Of a stretch of 64,000 nt of DNA, positions 1 to 64,000 are shown piece by piece; within the stretch, counting starts at the first letter, position 1; each line of letters begins with the position of its first letter. Origin of the DNA: Alcaligenaceae bacterium (GTDB lineage Bacteria; Pseudomonadota; Gammaproteobacteria; Burkholderiales; Burkholderiaceae_B); assembly GCA_044508625.1 (NCBI GenBank), contig JBIQHJ010000003.1, positions 2,104 to 66,103 on the forward strand, written 5' to 3'. The notes under the pieces were generated by a model. It did no database searches. It saw only the letters and a list, made by a program, of their open reading frames with translations, and was not told the DNA's origin. Both the position numbers and the translations under genes were made by a program.

Positions 1-259
1 TGGGTCATGGCGAGACTCGCGGGCGGATACGGGTGCCGCATGCGGCGGCAGAGTTGAGGACCTTACGCCGTCCGATCCGGGCCAGCAAGAGCCCCTGGCC
101 ATGATACGTCCCTATTTATGATTCCATGATTATCGGGCCGTAGAAAATGGGGACGGAACAAATCACATGAAAAATAAAGGTAGTATTCGGCGCTTGGGCC
201 GCAAGCCAGGCGGGAAAACCCCTATGGAAAGCCTCAAAAATTTTATTTTGGCACGGCCA

Positions 260-1072
260 TCAGCCCTGGTCGAGCGTTGCGCCGCCGTCGACGCGCAGGT
301 CGTGCAGGGTGATGTGGCTCGCGCGGGCCGAGAGCAGGAACAGCACGGATTCGGCGATTTCCTCGGGGGTGGCGATCTTGCCCAGCGGGATGCCGAGGCG
401 CCAGCGCGCCAGGTCGCCCTGGATGACGGCCTCGCGCGAGCTGCCTAGCGCCCACATGGCCCGCTGCATGGCGGTGTCCGTCGAGCCCGGCGAGACGATG
501 TTGACGCGGATGCCGTGCGGCGCGAGCTCCAGGGCCAGGCAGCGGCTGAATTGCGTGACCGCCGCCTTGGAGGCGGCGTAGGCGGACATGCCGGCCCGCG
601 GGGTGCCGGCGGCATTCGAGCTGACGTTCACGATGGCTCCGGCGCCGCGCGCCCGCATGCCGCGCGCGACGGCGCGGCAGACGTGGAACACCCCCGTCGC
701 GTTGACCGCGAAGCAATGCGCCCACTGTGCATCGCTCAGGTCGACCACGTCGCCCATCTCGAGCACGCCGGCCACGCAGGCCAGGCCGTCCAGGGGGCCC
801 AGGGCCGCCTCGGCCTCGGCCACGACGCGCTCGACCCGTTCAGGGTCGCGGACGTCCAGGGGCGCCGTCCATAGCCGGCCGTCGGCGCCCGCCTCCGCGG
901 CGACGGACCGGCGCAGCGCCGCGAGGCCCACCTCGTCGCTGTCGGTGGCCGCCACGGCGGCGCCCTGCGCCAGCAACTGCCGCGCGACCGCGGCGCCGAT
1001 GCCGCTGGCCGCGCCGGTCACCAGGACGCGGCGGCCCATGAATCCGGTTTCGGGGGCTGAGATAGGGGTCAT
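260..1072 (-). CDS. entA: 2,3-dihydro-2,3-dihydroxybenzoate dehydrogenase (SDR family)
   Basis: [11 protein letters not shown] motif, YAASK catalytic motif, [10 protein letters not shown] and LGIPLGKIA typical of EntA/DhbA. ATG at 1072 overlaps the entB stop (ATGA). Confidence 0.92.
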
Positions 1073-1707
1073 GGCGCCAGCGCCTCGCAGATTTCGTCGG
1101 TCGTCAGGCTCATGCCGCAGCAGCGCGCGACGTGCGTGACGGCCATGTGGTGGTCGGCCAGGCTGAAGTCCGCGCAGGCGTCGATGACGAGGAAGGGCTG
1201 CACGTCCTGCATGAAGGCCTCCAGGGCCGTGGCCATGCAGCCGATGTGCGCATAGACGCCGGTGATGATGAGCTGGTCGCGGCCCAGGTCCCGCAGGCGC
1301 GCGCGCAGGTCCGAGCGCTGGAAGGCGCTGTAGCGCCATTTCGTGAGGACGGTGTCCCCGGGGTGTGGCGCCAGGGCCGCGACGATGCCCGCGCCGGCCC
1401 GCTGCCCCGGCGCGGTGAGGCCGGGTCCCCAGAAATCATTCAGCAGCGCGCGGTCGGCGTCGGGCTGCACGGGCGGCTGGGCGGTGTAGAACACCGGGAT
1501 GCCCAGCGCGTCGCAGCGGCCGCGCAGCCGCGCGATGGCGGCGATCAGCGCCGGGATGGGCTCGCGCGCGACGTCGTACTTGCCCAGGAAATAGTCCTGC
1601 ATGTCGTGGATCAGCAGCGCCGCGCGGCGGGCGTCGGGGCGCCATTGCGCGCGGTTGGGCACCGGGGCGCCGGGCATCTCGTAGGGCGCCAGGGAGGGGA
1701 TGCTCAT
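1069..1707 (-). CDS. entB: Isochorismatase, IC domain only (no fused aryl carrier)
   Basis: [29 protein letters not shown] and GVYAHIGC motifs. The ORF ends at about 212 aa without an ArCP domain. Confidence 0.9.
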
Positions 1708-2882
1708 GGGGTGGAATCCAGGTCCAGCGCGTCCAGAATGGTACGCAGTTTGTTGCCGGTCTCGATGCGCTCCTGCTCGGGGATCGAGCCGGGGACGATG
1801 CCGGCGCCGGCGTAGAGGGTCAGCTCGCGCCCGGTGGCGCGGGCGCAACGGATGGCCACGGACCAGGCGCCGTCGCCATCGGCGTCGCACCAGCCCACGG
1901 CGCCGGCGAAATAGCCGCGTTCGAAGGGCTCGATCTCGGTGATGGCGCGGCGCGCGGCGGCGGCGGGCAGGCCGCAGACGGCCGGCGTGGGATGCAGGGC
2001 GAGGGCGAGGTCCAGCGCGCCGATGGCGGGATCGGCCAGTTCGCCCGAGATCGGGGTGCCCAGGTGCCAGAGGCGGGCCGTGGCGGTGAGGCTCGGGCGC
2101 GCGGGGATGTCCAGGACGCGGCACAGCGGGCGCAGGGCGGCCTCGATGGCCTCGATCACCACGGCGTGCTCGCGCAGGTCCTTGGGCGAATCGAGCAGCG
2201 CCTGCGCGTGGCGCGCGTCGGCGGCGGGGTCTGGATGGCGCGCGGCGGTGCCGGCCAGCGGATGGAGGATGATCCGGCGGCCCCGGCGCCGCACCAGCAG
2301 CTCGGGGCTGGCGCCGAGGAAATAGTCGCCGCCGCCGGCGTCCAGCGGCATGGCGTAGGTGTAGCCCTTGGCGTTGTGCAGCCACAGGCGGCCGAGGATG
2401 CGGCGCACGTCGGCCGGCTGTTCCAGCCCGATCCGCAGCGTGCGCGCCAGCACCACTTTGCGCAGGGTCGGATCCGCGCCCATGCGTGCCAGGGCGTCGT
2501 GCACCCCCTGTTCGTAGGAGGCTCCCGAGGGGTGTTCCTGGGTGCGCAGGATGCCCGCCGGGCGGGCCGGAGGCAGCGCGCCCGGCGGGGCCATGCGATG
2601 CAGCGCCTCGGGCACGATGAGCTGCGCGGGCCGGGCGGGGTCGAAGGGCAGCAGGCCCATCAGCACCGGGGCGGCCGAGCGGTCCGCCGCCTCGGCCAGC
2701 AGCTCGGCCGCGCGGCGCGCGACGGCGCCCGTGGCCTGGGCGCGCAGCAGGCTGCCGCGGCCGTGGTAGACCTCGTCCCGCGAGGCGAACAGGCTGTCGC
2801 CGGGCTGGAAGTCGGCCAGCGAGCTCGCCGGGGCATCCAGGCCGGGGAACGCGCGGGTCAGCATGTCCATGTCACTTGGCAT
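1704..2882 (-). CDS. entC: Isochorismate synthase
   Basis: LRKVVLAR, FLGASPELL, PLAGT, KDLREH, LHPTPAVCG and YAGAGIV chorismate-binding motifs, in the ent operon context. Confidence 0.88.
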   Translation of the reverse strand: MPSDMDMLTRAFPGLDAPASSLADFQPGDSLFASRDEVYHGRGSLLRAQATGAVARRAAELLAEAADRSAAPVLMGLLPFDPARPAQLIVPEALHRMAPPGALPPARPAGILRTQEHPSGASYEQGVHDALARMGADPTLRKVVLARTLRIGLEQPADVRRILGRLWLHNAKGYTYAMPLDAGGGDYFLGASPELLVRRRGRRIILHPLAGTAARHPDPAADARHAQALLDSPKDLREHAVVIEAIEAALRPLCRVLDIPARPSLTATARLWHLGTPISGELADPAIGALDLALALHPTPAVCGLPAAAARRAITEIEPFERGYFAGAVGWCDADGDGAWSVAIRCARATGRELTLYAGAGIVPGSIPEQERIETGNKLRTILDALDLDSTP

Positions 2883-3992
2883 GGGCCTCGATGCGCAGCA
2901 GGCGGTCGCCGTTCGGATCGTCCCTGCCCTTGGTCTTGATCAGCGCCCACGCCGTGCCCTGCGGATCGACGGCGATGTGGTTCGGGGCCGAGCCGCTGGC
3001 GACCTGCGCCTGGATGACGCCCATGTCGTCGAGCACCGTGATCGTGCCCGCGCCGCGGTTGGCGACGTAGGCCAGGCGGTGCAGCGGGTCGAAGGCCACG
3101 TTCAGGGCGCCGTCGCCGGTCGCCACGCGCCACAGGGCGCGGCCGTCGCGCGCGTCCAGCACGATGACGTCGCCCGACTTCTGCGAGGCCACGTAGATCC
3201 GCTGCGCCTGGCTGTCCACCGCGATGCCCGAGGCGCCCACGGCGCCTGGAACGGCGTAGCGGGCGACCTGGCGGCCGGTGGCGGTGTCGATGGCAAAGAC
3301 CTCCGCCGTGTTCAGGCTGACCGCGTACAGGCGCTGGCGCGCCGCGTCCAGGGCCAGGCTCATCGGCTTGGGCATCTCGCCCGCCCCGCTCAGGGTGATG
3401 CCGGGCACGGCTTGCAGCGTGGCCGTGTCGAACACGTGGATGACGTTGCTCGCCGGCGAGGACACGTAGGCGCGGTCGTGCGCGGCGTCGATCAGCACGT
3501 CGCGGGAATGCGGCGTGACGTCGTCCGGGAATTGCTTGACCAGGGCCAGGTCCGACTGCCGGTAGACGGCGACCGAACCGCTGCGCGTGTTGGTGGTCCA
3601 CACCTGCCCGTGGGCGTCATCGACCGCGACCCCGTAGATGGCCTGGACCTGGCCGTCCTGGCGGCCGGCCTGCGGGGGCGGCGTGATCGCGGCCTCGATG
3701 CGCATGGTGGCGGGATCGATCTTCAGCAGGCGGGACTCGCGCACGGGCGGACGGCCGACGGCGCTGGCGACGTAGAGGCGCTGGGCGCGCTGGCTGTAGG
3801 CGACCTGGTAGACGCCCGGGACCAGGGCGACGGAGTGCGCGTCGATCGTCCACGTGGGCACGGCGGCGACTGGGGCCGGCGGCGGGGGCGGGACCGGTTC
3901 GGTGGTGGCGCAGCCGGCCGCCAGGCCCAGGAACGCGCCGGCGAGGAGTATCTGGACGGCGCGGGCCAGCGGGCGCCGGAGAGTGGTCGAAG

Positions 3993-3996
<4 letters not shown>
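2872..3996 (-). CDS. YncE-family beta-propeller lipoprotein
   Basis: Hydrophobic N-terminus ending LAAGC (lipobox-like), then repeated YVAS/AYVS/IYVAS propeller blades. Stop/start overlaps with entF and entC. Confidence 0.8.
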
Positions 3997-8065
<4,069 letters not shown>

Positions 8066-8069
<4 letters not shown>

Positions 8070-8332
8070 GCCGCCTGGCCCATGGCCCGGGACGCGACGG
8101 CCCACCAGTGCGCCAGGGTGGCCTCGGCCGCGAGGTCGGCGAAGTCCAGGTCGGCGCCGGCCTCGCGCCAGCCCGAGGCGAGCTTCATGATGCGCATGGA
8201 GTCCAGGCCCAGGTCCATGAGGTTGTCGTCGTCGCGGATGTCCGCGGGGTCCTCGTGCACCATGCGGGCGATGTCCGCGCGCATGCGTTCCAGGGTCAGG
8301 GAAGGGGTGGCGGTCGATTCGGGCATGGTCAT
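8066..8332 (-). CDS. Stand-alone aryl carrier protein (EntB C-terminal-like)
   Basis: About 88 aa with DNLMDLGLDSMRIM (phosphopantetheine Ser) and TLAHWW. Translationally coupled between entE and entF. Confidence 0.88.
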
Positions 8333-9987
8333 TTTCCTTGTGTGTCCTGGTGCGCCAGGAGCTGGGCGCGCAGTTCGGCGCGCAAGGCCTTGCGGCTGAT
8401 CTTCAGGGCGGCGGTCGCGGCGAAGCGCTCGACGAACACGATCTGGTCGGGCACCTTGAAATCCGCCACGCCGCGGCCCCGGATCCACTGCTTGAGCTCC
8501 GCGGGGCGCGGCTTGCCGCCCTTGGGGATGACGAAGGCGCAACTGCGCTCGCCCAGGTATTCGTCGGGCACCGACACCACGGCGGCGTCGAAGACCTGGG
8601 GGTGCGACAGCAAGTGATCCTCGATTTCCTCGGCGGAGATCTTTTCCCCCGCCCGGTTGATGTGGTCGCCGGCGCGGCCCTGGACCTCGAGATAGCCCTC
8701 GGGCGTCATGCGCACCACGTCGCCGGTGCGGTAGTAGCCGTCCTCGGTGAACGAGCGCGCGTTGGCCGAGGGATTGTCGTGGTAGGCGCGGATCGTGTAG
8801 GGGCCGCGCGTGAGCAGGTGCCCGGGCTGGCCGGGCTCGACCGGGCGGCCCTCGTCGTCCAGGATCAGGATCTCGTCGTCCGGGCTGATGGGGCGGCCCT
8901 GCGTGTGGATGATGATGTCCTCGGGATCGTCCAGCCGGGTGTAGTTGACCAGCCCCTCGGCCATGCCGAAGACCTGCTGCAGGGTCGCGCCCAGCACGGG
9001 GCGCACGCGGCGGGCGATTTCGGCCGACAGCTTGGCGCCGCCGACCTGGATGGTGCGCAGGGTGCCAAGCCGGTGGCGGGTGGCCGGCGCCAGGTCCAGC
9101 CATTGCAGCAGCAGCGGAGGCACCAGGCTGGTGACCGTGACGCCTTCGCGCTCGATCAGCGCAAAGGACGATTCAGGGTCCGGCGAGGGACTGAGCACGA
9201 CCCGCCCGCCCGCGTACAGCGTGCCGAGAAAGCCCGGGGAACTCATGGGGAAGTTGTGCGCGATCGGCAGGGCGCCGAGGAACACCGTATCCGGTCCCAG
9301 GCCGCAGATGCGCGCCGATTCCCGCAGGGTGTAGATGTAGTCGTCGTGCGTGCGCGGGATCAGTTTCGACAGGCCCGTGCTGCCGCCCGAAATCTGCAGG
9401 AAGGCGACGTCCGGTCCCTGCGAGACGGTCGCGGGCACCGCGGCGCCGTCGCTCGCGTACAGGGATTCCAGGGGGGCGTGCCCATCGGGCTCGCCCGAGA
9501 TCCAGGCCTGCTCGACCCAGGGGCAGCGCTCGCGCAGTTCGCGCGCCAGCGCGCGATAGTCGAAGCCCGCGTGCGTCGCGGCGGCCACGTAGGCGCGCGC
9601 CGCCGATCCCTTGGCGAAATGCTCGATCTCGGTGATGCGGTGGGCGGGCAGCGCGTACACCGGAATCAGCCCGGCGCGGAACAGGCCCATCACCACGCCG
9701 ATGAAATCCGGGATATTGGGCAGGTGCACCAGGACGCGGTCGCCGTGCCGCAGGCCCGCGCGCAGAAAGCCGGCCGCCAGGGCGGAGGCCCTGCGGTCCA
9801 GCTCGCCGTAGCTCCAGCGCTGGTCGCCGCCGACGACCGCGATCCGGTCCGGATGCGCGGTGGCGCGCTCGCGCAGCCAGGCGCCGAAGGTTTCGTTGCG
9901 CCAGTAGCCGGCGGCGCGATAACGGCCGGCGAATTCGGCCGGCCAGACCTGCGTCGGGACGGCAGTCGAGGGAATGGATGTGCTCAT
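8329..9987 (-). CDS. entE: 2,3-dihydroxybenzoate-AMP ligase
   Basis: SGGSTGLSKLIPRTH, AHNFPMSSPG (Ser at the DHB-selecting position rather than the Cys of salicylate ligases) and GMAEGLVNYT. Confidence 0.93.
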   Translation of the reverse strand: MSTSIPSTAVPTQVWPAEFAGRYRAAGYWRNETFGAWLRERATAHPDRIAVVGGDQRWSYGELDRRASALAAGFLRAGLRHGDRVLVHLPNIPDFIGVVMGLFRAGLIPVYALPAHRITEIEHFAKGSAARAYVAAATHAGFDYRALARELRERCPWVEQAWISGEPDGHAPLESLYASDGAAVPATVSQGPDVAFLQISGGSTGLSKLIPRTHDDYIYTLRESARICGLGPDTVFLGALPIAHNFPMSSPGFLGTLYAGGRVVLSPSPDPESSFALIEREGVTVTSLVPPLLLQWLDLAPATRHRLGTLRTIQVGGAKLSAEIARRVRPVLGATLQQVFGMAEGLVNYTRLDDPEDIIIHTQGRPISPDDEILILDDEGRPVEPGQPGHLLTRGPYTIRAYHDNPSANARSFTEDGYYRTGDVVRMTPEGYLEVQGRAGDHINRAGEKISAEEIEDHLLSHPQVFDAAVVSVPDEYLGERSCAFVIPKGGKPRPAELKQWIRGRGVADFKVPDQIVFVERFAATAALKISRKALRAELRAQLLAHQDTQGK

Positions 9988-10006
9988 GATAATGAGAATG
10001 ATTATA
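9988..10006. promoter_or_regulatory. Fur box at the entE start
   Basis: GATAATGAGAATGATTATA matches 16/19 of GATAATGATAATCATTATC and abuts the entE ATG. Confidence 0.85.
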
Positions 10007-10061
10007 TTCCAAGAGTATAGGAAATTTCCCTGATAGCGGTCCACTCATGCGGGGCTGGTGT

Positions 10062-10127
10062 GGGCCTGAGAGCGACTCTGTGGGGGCCTGAGAGCGACTC
10101 TGTGAGGGCCTGAGAGCGGCTCGCGGA
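10062..10127. repeat. 22-bp tandem repeat x3
   Basis: GGGCCTGAGAGCGACTCTGTG(G/A) at 10062 and 10084, with a degenerate third copy at 10106. Confidence 0.9.
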
Positions 10128-10178
10128 GGCCGCGAGATGGGCCTCCCGCAATCCGTGGGCCACCAGGCTCGGGCATGT

Positions 10179-10919
10179 TCAGGCCAGCAGTCGAGGGTCC
10201 TCCAGCCAGTCCGCCAGGTCCAGCCGCAGCAGTTTCCAGGCATCTCGTCCATCCGGTGCGGGCGCCAGGCACAGGGCGGCGCAGTGTTCGGGCGATTGCC
10301 ATAACACGCGCACCCGCAGGCCCTCGGCCTCGGGTACGCCGGAGGCGCGGCGCCAGCCGCCGTCGTCCGCCGCCAGCCGCAGGCGGCCCGGCTCGGCGGC
10401 CAGGCCCAGGCCGCAGGCCTTGAGCACGGCCTCGCGGCAGACCCATTCGATGCAAAACGCCTGCGGGTCGCGGAGCGCTTCGCTCGCGTCCTCGCCGGTC
10501 ACGAGCCGCAGCAGCGCCGCATCCACCGCCGCGGGGCGGGTTTCCACGTCCACGCCCAGGGGTTGCGGGCCGATGGCCACCAGCACCATGGGTCCGCTGT
10601 GGGCGATGTTGAAATGCCACTCGGACTCGGCCGGGCCGCCGTCGCTGCCTGGACGGTGGAGCGGAATCTCGTGGTCCGGGGCCAGGCCGGGCTTGCCGTT
10701 CGGGCCGGCCGCCAGCGGCACCTCGGCCGGCGCCAGGCCCAGTCGATCGGCCAGCAGGCGCCGCGCCAGTGCGCGTCCCGCCAGGCTGCGCAGCCGGTCG
10801 GCGGGCTGGCGCAGGCGGGTGATCCATTGCCATTCCCCGGCGGGCAAGTCGCGGCGCAGGCGCTGCGCCTGGCCGGCGTCCGGCAATCCGTGCGAAGCGA
10901 TGACCAGGGTCTCGGCCAT
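10179..10919 (-). CDS. 4'-phosphopantetheinyl transferase (Sfp/ACPS superfamily)
   Basis: GPNGKPGL, FNIAHSG, LGVDVE and WVCREAVLKACGLGL motifs, next to the NRPS cluster. Confidence 0.88.
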   Translation of the reverse strand: MAETLVIASHGLPDAGQAQRLRRDLPAGEWQWITRLRQPADRLRSLAGRALARRLLADRLGLAPAEVPLAAGPNGKPGLAPDHEIPLHRPGSDGGPAESEWHFNIAHSGPMVLVAIGPQPLGVDVETRPAAVDAALLRLVTGEDASEALRDPQAFCIEWVCREAVLKACGLGLAAEPGRLRLAADDGGWRRASGVPEAEGLRVRVLWQSPEHCAALCLAPAPDGRDAWKLLRLDLADWLEDPRLLA

Positions 10920-10927
10920 GTGGGCTC

Positions 10928-11719
10928 CTACTCGGCCGCCAGCTCGATGGCGCGCCGGGCGGAGGCGGGCAGGGCCTCGCCGTGGCCGACGCCCTCCAGC
11001 AATTCCAGCCGGCAGTCCAGCCTGGGGATGCCCGCCAGGCGTCCGGCCAGCGCGCGCAGGGCCGGCAGCGTCGGCACGCCGCCCTGGCGCGCTTGCGGCG
11101 CGGCCGGATCGCGGGGCTGCGCATGCCATTCCTCCAGGGTGCCGGCCATCAGCGTCAGGCGCAGCGGGCGCGGGGGCGGCGACAGGCGCAGGCCGTCGAG
11201 CAGGGTGCCGGCCAGGCCCTCGCGCCACCACAGCGAGGGGCTGGCGCAGATCGTGTGGGCGAAGGCGCCCGGCCGGCGCGCCAGCGCGTACAGCGCGCAC
11301 AGGCCGCCGTAGGAGTGGCCGTACAGGCTCGCGCGGCCGCGGTCGATGGCGGTTTGCGCGCCCGCCCAGTCCATCATCGGGCCCAGCAGTTCGTCGAGGA
11401 ATGCGTCGGCGCCGCCGCATTGCCATTCCGGCACCCTCGGATCGGGCCAGAGCCCGCCGCCCGGGGCGGGCGGCGTGTAGTCGAGGGCGCGGCGCGCGAG
11501 CGCCCGCGGCCCGGCGGGGCCGTGGCCCGGGATCAGCACGGCACAGCGCGCCAGCGCGTCGGGCGCGGGCCGCGGGGGCCAGACCCAGTCGCCGTCCAGC
11601 AGCACCAGCAGGGGCCATCCGGCGGGCGGCGGCGGGCCATCAGGCGCATGCAGCCGCAGCGGCCGCGCCAAGTGCGTCCCCGCGGCACCCGCCGTCAGGG
11701 TGATGCTCCGCAGGCTCAT
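10928..11719 (-). CDS. Alpha/beta-hydrolase siderophore esterase (IroE/BesA-like)
   Basis: LLVLLDG, RALDYTP, GGADAFL, GHSYGG nucleophile elbow and SPSLWW. No obvious signal peptide. Confidence 0.82.
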   Translation of the reverse strand: MSLRSITLTAGAAGTHLARPLRLHAPDGPPPPAGWPLLVLLDGDWVWPPRPAPDALARCAVLIPGHGPAGPRALARRALDYTPPAPGGGLWPDPRVPEWQCGGADAFLDELLGPMMDWAGAQTAIDRGRASLYGHSYGGLCALYALARRPGAFAHTICASPSLWWREGLAGTLLDGLRLSPPPRPLRLTLMAGTLEEWHAQPRDPAAPQARQGGVPTLPALRALAGRLAGIPRLDCRLELLEGVGHGEALPASARRAIELAAE

Positions 11720-11840
11720 GGATGCTCCCTCATTCCTCGTCGTCCCCCGCATGGCGCCGACAGGCTGCGACCCTCGTTCCGTGACCACGGCAGCCTGCTG
11801 TTTCTCGCCGTTCCTCGCCCCCGAGCCGCGCCGCGGCGTC

Positions 11841-13070
11841 CTAAGGCTTCAGATTCACCAGATAGGTCCCCTGCAAGGGCACGGCGAGAAAGCGGGTGTT
11901 GATGGCCTTCAGCGTGGCCGCCGGATCGACGTCGGCGAAACGGTCCGGGTGGATCCAGTGCGCCAGCGCCTCGATGAACACCACGTGCAGGGGCGAATCG
12001 TTGAAGGCGTGCCAGATCCCGTGGCTGTTGCCCGAGCGCACGGCCGGCAGGGCGCCGAGGTGGTTGTCCTCGATCACGCGCCGCAGGCTGGCGCGGGCCT
12101 CGGCTTCGCTCACGCCGGCGCCGATGGCCAGGCCCTTGGCCGCGCGCGAGCCGGTGCCCGTGGCCACGTAGACCGTCGGCGCGCGCGAGTTGATGTATTC
12201 GAAGTTCAGCTTGCCTGTCGCGGTCTTCAGGACGTCGGCGCCGATGTTGTGGCCGCCCGCGTAGCGGACCATTTCATTGAACGTGCCCACGCCCGGCGAA
12301 TTGCAGCAATCCGTGCTGCCCGCGTGGGCGTGGACGAAGACCGGCGGGCGGTCCGCGTCGGCGAGGCCCTCGAGCCGCCGCGCGACGGTCCCCAGGTGCT
12401 CCTCGTAGAAGCGGATGAAGGCCTCGGCCCGGTCCTCGTGGCCGATGGCCCGGCCCAGCGCCCGCAGGCTGGGGATGGTGTTCTCCATCGGCCGCATGAA
12501 GAAATCGATCACGATCACCGGGACTCCGGCCGTCTCCAGGCTGCCGATGAGCGGCGACTCGGAGGCCGGCTGTCCCGGTGCGAGGCCGGCGAACGAGGCC
12601 GTCATGACCACGAGGTCCGGGCGCAGCGCCAGCGTGCTCTCGACCGAGAACGAGTCGGCCCGGTGGCGCCCGACGACCGGCACTTTGGCCAGGCTGGGGA
12701 AGCGCTCGAGCGCGACCTCGTAGTCCGGTTCGAAAGAGGTCTTGAACTCGTCGGACCAGCCCGCCAGGATCGCCGCCGGATCCGGCGTCAGCAGCGACAG
12801 CACCTGGAAATGGCGGGCCTGGGCGAGCACCACGCGCCGCGCGGGCCCGGGCAGCGTGACCTCGCGGCCGAGGATGTCGGTGACCTGGATGGGGGCCGCG
12901 GCCGCCGGCCGCGGGGCGAGCGCCGCCAGGCCGGCCAGCAGCGCCGGCAGCAGCAGCGTCGCCAGCAGTCCCGGCAGCGCGGCGCGCAGGCGCGTGAGGG
13001 CCGTCCGTCGCCGGGGCGAGGCCCGGGTCGCGGAGGCGGGATGGCGGGGGTCGGTCGGAGGTGGTCGCAT
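11841..13070 (-). CDS. Periplasmic iron-siderophore binding protein (FecB/FepB class III)
   Basis: Signal-like N-terminus ending AAAAP, IQVTDILGREVTLP..ARRVV, SVESTLALRPDLVV. First gene of the ABC set. Start uncertain. Confidence 0.8.
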   Translation of the reverse strand: MRPPPTDPRHPASATRASPRRRTALTRLRAALPGLLATLLLPALLAGLAALAPRPAAAAPIQVTDILGREVTLPGPARRVVLAQARHFQVLSLLTPDPAAILAGWSDEFKTSFEPDYEVALERFPSLAKVPVVGRHRADSFSVESTLALRPDLVVMTASFAGLAPGQPASESPLIGSLETAGVPVIVIDFFMRPMENTIPSLRALGRAIGHEDRAEAFIRFYEEHLGTVARRLEGLADADRPPVFVHAHAGSTDCCNSPGVGTFNEMVRYAGGHNIGADVLKTATGKLNFEYINSRAPTVYVATGTGSRAAKGLAIGAGVSEAEARASLRRVIEDNHLGALPAVRSGNSHGIWHAFNDSPLHVVFIEALAHWIHPDRFADVDPAATLKAINTRFLAVPLQGTYLVNLKP

Positions 13071-13141
13071 GGGGCGTGGATGGCTGTCGGGTGGCGGATC
13101 CGGACGGCGCGTCCGGGGCGGAATCGGAGGGTGGGCGCCGG

Positions 13142-13927
13142 TCATGGCGCGGGCGCGCACAGGCCGTCGATGAGGACGTGGGCCAGGCCGCGCGAGCAGG
13201 TCTCGACCCGCGCCGAGACCTCGTAGACCCGGGCCAGCGACTCGGCGGTGATCACCTCGTCCGGTCGGCCGTGGCCCGCCAGCTCGCCCTCGCGGATCAG
13301 CAGGGCCTCGTCGCTGCGCTGCAGGGCGATGTTCAGGTCGTGCAGCACGATCAGTGTGGTCAGGCCGTGTTCCTGTGTCTCTTGCGTGAGCAGGTCCATC
13401 ACGTGGCACTGGTAGTTCAGGTCCAGGGCCGAGAGCGGCTCGTCGAGCAGCAGCAGCCGCGGCTTGCGGATCAGGGCCTGGGCCAGGCCCACGAGCTGCT
13501 TCTGCCCGCCCGAGAGCTGGTCCAGGTAGTGCATGGCCAGGTGCTCGATGCCCAGGCGGCCCAGCACCTCCAGGATCCGCTGGGGATCGACGGCCTGGGC
13601 CTGCGGATCCAGGTCCGAGGCGCGCGCGGCCACCATGACGGACTCGAACACCCGCAGGTGCACGGCGGCCGGCAGGGACTGCGGCAGATAGACCACGCGC
13701 TGCGCCCGGCGCTCGAAGGTCAGGCGCGTGAGGTCCTGCCCGTCCAGCATCACCTGCCCGTGCGAGGCCTTCAGCAGGCCGGCCAGGGCCTTGAGCAGCG
13801 TCGATTTGCCGCTGCCGTTGGGGCCCAGCAGCGACACCACCCGGCCGGGCATCAGCGGGCCGGCGGAAAGGTTCCGGATGATGGGGCGGCGGCCGTAGGC
13901 CACCGACAGGTCCTGGATCTGGAGCAT
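13142..13927 (-). CDS. Iron-siderophore ABC transporter ATPase (FepC/FecE-like)
   Basis: GPNGSGKST Walker A, LSGGQKQ signature, LLLDEP Walker B and the LHDLN H-loop. Confidence 0.9.
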   Translation of the reverse strand: MLQIQDLSVAYGRRPIIRNLSAGPLMPGRVVSLLGPNGSGKSTLLKALAGLLKASHGQVMLDGQDLTRLTFERRAQRVVYLPQSLPAAVHLRVFESVMVAARASDLDPQAQAVDPQRILEVLGRLGIEHLAMHYLDQLSGGQKQLVGLAQALIRKPRLLLLDEPLSALDLNYQCHVMDLLTQETQEHGLTTLIVLHDLNIALQRSDEALLIREGELAGHGRPDEVITAESLARVYEVSARVETCSRGLAHVLIDGLCAPAP

Positions 13928-13940
13928 GGCGTACGGAGGC

Positions 13941-14996
13941 CTACCTCATCTGCCGGCGCAGCACCACCGCCAGGAAGAACGGCACGCCCACCAGCGAGGT
14001 CACGATGCCCACGGGGATGATGATGCCGGGCACGATGTTCTTGGAGGCGATCGAGGCCAGCGACAGGATGGTGCCGCCCACCAGGGCGCTGCCCGGCAGG
14101 TAGAAGCGGTGGTCCTCCCCGAACAGGCGGCGCGCGATGTGCGGCGCGATCAGGCCGATGAAGCCGATCGTGCCCACGAACGACACCGCCAGCGCGGCCA
14201 GCAGGCTGATGCGCACCAGCGCCGTCAGGCGCAGCCGCGGCACGTCGATGCCGAAGCTCGCCGCGCGGTCCTCGCCCAGCCGCAGCGCCGTGAGCTTCCA
14301 GGTGTCGCGCAGCGACAGCGGCAGCAGGAGGGCGAAGGCGAGCAGCATGATGCCCACCTTGGGCCAGGACGAGCGCGCCAGGCTGCCCATGGTCCAGAAC
14401 ACCAGGCCCTGCAGCGCCTCGGCGCTGGCGACGAACTGGACCAGCGACACGGCGGCGTTGAACGAGAACACCAGGGCGATGCCGAACAGCACCAGCCCCG
14501 CCGTGCTCATCGAGCCCCAGCGCGCGACCGCGTCCAGCAGCAGCGCGGACACCAGGGCAAAGACGAAGGCGTTCCCCGCGATCGCCCACGATTGCGGCAC
14601 GCCCGGCAACGACAGCCCCAGGACGATGGCCAGCGAGGCGCCGAAGGCGGCCGCCGACGAGATCCCCAGTGTGAAGGGGCTGGCCAGCGGATTGTTCAGG
14701 ATGGTCTGCATCTCGGCGCCCGCCAGGCCCAGGGCCAGCCCGATGGCGACGGCCATGAGCGCGTACGGCAGGCGGATGTCCCAGACGATCACCCGCGTGG
14801 TCGGATCGGCCTGCTCCGGGTGGAACAGCGCGTGGCTGAGGTCGGCCCACCCCAGGCCCGAGGGGCCGAGCATGAAATCCGCCAGGATCGACACCAGGAT
14901 CACGGCGGCCAGCGCCCCGACCAGCAGCCAGCGGCGGCGCAGCATGTGCCGGTAGTGGAGCAGGGCTGGAGCGGCGGGCGTCAGGGTGGAGTCCAT
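13941..14996 (-). CDS. Iron-siderophore ABC permease (FecCD family)
   Basis: IRLPYA, QTILNNPLASPFTLGISS, LGEDRAASFG and GTIGFIGLIAPH motifs. Confidence 0.9.
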   Translation of the reverse strand: MDSTLTPAAPALLHYRHMLRRRWLLVGALAAVILVSILADFMLGPSGLGWADLSHALFHPEQADPTTRVIVWDIRLPYALMAVAIGLALGLAGAEMQTILNNPLASPFTLGISSAAAFGASLAIVLGLSLPGVPQSWAIAGNAFVFALVSALLLDAVARWGSMSTAGLVLFGIALVFSFNAAVSLVQFVASAEALQGLVFWTMGSLARSSWPKVGIMLLAFALLLPLSLRDTWKLTALRLGEDRAASFGIDVPRLRLTALVRISLLAALAVSFVGTIGFIGLIAPHIARRLFGEDHRFYLPGSALVGGTILSLASIASKNIVPGIIIPVGIVTSLVGVPFFLAVVLRRQMR

Positions 14997-15044
14997 GCCA
15001 AAGGGGCGGCGGGCCGCGCACGCGCAGGCATGCCCGAAACCCGA

Positions 15045-15063
15045 AAGAATGAGAACCGTTTAC
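15045..15063. promoter_or_regulatory. Possible Fur box between the divergent permease and esterase genes
   Basis: AAGAATGAGAACCGTTTAC matches 12/19 of the consensus and sits in an AT-rich patch of a 90-bp divergent gap. Confidence 0.4.
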
Positions 15064-15085
15064 AGCAGGGGAAGTATAGTGGATC

Positions 15086-15964
15086 ATGGCTTCTTCGTCC
15101 CGCGCCCCGTCCATGCTTGCTTCGTCTTCCGCCTTCGTCCTGCCCCTGGCCGATGGCCGCGCCTGCGCCGTGCGGATCGCCGTGTCGTCCGGGCCGGCGC
15201 CCGAAGCGGGCTGGCCGCTTGCCTGCGTGCTGGATGCGCACCAGTTCGACGCCATGCGCGACGATCCCGCCGGCCTGCCGGGCCTGCTCGTGGGCGTCGC
15301 GCCCGGCGAGCCCGCGGACCGGGCCTGGGATTACACCCCGCGGCTGCGCGGGCGTCCGGCGCCTCCGCCCGGAATCACGGGCCGCGCGCCCGCCAGGCTT
15401 GACGGCGCGGCGGGCTTCCCCTCCCCACCCCGGATCGCGGGCCACGCCGCCGCCTGGCTGCGCGCCCTCGATCGCGTGTTGGACCGCGTGGCGGCCGAAT
15501 ATCGCCTGGATGGCCGGCGCCGGGTCTTTTGCGGCCATTCCCTGGGCGCCCTGTTCGGCCTCTACGCCATGACGCACCGGCCCGATGCCTTCGACGGCTA
15601 CGTGCTGTCCAGTCCCTCGGTCTGGTGGGGAAACCGCCATGCGGTCCGCCTGCTGCGCCGGCGGCGGGACTGGCTGTGCGCCCGCGGCCTGCCCGCGCTG
15701 GGCGTCTTTCTCACGGTGGGCGAGCACGAGCAGGGGCTGGGCCCGGACGATGCGGACGCCGACCCGGACGAGCAGGCCCGGCGCCTGGCCCTGCGTCGCG
15801 CGCGCGGCATGGTGGACGGCATGCACGAGCTGGCGGCGGAATTCGCGCGCTGTCCCGGCCTGCGCCTGCGCAGCGCCGTCCTGCCGGGGCGCAGCCACCG
15901 GACGGCATCGCGCGACGCCCTCATGCCGGGATGGCGCTGGCTGCTGGAGGGCGCGCGCGGCTGA
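15086..15964 (+). CDS. Second IroE/BesA-like esterase
   Basis: DRAWDYTP, GHSLGA nucleophile motif, SSPSVWW and LTVGEHE. No obvious signal peptide. Confidence 0.82.
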   Translation: MASSSRAPSMLASSSAFVLPLADGRACAVRIAVSSGPAPEAGWPLACVLDAHQFDAMRDDPAGLPGLLVGVAPGEPADRAWDYTPRLRGRPAPPPGITGRAPARLDGAAGFPSPPRIAGHAAAWLRALDRVLDRVAAEYRLDGRRRVFCGHSLGALFGLYAMTHRPDAFDGYVLSSPSVWWGNRHAVRLLRRRRDWLCARGLPALGVFLTVGEHEQGLGPDDADADPDEQARRLALRRARGMVDGMHELAAEFARCPGLRLRSAVLPGRSHRTASRDALMPGWRWLLEGARG

Positions 15965-16068
15965 TGCCGCCGGACGTTCAGGCCGAGGTGCGTCGGGCCA
16001 GAGCATCGAGTCAGAGCATCGGGCCAGGCGCCAAGCCAGGATGCGGCGCTCGCGATCGCAGGCAATGA

Positions 16069-16110
16069 TGCTATAGTCAGCATAACAAGCACTCATTCTC
16101 ATTTGCATTC
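16069..16110 (+). promoter_or_regulatory. Extended -10 promoter and Fur-like box upstream of the ECF sigma gene
   Basis: TG-C-TATAGT at 16069-16077, followed by ACTCATTCTCATTTGCATTC (reverse complement contains AAATGAGAATGAG). Confidence 0.55.
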
Positions 16111-16157
16111 ATCTCGAGCCGGCGGCCTCCCGCGGGGCGGCCGGACGTCGGCATTTC

Positions 16158-16736
16158 ATGGAACCCACGGAACCCGCGACGGCTGGCCTGGTCGCCAGCC
16201 TCACCCATCACTACGACGACCTGGTCGGCTATGTCGGCCGCCAATTCGGTGATTCGGATTTCGCGCGCGACGTGGTGCATGAGGTGTGCGCCGACCTGCT
16301 GGCGAGGCCCGAGCCCGCCGGGGTCCGCCAGCCGCTGGCCTTTCTGCGCCGCATGCTGCGCAACCGGGCGATCGATCGCCGGCGGGGCGATGCCGTGCGG
16401 ACCCGTCTGGCCGATACGCTGGCCCGCCATGCGCCGGCGGCCTGGCACGAGGATGCCGCCACCCGGCTGTCGGGGCTGCAATCGGTGGAGGACCTGGCCG
16501 GCGTGATCCTGGCGCTGCCCGACCGGGCGCGGCAGGTCTTCATCCTGCATCGTCTGTACGACATGCCGCAGGCCGTCATCGCCCGGGAACTGGATCTTTC
16601 CACGAACGCCGTCGCCAAGCACTACGCCCAGGCCATGCGGCGGATATGCGAGCAGTGGGCGCCCGCCCGCGCGCTGGCGCAAGCGCGCCGCCCGGCCCGT
16701 CCCCGTGCGTCCTCGATCGGCGCCTGGGAGGCTTGA
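16158..16736 (+). CDS. ECF sigma factor, FecI-like
   Basis: HYDDLVGYV..ARDVVHEV (region 2), LPDRARQVFILHRL and IARELDLS (region 4). Coupled to the FecR-like gene by TGATG. Confidence 0.88.
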   Translation: MEPTEPATAGLVASLTHHYDDLVGYVGRQFGDSDFARDVVHEVCADLLARPEPAGVRQPLAFLRRMLRNRAIDRRRGDAVRTRLADTLARHAPAAWHEDAATRLSGLQSVEDLAGVILALPDRARQVFILHRLYDMPQAVIARELDLSTNAVAKHYAQAMRRICEQWAPARALAQARRPARPRASSIGAWEA

Positions 16737-17623
16737 TGGCCGAGAAACACTCCTCCGATGCCGCGCGCCCGCTCCGCCCGGAGCACCCGGAGCCTCCGCA
16801 GCGCGCATCCGCGGACACGTCCATGCCGTTCGAGGACGCCCTGCGCGCCCGCCTGCCCTCGCGTGAGGACGTTCTGCGCGAGGCGCGGGCGCAATCGGCC
16901 CAGCGGCGGCTGCGCCGGCGCCAGGCTGGCGCCGCGGCCTGCATCGCCCTGTCGTGCGCCGGCCTCTGGGCCTGGAATCCGGTGCTGCGGGAGCGCACCG
17001 TCGTCGTGGCCGCCGGCGAGCCTCGCGCCTGGACCGCCCGGGACGGCACGGTGATCGCCCTCGACAGCCGTTCGTCGCTGACGCTGGCGCTGCGGCTGCG
17101 CTCCCGCGACCTGCGCCTGGAGAGCGGGCAGGCCGTATTCACGGTGGCCCCGGACTGGCGACCCTTGCACGTGCACGTGGGGGACGCCGTCATCCGCGAC
17201 ATCGGGACGATATTCCGCGTGCGCCGGGACGCCGGCGGCTCGCAGGTGGCCGTCCTCGAGGGAAAGGTCGAGATATCCGGCCCGGCGGGGCAGGCGATGC
17301 TGGATGCCGGCCAGGCGATGGAGGTCGACACCCTGCGGCCCGTGCCGGCCACCGTGGCGAGCCTGGTGCGCGAGACCGCGTGGCGCGAAGGCCGGCTGCG
17401 TTTCGATGGCACGCCGCTGTCCGAGGTGCTGGCGCTGCTCAGCCATTACCGCCGGATGCCCGTGTCCTGGAGCGGCGATCCGCCGCCCGATGCCTCGGCC
17501 CTGCGCCTGTCCGGGGAATATCGCATCCGCGACATCGAATCGCTGATCGACAGCCTGCCGGCCATCCTGCCGCTGCGGGTCGAGCGCCTGCCCGATGGCC
17601 GGGTGCTGCTCTCCGCCCGCTGA
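16736..17623 (+). CDS. FecR-family anti-sigma / transmembrane sensor
   Basis: One TM segment, DGTVIALDSRS, GQAVFTVAPD, DIGTIF, AWREGRLRFDGTPL and LRLSG motifs. Confidence 0.88.
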   Translation: MAEKHSSDAARPLRPEHPEPPQRASADTSMPFEDALRARLPSREDVLREARAQSAQRRLRRRQAGAAACIALSCAGLWAWNPVLRERTVVVAAGEPRAWTARDGTVIALDSRSSLTLALRLRSRDLRLESGQAVFTVAPDWRPLHVHVGDAVIRDIGTIFRVRRDAGGSQVAVLEGKVEISGPAGQAMLDAGQAMEVDTLRPVPATVASLVRETAWREGRLRFDGTPLSEVLALLSHYRRMPVSWSGDPPPDASALRLSGEYRIRDIESLIDSLPAILPLRVERLPDGRVLLSAR

Positions 17624-17691
17624 AATAGTAAAAGTATGTGACAACCCTTCCATGTGAGGGTGCCGAGAAACGTCTTGCCTCCTAGTTGATC

Positions 17692-17710
17692 AATTCTCAA
17701 TCTCATTATT
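17692..17710. promoter_or_regulatory. Possible Fur box before the TonB receptor
   Basis: Reverse complement AATAATGAGATTGAGAATT matches 12/19 of the consensus; it lies just before the AGGGAG RBS. Confidence 0.5.
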
Positions 17711-17729
17711 GAAAAACAGGGAGCAGACG

Positions 17730-20171
17730 ATGGCGATTTCCGGAAGACCTCGGCGCCGGGCCGTGGCGGTGCTTTCCGCCGCATTGGTGGCCGGCGGCCT
17801 GGCATGCGCGGCGGGGGCCTGGGCCCAGGCCGCCGTGACGGGGCTGGACCTTCCGGCGCAGCCGCTGGACCGGTCCCTCAATGCCCTGGCGGCGCGCACC
17901 GGCCTGCAACTGGTCTTTCCGACCGCGCTGGCCGAGGCGCGCCAGGCGCCGGCCCTGCATGGAGACTATTCCGCTCCCGAGGCCCTGGACCGGCTGCTCC
18001 AAGGCAGCGGCCTGGAGGCCCGCATGACCGGGCCCAACCGCTACACCATCGTGCGCCAGGGCGATGGCGCCGCGGGCGACGCCCAGGTGCTGCAGCCGGT
18101 CCTCGTCCGCGGGGCGCTGGATCCCACCACGGAAGGCAGCGGATCCTATGCCGCGCGTGCCAGCAACACCTCCACGCGCCTGAACCTGTCCATACGCGAG
18201 ACGCCGCAATCCGTCAGCGTCATCACGCGCCAGCGCATGGACGACCAGGGCCTGACCCAGTTGGCGGACGTGGTGGACAACACGCCGGGCCTGGTGATGC
18301 CCGCCTCCGGCAATCGGGGTTCGGACTCGAGTCCGGTCTATGCCCGCGGCTTCCGGGTGGAAAACTACCAGATCGACGGGGTCAACCTGGTCAACAGCGG
18401 CTACAACGGCATCTTCCAGACCGCCGACATGGCGGCCTACGACCGGGTCGAGGTGATCCGCGGCGCCAACGGCCTGATGAGCGGCGTGGGTGCGCCCGGT
18501 GCCACGATCAACCTGATCCGCAAGCGCCCGACACGCGAGTTCCAGGGGCGCGCCAGTGTCGATACCGGGTCCTGGGACCTGTACCGGACCGAGGCGGACC
18601 TGTCCGCGCCGCTGAACGAGGCGGGCACCGTCCGCGGCCGGCTGGTCGCCGCCTGGCAGAAGAACGGCTCGTATCTGGAGCGCCTGGAGGAACGCGGCAA
18701 GACCCTGTACGGCATCCTCGAGGCCGACCTCGGCCCCGGCACCCTGGCCACCCTGGGCTTTCTTTACCAGAACCAGGACGCCACCGGCCACGCGCGCGGC
18801 GGCCTGCCCCTGTTCTACACCGACGGCGGGCTCACGGACTGGGACCGTTCCAAGTCGTCCGCCGCCGAGTGGGCCTATTCCCGGCGCCACAACCAGAGCT
18901 GGTTCGCCTCGCTGGAGCATCGCTTCGACAGCGGCTGGAGGATCAAGGGCTCGCTGGATCACAGCTCTTATCACTATGACGAGGTGCTGGGCTATGCCGT
19001 GGGCGGCAGCGTCGACCGCGCCACCGGCTCGGGGGCCGTCATGTACGCGGGCCGCTGGGCCGGCAAGCCGGTGCAGAATTCCCTGGACGTGTACGCGACG
19101 GGGCCGTTCACCCTGGGGGGCCGGGAACACGAGCTGGTGGTCGGTACCACGGTGTCCCGCACCCGCAACGAGACCGCGCCCTACCAGTCGCCGGACGGCA
19201 CCGGCTGGTTCGCGCCGGTGCTCGACAATATCTATACCTGGGACGGCCGGACGCCGGCCGAGCCGTTCAATCCCGAGGTCGGCGACATCGTCAACCGCGA
19301 GAACCTGACCAGCGCCTATGCCACTGCGCGCTTCAAGCCCGCCGACCGTTTGTCGCTGATCGTCGGCGCGCGCGTGACGAGCTGGGAAAACATCAAGGAC
19401 ACCCACTACGACGACGGCCGCGAGACGCACCTGGACCGCCACGAGTCCGACAAGCTCACCCCCTATGTCGGCCTCGTCTACGACCTGAACGACGAGTGGT
19501 CCGCCTATGCCAGCTACACGGACATCTTCAAGCCGCAGAACAACCAGGATGCCAGCGGCAACTACCTGGATCCCCTGCTGGGCCGCAGCTACGAGGTCGG
19601 CGCCAAGGGCGAGCTGCTGAACGGCGCCCTGAACGTGGCGGCGGCCCTGTTTCGCGCCCAGCAGGACAATTTGGCCGTGGCCCTGCCGGGCGTGACGACG
19701 CCCAACGGCAGCCAGGCCTATGAGGCCGTCTCCGGCACCACGACCCGGGGCTTCGACCTGGAGGTGTCCGGCGAAGTGCTGCCGGACTGGCAGGTCGCGG
19801 CGGGCTTCACCCGCGCCCTGTCCCAGGACCGGGACGGCGCCACGCTGAACACGAATGTGCCGCAGAACACCTTCAAGCTGTTCACCAGCTACCGCTGGCC
19901 CGGCATCGGCCGGGGCCTCACGGTGGGCGGCGGCGTGCGCTGGCAGAGCCGCGCCTACACCGAACGCACGGACCCGCTGGGCGCCCAGCGCCTCGTCGAG
20001 CAGGGCGCCTACGCCGTGGTGGACCTGATGGCGCGCTACCAGCTCAGCGGCAACGTCTCGGCCCGCCTGAACGTCTACAACGCGTTCGACCAGTATTACC
20101 ACCCCGATCCGGGCTCGACCTACTACGGCGCGCCGCGCTCGTTCCGGCTCGGCCTGGACATGCATTTCTAA
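17730..20171 (+). CDS. TonB-dependent siderophore receptor with N-terminal signalling (STN) domain, FpvA/PupA/FhuE-like
   Basis: LPAQPLDRSL..GDYSAPEALDRLLQGSGL STN domain, RETPQSVSVITRQ, ERVEV-like DRVEVIRGANGL plug, and C-terminal F. Confidence 0.92.
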   Translation: MAISGRPRRRAVAVLSAALVAGGLACAAGAWAQAAVTGLDLPAQPLDRSLNALAARTGLQLVFPTALAEARQAPALHGDYSAPEALDRLLQGSGLEARMTGPNRYTIVRQGDGAAGDAQVLQPVLVRGALDPTTEGSGSYAARASNTSTRLNLSIRETPQSVSVITRQRMDDQGLTQLADVVDNTPGLVMPASGNRGSDSSPVYARGFRVENYQIDGVNLVNSGYNGIFQTADMAAYDRVEVIRGANGLMSGVGAPGATINLIRKRPTREFQGRASVDTGSWDLYRTEADLSAPLNEAGTVRGRLVAAWQKNGSYLERLEERGKTLYGILEADLGPGTLATLGFLYQNQDATGHARGGLPLFYTDGGLTDWDRSKSSAAEWAYSRRHNQSWFASLEHRFDSGWRIKGSLDHSSYHYDEVLGYAVGGSVDRATGSGAVMYAGRWAGKPVQNSLDVYATGPFTLGGREHELVVGTTVSRTRNETAPYQSPDGTGWFAPVLDNIYTWDGRTPAEPFNPEVGDIVNRENLTSAYATARFKPADRLSLIVGARVTSWENIKDTHYDDGRETHLDRHESDKLTPYVGLVYDLNDEWSAYASYTDIFKPQNNQDASGNYLDPLLGRSYEVGAKGELLNGALNVAAALFRAQQDNLAVALPGVTTPNGSQAYEAVSGTTTRGFDLEVSGEVLPDWQVAAGFTRALSQDRDGATLNTNVPQNTFKLFTSYRWPGIGRGLTVGGGVRWQSRAYTERTDPLGAQRLVEQGAYAVVDLMARYQLSGNVSARLNVYNAFDQYYHPDPGSTYYGAPRSFRLGLDMHF

Positions 20172-20213
20172 GGCTACGGGCCATCAATCCGCATCACGAA
20201 AGGAATTCGCATC

Positions 20214-21374
20214 ATGCAGATCCCATCCCTCCGATTCCCTCGCCCCTCGGCCGGGCGCGCCCCGGCCCGGCTGGGCATGCTCGTCCTGTGCGCCGCGCTG
20301 GCCGCGTGTGCCGCCCCGGGCGGACAGCCGGGCAAGGCCGGTCCCGCCGCCGAGGCCGCCGCACAGGCCCCGGCCCGGCAGGCCGTGCTGCGCCGCGACC
20401 TCGCACCCGGTCTCTATGAGCTGGTGGTGGCCGATGGCGACGTGTTCGTGGCCTCGGCGGGCGCGAGCTTCAAGGCCGACGAGGGCGGGGCGATCTACCG
20501 GCTGGACCCGGACACCCTGGACACCAAGGCCGTCATCCGGACCGAGCGCAAGCCCTATGGGCTGGCCTATGATGCGCGCACGGATACGCTGTATGCCGGC
20601 AACACCCTGAACGGCATGGTGCAGGCCATCGACCTGAAGGCCGGACAGGCGGCCAGCTACCGGCTCGGCCAGGCCAAGGCCAAGGGCGGCTTCGAGCACG
20701 TGCGCCAGATCGTGCTGGACACGGCGGGCGCCCGCATGTTCGTCACCAATCCCGACAAGGCGGGCAAGGTCTGGATCGTGGACCTCGAGCGCGGCGCCAT
20801 CCTGCATACCGTGTCCGGCATCAGCAAATGGCCCACCGGCGCGGCCTACGACCCGGTCGCCAAGCGCCTGTACGTCGGCCAGGGCGGCGACTACGGGGTC
20901 ACCGTCATCGATCCGGACAGCGGCAGCATCCTGCGCCGCTACGCGCTGGACGGCGCCGAGCCGTTCCTGGTGAACGTCGCGCTCGACGACAAGGGGACGC
21001 GCCTGTTCGGCGCCGATGCCAACAGCGGCCGCCTGGTCGTCTTCGACACCGCGAGCGGCCGCATCCTGGCGACCGTGCCCGTGGGCGAAAGCGCGCTGGA
21101 CGTGCTCTACAACCCGGTCCGCGACGAGATCTACCTGAGCAACCGGGGCGCCTCGCGCGCGCACCCGATGGGCACGGGCGCGATCACGGTGATCGACGGC
21201 ACGACATACGCCGTGAAAGCGCGCCACGACCTGCCGGCCCACCCGAACAGCCTGGCCCTGTCGGCCGACGGGCAGGTCCTGTTCGCCACGATCAAGGGAC
21301 CGCACGACGACGAGCATCCCGCCTATCGGGCCGACGGCATGGAAAGCGTCGTGCGGATCGATCTGCGCGGATGA
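20214..21374 (+). CDS. Second YncE-family beta-propeller lipoprotein
   Basis: LAAC lipobox, GLYELVV, LYAGNTLNG, LYVG and PNSLALS propeller blades. Confidence 0.82.
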   Translation: MQIPSLRFPRPSAGRAPARLGMLVLCAALAACAAPGGQPGKAGPAAEAAAQAPARQAVLRRDLAPGLYELVVADGDVFVASAGASFKADEGGAIYRLDPDTLDTKAVIRTERKPYGLAYDARTDTLYAGNTLNGMVQAIDLKAGQAASYRLGQAKAKGGFEHVRQIVLDTAGARMFVTNPDKAGKVWIVDLERGAILHTVSGISKWPTGAAYDPVAKRLYVGQGGDYGVTVIDPDSGSILRRYALDGAEPFLVNVALDDKGTRLFGADANSGRLVVFDTASGRILATVPVGESALDVLYNPVRDEIYLSNRGASRAHPMGTGAITVIDGTTYAVKARHDLPAHPNSLALSADGQVLFATIKGPHDDEHPAYRADGMESVVRIDLRG

Positions 21375-22606
21375 GGGGCGGGCCGGTGGCGGCGGCGTCC
21401 GGCGAGGGCCGCCGCTGGCGCGTCCTCGCCGCCTGGATCCTGCTGATCATGGCGGCGGCCGCCACGGCCGTCTGGGCCCGGCGCCCGGCGGCGCCCGCGT
21501 ACGAGGTGGCGCGGGTCGAGCGCGGCGCGGTGCGCGCCACCGTCCATGCCCTGGGCACCCTGCAGCCTCGGCACTACGTGGACGTGGGCGCGCAGGTGTC
21601 CGGACAGATCCAGAAGATCCACGTCCAGCCGGGCGACACGGTCAGGCCGGGCCAGTTGCTGGTGGAGATCGATGCGTCCGTGCAGCAGGCCACCGTGGAT
21701 GCGGGGCGCGCCTCGCTGGACGCCTTGCGCGCCCAGCTCGACGGGGCCCGGGCCGCCGCCGTCCTGGCGCGGGCGGACTCCGGGCGCCACCAGCGCCTGC
21801 TGCGGACCGGCGCCACCCCCGCCCAGCAGGCGGATACCGCGAGAGCCGAGCTGCTGGCCGCCGAAGCGGCCGTACGGCGCATCGAAGCCGACATCCGCCG
21901 CACCCGGGCCTCTCTGCAGGGCGACGAGGCGCTGCTGGGCTACAGCCGGATCTATGCGCCCATCGCCGGCACCGTGGTCTCGCTGGAGGCGCGGCCCGGC
22001 CAGACCCTGAACGCGACCTACCAGACGCCCAATCTGCTGCGCATCGCGGACCTGTCGGCCATGACCGTGTGGACCCAGGTGTCGGAGGCCGACATCTCGC
22101 GCCTGCGCGTGGGCATGGAGGCCGTGTTCACCACGCTGGCCCAGGATGGCCGGCAGTGGCGCGGCACGGTGCGCCAGGTGCTGCCCATGCCGCAGCCCGA
22201 GCCGGCCGCATCCACGGGCGGCACCGCCACGCAACCCGCGGCCGGCGCCAAGGCCGTGTTCTACACCGTGCTGTTCGACGTGCCCAATCCGGATCGCGCC
22301 CTGCTGCCCAAGATGAGCGCACAGGTGGCTTTCGTCACGCGCCAGGTCGAGGATGCCGTGCTGGCGCCCCTGGCGGCGCTGCGCCCGGCCGGAGACGAGG
22401 CCGGCGCCGGCATGGACCGGGGCGCCGAGGCCGTCCGGACCTACCGGGTCCGTGTGCTGGAGGATGGCCGCGCGGTCGAGCGGATCATCCGGATCGGCGC
22501 GCGCGACCGCCACGCGGCCGAAGTCCTGGAGGGGCTGGATGAAGGCGAGCTCCTCATCCTGGCCGATCGCGAACGGGGCGGCGGCATGCCCCGGTTCGTG
22601 CTGTGA
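21371..22606 (+). CDS. macA: MacA/PvdR-like periplasmic adaptor
   Basis: VDVGAQVSGQI, LGYSRIYAPIAGTVV, GQTLNA, VSEADI and MSAQV. ATGA overlap with the yncE stop. Confidence 0.85.
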   Translation: MRGGPVAAASGEGRRWRVLAAWILLIMAAAATAVWARRPAAPAYEVARVERGAVRATVHALGTLQPRHYVDVGAQVSGQIQKIHVQPGDTVRPGQLLVEIDASVQQATVDAGRASLDALRAQLDGARAAAVLARADSGRHQRLLRTGATPAQQADTARAELLAAEAAVRRIEADIRRTRASLQGDEALLGYSRIYAPIAGTVVSLEARPGQTLNATYQTPNLLRIADLSAMTVWTQVSEADISRLRVGMEAVFTTLAQDGRQWRGTVRQVLPMPQPEPAASTGGTATQPAAGAKAVFYTVLFDVPNPDRALLPKMSAQVAFVTRQVEDAVLAPLAALRPAGDEAGAGMDRGAEAVRTYRVRVLEDGRAVERIIRIGARDRHAAEVLEGLDEGELLILADRERGGGMPRFVL

Positions 22607-24654
22607 GCGCGCTGATCCGCCTGGAGGATGTCGGCAGGACCTACGGCGGCGCCGGGGGCGCGCCGGCCGCCCGGGCCTTGAGCGGCGTGTCCCTGTCCAT
22701 CCGGGAAGGCGAATACGTCGCCATCGTCGGCGCCTCGGGTTCCGGGAAGTCCACGCTGATGCACATCCTGGGCTGCCTGGACCGGCCCGACAGCGGGACC
22801 TACCGCTTTGAGGGCCGCGACGTCTCGGTCCTGGCGGCCGACGAGCGGGCCCGGCTGCGCCGGGAGGCCTTCGGCTTCGTGTTCCAGGGCTACCACTTGA
22901 TCCCGGCCGACAGCGCGCTGGAAAATGCCGCGCTGCCGGCCCTCTACGCGGGGGAAGACCGCGCCCGCCGCGAGCGGCGGGCGGCCGCGCTGCTGGAACG
23001 CCTGGGCATGGGCGCCCGGCTGGACCACCGGCCGGCCCAATTGTCCGGCGGCCAGCAGCAGCGCGTGTCGATCGCGCGCGCCCTGGCCAACGGCGGGCGC
23101 GTCATCCTGGCCGACGAGCCGACGGGCGCGCTGGATACACATAGCGGCGCCGAGGTCATGGCGCTGTTCGACGAATTGTCCGCCCAGGGCCACACGATCA
23201 TCCTCATCACCCACGACCCGCAGGTCGCCGCCCGCGCCCGGCGCATCATCGAGATCCGCGACGGGCGCGTGGTCGGCGATCGGCCCGTCGCAGGAGCTGC
23301 CGCATCGCCCGCCGCGCCGGAGGCGGCGTCCGCATCGGCCCCGGCGTGCGTGCCCTCGTCGGCATCGGCGGCGGCAGCCGGCACCTCTCCCCGCGCCGGG
23401 GCGCGTCCCGCGGACGCGCGGGGCAGGGGCGTGGAGGGCGAGCGGCTCCGCCCCGGCCACGCGCCCGCCGCCTCCGCCCTGGCCGAGGCCTGGCGCGCCG
23501 CCTGGCGGGCGATGGCGCTCAATCGCGTGCGCACCGCCCTGACGCTGCTGGGCATCGTGGCCGGCGTCGCCTCGGTCATCGTCATGCTCGCCATCGGCCG
23601 CGGCGCCAAGGAGCAGGTCGTGCGCCAGATGGGCGCCCTGGGCGCCGCCATCCTGTACGTGAGCGGCAGCGTCGCGCCCGAGGGCGGCGTGGCCGGCATC
23701 GTCACCCTGGAAGACCTGGAGGCGGTGGCCGAGCTGCCCGAGATCGCGCGCGTCATGCCGGTGATCGGCGATCCGGCCATGCTGCGCCGCGGCGCGTATT
23801 CGCGCCCCGTCTACATCGTCGCCAGCACGGCCGACCTGCCGGCCATCCACCGCTGGCCCGTTGCGCAGGGGCGCTTCCACATCGCGGCCGAAAACCGCGA
23901 ACTGGCGCCCGTGGTCGTCCTGGGCAGCCGCTTGCGGGAACGGCTGCTGCCCGACGTGGACGATCCCATCGGCCACCTCGTCCTGATCGACGCCACCCCA
24001 TTCGAAGTGATCGGCGTCATGAGCGCCAAGGGCGCCGAATCCGGATCGGAGAACTACGACGACCAGGCCTTCATTCCCTTCGACACCGGACGCGCGCGTG
24101 TCTTTACCGCCATCGGCGAGCCCGATTACGCCGTCATCGAGGCCCGTTCGCCGCAGGACGCGGTCGCCGCCGAGGCGGCCATGCGCGACCTGCTGCGCGC
24201 GCGCCATGGGCGCGAGAGCTTCAACATCAGCAACGCGGCCGCCAAGCTCCAGGCCGCCGCCCGGTCGCGCAACGCCATGACCCTGATGCTGGGCCTGATC
24301 GCCGCCGTGTCCCTGCTGGTCGGCGGGATCGGCGTCATGAACGTCATGCTGATGACCGTGCGCGAGCGCACGCGCGAGATCGGCATCCGCATGGCGGTCG
24401 GCGCGCGCCAGCGCGACATCCGGCGCCAGTTCCTCACCGAAGCCGCCCTGGTGTCCCTGTGCGGCGGCGCAGCCGGCGTGGCGCTGGGCCTGGGCATCGG
24501 GCTGGCCCTGCTGGCGGCGGGCGCCGAGCTGGTGTTCTCCCTGACCGCCATCCTCGGCGCCTTCGGCTGCGCCGTCGCCACGGGCCTGGTCTCGGGTCTG
24601 ATGCCGGCCCGCGCGGCGGCGCGCCTCGACCCGGTGGCGGCACTGAATGGCTAG
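22603..24654 (+). CDS. macB: MacB/PvdT-like ATPase-permease fusion
   Basis: GASGSGKST, LSGGQQQRV, LADEPTGALD, LTLLGIVAGVASV and GGIGVMNVMLMTVRERTREIGIRMAVGA. GTG start. Confidence 0.9.
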   Translation: MSALIRLEDVGRTYGGAGGAPAARALSGVSLSIREGEYVAIVGASGSGKSTLMHILGCLDRPDSGTYRFEGRDVSVLAADERARLRREAFGFVFQGYHLIPADSALENAALPALYAGEDRARRERRAAALLERLGMGARLDHRPAQLSGGQQQRVSIARALANGGRVILADEPTGALDTHSGAEVMALFDELSAQGHTIILITHDPQVAARARRIIEIRDGRVVGDRPVAGAAASPAAPEAASASAPACVPSSASAAAAGTSPRAGARPADARGRGVEGERLRPGHAPAASALAEAWRAAWRAMALNRVRTALTLLGIVAGVASVIVMLAIGRGAKEQVVRQMGALGAAILYVSGSVAPEGGVAGIVTLEDLEAVAELPEIARVMPVIGDPAMLRRGAYSRPVYIVASTADLPAIHRWPVAQGRFHIAAENRELAPVVVLGSRLRERLLPDVDDPIGHLVLIDATPFEVIGVMSAKGAESGSENYDDQAFIPFDTGRARVFTAIGEPDYAVIEARSPQDAVAAEAAMRDLLRARHGRESFNISNAAAKLQAAARSRNAMTLMLGLIAAVSLLVGGIGVMNVMLMTVRERTREIGIRMAVGARQRDIRRQFLTEAALVSLCGGAAGVALGLGIGLALLAAGAELVFSLTAILGAFGCAVATGLVSGLMPARAAARLDPVAALNG

Positions 24655-24660
24655 AGCTGC

Positions 24661-24720
24661 GATGCCGCAACGATGAAGACGATGTGGCAGCGATGAAGAC
24701 GGTGCCGCAGCGATGCGCCC
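24661..24720. repeat. Degenerate 20-bp tandem repeat x3
   Basis: GATGCCGCAACGATGAAGAC / GATGTGGCAGCGATGAAGAC / GGTGCCGCAGCGATGCGCCC. Confidence 0.7.
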
Positions 24721-24848
24721 CGCACGGGTGCCCGCCCATGTCGATGCACCCGGCGCCGGAGGAGTTCGACGGCGCGCCTCGCGCACGGACGCCTGGTCTC
24801 TGCCCGCCCTCATCTCTGAATTCCCTGATTCATGTCAAATACAAGATT

Positions 24849-24867
24849 GATTCTGAGAATCGTTATC
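24849..24867. promoter_or_regulatory. Fur box upstream of fepA
   Basis: GATTCTGAGAATCGTTATC matches 15/19 of the consensus. Confidence 0.8.
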
Positions 24868-24904
24868 GTTTATATTTGTGAGGATTTTTTTCACCCGGAT
24901 TTCG

Positions 24905-24928
24905 TACCGCAACACATACCGCAACACG
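24905..24928 (+). repeat. 12-bp direct repeat x2 in the fepA leader
   Basis: TACCGCAACACA TACCGCAACACG directly before the GAGGA RBS. Confidence 0.8.
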
Positions 24929-24938
24929 AGGAACCCGC

Positions 24939-27215
24939 ATGATCGCCTTCAAGCCCAAAGGCTGCGCCCTGCCGCCCATCGGACTGCTCATGGCCCTGGG
25001 CCTGGCCGCCGCTCCGGTGGGGGCGCAGTCCTTCGATGATGTCGCCCAGCTCGAGCGCGTGGTCGTCAAGGCCGAGCAGGAGCTCAAGCAGACACCGGGC
25101 GCGTCCACCATCACCGCCGAGGACATCCAGAAATCCCCGCCCGCCACCGACGTCTCCGAAATCATCCGCACCATGCCGGGCGTGAACCTCACCGGCAATT
25201 CCTCCAGCGGCCAGCGCGGCAACAACCGCCAGATCGACATCCGCGGCATGGGCCCGGAAAACACCCTCATCCTGATCGACGGCAAGCCGGTCTCGTCGCG
25301 CGGCTCGGTGCGTTTCGGCTGGCGCGGCGAGCGCGACACGCGCGGCGACACGAACTGGGTGCCGCCCGAGATGATCGAGCGCATCGAGGTCCTGCGCGGC
25401 CCGGCCGCCGCCCGCTACGGCAACGGCGCGGCCGGCGGCGTGGTCAACATCATCACCAAGCCGCCCGTCGACACGCTCACGGGCTCGGTCTCGACCTACA
25501 TCAACGTCCCGCATCACAGCGACGAGGGCTCGACCGCGCGCACGACCTTCAACCTGGCCGGCCCGCTCACGGACAGCCTGGACTTCCGCCTGTACGGCAG
25601 CGCGGCGAATTTCGAGGGCGATGCGTACGACATCAACGAGGGCCACGCCTCGGCGCGCGGCGGCGCCAACGCCGGGACCTTTCCCGCCGGGCGCGAGGGG
25701 TTCAAGAACCGCGATATCGCTGGCATACTGAGCTGGAAGCCCGCCGCCGGCCACAAGATCGACTTCGAGGCGAGCTACGGGCGCCAGGGCAATATCTACG
25801 TCGGCGATACGCAAAACACCAACAGCAACGCCACCGTCAAATCCCAGCTCGGCAGCGAGACCAACCGCATCTATCGCCAGACCTACTCGATCACGCACAA
25901 CGGCGACTGGAATGCCGACACGCACACCCTGAGCTACTTCCAGTACGAGCAGACCCGCAACACCCGCCTGCTGGAAGGCCTGGCGGGAGGCACGGAGGGC
26001 ATCTTCAACGATCCCGCCGCGGCGGGCCTCGGCGGCTATGGGGACATCGACTTGCGGACCCTGACGGCGCACACCGAATTGAACCGGCGCCTGAACTGGG
26101 GCGGGATCGACCAGATGGGCACCTTTGGCCTCGAGTGGGTGCGCCAGGACCTGGAGGACAATGCCTCGGACCTGAAGCAGCGCAATCCGCAGGCGCAGGT
26201 TCCCGCGCCGCTGGCGGCCTACCAGCCCAAGGCGCATGCGAACATCTATTCGGCGTTCGCCGAGGACAACCTGTACATCGGCGACCACTGGACCGTCACG
26301 CCGGGCCTGCGTTTCGACCATCACAGCATCCACGGCAGCAACTGGAGCCCCTCGCTGAACCTGGCCTACCTGGTCAACGACCAATGGACGGTCAAGGCCG
26401 GCATCGCGCGGGCCTACAAGGCGCCGAACCTCTACCAGAGCAATTCCGGCTATGCGCTCTATAGCGCCGGGAACGGCTGCTGGGGCAATCCCTCGGGCGG
26501 CGGCAACGGCTGCTTCCTCATGGGCAATTCGGACCTCGAGGCGGAAACCAGCATCAACAAGGAACTGGGCGTCGAGTTCCGCAGCCCCGACGGCCTGGGC
26601 GCCAGCCTGACCTATTTCCACAACGACTACCGCGACAAGATCGAGGCCGGCCGCACGCCCGTGTCCTCTTTCGTGGTGGGCGGCAGGACGCAGAACGTCT
26701 TCCAATGGGAAAACATCCCGCGCGCCGTCGTCCAGGGCCTGGAAGGGAACCTGACCTGGCCCTTTGCGCAGGACTGGCTGTGGTCGACCAACGCCACCTA
26801 CATGATCGAGTCCAAGAACAAGGACACCGGCGAACACCTGTCCACCATCCCCGAGTACACCGTCAACAGCACGCTGGACTGGTCCGTGACCCCGGCCTGG
26901 TCCATGCGCGCCAAGGCCACCGTCTACGGCGAGCAGGAGGGCCCCAAGTATGACTACTACGGCCAGCCGCTGACCGGCAGCGCCACGGACAAGATTCCGC
27001 CCTACGCCATCTTCGGCCTGAGCACGCAGTACAAGTTCAGCAAGCACCTGCGCGTGACGATGGGCGTGGACAACGTGTTCGACAAGCGCCTGTTCCGCGC
27101 CGGGAACGCCATCGGGGTGAACCTCACCACGCCGAACTACATCTACGGCGCCGGCGCCTACACCTACAACCAGCCCGGCCGCACGTTCTTCCTCGAGGCC
27201 ACGACCTCGTTCTGA
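24939..27215 (+). CDS. fepA: Ferric-enterobactin TonB-dependent receptor (FepA/PfeA/BfeA)
   Basis: GVNLTGNSSSGQRGNNRQIDIRGMGPENTLILIDG, GWRGERDTRGDTNWVPPE and AGAYTYNQPGRT, all diagnostic of the FepA family. Confidence 0.93.
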   Translation: MIAFKPKGCALPPIGLLMALGLAAAPVGAQSFDDVAQLERVVVKAEQELKQTPGASTITAEDIQKSPPATDVSEIIRTMPGVNLTGNSSSGQRGNNRQIDIRGMGPENTLILIDGKPVSSRGSVRFGWRGERDTRGDTNWVPPEMIERIEVLRGPAAARYGNGAAGGVVNIITKPPVDTLTGSVSTYINVPHHSDEGSTARTTFNLAGPLTDSLDFRLYGSAANFEGDAYDINEGHASARGGANAGTFPAGREGFKNRDIAGILSWKPAAGHKIDFEASYGRQGNIYVGDTQNTNSNATVKSQLGSETNRIYRQTYSITHNGDWNADTHTLSYFQYEQTRNTRLLEGLAGGTEGIFNDPAAAGLGGYGDIDLRTLTAHTELNRRLNWGGIDQMGTFGLEWVRQDLEDNASDLKQRNPQAQVPAPLAAYQPKAHANIYSAFAEDNLYIGDHWTVTPGLRFDHHSIHGSNWSPSLNLAYLVNDQWTVKAGIARAYKAPNLYQSNSGYALYSAGNGCWGNPSGGGNGCFLMGNSDLEAETSINKELGVEFRSPDGLGASLTYFHNDYRDKIEAGRTPVSSFVVGGRTQNVFQWENIPRAVVQGLEGNLTWPFAQDWLWSTNATYMIESKNKDTGEHLSTIPEYTVNSTLDWSVTPAWSMRAKATVYGEQEGPKYDYYGQPLTGSATDKIPPYAIFGLSTQYKFSKHLRVTMGVDNVFDKRLFRAGNAIGVNLTTPNYIYGAGAYTYNQPGRTFFLEATTSF

Positions 27216-27311
27216 GGCGCGTGCAGCGGCCGCCGGGGCTGTCCGCCCAGCGGCCATGTCCGATGCGCCGGTATCCAGCCGGCATTCAGCCGGTGTCCGT
27301 CCAGGCGGCGT

Positions 27312-28001
27312 CTAGGCGGCGGCCCCCTTGCGGGGCCGGCCGCGCGGGGCCGGCGCCACCCGACGCGAGGCCAGGCGCCCCAGGTGGGCGAGGAATATGC
27401 GCTCGCCCAGCGCCCACTGGCCCAGGATCGCGGCCTCGATCTGCGCGCGCTGGCGGGCGTCCGCGCCCGCCTCCAGCCGCTGGCGGTAGCCGGCCTGGCG
27501 CGAGAACGGCGTGTTGCCTTCGTTCCAGTAGTCCATGTGGTCGACCAGCATGGGATCGGCGCGCAGGCCGATGTGCCCCGCCGCCGAGGACCACGGCCAG
27601 CGCGCCGGCGTGTCCACGTAGCCCAGCGCCGCCGGCAGGGATTCGAGCCAGACCATTGCCGGCAGCACCCAGCGGCCCGGCTCGAGCAGGGCGTTGTGGT
27701 AGCGGCCCTCGTAGGCGCGGCCGCGCTGCATGCCGGCCCCGATGCGGCGGCCCACGCCCTGGATCACGCGCGAGAGGCCCTGTGAGTCGGCGGGGGTGCC
27801 CAGCAGGCACAGGCGGTCGGGGGTGATCACCCACGCGTGCAGGGCGAGCCCGTGGCGCGCGACCTCCTGGCCCAGCCAGTCGCGCAGGCGCTCCATGTCG
27901 GCCGCCGGGGCGGGCTCGGAGGCCCGCGCAAAGGCTTGCGCGAAACAGGCCTGCGCCAGTTGGGGGATGCGCGGGGCGTAGAGACGAGGCAGTCGGGCCA
28001 T
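27312..28001 (-). CDS. Y1_Tnp/RAYT-fold protein lacking the catalytic HUH and Tyr residues
   Basis: MARLPRL start, HAWVITPDRLCLLGTP (canonical HAYVLMxNHxHLL), EGRY, WLESLP (canonical YIxxNP) and WPWSSA. Confidence 0.75.
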   Translation of the reverse strand: MARLPRLYAPRIPQLAQACFAQAFARASEPAPAADMERLRDWLGQEVARHGLALHAWVITPDRLCLLGTPADSQGLSRVIQGVGRRIGAGMQRGRAYEGRYHNALLEPGRWVLPAMVWLESLPAALGYVDTPARWPWSSAAGHIGLRADPMLVDHMDYWNEGNTPFSRQAGYRQRLEAGADARQRAQIEAAILGQWALGERIFLAHLGRLASRRVAPAPRGRPRKGAAA

Positions 28002-28127
28002 GAAATGGTCGGTATCCCGCGGAAGGGTGCGTCGACAGGGGAACGGCCCTATTATAGAAAGATGGCACGCCCCGCCGGGCGACCCGCGCGACCCGCGGGC
28101 CACACACAGGCAAGGATACGACACACT

Positions 28128-30545
28128 ATGCATACCAGCCAGCCGATTTCCCCCTCCATTCGCCGGGTCGCGGTCTGCGGCGCCGGGGTCATGGGCGCCC
28201 AGATCGCCGCGCACTGCGTCAACGCCGGCGTGCCGGTGATCCTCTACGATCTCGCCGCACCCGATGGCGACAAGAACGCCGGCGTCCGGCGCGCCATCGA
28301 GCACCTGCGCAAGCTCAGCCCCGCGCCCCTGGCGCGCGACGACCTCGCCGAGCTGATCCTGCCGGCGAATTACGACGACGGCCTGGGATTGCTCGCGGAC
28401 TGCGACCTCGTGATCGAGGCGATCGCCGAGCGCCTCGACTGGAAGCGCGACCTCTACCACAAGATCGCGCCCGCCCTGGGCCCGCGTGCGATCATCGCCA
28501 GCAACACCTCGGGGCTGTCCATCGCCGCGCTCTCCGAGGCCTTGCCCGAGGGCGCCCGCCACCGCTTTTGCGGGGTGCATTTCTTCAACCCGCCGCGCTA
28601 CATGACGCTGGTCGAGCTGATCCCCACCGCCGCGACCGAGCCCGCGCTGCTCGACGCCCTGGAAACCTTCCTGGTGTCGCGGCTGGGCAAGGGGGTGGTG
28701 CGCGCCAAGGACACACCCAACTTCATCGGCAACCGCATCGGCGTATTCGGCATCCTCTCGGTCTTTCACCACACCCGGGCCTTCGGCCTGCCCTACGAGC
28801 TGGTCGACGACCTGACCGGCACCCGCCTGGGCCGCGCCAAGTCCGGCACCTTCCGCACGGCCGACGTGGTCGGCCTCGACACCCTGGCGCACGTGGTCGG
28901 CACCATGCGCGACCAGCTTCCCGACGATCCCTTCCACGCGCATTTCGAGGTGCCGCCCGAGGTCGCCGCGCTGATCGCCAAGGGCGCCCTCGGCCAGAAG
29001 TCCGGGGCGGGATTCTTTCGCAAGGAAGGCAAGGCGATCCTGCGCCTGGATCCGGCCAAGGGCGAGTACGTGCCCACGGGCGCGGCGGCCGACGACGCGG
29101 TCAAGGCGATCCTCGGCGAGCGCGACGCCGCGCGGCGCCTGCGCGCCCTGCATGATTCCGATCATCCGCAGGCCCGCTTCGTCTGGGCCGTCCTGCGCGA
29201 CATCTTCCACTACAGCGCCACGCGCCTGGCAGAGATCGCGGACAACGCGCGCGAGCTCGACGAGGCCATGAAGTGGGGCTTCGGCCACCGGGAGGGTCCC
29301 TTCGAGATCTGGCAGGCCGCCGGCTGGCGCCAGGTCGCCGAATGGATCGGCGAGGACATCGCCGCGGGCAAGACCCTGTCGCCGGAGCCGCTGCCCGCCT
29401 GGGCCACCAGCGGCCCGGTCTGGGAACGGCAGGCGGTCCACACGCCCGAGGGCTCGTACAGCCCCGCGGCCGGCGCCTACCGGCCGCGCAGCGCGCTGCC
29501 CGTCTACCGGCGCCAGGTCGGCGCCCCGCGCCTCGTCGGCGAGGGGCCCGGCCTCGTGCCAGACATCGTGCACGAGGACGAGGCGGTGCGCTGCTGGACC
29601 CTGCCCGAGCCCCATCCGCGCGACGTGCTCATCGTCTCGTTCAAGACCCGGATGCACACCCTGGCGCCCGACGTCGTGCGCGGTGTGGTCCGCGCGGTCG
29701 CCCGGGCCGAGTCGGACTACAAGGCCCTGGTCATCGGCCAGCTCGACGATCCGTTCTCGGCCGGCGCCGACCTCAAGGCCATGATGCCCGCCTTCATGGC
29801 GGGCGGCGTCAATGCCATCGAGCCCCTACAGCGGGAAATGCAGGAAATGTCCATGCGCCTGCGCCACGCCCGGGTCCCGGTGGTGGCCGCCCTGGCGGGC
29901 ATGGCCCTGGGCGGCGGCTGCGAGCTGGCGGTGCATTGCGCGCGCCGCGTGGCCCACATCGAGACCTACATCGGCCTGGTCGAGGCGGGCCTGGGCCTGA
30001 CGCCGGGCGCGGGCGGCATCACCCACGGCGCGCGCCGCGCCGCCGAACGCCAGGCGGCCTGCGCGCCCGAGGCGCCCCTGCAGGCGATGCTCAAGCCCTT
30101 CCTCATGGCCGCGGCGACCGCGCAGGTCTCCAAGTCCGCCCTGGACGCGCGCCGCCTCGGCTACCTGCGCGAATCCGATCCCATCGTCATGAACCGCCAC
30201 GAGCTGCTGTACGTCGCGGTGCGCGAGGCGGCGAACCTCGCCGACCAGGGCTGGCATGCGCCGCTGCCGGCGCGCTTCCCGGTGGCGGGGCGCGACGCCT
30301 TCGCCACTTTCAAGGCGCAACTGGTCAACATGCGGGTGGGCGGCTTCATCTCCGAACACGACTTCCACGTGGCCGAGCGGATCGCCTACGCCATGTGCGG
30401 CGGCGATCTCGATCCGGGCTCGCTGGTCGACGAGGCCTGGATGCTGGGGCTCGAGCGCGAGGCTTTCCTCGGCCTGCTCGCGACGCCCAAGACCCAGGAA
30501 CGCATCGCCGGCCTGCTGCAGACCGGCAAGCCGACCCGCAATTGA
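28128..30545 (+). CDS. 3-hydroxyacyl-CoA dehydrogenase / enoyl-CoA hydratase fusion (FadN/FadB-like)
   Basis: GAGVMGAQIA, SNTSGL, HFFNPPRY, FIGNRIG, FSAGADL and GGGCEL motifs. Confidence 0.9.
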   Translation: MHTSQPISPSIRRVAVCGAGVMGAQIAAHCVNAGVPVILYDLAAPDGDKNAGVRRAIEHLRKLSPAPLARDDLAELILPANYDDGLGLLADCDLVIEAIAERLDWKRDLYHKIAPALGPRAIIASNTSGLSIAALSEALPEGARHRFCGVHFFNPPRYMTLVELIPTAATEPALLDALETFLVSRLGKGVVRAKDTPNFIGNRIGVFGILSVFHHTRAFGLPYELVDDLTGTRLGRAKSGTFRTADVVGLDTLAHVVGTMRDQLPDDPFHAHFEVPPEVAALIAKGALGQKSGAGFFRKEGKAILRLDPAKGEYVPTGAAADDAVKAILGERDAARRLRALHDSDHPQARFVWAVLRDIFHYSATRLAEIADNARELDEAMKWGFGHREGPFEIWQAAGWRQVAEWIGEDIAAGKTLSPEPLPAWATSGPVWERQAVHTPEGSYSPAAGAYRPRSALPVYRRQVGAPRLVGEGPGLVPDIVHEDEAVRCWTLPEPHPRDVLIVSFKTRMHTLAPDVVRGVVRAVARAESDYKALVIGQLDDPFSAGADLKAMMPAFMAGGVNAIEPLQREMQEMSMRLRHARVPVVAALAGMALGGGCELAVHCARRVAHIETYIGLVEAGLGLTPGAGGITHGARRAAERQAACAPEAPLQAMLKPFLMAAATAQVSKSALDARRLGYLRESDPIVMNRHELLYVAVREAANLADQGWHAPLPARFPVAGRDAFATFKAQLVNMRVGGFISEHDFHVAERIAYAMCGGDLDPGSLVDEAWMLGLEREAFLGLLATPKTQERIAGLLQTGKPTRN

Positions 30546-30562
30546 GACCCCAGGAGACACCG

Positions 30563-31759
30563 ATGAGCGCATTGCAACAAGCCTACATCGCCGCCGCGAC
30601 GCGCACGCCGATCGGCAAGGCGCCCCGCGGCATGTATTCGCACACCCGGCCCGACGACCTGCTCGCCAAGGCCATACGCGGCGTCATGGCGCAGGCGCCC
30701 GGCCTGGATCCGGCCGCGGTCGAGGACGCCATCATCGGCTGCGCCATTCCCGAGGGCCCGCAGGGCCTGAACGTCGCGCGCATCGGGGCGCTGCTCTCGG
30801 GCCTGCCCAGCAGCGTGGCCGGCGTGACGGTGAACCGCTTCTGCGCCTCGGGCCTGACGGCGATCGCCATGGCCGCCGACCGCATCCGCGTGGGCGAGGC
30901 CGACGTCATCCTCGCCGGCGGCGTCGAATCCATGAGCCTCGTGCCCACCCTGGGCGTGAGCACCTCCTTCAGCCCGGACATCTACCTCGAGGAGGACAAC
31001 GTCGGCATCGCCTACGGCATGGGGGCCACGGCCGAGCAGGTCGCCATGCGCTGGCGGATCTCGCGCGAGGATCAGGACGCCTTCGCCCTGCGCTCGCACC
31101 AGCGCGCCCTGGCCGCCCAGCGCTCGGGCGAGTTCAAGGACGAGATGCTGCCGGTCGAGATCGTGCGCCGCACGCCCGACCTGTCCACCGGCGACGTGCG
31201 CGAGGATCGCCGCACCGTGGCCCTGGACGAGGGTCCGCGCCCCGACACCAGCCTCGAGGCGCTGGCGCGCCTGCGCCCCGCGTTCGCCGCGCGCGGCAGC
31301 GTCACCGCCGGCAACAGCTCGCAGACCTCGGACGGCGCGGGCGCGCTGCTGGTCGTCTCCGAGCGCGCGCTCAAGACCCACCAGCTCACCCCGCTCGCGC
31401 GCTTCGTGTGCTTCGCCGTCAAGGGCGTGCCGCCCGAGATCATGGGCATCGGCCCCAAGGAGGCCATACCGGCCGCGCTGAAACTCGCCGGCCTCACGCT
31501 CGGACAGATGGGCTGGATCGAGCTGAACGAGGCCTTTGCCGCCCAGTCCCTCGCCGTCATCCGCGACCTCGGCCTGGACGAGGCGGTCGTCAACCCCATG
31601 GGCGGCGCCATCGCCCTGGGCCACCCGCTGGGCGCCACCGGCGCGATCCGCTCGGCCACCGCCATCCATGCCATGCGCCGCCACGGCCTGCAATACGGCA
31701 TGGTCACCATGTGCGTCGGCACCGGCATGGGCGCCGCGGGTATTTTCGAGCGCTGCTGA
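30563..31759 (+). CDS. fadA: Acetyl-CoA C-acyltransferase (thiolase)
   Basis: NRFCASGL, TAGNSSQTSDGA, ELNEAFA, GHPLGATG and MCVGTGMG motifs. Confidence 0.92.
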   Translation: MSALQQAYIAAATRTPIGKAPRGMYSHTRPDDLLAKAIRGVMAQAPGLDPAAVEDAIIGCAIPEGPQGLNVARIGALLSGLPSSVAGVTVNRFCASGLTAIAMAADRIRVGEADVILAGGVESMSLVPTLGVSTSFSPDIYLEEDNVGIAYGMGATAEQVAMRWRISREDQDAFALRSHQRALAAQRSGEFKDEMLPVEIVRRTPDLSTGDVREDRRTVALDEGPRPDTSLEALARLRPAFAARGSVTAGNSSQTSDGAGALLVVSERALKTHQLTPLARFVCFAVKGVPPEIMGIGPKEAIPAALKLAGLTLGQMGWIELNEAFAAQSLAVIRDLGLDEAVVNPMGGAIALGHPLGATGAIRSATAIHAMRRHGLQYGMVTMCVGTGMGAAGIFERC

Positions 31760-31768
31760 GCCGGGACC

Positions 31769-33385
31769 ATGACAAGCATGCCGGACGTTTCCATGACCTC
31801 CATCGCCCGGGCGCCGTCCCTGGTCGAGCTCCCCGAATGGCAGCATTTCGCCGCGGCGGCGCGTGCCAGCGCGCTGCGCGGCGATGACGCCCCCGACCTG
31901 GTCGAGGCGCCGGGGCTGACCGTGGATTTCAGCGGCCAGCGCCATTCGGACGCCTTGCGGCGGGCCGGCCATGCGCTGCTCGAGGCGCGCGGCTTCGAGG
32001 GCCAGCGCGCGCGCCTGCTGGCGGGCGAGGCGGTCAACGTCACCGAGGGCCGGCCGGCCTGGCACACCGTGCTGCGCGCGCCGGACCCGCCGCCCGACGT
32101 CCTGGCCGAGCGCGCCCGCATGGACGCCTGGGTGCGCAGCGCGGATGCTGAGCGGCGCTGGCGCAACATCGTGCACATCGGCATCGGCGGCAGCGACTGG
32201 GGCGTGCGCCTGGCCGTCTCGGCCTTCGGCTATGCCGGCCTGTGGCGCCAGGTGCGCTTCGTGTCCAACATCGACGGCCATGCGATCGAGGGCGGGCTGG
32301 CCGGGCTCGATCCCCGCGATACCCTGGTGGTGCTGGCCTCCAAGTCCTTCTCCACGGCCGAGACCCTGCAGAACGGCGAACGGGCGCGCGAATGGCTGGT
32401 CGCCGCCGGCGTCGATCCCCGGGCCAATTTCGCCGCCATCACCGCCCACCCCGAACGGGCCGCCGCCTGGGGCGTGCCCGAGGGCAATGTCTTCCGGCTG
32501 TGGGACTGGGTCGGCGGGCGGTTCTCGCTGTGGTCGGCCGTCAGCCTGACCACCGCCCTCGCGGTCAGCATCGACGTGCTGGCGGGCCTGCGCGCGGGTG
32601 CCGCCGCCATGGACCAGCACTTCGCCGAGGCGCCGATCGACGCCAACGCGCCGGTGCGCATGGCGCTCGCGGGCATCGTCAATCGCAGCGTGCTGGGCCA
32701 CGGGTCGCTCAACATCGCGCCCTACGATTCGCGCCTGGCGCAGCTTGTCCCCTACGTGCAGCAGCTCGACATGGAATCCCTCGGCAAGTCCGTGGACCTC
32801 GACGGCCGGCCGGTGGGCGTGCCCACGGGGCCGGCGGTCTGGGGCATGCCGGGCACCGACGCCCAGCACACCTTCTTTCAGTGGCTGCACCAGGGCAGCG
32901 ACGGCGCGCCGGTGGACTTCATCCTCTGCGGCGCGGCCGACCATCATTGGCCGGCCCACCACCGCGCCCTGCTGGCCAATTGCCTGGCCCAGCGCGAGGC
33001 CCTGATGCGCGGCAAGACCTTCGAGCAGGCGCGCGCCGAGTGCCTCGCCGAGGGCGCCGAGCCCGGGCGCGCCGACTGGCTGGCGCGCCACCGCATGCAT
33101 CCGGGCGGACGGCCCAACCACCTCATCGTGCTGCCGCGCCTCTCGCCCTACACCCTGGGCGCGCTGCTGGCGCTCTACGAGCATCGGGTATTCACCCAGG
33201 GCGTGATCTGGGGCATCGATCCCTTCGACCAGTGGGGCGTGGAGTACGGCAAGGTCCTCGCGCGCGGGATCCTCGAGGCGCTCTCGCCCGATGCGCCGGC
33301 CCTGGACGGCGCCGGCCCGGCGCGGGACCGGGATGCCGCGCACGATGCCTCGACGCTGCACTGGGTCGCGCGGCTGAAGGGCTGA
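31769..33385 (+). CDS. pgi: Glucose-6-phosphate isomerase
   Basis: HIGIGGSDWG, SKSFSTAET, WDWVGGRFSLWS, QQLDMESLGK, GTDAQH and FDQWGVEYGK. Confidence 0.94.
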   Translation: MTSMPDVSMTSIARAPSLVELPEWQHFAAAARASALRGDDAPDLVEAPGLTVDFSGQRHSDALRRAGHALLEARGFEGQRARLLAGEAVNVTEGRPAWHTVLRAPDPPPDVLAERARMDAWVRSADAERRWRNIVHIGIGGSDWGVRLAVSAFGYAGLWRQVRFVSNIDGHAIEGGLAGLDPRDTLVVLASKSFSTAETLQNGERAREWLVAAGVDPRANFAAITAHPERAAAWGVPEGNVFRLWDWVGGRFSLWSAVSLTTALAVSIDVLAGLRAGAAAMDQHFAEAPIDANAPVRMALAGIVNRSVLGHGSLNIAPYDSRLAQLVPYVQQLDMESLGKSVDLDGRPVGVPTGPAVWGMPGTDAQHTFFQWLHQGSDGAPVDFILCGAADHHWPAHHRALLANCLAQREALMRGKTFEQARAECLAEGAEPGRADWLARHRMHPGGRPNHLIVLPRLSPYTLGALLALYEHRVFTQGVIWGIDPFDQWGVEYGKVLARGILEALSPDAPALDGAGPARDRDAAHDASTLHWVARLKG

Positions 33386-33706
33386 CGCCCGGCCCATGCC
33401 GCGCGCATGAAGGGCTGATGCCCGGCTCGCGCCGCGTGCCTGATGCGTCCGGGGAACATGACGAGCCCAGGAAGCATGGCGGGCCTAGGGACTTACCCGG
33501 CCCACCTCCTCGGGCCGGCGGTTTTCCATCGGAAATCCCAGGGTTATCCCGGAATTATGCGGAGCGGCGCAAATGCCTTATATCGCTTGTCCTATGGCCG
33601 GCCGCCGGCCCCTCCGGTAGAGTCAGCTCGACGGTCGCCGGCAAGCCCGCGGGCTCGCCTCCGCGATCGTCCCGAAAACGAACGAGAGACCATTGGAGGC
33701 AAAAGC

Positions 33707-35191
33707 ATGAGCAATACGACTGCTCCGGTCGACGAGATCCTGCCGCTGGGCAAGCTGACCGCGCTGGGCCTGCAGCACGTGCTGGTGATGTACGCGGGCG
33801 CGGTGGCGGTGCCGCTGATCATCGGCCGCGCGCTGAACCTGGATCCGCACGAGGTCTCGCTGCTGATCGCGGCCGACCTGTTCGCCTGCGGCATCGTCAC
33901 CATCATCCAGTCCCTGGGCGCCACCCAGTGGTTCGGGATCAAGCTTCCCGTCATGATGGGCGTGAGCTTCGCGCCCGTCGGGCCCATGATCCACATCGCC
34001 AACAGCAACCCCGGGCACGAGGGGGCGCAATTGCTGTTCGGCACCATCATCGCGGCAGGGATCATCACCATCATCATCGCCCCATGGGTCAGCCGTCTGC
34101 TGCGATTCTTTCCCCCCGTGGTGACCGGCACCATCATCGCCATCATCGGCATCACGCTGATGCGCGTGGGCATCAACTGGATCTTCGGCAACCCCTTCGG
34201 CCCCACCGCGCCCAGCGTGGTCAATCCCGAGTACGCCAACTGGCTGCAGCAGGCCCAGGCCGCCGCCAACGCGCCGGGGTCCACCCTCCCGCCGGTGCCC
34301 AAGGGCCTGTCGCTCCTGCCGACCGTGCCCAACCCGCGCTACGCGGACCTCACGGGCGTGGGCATCGCCGGCATCGTGCTGGTGTCCATCCTGCTGATCG
34401 CCAAGTTCAGCAAAGGATTCCTCGCCAACATCGCCGTGCTGCTGGGCATCGCCATCGGCGCCATCATCACCTCGGCCATGGGCCTGATGACCTACGAGAA
34501 AGTCGCCAGGGCCGAGTGGGTCGACATCGTGCTGCCCTTCCATTTCGGCATGCCGCGCTTCGATGTCTTCATGATCATCACCATGGTCCTGGTCATGATC
34601 GTCATCCTCATCGAGTCGACCGGCATGTTCCTCGCCCTGTCCGACATGACGGGCAAAAAGATCTCCCAGAAGGACCTGGCGCGCGGCCTGCGCACCGACG
34701 GCCTGGGCACCCTGGTGGGCGGGATCTTCAACACCTTCCCGTATTCCAGCTTTTCCCAGAACGTCGGCCTGGTCGCCGTCACCGGCGTGCGCAGCCGCTA
34801 CGTCTGCGTCATGGGCGGCGTGATCCTGGTCATCCTCGGCCTGCTGCCCAAGCTCGCCGCGCTGGTCGAGTCCCTGCCCACCGTCGTCCTGGGCGGCGCC
34901 GGGCTGGTCATGTTCGGCATGGTCACGGCCACCGGCATCCGCATCCTCGGCGGCGTGGACTTCAAGACCAACCGCCACAACGCCATGATCGTCGCCATCT
35001 CGATCGGCGTCGGGATGATCCCCGTCGTGGCGCCGAACTTCCGCCAGTGGATGCCGCATTCCATCCACCCGCTGATCGAGTCCGGCATCCTGCTGACCTC
35101 GCTCTCCGCCGTCCTGCTGAACCTGTTCTTCAACGGCGCGCCGCACGACACCGGAGCGGCCGTCGAGGCGGCCAAGCACGCCGAGGCTTGA
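33707..35191 (+). CDS. Nucleobase:cation symporter-2 (xanthine/uric acid permease family)
   Basis: LGLQHVLVMY, PVVTG, IESTG and FSQNVGLVAVTG NAT signature. GGAGG RBS. Confidence 0.92.
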   Translation: MSNTTAPVDEILPLGKLTALGLQHVLVMYAGAVAVPLIIGRALNLDPHEVSLLIAADLFACGIVTIIQSLGATQWFGIKLPVMMGVSFAPVGPMIHIANSNPGHEGAQLLFGTIIAAGIITIIIAPWVSRLLRFFPPVVTGTIIAIIGITLMRVGINWIFGNPFGPTAPSVVNPEYANWLQQAQAAANAPGSTLPPVPKGLSLLPTVPNPRYADLTGVGIAGIVLVSILLIAKFSKGFLANIAVLLGIAIGAIITSAMGLMTYEKVARAEWVDIVLPFHFGMPRFDVFMIITMVLVMIVILIESTGMFLALSDMTGKKISQKDLARGLRTDGLGTLVGGIFNTFPYSSFSQNVGLVAVTGVRSRYVCVMGGVILVILGLLPKLAALVESLPTVVLGGAGLVMFGMVTATGIRILGGVDFKTNRHNAMIVAISIGVGMIPVVAPNFRQWMPHSIHPLIESGILLTSLSAVLLNLFFNGAPHDTGAAVEAAKHAEA

Positions 35192-35221
35192 TCGCCCCAG
35201 CCCGTTTGTCGGTATGATTGA

Positions 35222-35253
35222 GCCGCCCCTCAACAGAGGGGCGGCCTTCTTTC
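35222..35253 (+). terminator. Rho-independent terminator after the NCS2 gene
   Basis: GCCGCCCCT-caacag-AGGGGCGGC perfect 9-bp stem followed by CTTCTTTC. Confidence 0.7.
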
Positions 35254-35271
35254 AATAGTAACGGTGGTGCG

Positions 35272-35898
35272 ATGTCCTCGGAAACGCTGCTCCTGTTTGT
35301 GCCCGCCTGTTTCGCGCTGAACATGGCCTTCGGGCCGAACAACCTGCTCTCGATCACCATTGGCGCGCAGCATGGCTTGCGGGCCTCCCTGCTGGCGGCG
35401 ATCGGCCGTCTCGTCGCTTTCGCCATCATGATTGCCGTGGCCGCATTCGGCATGGGCGCGCTCCTCATGGCTTCCGAGTTCGCGTTCACGGTCGTGAAGT
35501 TCCTGGGCGCCGCCTACCTGGTCTGGCTGGGCGTCAAGATCTTCCGCTCCAAGGCGCAGCTGCCTTCGAAACAACCCGAGCTGGGCAGGCATGGCGTCCG
35601 TGGGTTCATCCGGCGGGAATTCCTGGTCGCCATCGGAAACCCGAAGGCCATCCTGATTTTCACGGCGTTTTTTCCGCAGTTTGTGGTGCCTGGAAACTAC
35701 TGGGGCAGCTTCACGATTCTGGGCGCCATTTTCCTGGCCCTCGAAGTGCTGGCCATCGCACTCTATGCCTATGCCGGAACCCGGCTGTCTGGCCTGATGC
35801 GCAGCGAGCGCTGCCTGCGCTGGATCAATCGCATCAGCGGCAGCACCATGATCACCTTCGGGGTGCTGCTTGCCGTCGCCAGGCGGCCGGCCGCCTAG
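35272..35898 (+). CDS. LysE/RhtB-family translocator
   Basis: FGPNNLL, VKFLGAAYLVWLG and NPKAILIF motifs. Confidence 0.88.
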   Translation: MSSETLLLFVPACFALNMAFGPNNLLSITIGAQHGLRASLLAAIGRLVAFAIMIAVAAFGMGALLMASEFAFTVVKFLGAAYLVWLGVKIFRSKAQLPSKQPELGRHGVRGFIRREFLVAIGNPKAILIFTAFFPQFVVPGNYWGSFTILGAIFLALEVLAIALYAYAGTRLSGLMRSERCLRWINRISGSTMITFGVLLAVARRPAA

Positions 35899-35911
35899 GG
35901 GGAATGCTTCC

Positions 35912-36553
35912 ATGTCCTCCCGCCTCTGGCCACGCCTGGCGGTTGCCGCCTATGCGCTGCTGTGGCTCGCCCTGGCCATCGATCCTTCCGATCGTCACAC
36001 ATGGATCCTGGAAAACGTTCTAGTCGCGGCCCTGTGGCTGGCCCTGGCCGTGCTGTACCGGTGGTTCCGGCTGTCGGATGGATCCCTGGGCCTGATCCTG
36101 GCCTACCTGGCCCTGCACGCCCTGGGCTCGCACTACACATATTCCGAGGTCCCGTACGATGCCTGGTTGCGGTCGCTCACCGGACACAGCCTGGATGCGC
36201 TGATGGGCTGGGAACGCAATCAATTCGACCGGATGGTGCATTTCGCCTACGGCCTGCTGCTGGCGGTGCCGGTACGCGAATTCCTGCTGCGGGTGATCCG
36301 GGCGCCCGGCTTCTGGTCGTACTTCATCCCCCTGAACGTCATCCTCAGCACCTCGGCCCTGTACGAACTGATCGAGTGGGGCGCTGCCGCATGGTTCGGC
36401 GGCGACCTGGGAATGCATTACCTCGGCACCCAGGGCGACGTCTGGGATTCGCAAAAGGACATGGTCCTCGCCGCGGCCGGGGGTCTGGTGGCCATGCTGT
36501 GCTGCGCGCTGGCGGATTTCGTCCGGCGGGGTTCATCGAGGGTGGATCGATAA
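35912..36553 (+). CDS. DUF2238 (YjdF-like) membrane protein
   Basis: WILEN, LHALGSHYTYSEVP, RNQFDRMVHF, YELIEW and GTQGDVWDSQKDM. Confidence 0.8.
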   Translation: MSSRLWPRLAVAAYALLWLALAIDPSDRHTWILENVLVAALWLALAVLYRWFRLSDGSLGLILAYLALHALGSHYTYSEVPYDAWLRSLTGHSLDALMGWERNQFDRMVHFAYGLLLAVPVREFLLRVIRAPGFWSYFIPLNVILSTSALYELIEWGAAAWFGGDLGMHYLGTQGDVWDSQKDMVLAAAGGLVAMLCCALADFVRRGSSRVDR

Positions 36554-36699
36554 ATCCAGCTCGCGGTCAGCAGGGCGTCGGCGGCCATTTCCATCGCTTC
36601 TGCTTCAGTCTCGCCCTGGGTGATCGCCTCGGGGATATCCCGAAATGTCACGACGAAACCGCCCTCGGGCGCGGCCTCGAATTGAGCTGGGTAATGCAT
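36552..36699 (-). pseudogene. hicB: Truncated HicB-type antitoxin
   Basis: MHYPAQFEAAPEGGFVVTFRDIPEAITQGETEAEAMEMAADAL is a HicB N-domain. Similarity stops at the DUF2238 stop, with no C-terminal DNA-binding domain and no hicA upstream. Confidence 0.8.
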
Positions 36700-36752
36700 G
36701 TCGACTTCGTATTTCTGCTGCGTTTCGCCGTTCCCTCTCGATCAGAGATACA

Positions 36753-36770
36753 CAAAAATGTTTATTTTTG
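36753..36770. promoter_or_regulatory. Operator-like palindrome upstream of the hicB remnant
   Basis: CAAAAAT-gttt-ATTTTTG perfect 7-bp inverted repeat. Confidence 0.5.
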
Positions 36771-36983
36771 CGATACAGCGCCTGCCGAGAGGGTACGCGA
36801 ATTGGACGCTAGGGTACGGGTGAGGCGCCGGGTTTATCCATCGGATGTTTTCGTCTCATGCCGGTCCACACGTCCCGTGACACGCGCTGATATGCACCGC
36901 TGCGGCGGGCCACGCCTGGGCGGGCTGGCGAAGCACGTTTCGACTGTGGAACTGGGGAATGCGCCGCAACCGCCAGGCCCACC

Positions 36984-38486
36984 TCAGCCGTGGCGCGCCG
37001 TGACGGTCTTGACCCGCGTGAACCCGTACAGGGCCTCGAAGCCCTTCTCGCGGCCATGCCCCGATTGGCCCACGCCGCCAAAGGGCAGCTCGATGCCGCC
37101 GCCGGCGCCGTAGTTGTTCAGGAACACCTGGCCGACGTTCAGCCGCCGCGCCATGCGCATCTGGCGCGCGCCGTCGCGCGTCCAGACGCCTGCCACCAGG
37201 CCGTAGGGCGTGCCGTTGGCGATGCGCAGCGCCTCGGCCTCGTCCTCGAAGGGAATCAGGACCTGCACCGGCCCGAAGATCTCCTCCTGCGCCAGGCGGT
37301 GGTCGGGCGGCACCTCGGAGAACAGCGTCGCGCGCACGAAGTGCCCCTCGGGCGAGGCGTCCTCGCGGATGCGGCCCTCGGCGGCGACGTTGAGCTCGGC
37401 CTTGCCCCACTCGATGTAGCGGCTGACGATGGCCTTTTGCTTGCCCGAGACCAGCGGCCCCAGGTCGCAGGAGGCCACCGCCGGCCCGGCGACGAGCCCG
37501 CGGTAGATCTCGGCCATGCGGCGCTTGACCTCGTCGTAGAGGGCGCGCTGCACCAGCACGCGCGAGGCGGCCGAGCAGGTCTGGCCGGCATTCTGCATGC
37601 AGGCGCCCACCAGCGTGGGCATGGCCGCCTCCAGGTCGCAGTCCTCGAACACGATGTGCGGGGACTTGCCGCCGAGCTCCAGGGTGACGGGGATGACGTT
37701 CCGGGCGGCGGCGGCCTGGATGCGCCGCCCGGTGCCCACCGAGCCGGTGAAAGAGACGTGATCGATGCCGGGGTGCTCGGAGAGGGCCGCGCCCGCCTCG
37801 GTGCCCAGGCCGGTGACCACGTTCAGCGCCCCGGCCGGCAGCCCCGCCTCCAGGGCGATGGCGGCAAAGGCCAGGGTCGAGACCGAGGCGTCCTCGGCGG
37901 GCTTGACCACGCAGGCATTGCCGGCGGCCAGCGCCGCGCCCACGGCGCGCCCGAGGATCTGCATCGGATAGTTCCAGGGGATGATGATGCCGCACACGCC
38001 GTGCGGCTCGCGCAGGGTGTAGACGGTGAAGCCGTCCTGGTAGGGGATGGTGTGGCCCATGAGCTTGTCGGGGGCGCCGGCGTAGAACTCGAGGTAGCGG
38101 GCGAGGGCCTTGGCGTCGTTGAGCGACTGGTGCAGGGGCTTGCCGACGTCCAGCGCCTCGATCATGGCCAGGGCCTGGGCGCGCTGGCCGACGAGGGCGG
38201 ACATTTTCATGAGGATGCGGCCGCGCTCGGCGGCGGTCATGCGGCCCCAGTCGCCCTCGGTGGCGGCGCGGGCGGCCGCCACCGCGGCATCGACGTCCTT
38301 GGCGCCGGCGCGGGCGATGACGCCCATGGCCTGACCGGTGGAGGGGTTCTCGATGGGCAGGGTGGCGCCGCCGTCCGCATCGCGCCAGTGCGCGCCGATG
38401 AGGATCTTCGAGGTATCGAACCAGACCGTGGACTGCAATTCGTCGTGCGCCGCCTGCTCGAGCGCCTGGGGTACGCCGGGTGTCAT
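36984..38486 (-). CDS. NAD-dependent aldehyde dehydrogenase
   Basis: IIPWNYP, KPAE, FTGS, LELGGKSP, catalytic Cys in GQTCSA, and EEIFGPV. Confidence 0.93.
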   Translation of the reverse strand: MTPGVPQALEQAAHDELQSTVWFDTSKILIGAHWRDADGGATLPIENPSTGQAMGVIARAGAKDVDAAVAAARAATEGDWGRMTAAERGRILMKMSALVGQRAQALAMIEALDVGKPLHQSLNDAKALARYLEFYAGAPDKLMGHTIPYQDGFTVYTLREPHGVCGIIIPWNYPMQILGRAVGAALAAGNACVVKPAEDASVSTLAFAAIALEAGLPAGALNVVTGLGTEAGAALSEHPGIDHVSFTGSVGTGRRIQAAAARNVIPVTLELGGKSPHIVFEDCDLEAAMPTLVGACMQNAGQTCSAASRVLVQRALYDEVKRRMAEIYRGLVAGPAVASCDLGPLVSGKQKAIVSRYIEWGKAELNVAAEGRIREDASPEGHFVRATLFSEVPPDHRLAQEEIFGPVQVLIPFEDEAEALRIANGTPYGLVAGVWTRDGARQMRMARRLNVGQVFLNNYGAGGGIELPFGGVGQSGHGREKGFEALYGFTRVKTVTARHG

Positions 38487-38527
38487 CGTCCTTCTCCTTT
38501 GACCGTTGCGCGATTCCCCATTGTGCC

Positions 38528-39841
38528 TCAAGCGGGGGCGGCGGGCGGTCTCCCGGCATCCCCCTCCGCCTGCCGCATCGCCGCCCAGAGGATCGTCAGG
38601 GACAGCACGAAAAACATCACTCCGTTGTTGCGGCCGAGGATCACCTGGGTCAGGCCGAAGGCCGCGAAGGCCGCGGGCAGGCTGGCGCCGCAGCAGGCGA
38701 GCACCCGCACCCCCAGGTCGGGCGCGTGCAGGCGGCGGCAGAAATACCAGAAACTCGCGATCATCAGCGCGAGGAACGCGAACAGGCCCAGCGTGCCCTG
38801 GTGCAGCCAGACCTCGATGAAATTGTTGTGGGTGTTGGACAGGGTCCCCACGAAAGGATGGATGCGCCCGGCCTCGATCAGGCCCTCCAGGTGCGCGTCG
38901 TATTCCTCGTGCCCCCAGCCCAGCAGGGGCCGCTCGGGAATGCTGATCAGCGCGGATTTCCAGGCCTCGAGGCGCGAGCCGACGTTGTTCGTCGCGTCGC
39001 CCTCCCGCGTGTAGGCCTGCCATTCCGCAACGGCGCCGGCATAGCGGCCCTCCGCGATCCGGCCCACGGGCAGGACGGCCATGACGATCGCCACGCCCAC
39101 GGCCAATACCGCGCAGCCGCCCAGCAGCGGCCGCAGGAACCGCCGGCGCAGCAGCGCCACGGCCGCCAGCACGGCAAAGATCGGCACGGCCACCAGCCCG
39201 CCGCGGGTGGCCGATGCGATGAAGGCGTAGGTGCCGGCCAGCGCACCCGCCAGCAGGAAGGCGGCCCAGCCATGGCGCCGGCGCAGCCCCGCCAGGATGG
39301 CCCCCATCAGGCACCAGAACGCCATCACCAGGGCGATGTCGCCAAAGGGGATGGCGCTGGTCACGAAACCCTCGGCGCGCTGCAGACCGATGTACTGGGT
39401 CTGCCACCAGGCGATGGCCGCCGCGCCCGCCAGTCCCAGGACCAGGCCGGCCCACAGCCAATCCAGCCGCAGGCGCGCGCGCCGCAGCCCCAGCAGGACG
39501 GGAACCGCCAGCGCATAGCGCACGCCCTGGTCCAGGTATTTCCCCGGATCGCCGTGCCATAGCACCGCCGCCGCATTCGCCAGGAAAACCGCCAGCAGCA
39601 GCCAGCACAGGCTCCGGTCCTCGGCCGACCAGGTGGCGGCCGGCGGGCCGTCGCCCTCGGGCGCGCCGCCGCGTCCCACCGTGCTGGTGGCGAGCCACAC
39701 CCCGACTCCTCCCACGAACAGCAGGCCGCCGCCCGCGGAATAGCCGGAGGGCGCCGACAGCATCAAGAGGAAGAAAATCGCGGCGCTGGCCGCCATCCAG
39801 GTGGACAGCCAAGCGGGCGTGCGTGCCGGGATCGGATGCAT
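38528..39841 (-). CDS. O-antigen ligase (WaaL/Wzy_C) family protein, host-GC copy
   Basis: Multi-TM protein with ATRGG, RLEAW..ERPLLGWG and HNNFIEVWLHQG motifs. Confidence 0.85.
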   Translation of the reverse strand: MHPIPARTPAWLSTWMAASAAIFFLLMLSAPSGYSAGGGLLFVGGVGVWLATSTVGRGGAPEGDGPPAATWSAEDRSLCWLLLAVFLANAAAVLWHGDPGKYLDQGVRYALAVPVLLGLRRARLRLDWLWAGLVLGLAGAAAIAWWQTQYIGLQRAEGFVTSAIPFGDIALVMAFWCLMGAILAGLRRRHGWAAFLLAGALAGTYAFIASATRGGLVAVPIFAVLAAVALLRRRFLRPLLGGCAVLAVGVAIVMAVLPVGRIAEGRYAGAVAEWQAYTREGDATNNVGSRLEAWKSALISIPERPLLGWGHEEYDAHLEGLIEAGRIHPFVGTLSNTHNNFIEVWLHQGTLGLFAFLALMIASFWYFCRRLHAPDLGVRVLACCGASLPAAFAAFGLTQVILGRNNGVMFFVLSLTILWAAMRQAEGDAGRPPAAPA

Positions 39842-39914
39842 GAGGGCGTGACTCGCTCAGGGCGTGGATTTGGCGGATTGTAGCCCGCGCTCCCGCGCCT
39901 CTGCGGCCCCTGCG

Positions 39915-39990
39915 CCCCGAGTCCCAGAGTCCCCGAATCCCCGAATCCCCGAATCCCCGGGTCCCCGGGTCCCCGGGTCCCGAGTCCCCG
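39915..39990. repeat. 8-bp tandem repeat, about 9 copies (CCCCGRRT)
   Basis: CCCCGAGT, CCCAGAGT, 3x CCCCGAAT, 3x CCCCGGGT, CCCGAGT. Produces a regular GGGG run on the minus strand. Confidence 0.92.
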
Positions 39991-39996
39991 CACCGC

Positions 39997-40177
39997 GAGC
40001 ATCCGGTATGTGGGCATCCAGCATGCGGGCATATCCGGCATGCGGGCATCCAGGTGCGAGCATCTGGCATAGGAGCGTCCGGCATGCAGGCGTCCGGCAT
40101 AGGAGCATCCGGCATAGGAGCATCCAGCATGCGGTCATCCGGCATGCGAGCACCCAGCATGCAGGCGTCCGGGCCTA
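39997..40177. repeat. 15-bp tandem repeat, about 12 copies (consensus GAGCATCCGGCATGC)
   Basis: Units counted at 39997, 40012, 40027 (17 bp), 40044 (14 bp), 40058, 40073, 40088, 40103, 40118, 40133, 40148 and 40163. Confidence 0.92.
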
Positions 40178-40210
40178 CAATGACCATCTCGCAGCCGTTC
40201 CGTTCATCCG

Positions 40211-40831
40211 ATGCCGACCCCAGACGAGCCCTATCCGGCCGCCAATCCCGATGCGGCATCCGCCGCCGCGCTGTCCTGGTTCGTCGTGCACACCAAGCCG
40301 CGCCAGGAATCCCTGGCGCGCGAGCACCTGCTGCGCCAGGAGTTCGAGGTCTACCTGCCACTGTTCAAGGTGTTCAAGGCGCCGCGTCGGGGCAGGGCGG
40401 GCGGCGGCCGGATCGCCACGCCGGGCGGCGCGGCGGACGGCCCGGCCTCCGGGCAGCAGGCCCTGACCGCCAACGAGCCCATGTTCCCGCGTTACCTGTT
40501 CCTGCGCCCGAGCCGCCCGACCCAGTCCCTGTCCAGCGTGCGCTCGACGCAAGGCGTCAGTCGCCTGGTGATGTTCGGCAACCAGCCCGCGCGCATCGCC
40601 CAGCCCCTGATCGATGGCATCCGCCAGGCCGAGGCCGCGCGCGCCCGCGCCGAGCTGGCGCAGATCAGCCCCTATCGGCCCGGCATGCCCGTGCGCCTGC
40701 AGGATCCGGCGCTGGGCGGCTTGCAGGCCCTCGTCCAGGCCGTATCGCGCGACCGCGTGACGCTGCTGCTCGAAATCCTCGGACGGCCCCAGCTCGTCAG
40801 CGTCGATTTCGAGCGGATATCGCCTCTCTAG
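40211..40831 (+). CDS. rfaH: RfaH-type NusG-paralog antiterminator
   Basis: WFVVHTKPRQESLAREHL, EPMFPRYLF, VRSTQGVSRLVMFG and a C-terminal KOW (PGMPVRL..RVTLLLEILG). A cognate ops element lies at 44686. Confidence 0.88.
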   Translation: MPTPDEPYPAANPDAASAAALSWFVVHTKPRQESLAREHLLRQEFEVYLPLFKVFKAPRRGRAGGGRIATPGGAADGPASGQQALTANEPMFPRYLFLRPSRPTQSLSSVRSTQGVSRLVMFGNQPARIAQPLIDGIRQAEAARARAELAQISPYRPGMPVRLQDPALGGLQALVQAVSRDRVTLLLEILGRPQLVSVDFERISPL

Positions 40832-40954
40832 GGATCCTTGCGGACCCGAATTGACCCGCCTTAACGAAATCCCATCTCGGGGTAGGTGGGACATTTATCT
40901 CCTGGTAGAACCACGTCACATCCAGTGACATTCTTGGACATCAAGGAGATAAAC

Positions 40955-43198
40955 ATGAAAATCCGTCACATGATCGTCATCGGCCTGGGCCTCGGCCTGC
41001 CGGGCCTCTCGGCCGCCCAGCTCATGAAGCACGGCCCCAACCACATTCTGGGCGCGCCGCCCCCGGCGCGGGCTGTGGCGGCCGCAATCGCCCCCGAGGC
41101 GCCCTGGGATCCTTCCCCGGCGCCTTTTTTGCTGACCGGCGAACCCATCGCCGTCGACCGGGACCGCGTCGTCACTCGCGCGCTGATCATCGATTTCCCC
41201 ACCCCCTTCGGCGTCGGCGCCGGCCACACCTTGCGCATCGAAGGGGCCGTGGACAGCGCTCCCGCGGCCGCCGGCGGCCTCTACAAGCTCGGCGCCGGCC
41301 ATATGGTCCTGGCCGGCCGCAACACCTACCGCGGCAACTCCGCCCTGCTGCGGGGCAGCCTGTCCCTGCTGGACGACCACGCCCTGGGCGCGCCGTCCAA
41401 CGCCCTGGACGTCAACATCGGCACGCGCCTGGAATTCGCCGAGAGCGTATCGATCGGCCAAACCCTCACCTTCAAGCCTGTGGACCTGGCCGCCGAACTG
41501 CCGGCCCACTGGTGGGCGCCCGTCCCTCCGCCGGTCGAACCTCCGGCCGTCCAGTGGGCGGTCGAGCGCGGCGAGGCCACGCATTTCGGCGACCTGTTCG
41601 GCCATGCGTCCCTCGTCAAACAGGGCGCCGGTACCTTGCGCCTTGCCGGCTGGGGCGCCGCCTACACGGGCGATATGAGAGTGCGCGAAGGCGGATTGCG
41701 GATCGACGGCGTCTTTGGCGGGCGCGTGCTCGTCGAGCCGGGCGCCGTCCTCTCGGGCACCGGCCTGGCCGGCAGCATCGAGGCGCACGGCATCCTCGCT
41801 CCCGGCGCGGCGCAGCGGACCGGCACCCTCATGGCCGCGCACGAACTGCGCCTGATGCCGGGCTCCGCGACCCGCATCCGCATCGGCGCCGACGGCGAAG
41901 CCGACCGCCTCTGGTCGCTCGGCACCGCCTCCGTGGACGGCACCCTGCACGTCCAGGCCCGGGCCGGCGCCTGGGACGAGGAAAGCCACTGGACCATCGT
42001 CCAGGCCGATGGCGGCCTGGAGGCGGGCCGGTTCGCCTCGGCCTCCAGCGACCTCGCCTACTTCGACCCGGTCCTCGAGTACGGCTCCGACCGCATCGTG
42101 CTGGCCCTGCGGCGCAACGCCGCGAGGCTGGAAACCTGCGCCGAAAACGGCGCCGCGCACGCCGCGGCCCGCGCGATCGAGGGCGGCATCCCTGCGCTGG
42201 CCGAGCGCATCGTCCGCCAGGACTGCGAACGCGCTGCCGACCTGCTGGCGGCCTTTGCGCATTCGGGCGCCGCATCCTGGCGCGGCGCCATGCTGGAGGA
42301 CAGCCGCCACGTGCGCGAGGCTGCGCTGGACCATGCGGGCAGCGGCCGCGCCTGGATACGCCAGTGGATGGTCGTCGCCGAACGCGACCCGCGCACCGGC
42401 GCCGACGGCGCCATTCGCGGCGACGCCCGCGACGTCGCGGGCGTGCTCGCCGGCCTGGACCGCGCCGTCTCCCGCGGCTGGCACCTCGGCGTGTTCGCCG
42501 GCGTCCAGCACGTGGACTACGGCAGCCTTGGCCATGCCCGCGCCCCGGGCGGCCTGGCGGTGCGCGACGCCAGCCTGCACCTCGGCCTCGGCGCCGCCCA
42601 TCGCCTTGGCGGCGGCCGCCGGCTCAGCCTGGGCGCCGCGCATGCCTGGCACCGTGGCGCCGGCCGCCGCTGGACCATCGACGGCGACGGCTCCTTGCGC
42701 GCCACCCCGCACGCGCGCAGCCTGCAGGCCTGGGCGGAATGGCGCATCGACGAGGCGCCCGCCGGGCGCTGGACCTTCGCGCCCCTCGCACGCCTGGCCT
42801 GGGTGCGCCTGGACAGCCGCGACTATGTCGAAACCGGCGGCCCGGCCGCCCTGCACGTCCAGGGCGCCGTGGACCAGCGGCTCTTTGCTCATGCGGCGCT
42901 GCGGGCACACCGCGCCTGGCCCGTCCCGCACGGCCTCGCCGTGCTGCGAGCCGCCCTCGGCTGGGATGCCCTGACAGGCTCGCCGGACTTGCACAGCACC
43001 CAGTCGTTTCGGGATGACCCGGCCGCGCGGACCTTCGAGGCGGACGGCCAGCCCCTCGCGCGCCACGCCGTGCGCCTGGACCTGAGCGTCGACGCGCCCC
43101 TTGCGCCCGGAGTGCGCGCCGGCATCGGCTACACCGGCCAGTACCGCGCCGGCGGCAGGCAGCATGGGGTGCTGCTGAGTGTGGGGATGGCGCTGTAG
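40955..43198 (+). CDS. Autotransporter with passenger-associated beta-strand repeats
   Basis: AAGGAG RBS, short signal peptide, GGLYKLGAGHMVLAGRNTYRG and SLVKQGAGTLRLAG..YTG repeats, and a C-terminal barrel ending GIGYTGQY. Confidence 0.8.
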   Translation: MKIRHMIVIGLGLGLPGLSAAQLMKHGPNHILGAPPPARAVAAAIAPEAPWDPSPAPFLLTGEPIAVDRDRVVTRALIIDFPTPFGVGAGHTLRIEGAVDSAPAAAGGLYKLGAGHMVLAGRNTYRGNSALLRGSLSLLDDHALGAPSNALDVNIGTRLEFAESVSIGQTLTFKPVDLAAELPAHWWAPVPPPVEPPAVQWAVERGEATHFGDLFGHASLVKQGAGTLRLAGWGAAYTGDMRVREGGLRIDGVFGGRVLVEPGAVLSGTGLAGSIEAHGILAPGAAQRTGTLMAAHELRLMPGSATRIRIGADGEADRLWSLGTASVDGTLHVQARAGAWDEESHWTIVQADGGLEAGRFASASSDLAYFDPVLEYGSDRIVLALRRNAARLETCAENGAAHAAARAIEGGIPALAERIVRQDCERAADLLAAFAHSGAASWRGAMLEDSRHVREAALDHAGSGRAWIRQWMVVAERDPRTGADGAIRGDARDVAGVLAGLDRAVSRGWHLGVFAGVQHVDYGSLGHARAPGGLAVRDASLHLGLGAAHRLGGGRRLSLGAAHAWHRGAGRRWTIDGDGSLRATPHARSLQAWAEWRIDEAPAGRWTFAPLARLAWVRLDSRDYVETGGPAALHVQGAVDQRLFAHAALRAHRAWPVPHGLAVLRAALGWDALTGSPDLHSTQSFRDDPAARTFEADGQPLARHAVRLDLSVDAPLAPGVRAGIGYTGQYRAGGRQHGVLLSVGMAL

Positions 43199-43215
43199 CT
43201 TTCGCCGGGGTCTTT

Positions 43216-43590
43216 TCAGCCTCTGGTCGTCGGCTGGATCAGGCTTTCCGCCGGAATGCCGAGCTTTTCGTGCAGTTTGCGGATCATGGGCAGGGTCAGT
43301 GCGCGCTTGCGATTCAAGACCTCATAGACGCGGTTGCGCCGTCCGATCATGGGTTCGAGATCCTTGGCACTGAGGCCTCCTTGCTCCATCCTGTATTTGA
43401 TTGCTTCGATCGGATCCGGCAGGCCGATGGGATGGTGCTTCGCCTCGTAGGCCTGAACCAAGGTCGAAAGAACGTCCAGGCGATCACCATCCGAGGACCC
43501 CGGCAACGGATCCTGGTCCACGAGGCGGGAAATTTCCTGCAGTGCAGCCTCGTAGTCAGCCTCGCTGCGGATGGGACGGATTTCCATCAT
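43216..43590 (-). CDS. higA: HigA-type HTH antitoxin (intact)
   Basis: IRPIRSEADYEAAL, RLDVLSTLVQAYE, PDPIEAIKYRMEQ and VYEVLNRKRALTLPMIRKLH. Confidence 0.88.
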   Translation of the reverse strand: MMEIRPIRSEADYEAALQEISRLVDQDPLPGSSDGDRLDVLSTLVQAYEAKHHPIGLPDPIEAIKYRMEQGGLSAKDLEPMIGRRNRVYEVLNRKRALTLPMIRKLHEKLGIPAESLIQPTTRG

Positions 43591-43592
43591 GG

Positions 43593-43695
43593 CTACTCCA
43601 TTTCAACCGTGAGTGCGTCGATTCGGTCATATTCGGCATGGGTGCCGATGAATTTCACCCAGAATTGGTGTAGTACGGGCGGCGATGAGTCGCAT
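43593..43695 (-). pseudogene. higB: HigB toxin remnant (internal deletion and frameshift)
   Basis: N-terminal MRLIAART is joined out of frame to C-terminal FWVKFIGTHAEYDRIDALTVEME*. Only 103 nt, directly upstream of higA. Confidence 0.8.
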
Positions 43696-43772
43696 GGCCA
43701 TGCTAGTCCCATGTTGGGACTATTGCAATAAAGGGAGGGCTTAGAACTTTATGGCTTGAGATGGGTGGTTCA

Positions 43773-43929
43773 ATGGACTATAGTGGGCCGATACGCTTTC
43801 AGTGGGATCGGCTCGCGCCTGTTCATCGTGACTTATGTCCCGAGGCATGAGGCCATACGTATCATCTCGGCGCGCAAGGCCAATCAGCGAGAGGTCGCAT
43901 ATTATGAAAACAGTACATATGACCGTTGA
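43773..43929 (+). pseudogene. BrnT-like toxin remnant (internal deletion and frameshift)
   Basis: MDYSGPIRFQWD is joined out of frame to GSRLFIVTYVPRHEAIRIISARKANQREVAYYE. Only 157 nt. Confidence 0.78.
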
Positions 43930-44284
43930 TCCCGCCGATCCAGCGTTTTCGACGATCGGGCGCGTGGACGAGGCACGCCTGGATGCCACAACGGAAGATG
44001 ACATCGCTCGCCAGGCTGCCCTCGACGACGCTGCCGCCATACGAGATGCGGCCAGATACGCGCGGCGCGTGCGTCAGCGCCTGGGCTTGAGCCAGGCAGA
44101 GTTCTCGCAGCGGATCGATGTTTCTCTGCAGACCATCCGAAACTGGGAGCAAGGCAAGCGCCGCCCGACCGGCGCGGCAAAGGCATTGCTGAAGGTGCTG
44201 GACAAAGCCCCTGAAGCTGCCTTGGACGCCTTGCGAGGCAGCCAGGACGAGCCTGCGCAACATAGTGGAACTGGCCGCTCTTGA
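43904..44284 (+). CDS. XRE/HTH_3 antitoxin-like regulator (intact)
   Basis: RQRLGLSQAEFSQRIDVSLQTIRNWEQGKRRPTGAAKALL. Start overlaps the toxin remnant. Confidence 0.85.
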   Translation: MKTVHMTVDPADPAFSTIGRVDEARLDATTEDDIARQAALDDAAAIRDAARYARRVRQRLGLSQAEFSQRIDVSLQTIRNWEQGKRRPTGAAKALLKVLDKAPEAALDALRGSQDEPAQHSGTGRS

Positions 44285-44296
44285 GGGGTCCGGGGT

Positions 44297-44365
44297 CGCC
44301 GGGCGTCGCTTTTCGTAGTCGCCGGCCATGGCAATCGTGACGAGGTCGCCGCGTCTCAGGTCCAT
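44297..44365 (-). pseudogene. MazF/PemK toxin N-terminal remnant
   Basis: MDLRRGDLVTIAMAGDYEKRRPA matches the RRGDxVxxxxxGDxxKxRPA start of PemK/MazF. Similarity is lost afterwards. Confidence 0.72.
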
Positions 44366-44548
44366 TCATCACGGAAAGGATCGAGATCCTCGTCGAGCTC
44401 TTGCATGACGCCGTGCCTCGAGTTCAAAAGACGATCGGCGAGCTTGCCGGATCCGATCGCGGGCCAGCTCACGTAGAAACTCACCGAGCGATTTCCCCTC
44501 CCGTTCGGCAAGGTCGCTGAGCGCGGCCTTGAGGGCGGGGTCTAGCCC
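44356..44548 (-). pseudogene. Ribbon-helix-helix antitoxin remnant upstream of the mazF remnant
   Basis: LDPALKAALSDLAEREGKSLGEFLRELAR..EARRH, then a frameshift to VMQELDEDLDPFRDEWT*. No intact start found. Confidence 0.55.
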
Positions 44549-44602
44549 CGAAAGAAGACCCAGCGCACTGACGATCGTTTACAAGAAGAAAGCCTCACAC
44601 GC

Positions 44603-44632
44603 TAGGCAAGCCCCGATCCGCTGTTGTACTAT
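44603..44632 (+). promoter_or_regulatory. Candidate sigma70 promoter of the polysaccharide operon
   Basis: TAGGCA (44603-44608) and TACTAT (44627-44632) with an 18-bp spacer, upstream of ops. Confidence 0.4.
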
Positions 44633-44685
44633 CGCGTTCACGCATTGAACATGCGCGATCGCGCTTGCTGACCGTGTCACAGCAC

Positions 44686-44697
44686 GGCGGTAGCGTG
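44686..44697 (+). promoter_or_regulatory. ops element (RfaH loading site, JUMPstart-like)
   Basis: GGCGGTAGCGTG, an exact match to the ops consensus, 21 nt before the first ORF of the polysaccharide cluster. Confidence 0.92.
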
Positions 44698-44718
44698 TTC
44701 GCTGGACTCATCCGCGTC

Positions 44719-45084
44719 ATGCCTTCCGATAGCTCTCTCTACGACGAAAACCACCTCAAGGTCCTGCGTCTGCTGGAATCCGATCCCAGCCTCAGCCAGC
44801 GCGAGCTGTCCGAGGCCCTGGGCGTGAGCCTGGGCAAGACCAACTACTGCATCCGCGCCCTGCTGGACAAGGGGCTGATCAAGATGCAGAACTTCCGCAA
44901 CAGCCAGAACAAGCTCGCCTACGCCTACCTGCTGACGCCCGCGGGGATCGCCGCCAAGGCCGAGCTCACGGCCAGTTTTCTGAGGATCAAGTTGCGTGAA
45001 TACGAGGCCCTGCGGCGCGAGATCGAGAAATTACGGCGTGAGATAAGAGAGATATCACGAGATAGGACATTAAATAATGAGTAG
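44719..45084 (+). CDS. MarR-family EPS-associated transcriptional regulator
   Basis: LSQRELSEALGVSLGKTNYCIRALLDKGLIKMQNFRNSQNKLAYAYLLTPAGI. Confidence 0.9.
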   Translation: MPSDSSLYDENHLKVLRLLESDPSLSQRELSEALGVSLGKTNYCIRALLDKGLIKMQNFRNSQNKLAYAYLLTPAGIAAKAELTASFLRIKLREYEALRREIEKLRREIREISRDRTLNNE

Positions 45085-45221
45085 AAAGAGTGAGGTCCTC
45101 CGGATTGTGGTTTCTAAAAACACCTACTAGGGAACCACTATAGCGGGTTAGGCTTATATTGCCTGACTGAAATAAAACCAAACCAATAATCATTGAAATA
45201 TGGAAGGGTATTGGAATATAA

Positions 45222-46202
45222 ATGAAGTTTATAAAAATAAGCAGATTGTCCAATAAAAAAGGAATTTCGGATAATGTATTATATGCATTTATTTTTGTTT
45301 ATGGCGCGGCTGGGTTGTCGTTTTTGGCAACCTTATTAAGAGACTATTTCATAATCAGCCATGCAAACAACGCTTCTCAATTTTTCCAGTTGTTCTATGT
45401 CGCGTCGATGTCTGCTGGCTTTGCCGTGAATGCCTTAACCCTAGGAAAGCGCTTGCCGGTCAGCTATATCGCAATTTTAGCGGTTGTGTCTATTTGCATA
45501 TGTTTAATCCTGGTGCCCAAAGATCAGTATAATCTATCCTCAATTTCATGGGTTATCCTTATACAGTTTTTGTGGATAATAGGGGCGTTTTGGGCCCGCA
45601 TTGCGATAGAGAGGAACTTTTTCTTTCTCGGGCGAAGTAGGGAGACTGTAACCTCATTAGCCACAGTGCCTTTCATTGTAGCTGGCTTTACCACGCAGTC
45701 TTCATTCATATACGCGGTCATTATTGGGACCCTATTTTCACTCGTGGTATATAGGATGGCAATCAAATTAGGGCCCGAAAGCGAACATAATAAAAATAAT
45801 TCGGATTCAGAATCATCAGGAAGGGCAGACGGATATGTCAGGTTCATCGAAAATATTGCCTTATCGAATGTTGCGAGTTTCATAATAACTTGGTGGGCAT
45901 TGAAGAATACGGAGGCGAGTAGCACGGTATTTGGCATAGAATCCACGGTTGCGATTAGAGTCAGCTTATACGTATACCAGACCATAACAATAGGTGCGAT
46001 TGTGTTTGCGGTCAGAAGATATAAAAGCATAGGGACAGTGGCTAGCCGAAACATTGGAGCAGTTGCATTGGCTAGTGTTTTAGGAGGGGTTTTTCTTCCT
46101 CTAGAGGTATCAGTAGTCATTCTTCCTCTTGCTGCCGGCGTCGCTCATTACTCTCTTGTTATCTACCTTCAAAGGAATAGAGATCGCGGAGGCTATTTGT
46201 GA
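45222..46202 (+). CDS. Polytopic membrane protein, putative Wzx/MOP-type flippase
   Basis: Alternating hydrophobic segments and first position in the glycan cluster. LLRDYFI is faintly MurJ-like. Short (326 aa) for the family. Confidence 0.45.
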   Translation: MKFIKISRLSNKKGISDNVLYAFIFVYGAAGLSFLATLLRDYFIISHANNASQFFQLFYVASMSAGFAVNALTLGKRLPVSYIAILAVVSICICLILVPKDQYNLSSISWVILIQFLWIIGAFWARIAIERNFFFLGRSRETVTSLATVPFIVAGFTTQSSFIYAVIIGTLFSLVVYRMAIKLGPESEHNKNNSDSESSGRADGYVRFIENIALSNVASFIITWWALKNTEASSTVFGIESTVAIRVSLYVYQTITIGAIVFAVRRYKSIGTVASRNIGAVALASVLGGVFLPLEVSVVILPLAAGVAHYSLVIYLQRNRDRGGYL

Positions 46203-47644
46203 GAGAAAAAGAAAACCAAAAGGATATGAATTTAATTTCCTTTGCGGCTATTTTTTCGTACATTTCGCTCTTCGCCGGGCAATTAACTACGGGAAGGTTA
46301 TCTACAATCGCACACTGGGTGCCATCCTTAGAGATAAGAATACTGGCGCTGATGATTGTTGGCTTTATTATTCTGTACGTCTGGGCTCGTATGGGAAATA
46401 AGTACAATAATTTTGGTAATGGCTTTGCGAAGGGTAGCTTAAAGATTCTTTCTATAATAATAATCAGCCAAGTAATTATTATACTTTTAGAGTTGGTCTC
46501 TCGAAAAGGGGAGGGCGACTATAGAATGATAAAGGAGATTATGGTCTCCATTATCCAAATGTCAGCCGTAACGATTCTAATATGTATGTGGGGAAAGGAT
46601 TATGTGCTTGCCCTCCTAAGGGTCGCTCTCGGGGCGGGTATTGTTACGAGCTTTTGGTTCTTTTTCCTGTATCGAGGCCCCGAATCTGGCCCGATAATGA
46701 GCGTCTTTACAGTTTATCGGATTGCTCTGTTTGCGGGATTCTCTGGATTATATATATTCTTCGAAGAAAGATATAATAAGAAGCAACTATTAATTCTAGG
46801 GTCGGCAGTACTCTGCTTTTCGTCCTCATTTTCAACCTTATCAAAGGCGGCATTACTTGGCGGAGTTTTCTCTATAGCGATGATGATAGCCGTATACTAT
46901 CTATGGATAGATAAAAAAAGAGCATTAACTACTCTCCTGGTGCTAATTTCCGCGGTAGCGATATTTTGGATAGGTCGTGGCCAAACGTTTGAAGCGCGCG
47001 TTGCGGAAGGGGTATTTGGTGTAGGTTATGATCCACTTAGTACGATGGAGGCTGTTGAGCCGCCTCCTAAGGGAGAGCATGAGACCGACAAAGATATGTT
47101 AGAGAGGGAGATTGCTTTTGATGCCCAAAAAAGTCTCGCCAAGCAAATCGCGTGTTCTTTTACTCGGACTCCATGTGATCCCAGCCCTACGTATACCGAA
47201 GAGGTTTTTACCAAGCTCTTATTTAGAAATTATATCGTATTGCCGGATTATTCTGTCAGACTTAGGCTTGCTTATCGAGCTTTAGAGGGTTTTTCAAACC
47301 ACCCATATGTAGGTAATGGATTTGGTAAGTACAAATTAACCGCAATTAATTTATATACTAATTTACCAGAAGTGTATCACTACCCACATAATTTCATCTT
47401 GGAGCTCCTGTATTCAGTCGGGGTGCTTGGAACCGCACCTATAATGATTGTGTTGTTGATTTGTATCGGGCTCGTTATAAGGAAACCGCGAGGGCTTCAC
47501 GCTGCTGCACCGATAGTGGGCGCTGCGGCCGCAGGAATAGTCGGGGCGTTATTCGGTGGAGATTACTCAGATTTTAGGATTGTATGGATATATCTTATTC
47601 TCGCTTACGCCGTATATTTGATGAATCAAGCTAACGTCGAGTAA
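46199..47644 (+). CDS. O-antigen ligase/polymerase (Wzy_C) family membrane protein
   Basis: Multi-TM protein with TLSKAALL, RLRLAYRAL..HPYVGNGFG and YPHNFILELLYSVGVLG. GTG start. Confidence 0.75.
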   Translation: MREKENQKDMNLISFAAIFSYISLFAGQLTTGRLSTIAHWVPSLEIRILALMIVGFIILYVWARMGNKYNNFGNGFAKGSLKILSIIIISQVIIILLELVSRKGEGDYRMIKEIMVSIIQMSAVTILICMWGKDYVLALLRVALGAGIVTSFWFFFLYRGPESGPIMSVFTVYRIALFAGFSGLYIFFEERYNKKQLLILGSAVLCFSSSFSTLSKAALLGGVFSIAMMIAVYYLWIDKKRALTTLLVLISAVAIFWIGRGQTFEARVAEGVFGVGYDPLSTMEAVEPPPKGEHETDKDMLEREIAFDAQKSLAKQIACSFTRTPCDPSPTYTEEVFTKLLFRNYIVLPDYSVRLRLAYRALEGFSNHPYVGNGFGKYKLTAINLYTNLPEVYHYPHNFILELLYSVGVLGTAPIMIVLLICIGLVIRKPRGLHAAAPIVGAAAAGIVGALFGGDYSDFRIVWIYLILAYAVYLMNQANVE

Positions 47645-47711
47645 GTCAAAAATTAGGTAAACATGAATAGAATTACAGTTTTTATGTCAATCAAAAACAA
47701 TATATAATGAG

Positions 47712-49034
47712 ATGAGAATAGAAAATAAGGTCCCTGGATTTGAGTATGCTCCTACATTGGGGTGGCTAATATTTATAGTGTGTCCAGCTATTTATCAGTA
47801 TGGCTATCTTGATCCGGGATTTCGCGCGGAGTATATGCTAATAATAATAATCATATGTATCGGATTCCTCGTGGCTGATTGGTATTCTCTCAGGGTAATT
47901 AAATCAAATCAAGGGAGTAAGTATGTGGATAGTATATCAAGATATTCGATGTACTCAATAGTCGCCATATCTGTCTTGGTGATGCTTTTTAACTTATATC
48001 AAATTAGAGATCTGCCGTTGCTTTCGTTGTTCACAGATAAGAATGTTGATCTATCGGATCAGAGGTATCTGGCAACGAAGGGACTAGAGGTTCCTGTAGT
48101 CATAAAATATCTATACAATTGGAGTTTGGTTGTTTTTGCTCCATTGGCTATCGTGCTAGGCGTTCGTTCTCAAAGAGCCTGGCTGAGCATCGCGCTTATA
48201 GTATTCTCTGGTTTTTATGCGGTGGCGACGAGCGCTAAGTTTCCGTTAGCTCAATTACTCGTTTTGGTAATTGCGGGATTGATTTCTACAGCGACCGTTC
48301 AAGATAGAACAAGATGGTATAGGACGTTCATCTATGTGGGGGTGCTATCAATTTTTTCGTTATTTATTGCTTCCCAGTCGTTCAGATCAAATCTGGTTGA
48401 AAATGATGAAATTATCCGAGAAGGCAGATTGGGATTATTGCAAAGGTTTTCTTCGGACGACCCTCGTTCAACATTGACTCTTGGTGATATGCAGAGATTG
48501 ATCCCAGAAAGCAAGAACTCTCTGGGTTTCATCGAGAAAACAGAAAAAATTATTAATTATTTGTTCTATCGATCGTTCTTGACTCCCGTGGATGTTTCTA
48601 TTCGGTGGTATGAGTATTATAAGACACAGGCGGCGCCGGAAGGTCTGATGAGTATATTTCTTTCTCGTGGCGGGTCGGCCGATTCCCCGAGCCGCATTGT
48701 TGGGTTATGGGCATATCGAGATAGGTTTCCAGATCACTATAAGGCGTATATTAACGCATACGCCTCTTTTGATGCCGACGCGTATGCCAGATATGGGTTA
48801 GTTGGGGTTTTTCTTGCAACATTATTATTGCTCGCAATAAGATTGATTGGAGCAATCTGCTTCAGGTGTACACTCTTTAGTAGGTCATTGTATGGCTTGC
48901 TAGTTGGTGGATTGTTTTTGCTTCCCGCGTCTGCTTCCATTCAGGCAATGTTAGGTGCTCAGGGCCTTATGGTGGTGATTGTACTAATGATGATCAATTT
49001 GGCTTTTTCAGTCTTAAGAATACGGAAGACGTAA
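47712..49034 (+). CDS. Putative Wzy repeat-unit polymerase
   Basis: AT-rich multi-TM protein with SAKFP and YRSFLTP..RWYEYY loop motifs, inside the glycan cluster. Confidence 0.6.
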   Translation: MRIENKVPGFEYAPTLGWLIFIVCPAIYQYGYLDPGFRAEYMLIIIIICIGFLVADWYSLRVIKSNQGSKYVDSISRYSMYSIVAISVLVMLFNLYQIRDLPLLSLFTDKNVDLSDQRYLATKGLEVPVVIKYLYNWSLVVFAPLAIVLGVRSQRAWLSIALIVFSGFYAVATSAKFPLAQLLVLVIAGLISTATVQDRTRWYRTFIYVGVLSIFSLFIASQSFRSNLVENDEIIREGRLGLLQRFSSDDPRSTLTLGDMQRLIPESKNSLGFIEKTEKIINYLFYRSFLTPVDVSIRWYEYYKTQAAPEGLMSIFLSRGGSADSPSRIVGLWAYRDRFPDHYKAYINAYASFDADAYARYGLVGVFLATLLLLAIRLIGAICFRCTLFSRSLYGLLVGGLFLLPASASIQAMLGAQGLMVVIVLMMINLAFSVLRIRKT

Positions 49035-49143
49035 ATGGTTTCCTATATTATGTCTAGCCGAGAAGTTATATAATTTAGCTGCTTCCTCAATGAGATGCCG
49101 CTCCTGATTGCCCAGGAATGCGTAGTTAAAATTTGATAAGACA

Positions 49144-50415
49144 ATGAAGAAAATATGGATTTTTCAGACCGGGGAACCACTTCATATTGATGGAGAGGGA
49201 TCTCGAGGTATGCGATGTATGAACTTGGCGAATAAGTTGGTCCAAGATGGGCACAAGGTTACCATATGGAGTTCTGATTTTTACCATCAGGAGAAGCGTC
49301 ATCGGCGGGGAGAATATACCGAGATAGTAACCTCTGATAATTTAGAGATCCGCCTTGTCCCCAGTATGGGCTATTCCAGAAATATCGGCATTAAGCGACT
49401 TGTGGACCATGCGCAATTAGCCTTTAATCTGAGGAAGGCGCTGTTAAACGCCTCAGATGTGCCCGATGTCGCATTCATAGGGTATCCACCAATCGAATTT
49501 GCTTGGTATGCTATAAAATTTCTAAGGCAGAGAGGCGTTCCAACACTTCTGGATATCAAGGACAATTGGCCTGAGTTCTTTGTTACCCCATTTCCTCAAC
49601 GTGTGAAGTGGTTGGCTAGGTTGGCGCTTTTCCCATATTTTATCTTGGGTAAAGACGTTATGCGAAGTGCAGATGGAATTTGTTCGATGACGCCCAGTTT
49701 CTTAAATTGGGCAAGATCTTTCTCGGGGCGGAATCCTGATTCTCTTGACGGGGTATTTCCGCTATCTCCACCAGAGCCTCTCGACTCTCCCTCGGATATT
49801 GAAAATGCAAGGCTGTGGTGGTCAGAAAAGGGTGTTCAGCCCAACGCGACGACCAAGTTTTTATTTGTGGGTAGCTTTTCTAAGGCATTTGACTTTGACA
49901 CTATCGCGCAAGCGGCTGATCGTTCTGCAAGGAAGGGCCACGACTGGCAGTTTATACTCTGCGGAGATGGCGGAGACGCTGAAAGCATTCGTCGATTATT
50001 TTATGGTATGAGTAATGTTGTCATGCCGGGGTGGGTCAATAGAGCACAAATTGATGCGGTTGCTCAGTTGGCAGTTGGAGGATTGGCGCCGTATAAGAAT
50101 ACGGATAATTTTATAAACAACATGCCAAACAAGGTGGTTGATTACCTCTCCTTGTCTTTGCCGATTATTACGCCTCTAAGGGGAGAGGTCTCATCGATGA
50201 TTTCGTCGAACTCGTCGGGTCTTTTATATAGGGAAGGAGATGTAGGAGATCTGTACGATAAATTATATTGGCTAGCAACAGATCAGTCCGCACAAGCCAT
50301 GATGGCAACTAATGCTCGCAAGGCCTATGATTCATTATTTCAGCATGATAAGGTCTATGGTGATCTAGTGGCACACCTCGTACGCATGGCGGATGGCGGC
50401 CATGGGCAACACTAA
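49144..50415 (+). CDS. Glycosyltransferase family 4
   Basis: IFQTGEPL, GHKVTIWSSDF, IKDNWPE, FVGSF and MPNKVVDYLSLSLPII (GT-B). Confidence 0.88.
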   Translation: MKKIWIFQTGEPLHIDGEGSRGMRCMNLANKLVQDGHKVTIWSSDFYHQEKRHRRGEYTEIVTSDNLEIRLVPSMGYSRNIGIKRLVDHAQLAFNLRKALLNASDVPDVAFIGYPPIEFAWYAIKFLRQRGVPTLLDIKDNWPEFFVTPFPQRVKWLARLALFPYFILGKDVMRSADGICSMTPSFLNWARSFSGRNPDSLDGVFPLSPPEPLDSPSDIENARLWWSEKGVQPNATTKFLFVGSFSKAFDFDTIAQAADRSARKGHDWQFILCGDGGDAESIRRLFYGMSNVVMPGWVNRAQIDAVAQLAVGGLAPYKNTDNFINNMPNKVVDYLSLSLPIITPLRGEVSSMISSNSSGLLYREGDVGDLYDKLYWLATDQSAQAMMATNARKAYDSLFQHDKVYGDLVAHLVRMADGGHGQH

Positions 50416-51220
50416 TCCAGATGGCGAGCCCTCTCAGGCAGATAAGCACATCGAGCGTGATCGCTATGATCGGCGCGCCAGCGCACAACTTGCTGGTCGG
50501 TTGGCGAATGACCCGCAGGGCTATGCTGATATTCCCGCAGCGCTGCGTGCTCCCTACTTGCATTATGCGGAGACTATCCTGGCACAGGCGCATGTGCGAG
50601 CCCGGGTATTAGAGATCGGTGCTGGGACGGGCGCGCATACCGGTTACCTACTCGAGCGGGGTGCCTGGGTTACCGCCACAGACATCTCTGCCGAATCGCT
50701 GCGCGTATTGCGTCAGCGGCATGAAAGCCCGGAAGCGACGCTGGATGTTTGCACAGCCGATATGGAGGCCATCCCGTTCTCCACAGCGAGTTTTGACATG
50801 GTCACTGCAGCTGGTTGCCTGAGTTATGGTGATACCCTCCGCGTGCTATCAGAGATCGAGCGCGTCCTGAGACCGGGTGGGGTGTTTGTGTGTGTGGACT
50901 CTCTGAACGATAATCCAGTTTACCGGTTTAATCGTTGGCTCCATTATCTGCGAGGAGGGCGTTCGAAATCGACTTTACGCCGGATGCCATCAACTCGGAC
51001 GCTGGATCTTTATTCTTCCCGTTTTGAGTCGGTTCAGGTGCGCTATTTTGGAGCGCTTACCTTTGCGTTGCCGCTATTGCGGCGCATCCTGCGTGAAGAC
51101 AAATGCGCTCGGCTACTTGATCGGTTCGATCACTTCGTGGGGGTGCGGCGATCCGCATTCAAGTTTGTAATGGTCGCTCGGAAATTCGGGCAGTCATATT
51201 CTGACGAGTTGAGGGATTGA
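50393..51220 (+). CDS. Class I SAM-dependent methyltransferase
   Basis: VLEIGAGTG, ATDIS, ADMEAIPF..FDMV and RVLRPGG. Confidence 0.88.
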   Translation: MAAMGNTNPDGEPSQADKHIERDRYDRRASAQLAGRLANDPQGYADIPAALRAPYLHYAETILAQAHVRARVLEIGAGTGAHTGYLLERGAWVTATDISAESLRVLRQRHESPEATLDVCTADMEAIPFSTASFDMVTAAGCLSYGDTLRVLSEIERVLRPGGVFVCVDSLNDNPVYRFNRWLHYLRGGRSKSTLRRMPSTRTLDLYSSRFESVQVRYFGALTFALPLLRRILREDKCARLLDRFDHFVGVRRSAFKFVMVARKFGQSYSDELRD

Positions 51221-51221
51221 G

Positions 51222-52280
51222 ATGATGGAACAAGAAGGGTTGCCTATCGGACTGGGTTCACTGGCCGAGCCCGAAGCGCATCATGGGCCTATAGCCTTGC
51301 GAGGCTACTTGGCTGAAGCACTTGAGGGATTCATGCATGGCATGTTGCGCATCCGCGTAGCTGAACAGACGCTTGCGGAAAAGCGTCGGGACGGTCTGAT
51401 TGGCGGGCCGGTGCATCTCGGGGTGGGACAGGAGGCGATTGCAGTTGGTGTATCGCATTCCCTGCGCAAAACCGACCGTGTGTTTGGTGCGCATCGATCA
51501 CACTCCCATGTGCTGGCCCTGGGTGCGAGCTTGCATGGTTTGTTTGCAGAAGTCTTGGGTAAGGACACTGGTTTATCGCGCGGTATGGGCGGATCAATGC
51601 ATTTATGGGACCAGAGGCATGGATTCTATGGCTCGGTTCCTATTGTCTCCGGGACTGTCTCGCTCGCAGTGGGGGCTGGCCTTGCGGCGCGCATGCAGGG
51701 TAGAGGCGACATTGGCGTGGCTTATCTAGGTGACGGTGCAATCGAGGAAGGCGTGGTACATGAGTCGTTGAATCTTGCCCGCATGCTCAAGGCACCGGTC
51801 CTGTTCGTAGTAGAAAACAATCTTTTTGCTAGCCATATGCATATTTCTTTACGCCAACCAGCAAATGCGACCGCACGTTTTGCTGCTGCGAATGATATTC
51901 CCTTCAAAATCGTGGATGGCAACGATGTCGCCGAGGTTGCAGAGGCCGCTAGCAACTTGGTGGCGCGTGCGCGTAGAGGTGAGGGACCGATGTTTTTAGA
52001 GGCTGTTACATATCGTTGGTATGGCCATGTAGATTGGCGCGATGATATAGATGTCGGAGTTGAGCGATCAGTGGAACATGTGGCGAACTGGAAGGCGCGT
52101 GACCCGGTCAAGCGGCTAGCGGATGCGATGGTCGCGCACGGCCAATGGAGCGAGGCACGTACTAAGGCTTTGCTGGAAACGCTGCGCGCTGAGGCCGCCA
52201 CTGCTTGGGATCAAGCGGTGGCTGATCCCTATCCCGATGCATGTCAACTGCTAGCCCGTGTCTTTGCTGCGAAGGACTGA
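51222..52280 (+). CDS. TPP-dependent dehydrogenase E1 alpha-like subunit
   Basis: HLGVGQEA, HRSH, GMGGSMH, and the TPP motif GDGA...ENN. Confidence 0.9.
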   Translation: MMEQEGLPIGLGSLAEPEAHHGPIALRGYLAEALEGFMHGMLRIRVAEQTLAEKRRDGLIGGPVHLGVGQEAIAVGVSHSLRKTDRVFGAHRSHSHVLALGASLHGLFAEVLGKDTGLSRGMGGSMHLWDQRHGFYGSVPIVSGTVSLAVGAGLAARMQGRGDIGVAYLGDGAIEEGVVHESLNLARMLKAPVLFVVENNLFASHMHISLRQPANATARFAAANDIPFKIVDGNDVAEVAEAASNLVARARRGEGPMFLEAVTYRWYGHVDWRDDIDVGVERSVEHVANWKARDPVKRLADAMVAHGQWSEARTKALLETLRAEAATAWDQAVADPYPDACQLLARVFAAKD

Positions 52281-52283
52281 GGA

Positions 52284-53273
52284 ATGAATCAGAGCAACCC
52301 ACTGAACTATGGCACGGCAATTTTGTCGGCTTTTGAGTATCTCCTGGAAAATCATCCAGAGGTTTTTGTTATCGGCCAAGGCTTGTGGAGCCCCTGGTAT
52401 GTGGGCAACTCGATGACGGATCTTGATAAGAAGTTCGGGGCCGCTCGGATCATCGATACGCCAGTATCAGAATCGGCTTGCACCGGTGCTGCAGTGGGCG
52501 CATCGCTGGCGGGGATGCGGCCAATCGTAGTCCATCCCCGCATGGATTTCATGCTCTATGCGATTGATGCGATCGTGAATCAAGCGGCGAAATGGTCTCA
52601 CATGGTGGGGGGGCAAGCGCATCCGTCGGTTACAATTCGGGCAATCATCAATCGCGGCGGGGAGCAAGGCGCCCAGCACTCGCAGGCATTGCATGCTTGG
52701 TTCGCCCATATACCTGGTCTTCGAGTGGTGATGCCTGCCACTGTGGCTGATGCTCGTGACCTGCTGATCGCAGCGGTGCTATGCGAGGATCCAGTCATGT
52801 ATATCGATGATCGATGGCTCTATGACCAAGTCGATGAGTTGCCACCGATTGCTCCAGTTGATCTGCGCGAGCAAGGTCCTCGCCGACTGATTGAGGGGCA
52901 TGATATTACGCTGGTGGCGTCGAGTTATTCCACGCGCCTAGCTTGCGAGGCGAGCCGTGAACTGGCTGCTGAAGGCCTCTCCGTGGAGGTCATCGATCTA
53001 CGGGTACTGAATCCTTTTGATCCTTCCGTGATCGTCGATTCGGTGATGAAGACTGGTCGGCTATTGGTCGTGGACGGCGGATGGAAGGTCTGCGGTATGG
53101 GAGCAGAGGTAATCACCTCTGTGGTAGAACGCACCGGGCCGTCAGCGTTGCGCCAGGCGCCTGCGAGAATCTCCCTGCCGGCGGCGCCGGCACCGACTTC
53201 GCGCCCCTTGGAAAAGCTCTATTATCCAGATACGATAGCGGTCGCCCAGCGGGTTCGTGAGATGCTGTCCTAG
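52284..53273 (+). CDS. TPP-dependent dehydrogenase E1 beta-like subunit
   Basis: RIIDTPVSE, GMRPIV, GAQHSQ, DPVMYID and VEVIDLR. Confidence 0.9.
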   Translation: MNQSNPLNYGTAILSAFEYLLENHPEVFVIGQGLWSPWYVGNSMTDLDKKFGAARIIDTPVSESACTGAAVGASLAGMRPIVVHPRMDFMLYAIDAIVNQAAKWSHMVGGQAHPSVTIRAIINRGGEQGAQHSQALHAWFAHIPGLRVVMPATVADARDLLIAAVLCEDPVMYIDDRWLYDQVDELPPIAPVDLREQGPRRLIEGHDITLVASSYSTRLACEASRELAAEGLSVEVIDLRVLNPFDPSVIVDSVMKTGRLLVVDGGWKVCGMGAEVITSVVERTGPSALRQAPARISLPAAPAPTSRPLEKLYYPDTIAVAQRVREMLS

Positions 53274-53334
53274 TTCGGTTTTTTGCTTGGCGCTGGATTA
53301 CAATCCTACTTTTATCAAAAACGGCAGATTTGAA

Positions 53335-54450
53335 ATGACACAGACTAGAAAGGTGCCTTTTTTCGACTATCCCCGGGCGTTCCTGGATGACAAGGACGAT
53401 CTGATGCGAATCGTCGGGGATGTTGGCCAACGGGGTGCCTTCATCATGCAGCAGGACCTACGAGACTTCGAAGCCGCACTGGCGGCTTATACAGGCGCGC
53501 AGTTTGCCATCGGTGTTGGCAATGCTACCGACGGCTTGGAGTTCTCTTGGATGGCGCTTGGGTTGCGACCAGGGGATGAGGTGATCTGTAGCTCGCACAC
53601 CATGCTAGCTACGGCTTCGGCGATCAAAACGGCGGGAGGGGAACCTGTGCCTGTGGAGATCGGGCCAGACAACTTGATCGATCCGGATGCCATCGAGGCG
53701 GCGATTACCCCGCGCACAGTGGGCATCATGCCCACACAGCTAAATGGGCGCACCTGCGATATGGATAGAATCATGGGAATTGCGCAGCGCCACGGCTTTT
53801 TCGTTGTTGAGGACGCTGCGCAAGCGCTCGGCTCCCGGTTCAAGGGTCGGCACGCAGGGACGTTTGGAAATGCCGCCGCTATCAGTTTCTTTCCGGCGAA
53901 GGTCTTGGGGTGCCTAGGTGATGGGGGAGGGGTGATCACTAGTAGCCCTGCCGTCTATGACAAGGTCTACCAGTTGCATGACCACGGACGTAATCCTGAC
54001 GGTGAGATCATGAGTTGGGGGCGTAACAGCCGGCTTGATAACTTACAGGCGGCAATCCTGAATCATCGGCTCAAAGGGTATAGCGCCGTCATAGAACGTC
54101 GCCGCGCTGTTGCCGCGCAATATCAGGCGCAGTTGGGCGATCTGGATGAGTTGCAACTTCCCCCTGCTCCTGATGCCGATTCGGATCATTTCGATGTCTA
54201 TCAGAACTACGAGTTGCAGGCTGATCGTCGGGACGACCTAAGGGCCTATTTGGCAGAACAAGGCATCGGAACTCTGATTCAATGGGGTGGTAAGGCTGTA
54301 CACCAATGGGAGCGGCTGGGCTTTGTGTGTAAGCTGCCCAAGGTCGAACGCTTCTTCGAGCGTTGCATCATGCTGCCAATGAATATGTTTATAACGGATG
54401 ACAACGTGTCCTATGTTTGCGGTGCGATTCGCCACTTTTATCGCAAGTAG
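53335..54450 (+). CDS. DegT/DnrJ/EryC1/StrS PLP-dependent sugar aminotransferase
   Basis: GNATDGL, VVEDAAQA, SFFPAKVLGCLGDGG (PLP Lys) and NSRLDNLQAA. Confidence 0.9.
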   Translation: MTQTRKVPFFDYPRAFLDDKDDLMRIVGDVGQRGAFIMQQDLRDFEAALAAYTGAQFAIGVGNATDGLEFSWMALGLRPGDEVICSSHTMLATASAIKTAGGEPVPVEIGPDNLIDPDAIEAAITPRTVGIMPTQLNGRTCDMDRIMGIAQRHGFFVVEDAAQALGSRFKGRHAGTFGNAAAISFFPAKVLGCLGDGGGVITSSPAVYDKVYQLHDHGRNPDGEIMSWGRNSRLDNLQAAILNHRLKGYSAVIERRRAVAAQYQAQLGDLDELQLPPAPDADSDHFDVYQNYELQADRRDDLRAYLAEQGIGTLIQWGGKAVHQWERLGFVCKLPKVERFFERCIMLPMNMFITDDNVSYVCGAIRHFYRK

Positions 54451-54459
54451 AGATTCCCC

Positions 54460-55206
54460 ATGAAGCGTATCTTTGATGTTTTAGCTTCTGGGTTGGGCTT
54501 GCTCTTAGCAAGCCCGGTGCTATTGCCGGTGATGTTTCTGGTCTGGAAACAAGACCGGCATTCGCCATTCTATATCGCTTGGCGTACCGGGCTGAATGAT
54601 GTGCCCTTCAAGATGGTCAAACTGCGGTCCATGGTAATCAATGCCGATAGTTCTGGAGTGGATTCGACGAGCGCGAACGATAGGCGTATTACACCAGTTG
54701 GGCATTTTATTCGCCGGTATAAGCTTGACGAACTGTCTCAGTTATGGAACGTGTTCAAGGGTGACATGAGCATGGTTGGCCCGCGTCCTAATGTAAAACG
54801 GGAGACGGATCTGTATACGCCAATGGAGCGTAAGCTTCTGTCGGTAAAGCCAGGCATTACAGATTTTGCCTCGATTGTATTCTCTGATGAGGGTGACATC
54901 CTAAAGGATCAGGAGGATCCAGATATTGCCTATAACCAGCTCATTCGCCCAGGTAAAAGTCGGCTCGGCCTTTTTTACATAGAAAATCGCTCACTATGGT
55001 TAGATATGCGCCTATGTTGGTACACCGCCGTGGCGATCATCTCGCGTGAGCGAGCCTTGGCAGGTGTCCAGAAGATTCTACGTGCTCTTGGGGCAGATCG
55101 GGACCTACTGCTAACAGCCGCACGTCAAGAGCCTCTGGTTCCTTCACCTCCACCAGGCAGTGATCGGATCGTGACGTCCCGGGATGGAGACCCATTCAAG
55201 GAATGA
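54460..55206 (+). CDS. Initiating phosphoglycosyl transferase (Bac_transf; PglC/WlbG-like)
   Basis: KRIFD, KLRSM, RITPVGHFIRRYKLDEL, GDMSMVGPRP and VKPGIT. Confidence 0.9.
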   Translation: MKRIFDVLASGLGLLLASPVLLPVMFLVWKQDRHSPFYIAWRTGLNDVPFKMVKLRSMVINADSSGVDSTSANDRRITPVGHFIRRYKLDELSQLWNVFKGDMSMVGPRPNVKRETDLYTPMERKLLSVKPGITDFASIVFSDEGDILKDQEDPDIAYNQLIRPGKSRLGLFYIENRSLWLDMRLCWYTAVAIISRERALAGVQKILRALGADRDLLLTAARQEPLVPSPPPGSDRIVTSRDGDPFKE

Positions 55207-55209
55207 GCT

Positions 55210-56496
55210 TTAGAATCCGTCCGTAGCACTCGTAGCTCTCTCCCGCAAGCCTGTCCAGAAGATGATCAGCGAGACAGTGAAAAACATCACACCACTGTTT
55301 CGACCCAGTATTACATGGGTCAGGCCATAGCAGGCAAATGAGGTAACGAGTACCGCACCGGCCAGAGCAAATGAGCGTTGTTCAGGATGATCCTCTCGTA
55401 TATGTCGAAAGAAACGTGTGAAGCTAAAGAGAAACAGCCATAGCAATGCAAGCAAGCCGCTAATTCCTTGTGAAATCCAAATCTCTAGGTAGTTGTTATG
55501 TACATTTGCAAGATCTGCAACCTCGGGAGCAATTTCTTGGCGTGAAACCTGGGTTTCGAGTTGTGCTTGATATTCCTTTTGCGACCATCCGGTTAGCGGT
55601 CTTTCCGCGATATTGATTAGAGCGGCACGCCAAGCTTCTAATCGCTCTCCAACGGATGATTGAAATACATCGTGTTGAGTGATATAAGAATCAAATTGTT
55701 TTATAGCGAGTCTATACCTGTTCTGGGCGGTGCCATTGAATTGGATGGTCAACAGTATGGCAGCTAGGACACAAAGGAATAGTAGCACGTGTGCGCGCAA
55801 TGATAGTTTCCTTCCTAGTGAGAGAATAAAAAGAATGGCGACAGGACCAAGGGCGATCCAGGATCCGCGTGCCCCGGATTTTAGGCTGGCGTAAGATCCA
55901 GCCACAAATCCTATATAAACTATGGCTTGCCAGAGACGGCGGTATTTGGATTGGGCATTAGCCCACGGGAGGCCTGCCAAGCTCATGAGGCCGATTGATA
56001 ATGCAATAGCGCCGAATGGAATTGCGCTCGTCACAAAACCTGTTGCGCGATCGAATAATATTCCCGAGGCTGGATCGATGGCAAAGTGTGTTTGCCAGAA
56101 ACTGAGCCCCGCCGCCAGGACCGCGCCAGTAGTTAGGCCTGCCCAGATAGAGGACGGGGGAATAGGAAATGTACGTAGCAAGAATATGATGGGGATAGCC
56201 AATAGGTATCGACTGGGTTGATCAAGTAGGTTGTTCCCATCACCATGATAGAGTGTCGCTGCAGCAGCGATCAGGAATAGAATAAGGAATAGCGTAGCAA
56301 GACGCTTGTCAACAGGTACGGTATTAGTGAGTAATACGTGTCGCTGTGAGAGCATGAAAGCTGCTAGGCTGGACAATAGGAGTATAGCAGGACCATACGA
56401 ATAGCCAGAAGGGATAGCCAGAGTGAGCGCAAAAAAAAGAAACGCGGCTATCGAAGGGATGTTTTTGTAAAGTAATCGGTTAAGATCAAGACTCAT
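55210..56496 (-). CDS. O-antigen ligase (WaaL/Wzy_C) family protein, low-GC paralog of 38528-39841, antisense to the operon
   Basis: GFVTSAIPFG, SGARGSW, RLEAW..ERPLTGW, HNNYLEIWISQG and VILGRNSGVMFF. Confidence 0.85.
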   Translation of the reverse strand: MSLDLNRLLYKNIPSIAAFLFFALTLAIPSGYSYGPAILLLSSLAAFMLSQRHVLLTNTVPVDKRLATLFLILFLIAAAATLYHGDGNNLLDQPSRYLLAIPIIFLLRTFPIPPSSIWAGLTTGAVLAAGLSFWQTHFAIDPASGILFDRATGFVTSAIPFGAIALSIGLMSLAGLPWANAQSKYRRLWQAIVYIGFVAGSYASLKSGARGSWIALGPVAILFILSLGRKLSLRAHVLLFLCVLAAILLTIQFNGTAQNRYRLAIKQFDSYITQHDVFQSSVGERLEAWRAALINIAERPLTGWSQKEYQAQLETQVSRQEIAPEVADLANVHNNYLEIWISQGISGLLALLWLFLFSFTRFFRHIREDHPEQRSFALAGAVLVTSFACYGLTHVILGRNSGVMFFTVSLIIFWTGLRERATSATDGF

Positions 56497-56571
56497 TTTA
56501 TTCTGCTGCTGGCGGCTTTATATGGGTTTCTGGAACGAGCAATTTTGATTATCAGAAATTAACTTAGAATT

Positions 56572-58404
56572 ATGATGGTAGACGCTAAGGCTCGTGCCCT
56601 GTTGGTTTTCGCCTTCGATCTCTGTGCAGTTGCGCTTGCATGGATAGGGGCTTTCTTGATCCGTTTCAATTTCTATTGGCCCTATGGTTACCTGGATGGG
56701 ATGGTTTTGGGGCTAGTGCTATTGCTGCTAGTACAAGCTGTCACCTGCAAGGTTGCTGGTCTATATAGGGGTATGTGGTCATATGCGAGCCTCCCAGATC
56801 TAAGGTTGGTAGTGCGGGCGGTTTTTGTCTCCTTTTGCGCAGTTCTACTGCTGGCAATATTGGCCAGAGATCATGTTGTAGTACCTAGATCCGTCATTTT
56901 ACTGTATCCGATCCTCCTGCTGCTCATCATGGGGGGCAGCCGAGCGGCGTGGCGGATGTGGCATGAACGTAAGTTCTATCACCATTCTGGTCGCTATGGC
57001 AAGCCGGTCGTGGTCGTAGGAGCAGGGACTGCGGGGGCCATGCTGGTACGTGAACTGGCTCGTAGTGCTGAATGGCGTGTTGTCGCGCTCCTGGATGATG
57101 ATCGACATAAGCTAGGCTTGACGTTATCAGGCTGTCGTGTAGAGGGAACGACGGAGGATATCGCCACTGTTCTCCAGCAGCATGGCGCGAAGCACGTCAT
57201 TTTGGCGATGCCATCCGCCCCTGCGGAGGTTCTGCAGCGCGTAACGCAACTAGCAACTGGTATTGGCGCTTCTTTATTTACGGTTCCTGGCTTGGCCGAA
57301 CTGATGAGCGGCCGTGTTGCCATCAACATGATGCGGCCGGTCCGTATTGAGGATCTGTTGGGGCGTGAATCAGTACGAATCGACAACGAGAACGTGCGAA
57401 CCATGCTGATGGGTAAGCGTGTCTTGGTGACTGGGGCGGGCGGGTCTATCGGTAGTGAACTCTGCCGTCAACTGTCGCGCTTCGCGCCTGCCTGTATCGT
57501 TCTGTTGGAATCCAGTGAGTTTGCTCTGTATATGATCGAGCAGTGGTTCGGCGAGCATCGCCCCGAGGTGTCTATCGTACGTCTGGCGGGCGATGTAAAG
57601 GATGAGGCCCGTATGGCCCAGGTATTCGCAGAGCATTGCCCACAGGTGGTGTTTCACGCAGCAGCCTATAAGCATGTCCCGCTGATGGAAGTGAATAATG
57701 CCTGGCAGGCTGTACGTAACAATATCGCTGGCACGCTGGTAGTGGCGCGAGCCGCGCGCGACGCCGGAGTCGAGCGGTTTGTGCTAATTTCCACTGATAA
57801 GGCCGTTAACCCAACCAATGTGATGGGAGCTACGAAACGCGTGGCTGAAATGGTCTGTGAGGTTATGCAGAACGGTCCGAGCACGACGCGCTTCCATATC
57901 GTGCGTTTCGGTAACGTGCTTGGCAGTACTGGTAGCGTTATCCCTAAGTTCCAATCCCAGATCGCCCATGGCGGCCCTGTTACTGTTACCCATCCTGAGA
58001 TCAATCGCTATTTCATGTCAATTCCGGAGGCGGCTCAACTTGTTCTGCAGGCGGCAGCTATGGGGCAAGGTGGCGAGATTTTCGTCCTGGATATGGGTGA
58101 GCCGGTCAAGATCGTGGACCTAGCCCGCAATATGATTCGCCTGTCGGGCTTCACCGAGGATGAGATCCGTATCGAGTTCACCGGCCTACGGCCCGGGGAA
58201 AAGCTATATGAGGAATTGCTGGCGGACGCAGAGGAGACCCTGCCGACGCCGCACGAAAAGCTTCGCATCGCGCGGCCTCGCAGTGTGCCCGAGGGCCTGT
58301 ACGAGGAGGTGCTCGTCTGGGTGATGTCGGAGGCGCCGCTGGACGACGAGGCGGTCAGGGCGGGGCTGAAACGGTGGGTGCCGGAGTATGAGCCGAGGAG
58401 ATGA
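56572..58404 (+). CDS. wbpM: Membrane-bound UDP-GlcNAc 4,6-dehydratase (WbpM/WlbL/PglF/CapD family)
   Basis: N-terminal TMs, GAGTAG, TGAGGSIGSELCRQ, HAAAYKHVP, STDKAVNP, RFGNVLGS and GLRPGEKL. Confidence 0.92.
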   Translation: MMVDAKARALLVFAFDLCAVALAWIGAFLIRFNFYWPYGYLDGMVLGLVLLLLVQAVTCKVAGLYRGMWSYASLPDLRLVVRAVFVSFCAVLLLAILARDHVVVPRSVILLYPILLLLIMGGSRAAWRMWHERKFYHHSGRYGKPVVVVGAGTAGAMLVRELARSAEWRVVALLDDDRHKLGLTLSGCRVEGTTEDIATVLQQHGAKHVILAMPSAPAEVLQRVTQLATGIGASLFTVPGLAELMSGRVAINMMRPVRIEDLLGRESVRIDNENVRTMLMGKRVLVTGAGGSIGSELCRQLSRFAPACIVLLESSEFALYMIEQWFGEHRPEVSIVRLAGDVKDEARMAQVFAEHCPQVVFHAAAYKHVPLMEVNNAWQAVRNNIAGTLVVARAARDAGVERFVLISTDKAVNPTNVMGATKRVAEMVCEVMQNGPSTTRFHIVRFGNVLGSTGSVIPKFQSQIAHGGPVTVTHPEINRYFMSIPEAAQLVLQAAAMGQGGEIFVLDMGEPVKIVDLARNMIRLSGFTEDEIRIEFTGLRPGEKLYEELLADAEETLPTPHEKLRIARPRSVPEGLYEEVLVWVMSEAPLDDEAVRAGLKRWVPEYEPRR

Positions 58405-58479
58405 GGGTCCTTACCATACAAGCATGAAATCACTCGATACCCTGTGTTTCGTTGTCAGCGATATCGAGATGAGGCTACG

Positions 58480-58506
58480 TGTCAACGTCGGTTGAAAATT
58501 GACACG
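58480..58506 (+). mobile_element. IS21-like terminal inverted-repeat remnant
   Basis: TGTCAACGTCGGTTGAAAATTGACAC resembles IS21-family ends as recalled. No istAB follows. Confidence 0.45.
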
Positions 58507-58508
58507 GG

Positions 58509-58666
58509 GGAGGTGCGGACGAAAACTTGGACTCCTTTGGAGATGATCCATGTATTCGTACGCAGAGCGCATGAGGGCCGTGCATGTGTACATCAAACTC
58601 GACAAGCGGGCAAGGGCTGTCGTTCGGGAGCTGGGGTATCCTTCCTCGAGGCCGGCAGGATCTTGA
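58509..58666 (+). mobile_element. IS3-family left end and truncated transposase OrfA
   Basis: GAGGTGCGGACGAAAAC end, then MYSYAERMRAVHVYIKLDKRARAVVRELGYP* (58550-58666), matching MYSYEDRIRAVELYIKL..IRQLGYP-type IS3 starts. Confidence 0.75.
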
Positions 58667-58903
58667 ATGTGGTACCCGCGAGAATTGCCGCACTGTATCA
58701 AAAGAACCGTGCGCTGCCTGCTTGATTCCGGTGCTCTGGTCGCCGCAAAGAGCGTTTAGGATGAGCATGCCACCTAGATGATTTGCGTCCGTCCGACGAA
58801 TGCGCTTTGAGCCTCTCCGGCATTCAATAGAACATATGTGCCCGCTCATGCCGCTTCCCGGGAGTGCGCAAGATTTTAGTAAAATTTTATTCCGATCCTC
58901 TAC

Positions 58904-58938
58904 ATATAGTGTGTCGAGCCTGACTCGACATACTATAT
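58904..58938. repeat. 15-bp inverted repeat, one mismatch
   Basis: ATATAGTGTGTCGAG-cctga-CTCGACATACTATAT. Confidence 0.85.
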
Positions 58939-59090
58939 ATAGCTCCACAATAAGTCAGCCTGGCTGGCCTGCTGCGGCGCCCCCGCTTACGCAAATAACC
59001 TTACTTACGTAGCTAGTGCTGGCGAGGCACATCTTGCTAGGGTGAAAAGCTCGGTAGCCAGTTCGCGATCGCGATCCGGCCGAATCAAGC

Positions 59091-59761
59091 TCATTGACGC
59101 CAAGCCGGCCTGTTGGTGCGTCCGTCGGGGGCGTCCCGCAGGATGTCGAATGCTCGGTCCGGCAAGTCGTGGCCTTGCAGCAAGCCGATTCCGGTCTGTA
59201 GTCTCGAGCGCCACCCCGGACCGCGGCCCTTCGCATCGTTCACGGCGGCAATCAGTTCGTCTTCTCGATCCCTGCACAGGACCGACAGCAGGGTGGCGGC
59301 CTGGAGGAGGTCTTTCTTGGCCTTGAGGCGCATTTCTCGCCGCCGCTCTCCTGTCACGATGAGCTTGTGGACCGCAAAACGGGCAGGGTTGGGGATGTTG
59401 ACCAGTACAGCCGTCGATCGGTCGAAGAGGACCGTTTGCTCTACGTCCTCCAGGGAATACTCCATGAATCGCAGCGGCTTCAGGGTGATTCCCAACTGAT
59501 CGGAAACAAAGGGTTCCCCGCCATCGTCGGTTTGAGGGGTCAGAAAGTCGATCTGGTAGTCGGGGTCCCGAGGATGTTGCCAGGTGCCGGTAGTGCCTGT
59601 GGCCGACAGCATGGGCACGAATCCGTCTTCGAGCGAGCCGATAGCGTCTTTCATCCGGACTCGCAGATTGGAAGGTAGAGCGATGCTGAGAATATCTGGC
59701 GATTGGTGCTCGCGATGGCGTCTCTGTACTGGTAGTACCAATACTTTCGGCCCTTGACCAT
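59091..59761 (-). pseudogene. GSU2403-like nucleotidyltransferase remnant
   Basis: MVKGRKYWYYQYRD is joined out of frame to ISIALP-like LSIALP..IDFLTP..LKPLRFMEYSLED..VNIPNPARFAVHKLIV..KAKKDLLQAATL. Confidence 0.72.
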
Positions 59762-59769
59762 CCGGGACG

Positions 59770-59805
59770 AGGTTATATGCATTAATTGTAACGCGCATAT
59801 AACCT
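59770..59805. repeat. 11-bp perfect inverted repeat upstream of the NTase remnant
   Basis: AGGTTATATGC-N14-GCATATAACCT. Confidence 0.85.
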
Positions 59806-59923
59806 GGATCAGTCAACAAGCGAGTTGGCCAATTTTGCAAGGTTTCCCCTCGCCTGGTCGTTGCGGGCTTTGGGGGCCAGGCGCCTTTGCCAGAGGCTCT
59901 TTCAGTGGCGCGGCAGGGGGGCA

Positions 59924-60718
59924 TCAGTCCGTCCCCAGGTCGCTCATGATCCGGCCGGCCTCGGCCTTCAGCAGTTCGACGAGGTCCTTGCGCCGCGTCA
60001 CGTCCATGCGGCCGTAGTTTGCCGCGATGCTCAGGGCGGCTATCGCCTGCTTGCCGAGATGGATGGCCACGCCGACGCCGTACATGCCTTTCAGGATATG
60101 CCCGGGGTTGAAGGCGTAGCCGCGTTCGCGCGTGTCGGCGATCGCCCGGCGCAGGGTGTCCTCGGTCACGTTCGGATAGGCTTTCAGGCGTCCGGCGTTG
60201 CGCCGCAGGATGTTCTCGACTTCCGGATCGGGCGCGGCCGCCAGCAGGGCGAGGCTGCCGGATCCGACGCCCAGTGGCCGGCGAGTGCCGACGTTCTGGG
60301 TCAGGACCCGCAGGGGAAAGGCGCCCTCCCGCCGGTCGATGCACACCGCGTCCGTGCCGCTGCGGATGGTGAGCATGACCGTATCGCCGGTCGCCGCCGC
60401 GAGGCGTTCCAGCGAGGGCTGGGTCAGGGCGCGGATGTCCAGCCGGTTGGCGGCGCGCGCGCCCATCGACAGGAATTCCAGGCCCAGGTAATAGACGCGG
60501 CTGCCTACCGCCTGCTCGACGAAACCCTCGTTCAGCAGGGATTTGAGCAGGCGGTGCAAGGTGCCTTTGCTCAGCCCGGTCTGCGCCTGCAGGTCGGAGA
60601 AGCGCATGCCCGAGGCGGAGGCGTTGAGCGAGAGGATGTGTAGGATCTCGAGCGCGCGCTTGACGCTCTGGACCGTGTCCGGGCCGTGCTTGGCGCTGTC
60701 CTGGGCGGATGGTGTCAT
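59924..60718 (-). CDS. IclR-family transcriptional regulator
   Basis: VQSVKRALEIL, GLSKGTLHRLL, YYLG, GDTVML and TRERGYA. Confidence 0.9.
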   Translation of the reverse strand: MTPSAQDSAKHGPDTVQSVKRALEILHILSLNASASGMRFSDLQAQTGLSKGTLHRLLKSLLNEGFVEQAVGSRVYYLGLEFLSMGARAANRLDIRALTQPSLERLAAATGDTVMLTIRSGTDAVCIDRREGAFPLRVLTQNVGTRRPLGVGSGSLALLAAAPDPEVENILRRNAGRLKAYPNVTEDTLRRAIADTRERGYAFNPGHILKGMYGVGVAIHLGKQAIAALSIAANYGRMDVTRRKDLVELLKAEAGRIMSDLGTD

Positions 60719-60865
60719 GCTGGTGTCGCGAAAGAGGCCTGGGTTCCGCGCGGCACGGCTGGGCGGCGCATCCGATCAGCATGTATAACCCATGGCGGCT
60801 GCGCTCGGCAATGCGCCAGGGGGTATCCGTGCGCCGGATGCCTGGCGGGTCTGGTCCGGCGGATA

Positions 60866-61348
60866 TCATTGGCCCGCCAGCAGGCGGGTGGCGGTGTAGG
60901 TCATGACGTCTTCGCCATGCTGGTTCCGCACGTCGATGCGCGAATCCACGACCGCCCGGTTCCCCGTGGAGGTCGGCCGTATCGAGGTGATCTCGATGGT
61001 CGCCTCTATGGTGTCGCCGACCTGCACGGGCTTGAGCATCTTCTTGTGGACCTCCAGGAGGGCGAGGCCGGTGCCCTGCACCATGCCCTGCAGGATGAAG
61101 CCCTCGATGAGGGCGTAGGTCAGGGCGCCGGGCACCGGGCGGCCGCGCATGGCCCCATGCTCGAAGGTCGAGTCGATGAAGATCGCCTCCAGCATCCCCG
61201 TGGCGCTGATGAAATTGACCAGGTCGGTCTCGGTGACCGTGCGCCTGAAGGTCCGGTAGACCTGGCCCACGGCGATGTCCTGCCAGTAGCATCCCTGGGC
61301 GATCCGTATGGCCTCGTTCGTCGGCATTGTGCGCTCCTCGTGGGGCAT
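60866..61348 (-). CDS. MaoC/hotdog-fold dehydratase family protein
   Basis: YWQDIAVGQ, RRTVTETDLVNF and KPVQVGDTI. The start may be 61327. Confidence 0.8.
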   Translation of the reverse strand: MPHEERTMPTNEAIRIAQGCYWQDIAVGQVYRTFRRTVTETDLVNFISATGMLEAIFIDSTFEHGAMRGRPVPGALTYALIEGFILQGMVQGTGLALLEVHKKMLKPVQVGDTIEATIEITSIRPTSTGNRAVVDSRIDVRNQHGEDVMTYTATRLLAGQ

Positions 61349-61357
61349 TGGCGGCTC

Positions 61358-62458
61358 CTAGAAGGTGACGATCCCGCGGATCAGTTCCCCGCGGCCCACC
61401 TTTTCCAGCCCCTGGTTGATGGCGGACAGCGGCATGCGTTCGGTGATCAGGCGGTCGAGCTCCAGGCTTCCCTCGAGGTAATCCTCGGCGTACCGATGGA
61501 AATCATCGTGTGCGCAGCCCCCGCCGAGGCTCGAGCGGATGATGCGCTTTTCGCCCATCATGGATCCGAATCGCAGCGAAACGTGGCGCCCCGGATCGAC
61601 CTTGCCCAGGATGATCAGGCTTCCTCCCATGCGCGTCGCGTCCAGCGCCGACTGGAATGCGGGTTCCGAGCCGGCGGCCTCGAACACATAGTCCGCGTAT
61701 CGGCCGTCGGTGAGCGCCGCCAGGATTCCGAGGGGATCTTCCGTGGAGGCGTTGGCGCAGTGGGTGGCGCCCATTTCGCGTGCGAGCGCCAGGCGCTCGT
61801 CGGAGGTGTCCACGGCGCAGATGATTCCGGCCCCGACGCGCCGGGCGCCCTGGATGACGTTCAAGCCGACGGGCCCGCAGCCGATGACGGCGACGCTGGC
61901 GCCGTACTCGACTTTCGCGACCCGGGTGACGGCGCCGACGCCGGTGATGACGGCGCAGGCCAGGATGCAGGCGCGATCCGAGGGTATCGCAGCGGGGACG
62001 GGGACCGCGCCTTGCGCGGGCACGACGATGTATTCGCCGAAGGCTGCGACGCTCATGAACTGCTGCACGGGGACGCCATTGCGCTCGAGGCGGTGCCGGC
62101 CGTCTGGCAGCCGGCCCGCCCTGTGGCTGGCGAGCACGGGCTGGCAGAGCATCGGCTGCGCCCGCCGGCAGTAATAGCAATGCCCGCAGGCCGGATACAC
62201 GGTGCATACGACCTTCTGGCCGGGCTTCACCGTGTCGACCTCGGGCCCGACGTCCTCGACGATGCCGGCGCATTCATGCCCCAGGATGATGGGCACGGGG
62301 GCGGGAAAGCCGCCCTGCTGGACCTCCCAGTCGGTATGGCAGAGACCCGCGGCCTCGACGCGCACCAGCACGTCGGCCGGCCCCAGCCGGCACAGGCTGA
62401 CCTCGTCGATCTCCAGGGGCTGCCCCGGCGCAATGTGGATCGCGGCGGCGAACTTCAT
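61358..62458 (-). CDS. Zn-dependent alcohol dehydrogenase
   Basis: GLCHTD, GHE, CGHCYYCRRAQPMLC structural Zn site and GCGPVG. Confidence 0.9.
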   Translation of the reverse strand: MKFAAAIHIAPGQPLEIDEVSLCRLGPADVLVRVEAAGLCHTDWEVQQGGFPAPVPIILGHECAGIVEDVGPEVDTVKPGQKVVCTVYPACGHCYYCRRAQPMLCQPVLASHRAGRLPDGRHRLERNGVPVQQFMSVAAFGEYIVVPAQGAVPVPAAIPSDRACILACAVITGVGAVTRVAKVEYGASVAVIGCGPVGLNVIQGARRVGAGIICAVDTSDERLALAREMGATHCANASTEDPLGILAALTDGRYADYVFEAAGSEPAFQSALDATRMGGSLIILGKVDPGRHVSLRFGSMMGEKRIIRSSLGGGCAHDDFHRYAEDYLEGSLELDRLITERMPLSAINQGLEKVGRGELIRGIVTF

Positions 62459-63249
62459 GCGATCCCTCGGTCGTCGCCGGACGTCACGGGCTCGAACAGG
62501 CGCGAGCAGACGTATTCCGGGCGCGGGTTCTGAACGTCGTCGGGCCGGTTGTCCTGGCGGTTGTAGACGAAGTACATCTGCCAGCGTGCGCGAGGCGACA
62601 TGTTGTGGCCCGAGCCGTGCACGATGTTGGGATGGAAGATGACGGCCGTGCCGGGCTCGCCGGTGATGGCCACGGGATCGCCGTGTTCTTCCATGAGCTC
62701 GATCATGCGCTGCTTGGGAACGGTCCAGAGCTTGTACGACGTGGTCCTGTCGTCCATTTCCGGATCCAGCCGGCCCAGCTTGTGCGATCCCGGAATGAAG
62801 TACAGGCAGCCGCTCAGTTCGCTGGCCTCGTTCAGCATGACGAGGGCCGTGGTCATGCCGTCGGCCGAGGGCACGCCGTCGACTTTCCAATAGCCATAGT
62901 CCTGGTGCCACTGCCAGATCGCGCCGTCGATGGCGTCCTTGAGGTTCAGCTTCGAGTGATAGATGTATAGGTCGGTGCTGCGCAGGACATCCTGGATGGG
63001 CTTCATCAGCCGGGGGACGCGGGCCATGGCATGGAATGGCCGGGAATGCGTCGGGCTCGCGGCATCGTGCGAGCGGAAGATCGTGCGCACGGTTCCGCTC
63101 TTTTCGCGCACGATGTGGTCGGTCTCGATGCCGGCCATGCGGCTGATGTCCGCGCGGGCGGCCTCGATCTCTTTTGCCGAGAATAGCCCGTGCAGGATGA
63201 CGAACCCGTTTTCGTCGTATTCCTTGATCTGTGCCTTGGTGAGATGCAT
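62455..63249 (-). CDS. Fe(II)/2-oxoglutarate dioxygenase, PhyH family (proline/ectoine-hydroxylase-like)
   Basis: HSKLNLK, WHQDY (HxD), NGCL-like SGCLYFIPGSH, and distal His in IVHGSG followed by Arg. Confidence 0.85.
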   Translation of the reverse strand: MHLTKAQIKEYDENGFVILHGLFSAKEIEAARADISRMAGIETDHIVREKSGTVRTIFRSHDAASPTHSRPFHAMARVPRLMKPIQDVLRSTDLYIYHSKLNLKDAIDGAIWQWHQDYGYWKVDGVPSADGMTTALVMLNEASELSGCLYFIPGSHKLGRLDPEMDDRTTSYKLWTVPKQRMIELMEEHGDPVAITGEPGTAVIFHPNIVHGSGHNMSPRARWQMYFVYNRQDNRPDDVQNPRPEYVCSRLFEPVTSGDDRGIA

Positions 63250-63297
63250 GTCGATCCTCCGTTGATGGTGGTGGGTGGCTGCGGATGCCGTGCCGGC

Positions 63298-64000
63298 CTA
63301 TTGCTGCCCGACGCCGGGCAGCCAGAGCGCAAGCTGGGGGAACAGCAGGACCAGCAGCAGCGCCAGCAACTGCAGGCCCACGAATGGCCAGACCGACCGG
63401 AACAGCTCGGAAAGCGAGGTGTCCGGGGGCGTCACGGCCTTCAGGTAGAACACGGCCGGCCCGAAGGGCGGCGTCAGGTATGAGACCTGCATGTTGATCG
63501 AGAACAGGATGCCGAACCAGATCAGGTCGATTCCGGCCGCGGACAGGATGGGCAGGAATATCGGCATGGTCAGGATCAGGATTCCGATCACGTCGATCAG
63601 CATGCCGAGCAGCAGCAGGATCAGCATCATCATCAGCAGCAACTGCATGGGTCCGAAGCCCAGGCCATTGATGAGCTCCGACAGGTACGACACGCCGCCC
63701 GCCCTCGAGTACACGCTGATCATTGCGTTCGCGCCGAAGAACGTCCACATCAGCATGCCGATGGTGACGGAGGTCTGCTTGAGCGCATTGCCGATGCTGG
63801 CGAGCGTGAGCTGCCTGTTGGCGGCCGCCGCCACGATGGCCCCGAACACGCCGATGCTGGCGGCCTCGGTGGGGGTCGCGATCCCGCCGTACAGCGAGCC
63901 CAGGACGGCGACGATGATGGTGAGCGGCAGGACGAGGTCTTTCGCGAGCGCGAGCTTTTCCCGGGAGGAAATCGCCAGTTCCTCCGGAGGCGCCGCGGGA
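63298..64000 (-). CDS. TRAP transporter large permease (DctM), partial; 5' end beyond the window
   Basis: GGIATPTEAA, GMLIDVIGIL..PIFLP, WFGILF and LTPPFG. Confidence 0.88.
   Translation of the reverse strand, partial: PAAPPEELAISSREKLALAKDLVLPLTIIVAVLGSLYGGIATPTEAASIGVFGAIVAAAANRQLTLASIGNALKQTSVTIGMLMWTFFGANAMISVYSRAGGVSYLSELINGLGFGPMQLLLMMMLILLLLGMLIDVIGILILTMPIFLPILSAAGIDLIWFGILFSINMQVSYLTPPFGPAVFYLKAVTPPDTSLSELFRSVWPFVGLQLLALLLVLLFPQLALWLPGVGQQ

Follow-up and report, generated by a model that had tools for sequence, protein, structure and literature searches.

The reading frame described here raises the question of what a protein with the scaffold of a RAYT can do for its host when the residues for DNA cleavage are missing. 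RAYTs are the textbook case of domesticated bacterial transposases, and to our knowledge all described RAYTs keep their catalytic centre. The gene in question lies in a stretch of 64,000 nucleotides from an Alcaligenaceae bacterium (GCA_044508625.1, JBIQHJ010000003.1:2104-66103), called the window in the following, where it occupies positions 27312-28001 on the minus strand with the ATG at 28001 and the stop codon at 27312-27314. A first-pass annotation had proposed that this gene is an intact, catalytically dead RAYT-like transposase with a GC content typical of the host. ORF call and translation agree with that description, since the frame encodes a full-length protein of 229 amino acids, hereafter P0001, and has a GC content of 0.76 next to 0.70-0.75 in the neighbouring genes. 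Translation of 27312-28001 on the minus strand also returned all motifs quoted by the annotation at their places, namely MARLPRL at the N-terminus, HAWVI beginning with H55, EGRY, WPWSSA and a C-terminal PRGRPRK.

The loss of the catalytic set was verified in this sequence context. At the HUH position P0001 reads D62-R63-L64-C65-L-L, and the helix of the catalytic Tyr reads V-W118-L-E-S-L122-P. The HUH motif is hence replaced by R63-L64-C65 (codons 27807-27815, minus strand), the catalytic Tyr by W118 and the third metal ligand, an Asn, by L122 (codons of W118-L-E-S-L122-P at 27633-27650, minus strand); the N-terminal QRGNNRQ block is likewise missing. In the HUH/Y1 superfamily this Tyr belongs to helix alpha-D and the third ligand is Asn or Gln, arranged as Y-x-x-x-N-P in class 2. 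The register of the dead residues was set by full-length alignment to intact relatives reading HAYVLMxNHVHLL...RYIELNPVRAG, which places the metal-binding position opposite HVH or HLH and the Tyr helix opposite YIELNP. A profile match to the structure 4ER8 also puts W118 opposite the first Tyr of YIYINP. Hence, the earlier reading of the HUH as RLC and of the Tyr helix as WLESLP is borne out. In 25/25 aligned Alcaligenaceae homologues, which come from Castellaniella, Candidimonas, Pusillimonas, Pollutimonas, Allopusillimonas, Paralcaligenes, Yanghanlia and others, the nucleophile is absent together with all three metal ligands. Among these 25 sequences R63, W118 and E120 are invariant and D62 is nearly so, with 63 invariant columns overall. 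The C-terminal P219-R-G-R-P-R-K225 (codons 27327-27347, minus strand) resembles an AT-hook and has the canonical R/K-G-R-P core of this motif; G221-R222 are invariant and P223 is nearly invariant across 43 dead and intact members. The Pfam AT_hook model PF02178 left P0001 unmatched and gave 14.9 bits for its relative P0195 with a cut-off of 17.4, and the segment is disordered in the structure model.

Direct sequence searches gave almost nothing, so P0001 could be placed only by combining a profile with a structure model and with intermediates that are still intact. No Pfam match was obtained at E <= 1, and the NCBIfam model NF047646 (REP_Tyr_transpos) gave 18.5 bits compared with a cut-off of 80; intact relatives reach 51-59 bits on Pfam Y1_Tnp (PF01797). 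A phmmer match in the PDB to a transcriptional regulator was discarded as spurious. The AlphaFold (AF2) model built from 25 homologues has a pLDDT of 75 overall and of 85-96 over residues 10-90, and its C-terminal third is of low confidence. Foldseek returned as top match of this model chain 4er8_A, the TnpA-REP of E. coli (E 2.5e-7, TM 0.69 on the target), followed at ranks 2-20 by TnpA structures of ISDra2, IS608 and IS200. Structure prediction, which had been proposed as a check together with the first-pass annotation, thus supports its classification, and the modelled fold of P0001 is the Y1/HUH fold with an RRM-like beta-alpha-beta-beta-alpha-beta core. In total 921 homologues were found. 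A HMMER search of the whole library yielded 1520 representatives at E <= 0.001, and almost all of the 150 best of these are 200-300 amino acids long; the set includes canonical members reading HAYVLMxNHVHLL...RYIELNPVRAG...YPWSSY. The helical extension at the C-terminus, the blocks GNTPF-RQ and GW-LG and the terminal P-R-G-R-P-R-K are common to P0001 and the intact members. As HUH and Tyr are replaced, P0001 is filed as a dead derivative of the TIRYT/TIRtron family rather than as one of its functional members.

The gene carries the marks of a maintained chromosomal gene. Pairwise dN/dS values (NG86) are 0.04-0.08 among Achromobacter orthologues, 0.04-0.17 among those of Bordetella and 0.12-0.15 for P0001 and its closest relatives, a clade that has already parted from gltB. 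The reading frame of the orthologue is open in every searched genome, and it is single-copy in at least 22 of 24 congener genomes. The pattern scan by which related loci were collected established relatives in 263 species genomes, and no plasmid relative above 35% identity was detected among 72,556 plasmids. The similar proteins in Bordetella and Achromobacter that the first-pass annotation had mentioned do exist and are 52-54% identical to P0001 over the full length. Synteny, suggested there as another check, characterizes the locus as syntenic, single-copy and chromosomal, and ortholog alignment and dN/dS speak against a recent decay, because all 25 aligned sequences are without HUH and Tyr and the ratios are far from 1. 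The retention of HUH and Tyr in orthologues, which had been named as a sign of merely recent decay, does not apply to the aligned Alcaligenaceae, where all have lost them, and applies to some orthologues in other families. Since such orthologues in other families keep both motifs, the decay is old, at the level of the family, and not recent.

The flanks 27216-27311 and 28002-28127 are each unique by BLAST against the 3.96-Mb assembly, no TIRs flank the gene in the window on either side, and no REP-like hairpin stands out next to it beyond the imperfect GC-rich repeats that are usual at such a GC content. The claim that REP palindromes and IS ends are lacking around the gene was therefore correct. 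On one side a convergent gene for a TonB-dependent receptor ends at 27215; on the other side fadB starts with its ATG at 28128 on the opposite strand, followed by fadA and pgi, so that the divergent arrangement across a 126-bp intergenic region (28002-28127) exists as annotated before. Within this gap a -10-like TATAAT is found at 28051-28056 on the minus strand, about 50 nt upstream of the P0001 gene. The stretch TATAATAGGG in the gap is common only to the closest relatives, and other genera have TAGAAT or TATTTA boxes there; judged from its sequence, it is read as the probable promoter of the P0001 gene itself and not as a left TIR. We also considered TATAATAGGGCC (28043-28058) as a relic left TIR and autoregulatory site. 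This reading was dropped because the sequence is found in the closest relatives only, coincides with the -10 position elsewhere and falls below the PWM threshold.

Relic transposon ends of the P0001 family are present in the window nonetheless. They are situated at 103-158, 27 kb away from the gene, in front of gltB, which encodes the large subunit of glutamate synthase. Only the start of gltB is included in the window (1-8, minus strand, ATG at 6-8; tblastn) and the rest extends beyond its edge; it begins with ATGACCCAC, which is common to the congeners. On the contig gltB lies at the left end (C77:3-2162, minus strand), and its product is 81-83% identical to GltB of Achromobacter according to tblastn. 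In most Alcaligenaceae loci gltB follows directly 3' of the P0001 orthologue, and it was found downstream on the same strand in Bordetella, Achromobacter, Paralcaligenes, Pusillimonas, Candidimonas, Pollutimonas and some Castellaniella. Where both genes are adjacent, the gap between them is 100-1270 bp, mostly 250-500. Beyond the family, a homologue sits directly upstream of gltB in 19 of 151 sampled genomes of the order, distributed over 8 GTDB families, and these 19 represent nearly every sampled genome in which GltB exceeds 73% identity to the Achromobacter protein. In the window a block of about 27 kb (260-27215) separates the P0001 gene from this ancestral neighbour. According to Pfam matches and ORFs it comprises EntA/EntB/EntE-like genes as well as those for a periplasmic binding protein, an ABC transporter resembling MacB and the TonB-dependent receptor, and its gene content appears siderophore-like. 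The gap between the gene and gltB amounts to 18-29 kb in four other congeners. Despite the 27-kb separation both the gene and the half-sites persist here. The persistence of the gene at 18-29 kb from gltB shows that there is no requirement in cis and is neutral regarding any link to gltB. Upstream, divergent fadB-fadA is the neighbour in about 55 of 80 loci (Castellaniella, Pusillimonas, Candidimonas, Pollutimonas), and Bordetella, Achromobacter and Paralcaligenes have esterase D or adhC in its place, other families a dGTPase. Judged by gene order, the oldest conserved partner of the P0001 gene is gltB and not fadB. Consequently, the fad genes, which had been highlighted as a target in the first-pass annotation, become secondary, since only some members of the family have fadB as their neighbour and the partnership with gltB extends across families.

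The ex-TIR sequences at gltB form a pair of half-sites. The left one, TTCCGTCCCCATTTTC, covers 143-158 on the minus strand with the core GTCCC at 150-154 (leader alignment and 17.8 bits in a PWM search), and the right one, CATAAATAGGGACGTATC, covers 103-120 on the minus strand with the core GGGAC at 108-112 (27.5 bits). Each half-site combines (A/G)GGGAC(G/A)NA with an adjoining A/T tract of roughly 8 nt. Two copies are found in each gltB leader linked to the gene; by eye the pair was recognized in 19/19 linked leaders, every half-site has an A/T tract alongside, and in Alcaligenaceae the two copies are inverted. In 43 of the 44 Alcaligenaceae leaders the two cores are spaced 42 nt apart, and the left core is invariant. 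By consensus match a gltB core promoter is predicted at 60-88 on the minus strand, with TTGCTG at 83-88, a 17-nt spacer and TAAGGT at 60-65. A TTG triplet follows 23-24 nt past the right core in 32 of the 43 leaders in which such a triplet was found, and by inspection of relatives it belongs to a TTGxxx followed after 17 nt by a -10-like TAxxxT hexamer. From the positions of these hexamers the half-site cores are predicted near -56 and -98.

The occurrence of the half-sites is restricted to the gene-linked situation. The pair was found in 0/20 gltB leaders of the order without the adjacent gene, most of which have a dGTPase upstream, and the motif is missing in the single congener without the gene (G005), where gltB is divergent. 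In the genome of the window the right half-site is the best PWM match overall, and all matches besides the pair correspond to the shuffle expectation; a regulon of additional half-sites was therefore rejected. A reading of the inverted pair as a REP-like hairpin was discarded for want of covariation between its arms, with 5.40 matches out of 12 compared with 5.38 in shuffles. Given the lack of covariation and the location upstream of the -35 box of gltB, two DNA half-sites fit better than a hairpin, and the hairpin or RNA target anticipated by the first-pass annotation is hence not favoured. The relation of the half-sites to transposon ends follows from the TIR consensus GGGGWSAS reported for TIRYTs by Di Nocera et al. 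2013 (PMC3733652). The cores in the window and in other Alcaligenaceae read RGGGAC and agree with it at 7/8 positions, and the agreement is exact in orthologues of other families, where copies such as CTGTCCCC and CTGACCCC represent the reverse complement of the consensus. Most intact linked genes retain a left TIR, which is gone in most dead lineages, and the right pair is present in all. The co-occurrence of the sites with the gene could stem simply from their arrival on one element.

Intact and dead members were compared across the order. Among the 19 gltB-linked genes 6-7 are intact (G152, G136, G093, G082, G085, G115 and probably G163, to which P0135 is added as a further intact linked gene). 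Only the Tyr is lost in G133 and G032, only the HUH, fully or partly, in G035, G153 and G144, and both are lost in G060, G095, G041, G047, G104, G089 and G140 as well as in all Alcaligenaceae. The high-scoring unlinked homologues elsewhere in the same genomes are HUH- and Tyr-positive in 20/20 cases, and most of them are bounded by clear inverted ends of the type A/T-tract-GGGGWCAGAC. The unlinked genes make up a single clade of the tree (SH-aLRT 98), outside of which the linked genes fall, grouped by host family; monophyly of the gltB-linked genes is not rejected (AU p = 0.32). In the wider family, represented by 133 full-length sequences, both motifs are lost in 84 and kept in 19, only the HUH is lost in 25 and only the Tyr in 5. 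The well-supported branches of a tree of 138 representatives, the deep branches of which are poorly resolved, force at least 6-8 changes of state. According to these sequence comparisons the catalytic residues appear to have been lost independently in several families. Since the deep branches are poorly resolved, recurrent insertion at a hot spot may apply to families other than Alcaligenaceae. Furthermore, because some gltB-linked orthologues are still intact, catalysis may have been part of the ancestral function at gltB, and the role of the dead forms may be a lesser one or another one.

Collectively, there is little room for doubt that P0001 has an HUH fold devoid of its catalytic set, that it is under strong purifying selection as a single-copy chromosomal gene, that it stems from a TIRtron at the gltB promoter and that sequence, spacing and position of the half-sites are conserved only together with the gene. 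The first-pass proposal of an exapted, non-catalytic nucleic acid binder holds insofar as an intact, dead and maintained host gene is concerned, and does not hold for its hairpin or RNA target. We propose the following scenario. In many Burkholderiales a TIRtron, composed of the gene and inverted A/T-tract-GGGGWCAG ends, occupies the intergenic region immediately 5' of the core promoter of gltB. The copy at gltB would then have been immobilised, its left end lost in most dead lineages and its catalytic residues decayed independently. What purifying selection has kept is the body with the HUH fold, the helical extension at the C-terminus including RGRPRK, and the two half-sites of the right end. 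The latter are separated by 42 nt, or four turns of the helix, and precede the predicted -35 box of gltB by about 23 nt. P0001, no longer cutting DNA, would still recognise the former ends, its AT-hook-like motif contacting the A/T tract and its body the GGGAC core, and by occupying both half-sites it would modulate the transcription of gltBD. In the genus of the window the gene would act in trans, because the siderophore-like cluster of 27 kb has split the gene from the sites, with distances of 18-29 kb in the genus. For this complete mechanism, i.e. a non-catalytic TIR-binding factor with an invariant AT-hook-like motif acting on the gltB promoter, we see the chances as evenly balanced, as it is deduced from conservation and sequence motifs. 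The broader notion that an HUH transposase for single-stranded DNA has repeatedly and independently been turned into a gltB transcription factor in several families of Burkholderiales, with the former ends as operator, is put forward more tentatively.

The main rival to a function at gltB is a selected non-catalytic binder of nucleic acids whose role is unrelated to gltB and to the ex-TIR sites and which would act, for example, on single-stranded DNA, replication forks or RNA; the half-sites would then be conserved through another regulator or through RNA polymerase at the gltB promoter. Purifying selection that continues after the separation from gltB by 18-29 kb is in line with such a role, as is the binding of single-stranded hairpins by relatives with an HUH fold and the reported association of the IS608 TnpA with the replication fork (PMC6006769). 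Against it speak the sites, which match the TIR consensus of the very same family and are found only alongside the gene, the exact spacing of the right-end pair in dead lineages that have lost the left end, and strong motif instances that occur in the genome only at gltB. We consider this explanation less likely than a function at gltB, but a serious alternative.

A regulation of the divergent fadB-fadA operon by P0001 seems improbable to us. The 126-bp divergent arrangement is conserved in about 55/80 loci, but esterase D, adhC or dGTPase replaces fadB upstream in other groups, and the fadB gap contains no conserved half-site-like motif, with the gap in the window being below the PWM threshold. 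Moreover, several relatives carry a different palindrome, AAATTCAAACGATCGTTTGAATTT, in this gap, which suggests a separate regulator. Still less probable is that P0001 is an enzyme after all that cleaves or joins DNA, for example with the invariant Y8, Y101 or Y158 in place of the nucleophile and H55, D62, E120, H143 or H155 in place of the metal ligands. Several Tyr, His and acidic residues are indeed invariant or nearly so in the family, and E120 is conserved in dead and intact members. However, the four canonical positions are replaced by R63, C65, W118 and L122, the residues found there in the wider family are as varied as W, F, L, A and S, a pattern of relaxed constraint rather than of a new active site, and the left transposon end is missing. 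In addition, intact members conserve H55, Y101 and E120 just as strongly, which points to features of the structural or DNA-binding scaffold. Finally, a functionless, decaying relic that is open by chance, a view that could lean on Quentin et al. 2018, who set aside members without the core motifs as probably non-functional (PMC6006769), is refuted by dN/dS values of 0.04-0.15, the 63 invariant columns in 25 sequences and a frame that is open everywhere searched, and it retains practically no credit.

The known system closest to P0001 is the TIRYT/TIRtron, with which it shares a size of about 230 amino acids, the MARLPRL start, WSS, GNTPF(E/A)RQ, GW.LG and the C-terminal RGRPRK, as well as the lack of a REP family, and it aligns over its full length with 26-40% identity to intact members. 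HUH and Tyr have been reported as conserved in all TIRYTs (Di Nocera et al. 2013, PMC3733652), whereas P0001 is without HUH, Tyr and Asn and stays below the thresholds of Y1_Tnp and REP_Tyr_transpos. It differs furthermore in being vertically inherited at one locus, with the left TIR missing and the right-end pair located at the gltB promoter. TIRYTs correspond roughly to the TnpA-Y1 subclass 2.1 or 2.1.1 of Quentin et al. 2018 (PMC6006769) and are probably identical to the Group 1 RAYTs of Bertels et al. 2017 (PMC5581495). With RAYTs in the strict sense P0001 has in common that it is single-copy, vertical and chromosomal, but it is not flanked by REP or REPIN sequences of a genome-wide repeat family, and the half-site motif forms no repeat family in the genome. 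The E. coli TnpA-REP/RayT (4ER8) is its best structural match, and both are single-copy domesticated genes. The E. coli protein, with 165 amino acids and 12% identity to P0001, is active on REP hairpins and flanked by REPs; in contrast, P0001 has a C-terminal extension of 90 amino acids, no REPs and none of the catalytic residues. The TnpA proteins of IS200/IS605 elements such as IS608 and ISDra2 have the same HUH/RRM-like core fold. These are active, multi-copy proteins of about 130-150 amino acids that bind subterminal hairpins, whereas P0001 shows no copy expansion, has lost the canonical catalytic residues and has no covarying hairpin.

A functional analogy for the proposed mechanism exists in TldR proteins, which are nuclease-dead TnpB derivatives acting as RNA-guided transcription factors. 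There, too, a gene from the IS200/IS605 world has lost catalysis and is kept as a site-specific regulator of a host promoter. TldR proteins belong to a RuvC-nuclease family and are guided by RNA, whereas P0001 is proposed to recognise the ends of the former transposon itself. The domestication of RAYTs, TIRYTs with their TIRs and an informal notion of "inactivated derivatives" are already known. Our literature searches returned no description of an inactive RAYT lineage maintained by selection, of a linkage to gltB or of an ex-TIR pair at gltB.

The existence of a large lineage without catalysis under strong selection implies a selected function separate from cleavage and points to DNA binding. 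Such proteins are annotated as "hypothetical" or "transposase" and were dropped as non-functional in the main survey of the family. The fixed partnership with the gltB promoter provides a concrete and testable target in bacteria that are easily handled. If the regulation of gltBD is true, P0001 and its orthologues would represent a new regulator of nitrogen assimilation in Burkholderiales, including Bordetella, Achromobacter and Burkholderia. Moreover, they would then be a bacterial parallel to the transposase-derived transcription factors of eukaryotes, with a transposase and its TIRs turned jointly into a regulator and a cis-element for central nitrogen assimilation.

The gene for the catalytically dead transposase (window 27312-28001, minus strand) is separated from its ancestral downstream neighbour gltB, which encodes the large subunit of glutamate synthase, by an inserted block of approximately 27 kb (window 260-27215). 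The block harbors genes for an EntA-like SDR, an EntB-like isochorismatase and an EntE-like AMP-binding enzyme, as well as for a periplasmic binding protein, a MacB-like ABC transporter and a TonB-dependent receptor, and looks like a catecholate-siderophore cluster. At the equivalent position, 18-29 kb are found in four other congeners. In a further congener, G005 (locus L139), the dead transposase gene is missing, and the half-sites, i.e. the A/T tracts with GGGAC core that derive from the former transposon ends, were not found at its gltB locus. Its gltB lies immediately downstream of a glutamine-synthetase-like gene and shares only 63% identity with the query compared to 79-85% for the other congeners; the entire locus has apparently been replaced in G005.

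On the other side of the gene, a perfect palindrome, AAATTCAAACGATCGTTTGAATTT, occurs in the fadB-proximal intergenic region upstream of the dead-gene orthologue in several Castellaniella relatives (L017, L024, L034, L035); it is not present in the window's own 126-bp fadB gap (window 28002-28127). TetR-type regulators of fatty acid metabolism such as PsrA recognize operators of the form AAAC-N4-GTTT, which the palindrome resembles.

A second, short Y1/RAYT-like ORF was observed outside the window in the same genome (contig C96, approximately 2100-2600). It retains the HUH motif as H-A-H and carries F-I-V-R-N-P at the expected position of the catalytic Tyr; it is possibly another dead HUH protein. 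Regarding active members, end fragments of the CCCCTTTGATTCCA type are repeated in tandem at least eight times 3' of an intact TIRtron not linked to gltB, in the downstream flank of L149 (G109), and arrays of TIRs seem to grow next to such members.

The gltB leaders of Bordetella and Achromobacter (L071, L074, L077-L079, L082-L089) contain a third half-site, which precedes the pair's left arm at a constant distance of 110-111 nt and has the orientation of the right arm, suggesting a three-site architecture. Moreover, the promoter-proximal site in the gltB leaders L104 (G136) and L114 (G041) reads AAATGGGGTCAGACCCCATTT or AAATAGGGTCAGACCCCTATT, a perfect palindrome that looks like a left end set head to head against a right end and is reminiscent of a joined-ends junction.

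Follow-up and report, generated by a model that had tools for sequence, protein, structure and literature searches.

The DNA analysed here (the window) is a 64,000-nucleotide stretch of contig JBIQHJ010000003.1 from an Alcaligenaceae bacterium. Between positions 50393 and 54450 it contains four intact, tightly packed genes, which by ORF checking and Pfam matches encode a SAM methyltransferase, the alpha and beta subunits of a ThDP-dependent E1 enzyme and a DegT aminotransferase (Table 1). The ORFs fit exactly the boundaries that a preliminary description of this DNA had given for four closely set genes. The methyltransferase start overlaps the upstream GT4 glycosyltransferase gene by 23 nt, gaps of 1 nt and 3 nt separate the methyltransferase from E1 alpha and E1 alpha from E1 beta, and the gene for a small phosphoglycosyl transferase starts 9 nt after the end of DegT. 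The DegT frame is open from a GTG at 53257 to 54450, with the ATG at 53335 as its likely start.

Table 1. Features in and near the glycan island of the window
Feature	Coordinates	Strand	Match or remark
NusG/RfaH-like gene	40211-40831		
MarR-family EPS-associated regulator	44665..45084	+	TIGR04176 MarR_EPS 1.3e-46, above cut-off
ops-like element GGCGGTAGCGT	44686..44696	+	exact match, operon head
Membrane protein, unknown family, kept in related cassettes	45222..46202	+	no significant Pfam match
Wzy-like polymerase	46199..47644	+	Wzy_C 9.7e-8
Membrane protein, unknown family	47712..49034	+	no Pfam match
GT4 glycosyltransferase	49144..50415	+	Glycos_transf_1 and Glyco_trans_4_4
Class I SAM methyltransferase, "type A"	50393..51220	+	Methyltransf_11 2.7e-21
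ThDP-dependent E1 alpha	51222..52280	+	E1_dh 3.5e-60
E1 beta	52284..53273	+	Transket_pyr 5.8e-27 plus Transketolase_C 4.2e-26
PLP-dependent DegT aminotransferase	53335..54450	+	DegT_DnrJ_EryC1 1.9e-87
Small monotopic phosphoglycosyl transferase (PglC-like)	54460..55206	+	Bac_transf 1.5e-51
O-antigen ligase or polymerase family gene	55210..56496	- (antisense to operon)	Wzy_C 9e-20
WbpM/PglF-type membrane UDP-GlcNAc 4,6-dehydratase	56572..58404	+	Polysacc_synt_2 3.8e-118, CoA_binding_3

These genes lie in a foreign, low-GC glycan island (about 44.4-59 kb; 41-58% GC vs. 68% genome-wide), and the core genes probably form part of a horizontally acquired pathway. At the head of the operon, the ops-like element stands just upstream of the probable start of the MarR_EPS gene, which we place near 44719; the window has one exact copy where chance would give 0.42, which by itself is weak. 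When the island ORFs were screened, we found no E2, E3, lipoyl, ACP, GNAT or hexapeptide acyltransferase gene, no further SDR and no 4-reductase, nor does the island encode a dehydrogenase or ketoisomerase. The preliminary description had likewise listed no E2, E3, lipoyl, ACP, N-acyltransferase or 4-reductase gene, and the screen bore this out. The first membrane protein of unknown family has tblastn matches of 36-46% identity in four related loci (L003, L024, L028 and L030), and the second has matches at 31-36% identity in related cassettes. The four core genes most likely encode the tailoring of the sugar that stands first, at the reducing end, in a surface glycan, and the GT4 enzyme probably adds the second.

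The E1 pair and its partner enzymes

E1 alpha retains GDG-X27-NN at 170-200 and His269, and Glu63 and His132 of E1 beta align with the catalytic residues E59b and H128b; judged by alignment, the ThDP-binding and catalytic residues of the pair are intact. The two His residues used in lipoamide reductive acylation are also conserved, which is compatible with a lipoyl acceptor. Both subunits nevertheless score below the cut-offs of the corresponding equivalog models (alpha, PDH, 272.8 vs. 393.85; beta, PDH-type, 237.5 vs. 321). In an E1 alpha tree, the E1s of glycan cassettes form one clade (support 99/98), which a long branch separates from the E2-linked paralogues of the host. The outer active-site loop, which gates the second substrate, has an invariant sequence of its own (WYGHVDWRxDxDVGV), and in E1 alpha the motif AHRSHSH is similar to HRGHGH in one host E2-linked paralogue (C16). 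Since the island yielded no E2, E3 or lipoyl gene and each of the seven E2 genes in the genome adjoins its own E1 (7/7), the pair appears to act independently of E2.

The partner enzymes also retain their characteristic motifs: LEIGAGTG in the methyltransferase, Asp160 and Lys189 in DegT, DE and PRP in the small transferase and STDK at 407 in WbpM. The best solved relative of the small transferase is a diNAcBac-1-P transferase (1.4e-22), and the WbpM/PglF-type dehydratase is the predicted source of a 4-keto acceptor. Among solved structures, DegT is nearest to DesV (1e-68), WbpE and QdtB, which are ring C3 aminotransferases, and is remote from PglE (1.7e-18) and PseC (7e-23), the known UDP-4-keto-6-deoxy-HexNAc 4-aminotransferases. 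Its matches also include KdnA (3.7e-35), a precedent for action of a DegT-family enzyme on an exocyclic carbonyl.

Distribution and variants of the cassette

The preliminary description had called the E1 pair an orphan, a view that does not hold: a close relative of E1 alpha occurs in at least 577 species, and the pair is part of a conserved, widespread and horizontally mobile cassette, made up of E1 alpha and beta, a DegT enzyme or an aldo-keto reductase, the small transferase and usually the methyltransferase and WbpM. Carriers include Polaromonas, SAR86, Pelagibacter, Prochlorococcus and acI actinobacteria, and are mostly aquatic; none of the host congeners sampled has the cassette (0/24). 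We mapped the co-occurrence of the E1 pair, DegT and WbpM, as the preliminary description had suggested, across 81 E1-centred loci. E1 beta adjoined E1 alpha in 80 of the 81, DegT was present in 70, the small transferase in 71 and a GT4 gene beside the module in 46, while WbpM lay within 5 kb in 39/81, a figure held down partly by short contigs. For the converse scan, 80 metagenome loci were picked by DegT alone (61-79% identity). Wherever at least 1.5 kb was available on both sides, E1 alpha and E1 beta both occurred (33/33), and in the 10 DegT-centred loci that lacked E1 the contig stopped no more than about 500 bp upstream of DegT. In informative DegT-centred loci, this DegT subfamily thus never occurs without the E1 pair.

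Most loci have either DegT or the reductase (66 vs. 10), with the reductase occupying the place of DegT beside E1 in 10; reductase calls were Pfam-confirmed in 7 of the loci without an adjacent DegT and made by tblastn in the others. In the E1 alpha tree, the reductase-type loci lie dispersed among those of DegT type (10 changes for 10 rows), one of them (L023) being sister to a DegT-type locus (L026). The presence of near-identical E1s in both types argues that the E1 reaction is independent of an amine and leaves a carbonyl on which either enzyme can act. Two other components switch together with DegT and the reductase. Three methyltransferase families track the two types (44:1 vs. 0:5; Fisher p = 2.8e-6, with phylogeny ignored), and orthologues of the type A enzyme were confined to DegT-type cassettes; in one locus (L015) the methyltransferase is fused to a GNAT. 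The small transferase is mostly ~241-250 aa long and 55-84% identical in DegT-type loci; most reductase-type loci have a transferase of 205-217 aa with 42-48% identity, L021 and L056 being exceptions. This concerted switching suggests that both the methyltransferase and the transferase recognise whichever group DegT or the reductase has put in place.

A proposed route to a C4-branched sugar

We propose, with a probability of about 0.5, that the E1 pair is an E2-independent carboligase that places a pyruvate-derived acetyl group on C4 of UDP-4-keto-6-deoxy-HexNAc, after which the ketone so formed is aminated by DegT and modified by the methyltransferase. By its family membership, WbpM would convert UDP-GlcNAc to UDP-2-acetamido-2,6-dideoxy-hexos-4-ulose. 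The E1 alpha2beta2 tetramer alone, without E2 or E3, would use ThDP to decarboxylate a 2-oxoacid, most likely pyruvate, and attack of the resulting hydroxyethyl-ThDP carbanion on the C4 carbonyl would give a 4-C-acetyl, 4-hydroxy branched UDP-sugar. Transamination of the exocyclic ketone by DegT would then yield a 1-aminoethyl branch, and the reductase of sister cassettes a 1-hydroxyethyl branch instead. The methyltransferase may methylate the newly made group, here probably the amine, before the small transferase passes the completed sugar phosphate to undecaprenyl phosphate, where the GT4 enzyme would extend it. Gene content, the intactness of the catalytic motifs, the strict linkage within the cassette and the tree are observed, whereas the donor, the attacked position and the target of DegT are inferences. 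If the scheme is correct, the product is a sugar with a short carbon branch that has not yet been described; a literature search returned no publication on this cassette.

Unlikely, but worth weighing, is a scheme in which the E1 pair makes the branch and DegT works elsewhere, aminating a carbonyl of the ring or supplying a parallel sugar, with the reductase, where present, handling the branch; the products here would be a 4-C-acetyl sugar and, separately, an amino sugar, or else a branched sugar with other substituents. It would account for the recurrent loci in which one E1 pair is accompanied by the reductase as well as a cassette-type DegT (Pelagibacter L043 and L045; metagenome L143, L146, L152 and L169), which fit a model with one new ketone only if a branch point is assumed, and it agrees with the ring C3 specificity of DesV, WbpE and QdtB. 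However, addition at C4 leaves no ring carbonyl and the island has no dehydrogenase or ketoisomerase to provide one, and the strict tie of the DegT subfamily to E1, its alternation with the reductase in most loci and the matching switch of methyltransferase and transferase types all speak for action on the branch.

The preliminary description had the E1 pair acting on the WbpM keto-sugar without E2, either by carbon branching or by acylating an amino sugar, with further amination or methylation. The comparative data are consistent with this shared premise, strengthen it and favour branching. N-acylation, in which DegT would make UDP-4-amino-4,6-dideoxy-HexNAc and E1 would acylate the amine from acyl-ThDP independently of CoA and E2, could explain the lack of an N-acyltransferase gene in the island and the conserved acyl-transfer His residues, but we regard it as improbable because near-identical E1s occur in reductase-type cassettes, where no amine exists, because hydroxyethyl-ThDP would have to be oxidised to acetyl-ThDP and the cassette has neither an oxidant nor a lipoyl carrier, and because DegT is distant from PglE and PseC. 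The GNAT fused to the methyltransferase in L015 would also be redundant if E1 acylated.

About as doubtful is other ThDP chemistry, for example acetoin-dehydrogenase-like cleavage or rearrangement of the keto-sugar's alpha-hydroxyketone, a transketolase-like transfer with a ketose as donor, or the making of a small non-sugar substituent for later attachment to the glycan. The keto-sugar does have an acyloin motif, AHRSHSH is similar to the motif of paralogue C16 and the sequence does not reveal the donor. Against this, the tight adjacency of E1 beta, DegT and the transferase implies a product that is still a UDP-sugar and that a PglC-like enzyme accepts, and three precedents exist for acyloin addition at C4; we know of none in sugar pathways for these other reactions. 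Finally, an ordinary 2-oxoacid or acetoin dehydrogenase E1 with a distal E2/E3, found in a glycan operon incidentally, is very hard to credit: it would suit the complete E1 fold, the catalytic residues and the best family matches (PDH-type HMMs), but not the sub-cut-off scores, the seven E2s each with its own adjacent E1, the long branch, the absence from 24/24 congeners or the glycan-cassette setting in 80/81 E1-centred and 33/33 informative DegT-centred loci from many phyla.

Comparison with known systems

The cassette E1 shares its fold, ThDP motif, catalytic Glu and two His with the heterotetrameric E1 of pyruvate, branched-chain 2-oxoacid and acetoin dehydrogenases, from which it differs in its lack of an E2/E3 partner, its equivalog scores, its separate clade and its outer loop. 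Isolated E. coli PDH E1 is reported to carry out carboligation (PMC7696235). In the PglF-PglE-PglD-PglC (di-N-acetylbacillosamine) and WbpM-based FucNAc/QuiNAc4N pathways, as here, a dehydratase and a PglC-like transferase bracket tailoring genes that include a DegT-family enzyme. In contrast to these pathways, the cassette has no PglD-type acetyltransferase, its DegT is distant from PglE/PseC, and it contains an E1 pair and a methyltransferase as insertions.

Sugars of the proposed class, C4-branched 6-deoxy-HexNAc, are known from Gram-negative O-antigens: shewanellose of Shewanella putrefaciens A6 is a 2-acetamido-2,6-dideoxy-4-C-branched galactose (PMC4052302). Its branch, unlike the one proposed here, is joined through a CH2 carbon, which we take as a sign of aldol-type chemistry and not of the ThDP type. 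To our knowledge no gene has been linked to shewanellose, and Shewanella was not among the best 80 of at least 577 genome matches to E1 alpha.

YerE, from the O-antigen-bound yersiniose of Yersinia, offers a chemical parallel: with ThDP as cofactor, it adds a pyruvate-derived acetyl group at C4 of a nucleotide-linked 4-keto sugar, a reaction cited in PMC4753412 as demonstrated in vitro. As reported, YerE is a flavoprotein of one chain, where the cassette has an E1 alpha/beta pair, and acts on a CDP-3,6-dideoxy sugar with no amination afterwards.

Close parallels in gene content and chemistry are AviB1/AviB2 of avilamycin eurekanate, for which there is genetic evidence, and Plm8/Plm9 (= Pau11/Pau12) of paulomycose, E1-like pairs that add a pyruvate-derived C2 branch to C4 of 4-keto deoxysugars (PMC4753412, PMC4802897); related pairs occur in other antibiotic pathways of actinomycetes. 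They are, like the cassette, split E1 pairs without E2/E3 in a deoxysugar pathway, with a nucleotide-linked 4-keto-6-deoxyhexose from a 4,6-dehydratase as acceptor. As would happen in the reductase-type sister cassettes, the acetyl branch is later reduced by an aldo-keto reductase, Pau7, reported as AKR5I (PMC4753412, PMC4802897); the cassette reductase is AKR11-like (IolS, 3n2t), so the two are analogues and not orthologues. In contrast to these actinomycete antibiotic pairs, the cassette described here belongs to a surface glycan of a Gram-negative host, and where theirs is a dTDP-2,6- or 3,6-dideoxyhexose, its acceptor would be derived from UDP-HexNAc. A dedicated DegT would aminate the ketone, probably followed by methylation, and a co-evolving PglC-like transferase would load the sugar onto its lipid carrier.

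The E1 cassette within a low-GC glycan island

The host genome (3.96 Mb) has a GC content of 68.4%, and GC drops to 41-58% across ~44.4-59 kb of the window, where a row of glycan genes includes the methyltransferase, E1 alpha, E1 beta and DegT genes. The preliminary description had placed these four genes, tightly spaced, in an ops-led operon, and the ORF coordinates, the gaps and an exact ops element all agree with it: the GT4 and methyltransferase genes overlap (spacing of -23 nt), while 1 nt lies between methyltransferase and E1 alpha, 3 nt between E1 alpha and E1 beta and ~61 nt between E1 beta and DegT. The same holds for its statement that WbpM is the only keto-sugar-forming enzyme and that no acyl-transfer partner accompanies E1, since genes for E2, E3, lipoyl and ACP proteins, an N-acyltransferase and a second SDR were all absent among the island ORFs. 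A PglD-type N-acetyltransferase was likewise missing, with neither a hexapeptide nor a GNAT domain present among these ORFs.

Features of the glycan island and its flanks, in window coordinates
Feature	Position	Strand	Remark
NusG/RfaH-like gene	40211-40831		
Autotransporter	40886-43198	+	
HTH_3/MqsA-like antitoxin ORF	43835-44284	+	surroundings 43216-44560
MarR_EPS regulator	44665-45084	+	
Exact ops element	44686-44696		
Membrane protein	45222-46202	+	
Wzy-like polymerase	46199-47644	+	
Membrane protein	47712-49034	+	
GT4 glycosyltransferase	49144-50415	+	
Class I methyltransferase	50393-51220	+	type A
E1 alpha	51222-52280	+	
E1 beta	52284-53273	+	
DegT aminotransferase	53335-54450	+	
PglC-like phosphoglycosyl transferase	54460-55206	+	248 aa
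Wzy_C ligase-family gene	55210-56496	-	ligase/polymerase; antisense to the co-oriented row
WbpM/PglF-type dehydratase	56572-58404	+	Polysacc_synt_2, 3.8e-118
733-aa ORF	59091-61292	-	

The Wzy_C gene is wedged between the transferase and WbpM genes, 3 nt from the transferase stop codon; at L003, the closest related locus, its counterpart follows WbpM and is co-oriented with the operon. The stretch from the RfaH-like gene to the island contains the autotransporter, which has a beta-domain (8.3e-32) and a PATR repeat, and, directly ahead of the island boundary, the antitoxin ORF. Immediately past the island, the 733-aa ORF carries a C-terminal NTP_transf_8 nucleotidyltransferase domain (8.1e-28).

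Exchange of DegT and reductase, and the proposed pathway

Among the related loci, E1 was always adjoined by DegT or an aldo-keto reductase, and the two swap across the E1 tree. The reductase stood in DegT's place beside E1 in ten loci, which were scattered among the DegT loci on the tree, some as close sisters (e.g., loci L023 and L026). Because the two kinds of locus interleave, we infer that E1 carries out one and the same reaction ahead of amine and alcohol formation, which would leave a carbonyl on which either enzyme can act. The cassette reductase resembles AKR11 rather than Pau7; one such gene lies at 7095-7982 of locus L053, and the culturable Polaromonas eurypsychrophila is a carrier of the reductase type.

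This interleaving separates two possibilities raised in the preliminary description, which had coupled the E1 pair to the WbpM keto-sugar and had E1 either add a carbon branch or acylate the DegT-made amine without an E2. Such E2-free N-acylation is disfavoured, since the same E1 clade serves the reductase loci, where an alcohol would follow instead of an amine; the branching alternative is favoured.

In the branching scheme, WbpM would form a UDP-4-keto sugar, E1ab would attach a C2 acyl unit to C4, and DegT would aminate C7. The methyltransferase would then methylate the product, probably on nitrogen, the small transferase would put the sugar on undecaprenyl phosphate, and GT4 would extend it. 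The interleaving fits an E1 that would consume the only available electrophile, the WbpM-made C4 ketone, and create a new ketone in doing so. We give a little over one chance in three to the full proposal, namely, that the cassette makes an undescribed class of monosaccharides through an E2-free PDH-type E1 carboligase, followed by DegT acting on an exocyclic ketone. These would be eight-carbon C4-branched 2-acetamido-2,6-dideoxyhexoses with a 1-aminoethyl branch (here probably N-methylated and cationic) or, in the reductase variants, a 1-hydroxyethyl branch, and would serve as the lipid-linked first residue of surface glycans in SAR11, SAR86, Prochlorococcus, acI and Polaromonas, which are among the most abundant bacteria of aquatic habitats.

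Other cassette genes vary along with the choice of DegT or reductase, which accords with the branching scheme. Type A methyltransferases, to which that of the window belongs, and type B methyltransferases occurred with DegT in 44 loci, and type C was present in 5/5 reductase loci and a single DegT locus (Fisher's test, p = 2.8e-6 with no correction for phylogeny). The transferase switches too, being mostly ~241-250 aa with 55-84% identity in DegT loci and mostly 205-217 aa with 42-48% identity in reductase loci; L021 and L056 depart from this pattern. Both the methyltransferase and the transferase thus seem, by these sequence types, to recognise the group installed by DegT or the reductase.

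Six loci, two from Pelagibacteraceae (L043 and L045) and four from marine metagenomes (L143, L146, L152 and L169), have the order transferase - aldo-keto reductase - E1a - E1b - DegT - WbpM. This recurrent arrangement, with two carbonyl-processing enzymes and one E1 pair, would fit the simple model only as a branch point. Upstream of the L045 cassette are genes for a PIG-L deacetylase, an ATP-grasp enzyme and a HAD hydrolase. In the reductase-type locus L056, from an Opitutia MAG, a Formyl_trans_N/C formyltransferase and a PIG-L deacetylase (6259-7889) lie directly upstream of E1a, which suggests that the 2-N-acetyl group is replaced in this lineage.

The window enzymes have intact catalytic motifs throughout, and the DegT protein has its catalytic Lys. 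The enzymes known to aminate UDP-4-keto-6-deoxy-HexNAc are PglE and PseC, and these were distant structure matches (1.7e-18 and 7e-23, respectively) in comparison with the much nearer DesV (1e-68), WbpE and QdtB; KdnA, a family member that acts on an exocyclic carbonyl, was also among the matches. Solved-structure matches to the methyltransferase were generic (~1e-9) and do not distinguish N-, O- or C-methylation. The type B methyltransferase of sister cassettes gave a weak NodS-like signal in 7/20 cases (best 8.5e-8), which is suggestive only. In a Rhodocyclales MAG (locus L015, 6650-8020, with L001 and L002 carrying this gene too), the type A methyltransferase has an N-terminal GNAT acetyltransferase domain, forming a 456-aa ORF (400 aa in the source annotation), and this fusion suggests a free amine open to acetylation. 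No domain of this kind is encoded in the window, so the sugar made there may remain cationic. Among solved structures, the transferase is best matched by a diNAcBac-1-P transferase (1.4e-22).

The E1 pair and the spread of its cassette

By Pfam, E1 alpha matched E1_dh (3.5e-60), and E1 beta matched Transket_pyr (5.8e-27) and Transketolase_C (4.2e-26). The ThDP motif GDG-X27-NN at residues 170-200 and His269 of E1 alpha, as well as Glu63 and His132 of E1 beta, are all intact and line up with human and G. stearothermophilus E1 residues. The glycan-cassette E1 also has an invariant loop, WYGHVDWRxDxDVGV. The lipoamide-directed His residues are retained, and they do not speak for or against E2 independence. 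Both subunits missed the PDH equivalog cut-offs (alpha, 272.8 vs. 393.85; beta, 237.5 vs. 321), and NCBIfam typing did not classify the three E2-linked E1 alpha paralogues of the host, which all scored under the cut-offs. In a maximum likelihood tree, the window E1 alpha and 78 relatives formed one clade (support 99/98), with these three paralogues far outside it.

A distal E2/E3 had been named as the alternative that would make the pair a normal dehydrogenase, and we checked it against the seven E2 catalytic domains of the genome, all of which adjoin other E1 genes. For six of them another E1_dh gene is no more than 4 kb away, and the seventh belongs to an aceE-aceF-lpd row, where it comes after an AceE-type E1; no E2 lacks an E1 partner of its own. 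With sub-cut-off scores, every E2 already paired and a separate clade, we rejected the ordinary dehydrogenase reading; we do not regard the E1 pair as a housekeeping enzyme. The cassette genes tallied beside E1 in 81 and 80 related loci were glycan genes, none of them E2 or E3, in what was a tally rather than an E2/E3 screen. In two acI actinobacteria with genomes of 1.2-1.4 Mb (G440 and G441), the cassette E1a was the only match to the window E1a at E <= 1e-20, so that they carry the glycan E1 and apparently no other heterotetrameric E1 alpha.

Homologues of E1 alpha at 65-78% identity number in the thousands, and the first three contexts inspected each contained the same module. In a scan of one genome per species, a close relative was present in at least 577 species, mostly aquatic, including Polaromonas, Rhodoferax, Gemmatimonadota, SAR86, Pelagibacteraceae, Prochlorococcus (including MIT 9302 and SS51) and acI actinobacteria. 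Linkage of E1ab and DegT was mapped from both sides. Of the 81 loci centred on E1, 80 have E1 beta next to it, 71 the small transferase, 70 a cassette-type DegT and 46 GT4, and in 39 WbpM is no more than 5 kb away. A DegT-only query of metagenome contigs returned 80 loci at 61-79% identity; E1a/E1b was present in all 33 that had 1.5 kb or more of sequence to each side, and the ten without E1 were on contigs ending no more than ~500 bp upstream of DegT, indicating that this DegT subfamily is specific to E1.

Neither 24 further species of the host genus nor 16 further families of the same order carried the cassette, and a sample of 400 genomes from the host phylum contained two with its E1. Known plasmids gave no E1 match at E <= 1e-60, nor did E. 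coli genomes in a distant blastn search. Together with the drop in GC, this distribution marks the cassette as horizontally acquired.

We also sampled 400 genomes from the phylum of an acI carrier, aiming at actinomycete E1 pairs. The two next-nearest matches, L205 (G672:C28) and L206 (G756:C94), had E1a at 45% and 41% identity, again in E1a-E1b-DegT-transferase modules, so the glycan-associated E1 clade reaches well beyond our 53-78% identity set. The four further matches examined (<=43% identity; E1β, 35–38%) were canonical-looking, with no cassette genes adjoining.

Implications and comparison with known systems

If the proposal is correct, ThDP-dependent branching, so far recorded only for yersiniose and a handful of Streptomyces antibiotic sugars, would be a widespread mobile surface diversifier that reaches Prochlorococcus, Pelagibacter, SAR86, and freshwater acI and Polaromonas lineages. 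It would place branched amino sugars, which might carry a positive charge, at the reducing end of glycans of the O-antigen or capsule-like kind. In these aquatic groups, surface glycan islands are regarded as drivers of interactions with phages and grazers. The PDH E1 family would gain an E2-independent role and the DegT family an exocyclic-ketone substrate, and routine automatic naming as pyruvate or acetoin dehydrogenase subunits would need correction.

A full-text literature search for a description of the cassette surfaced only antibiotic and yersiniose papers. E2-less E1-like pairs, AviB1/AviB2 for avilamycin (genetic evidence) and Plm8/9 (= Pau11/12) for paulomycin, attach an acetyl group from pyruvate as a branch at C4 of 4-keto deoxysugars, and a pair with the same C4 branching is reported for kosinostatin; the aldo-keto reductase Pau7 reduces the acetyl branch, and in vitro YerE, an unrelated ThDP flavoenzyme, catalyses this addition on the way to yersiniose (PMC4753412, PMC4802897). 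Isolated E. coli PDH E1 is likewise reported to perform carboligation (PMC7696235), and shewanellose, a C4-branched 6-deoxy-HexNAc, occurs in a Shewanella O-antigen (PMC4052302). Enzymes of the YerE type have a single chain built like acetolactate synthase, with TPP_enzyme N, M and C domains, whereas the window pair has only E1_dh and transketolase-type domains by Pfam. The bacillosamine pathway PglF/E/D/C shares a PglF-like dehydratase and a PglC-like transferase with the window, but its PglD-type acetyltransferase is lacking here. AviB1/B2 and Pau11/12 resemble the window system in having an E1 alpha/beta pair without an E2 inside a nucleotide-sugar pathway with a 4,6-dehydratase.
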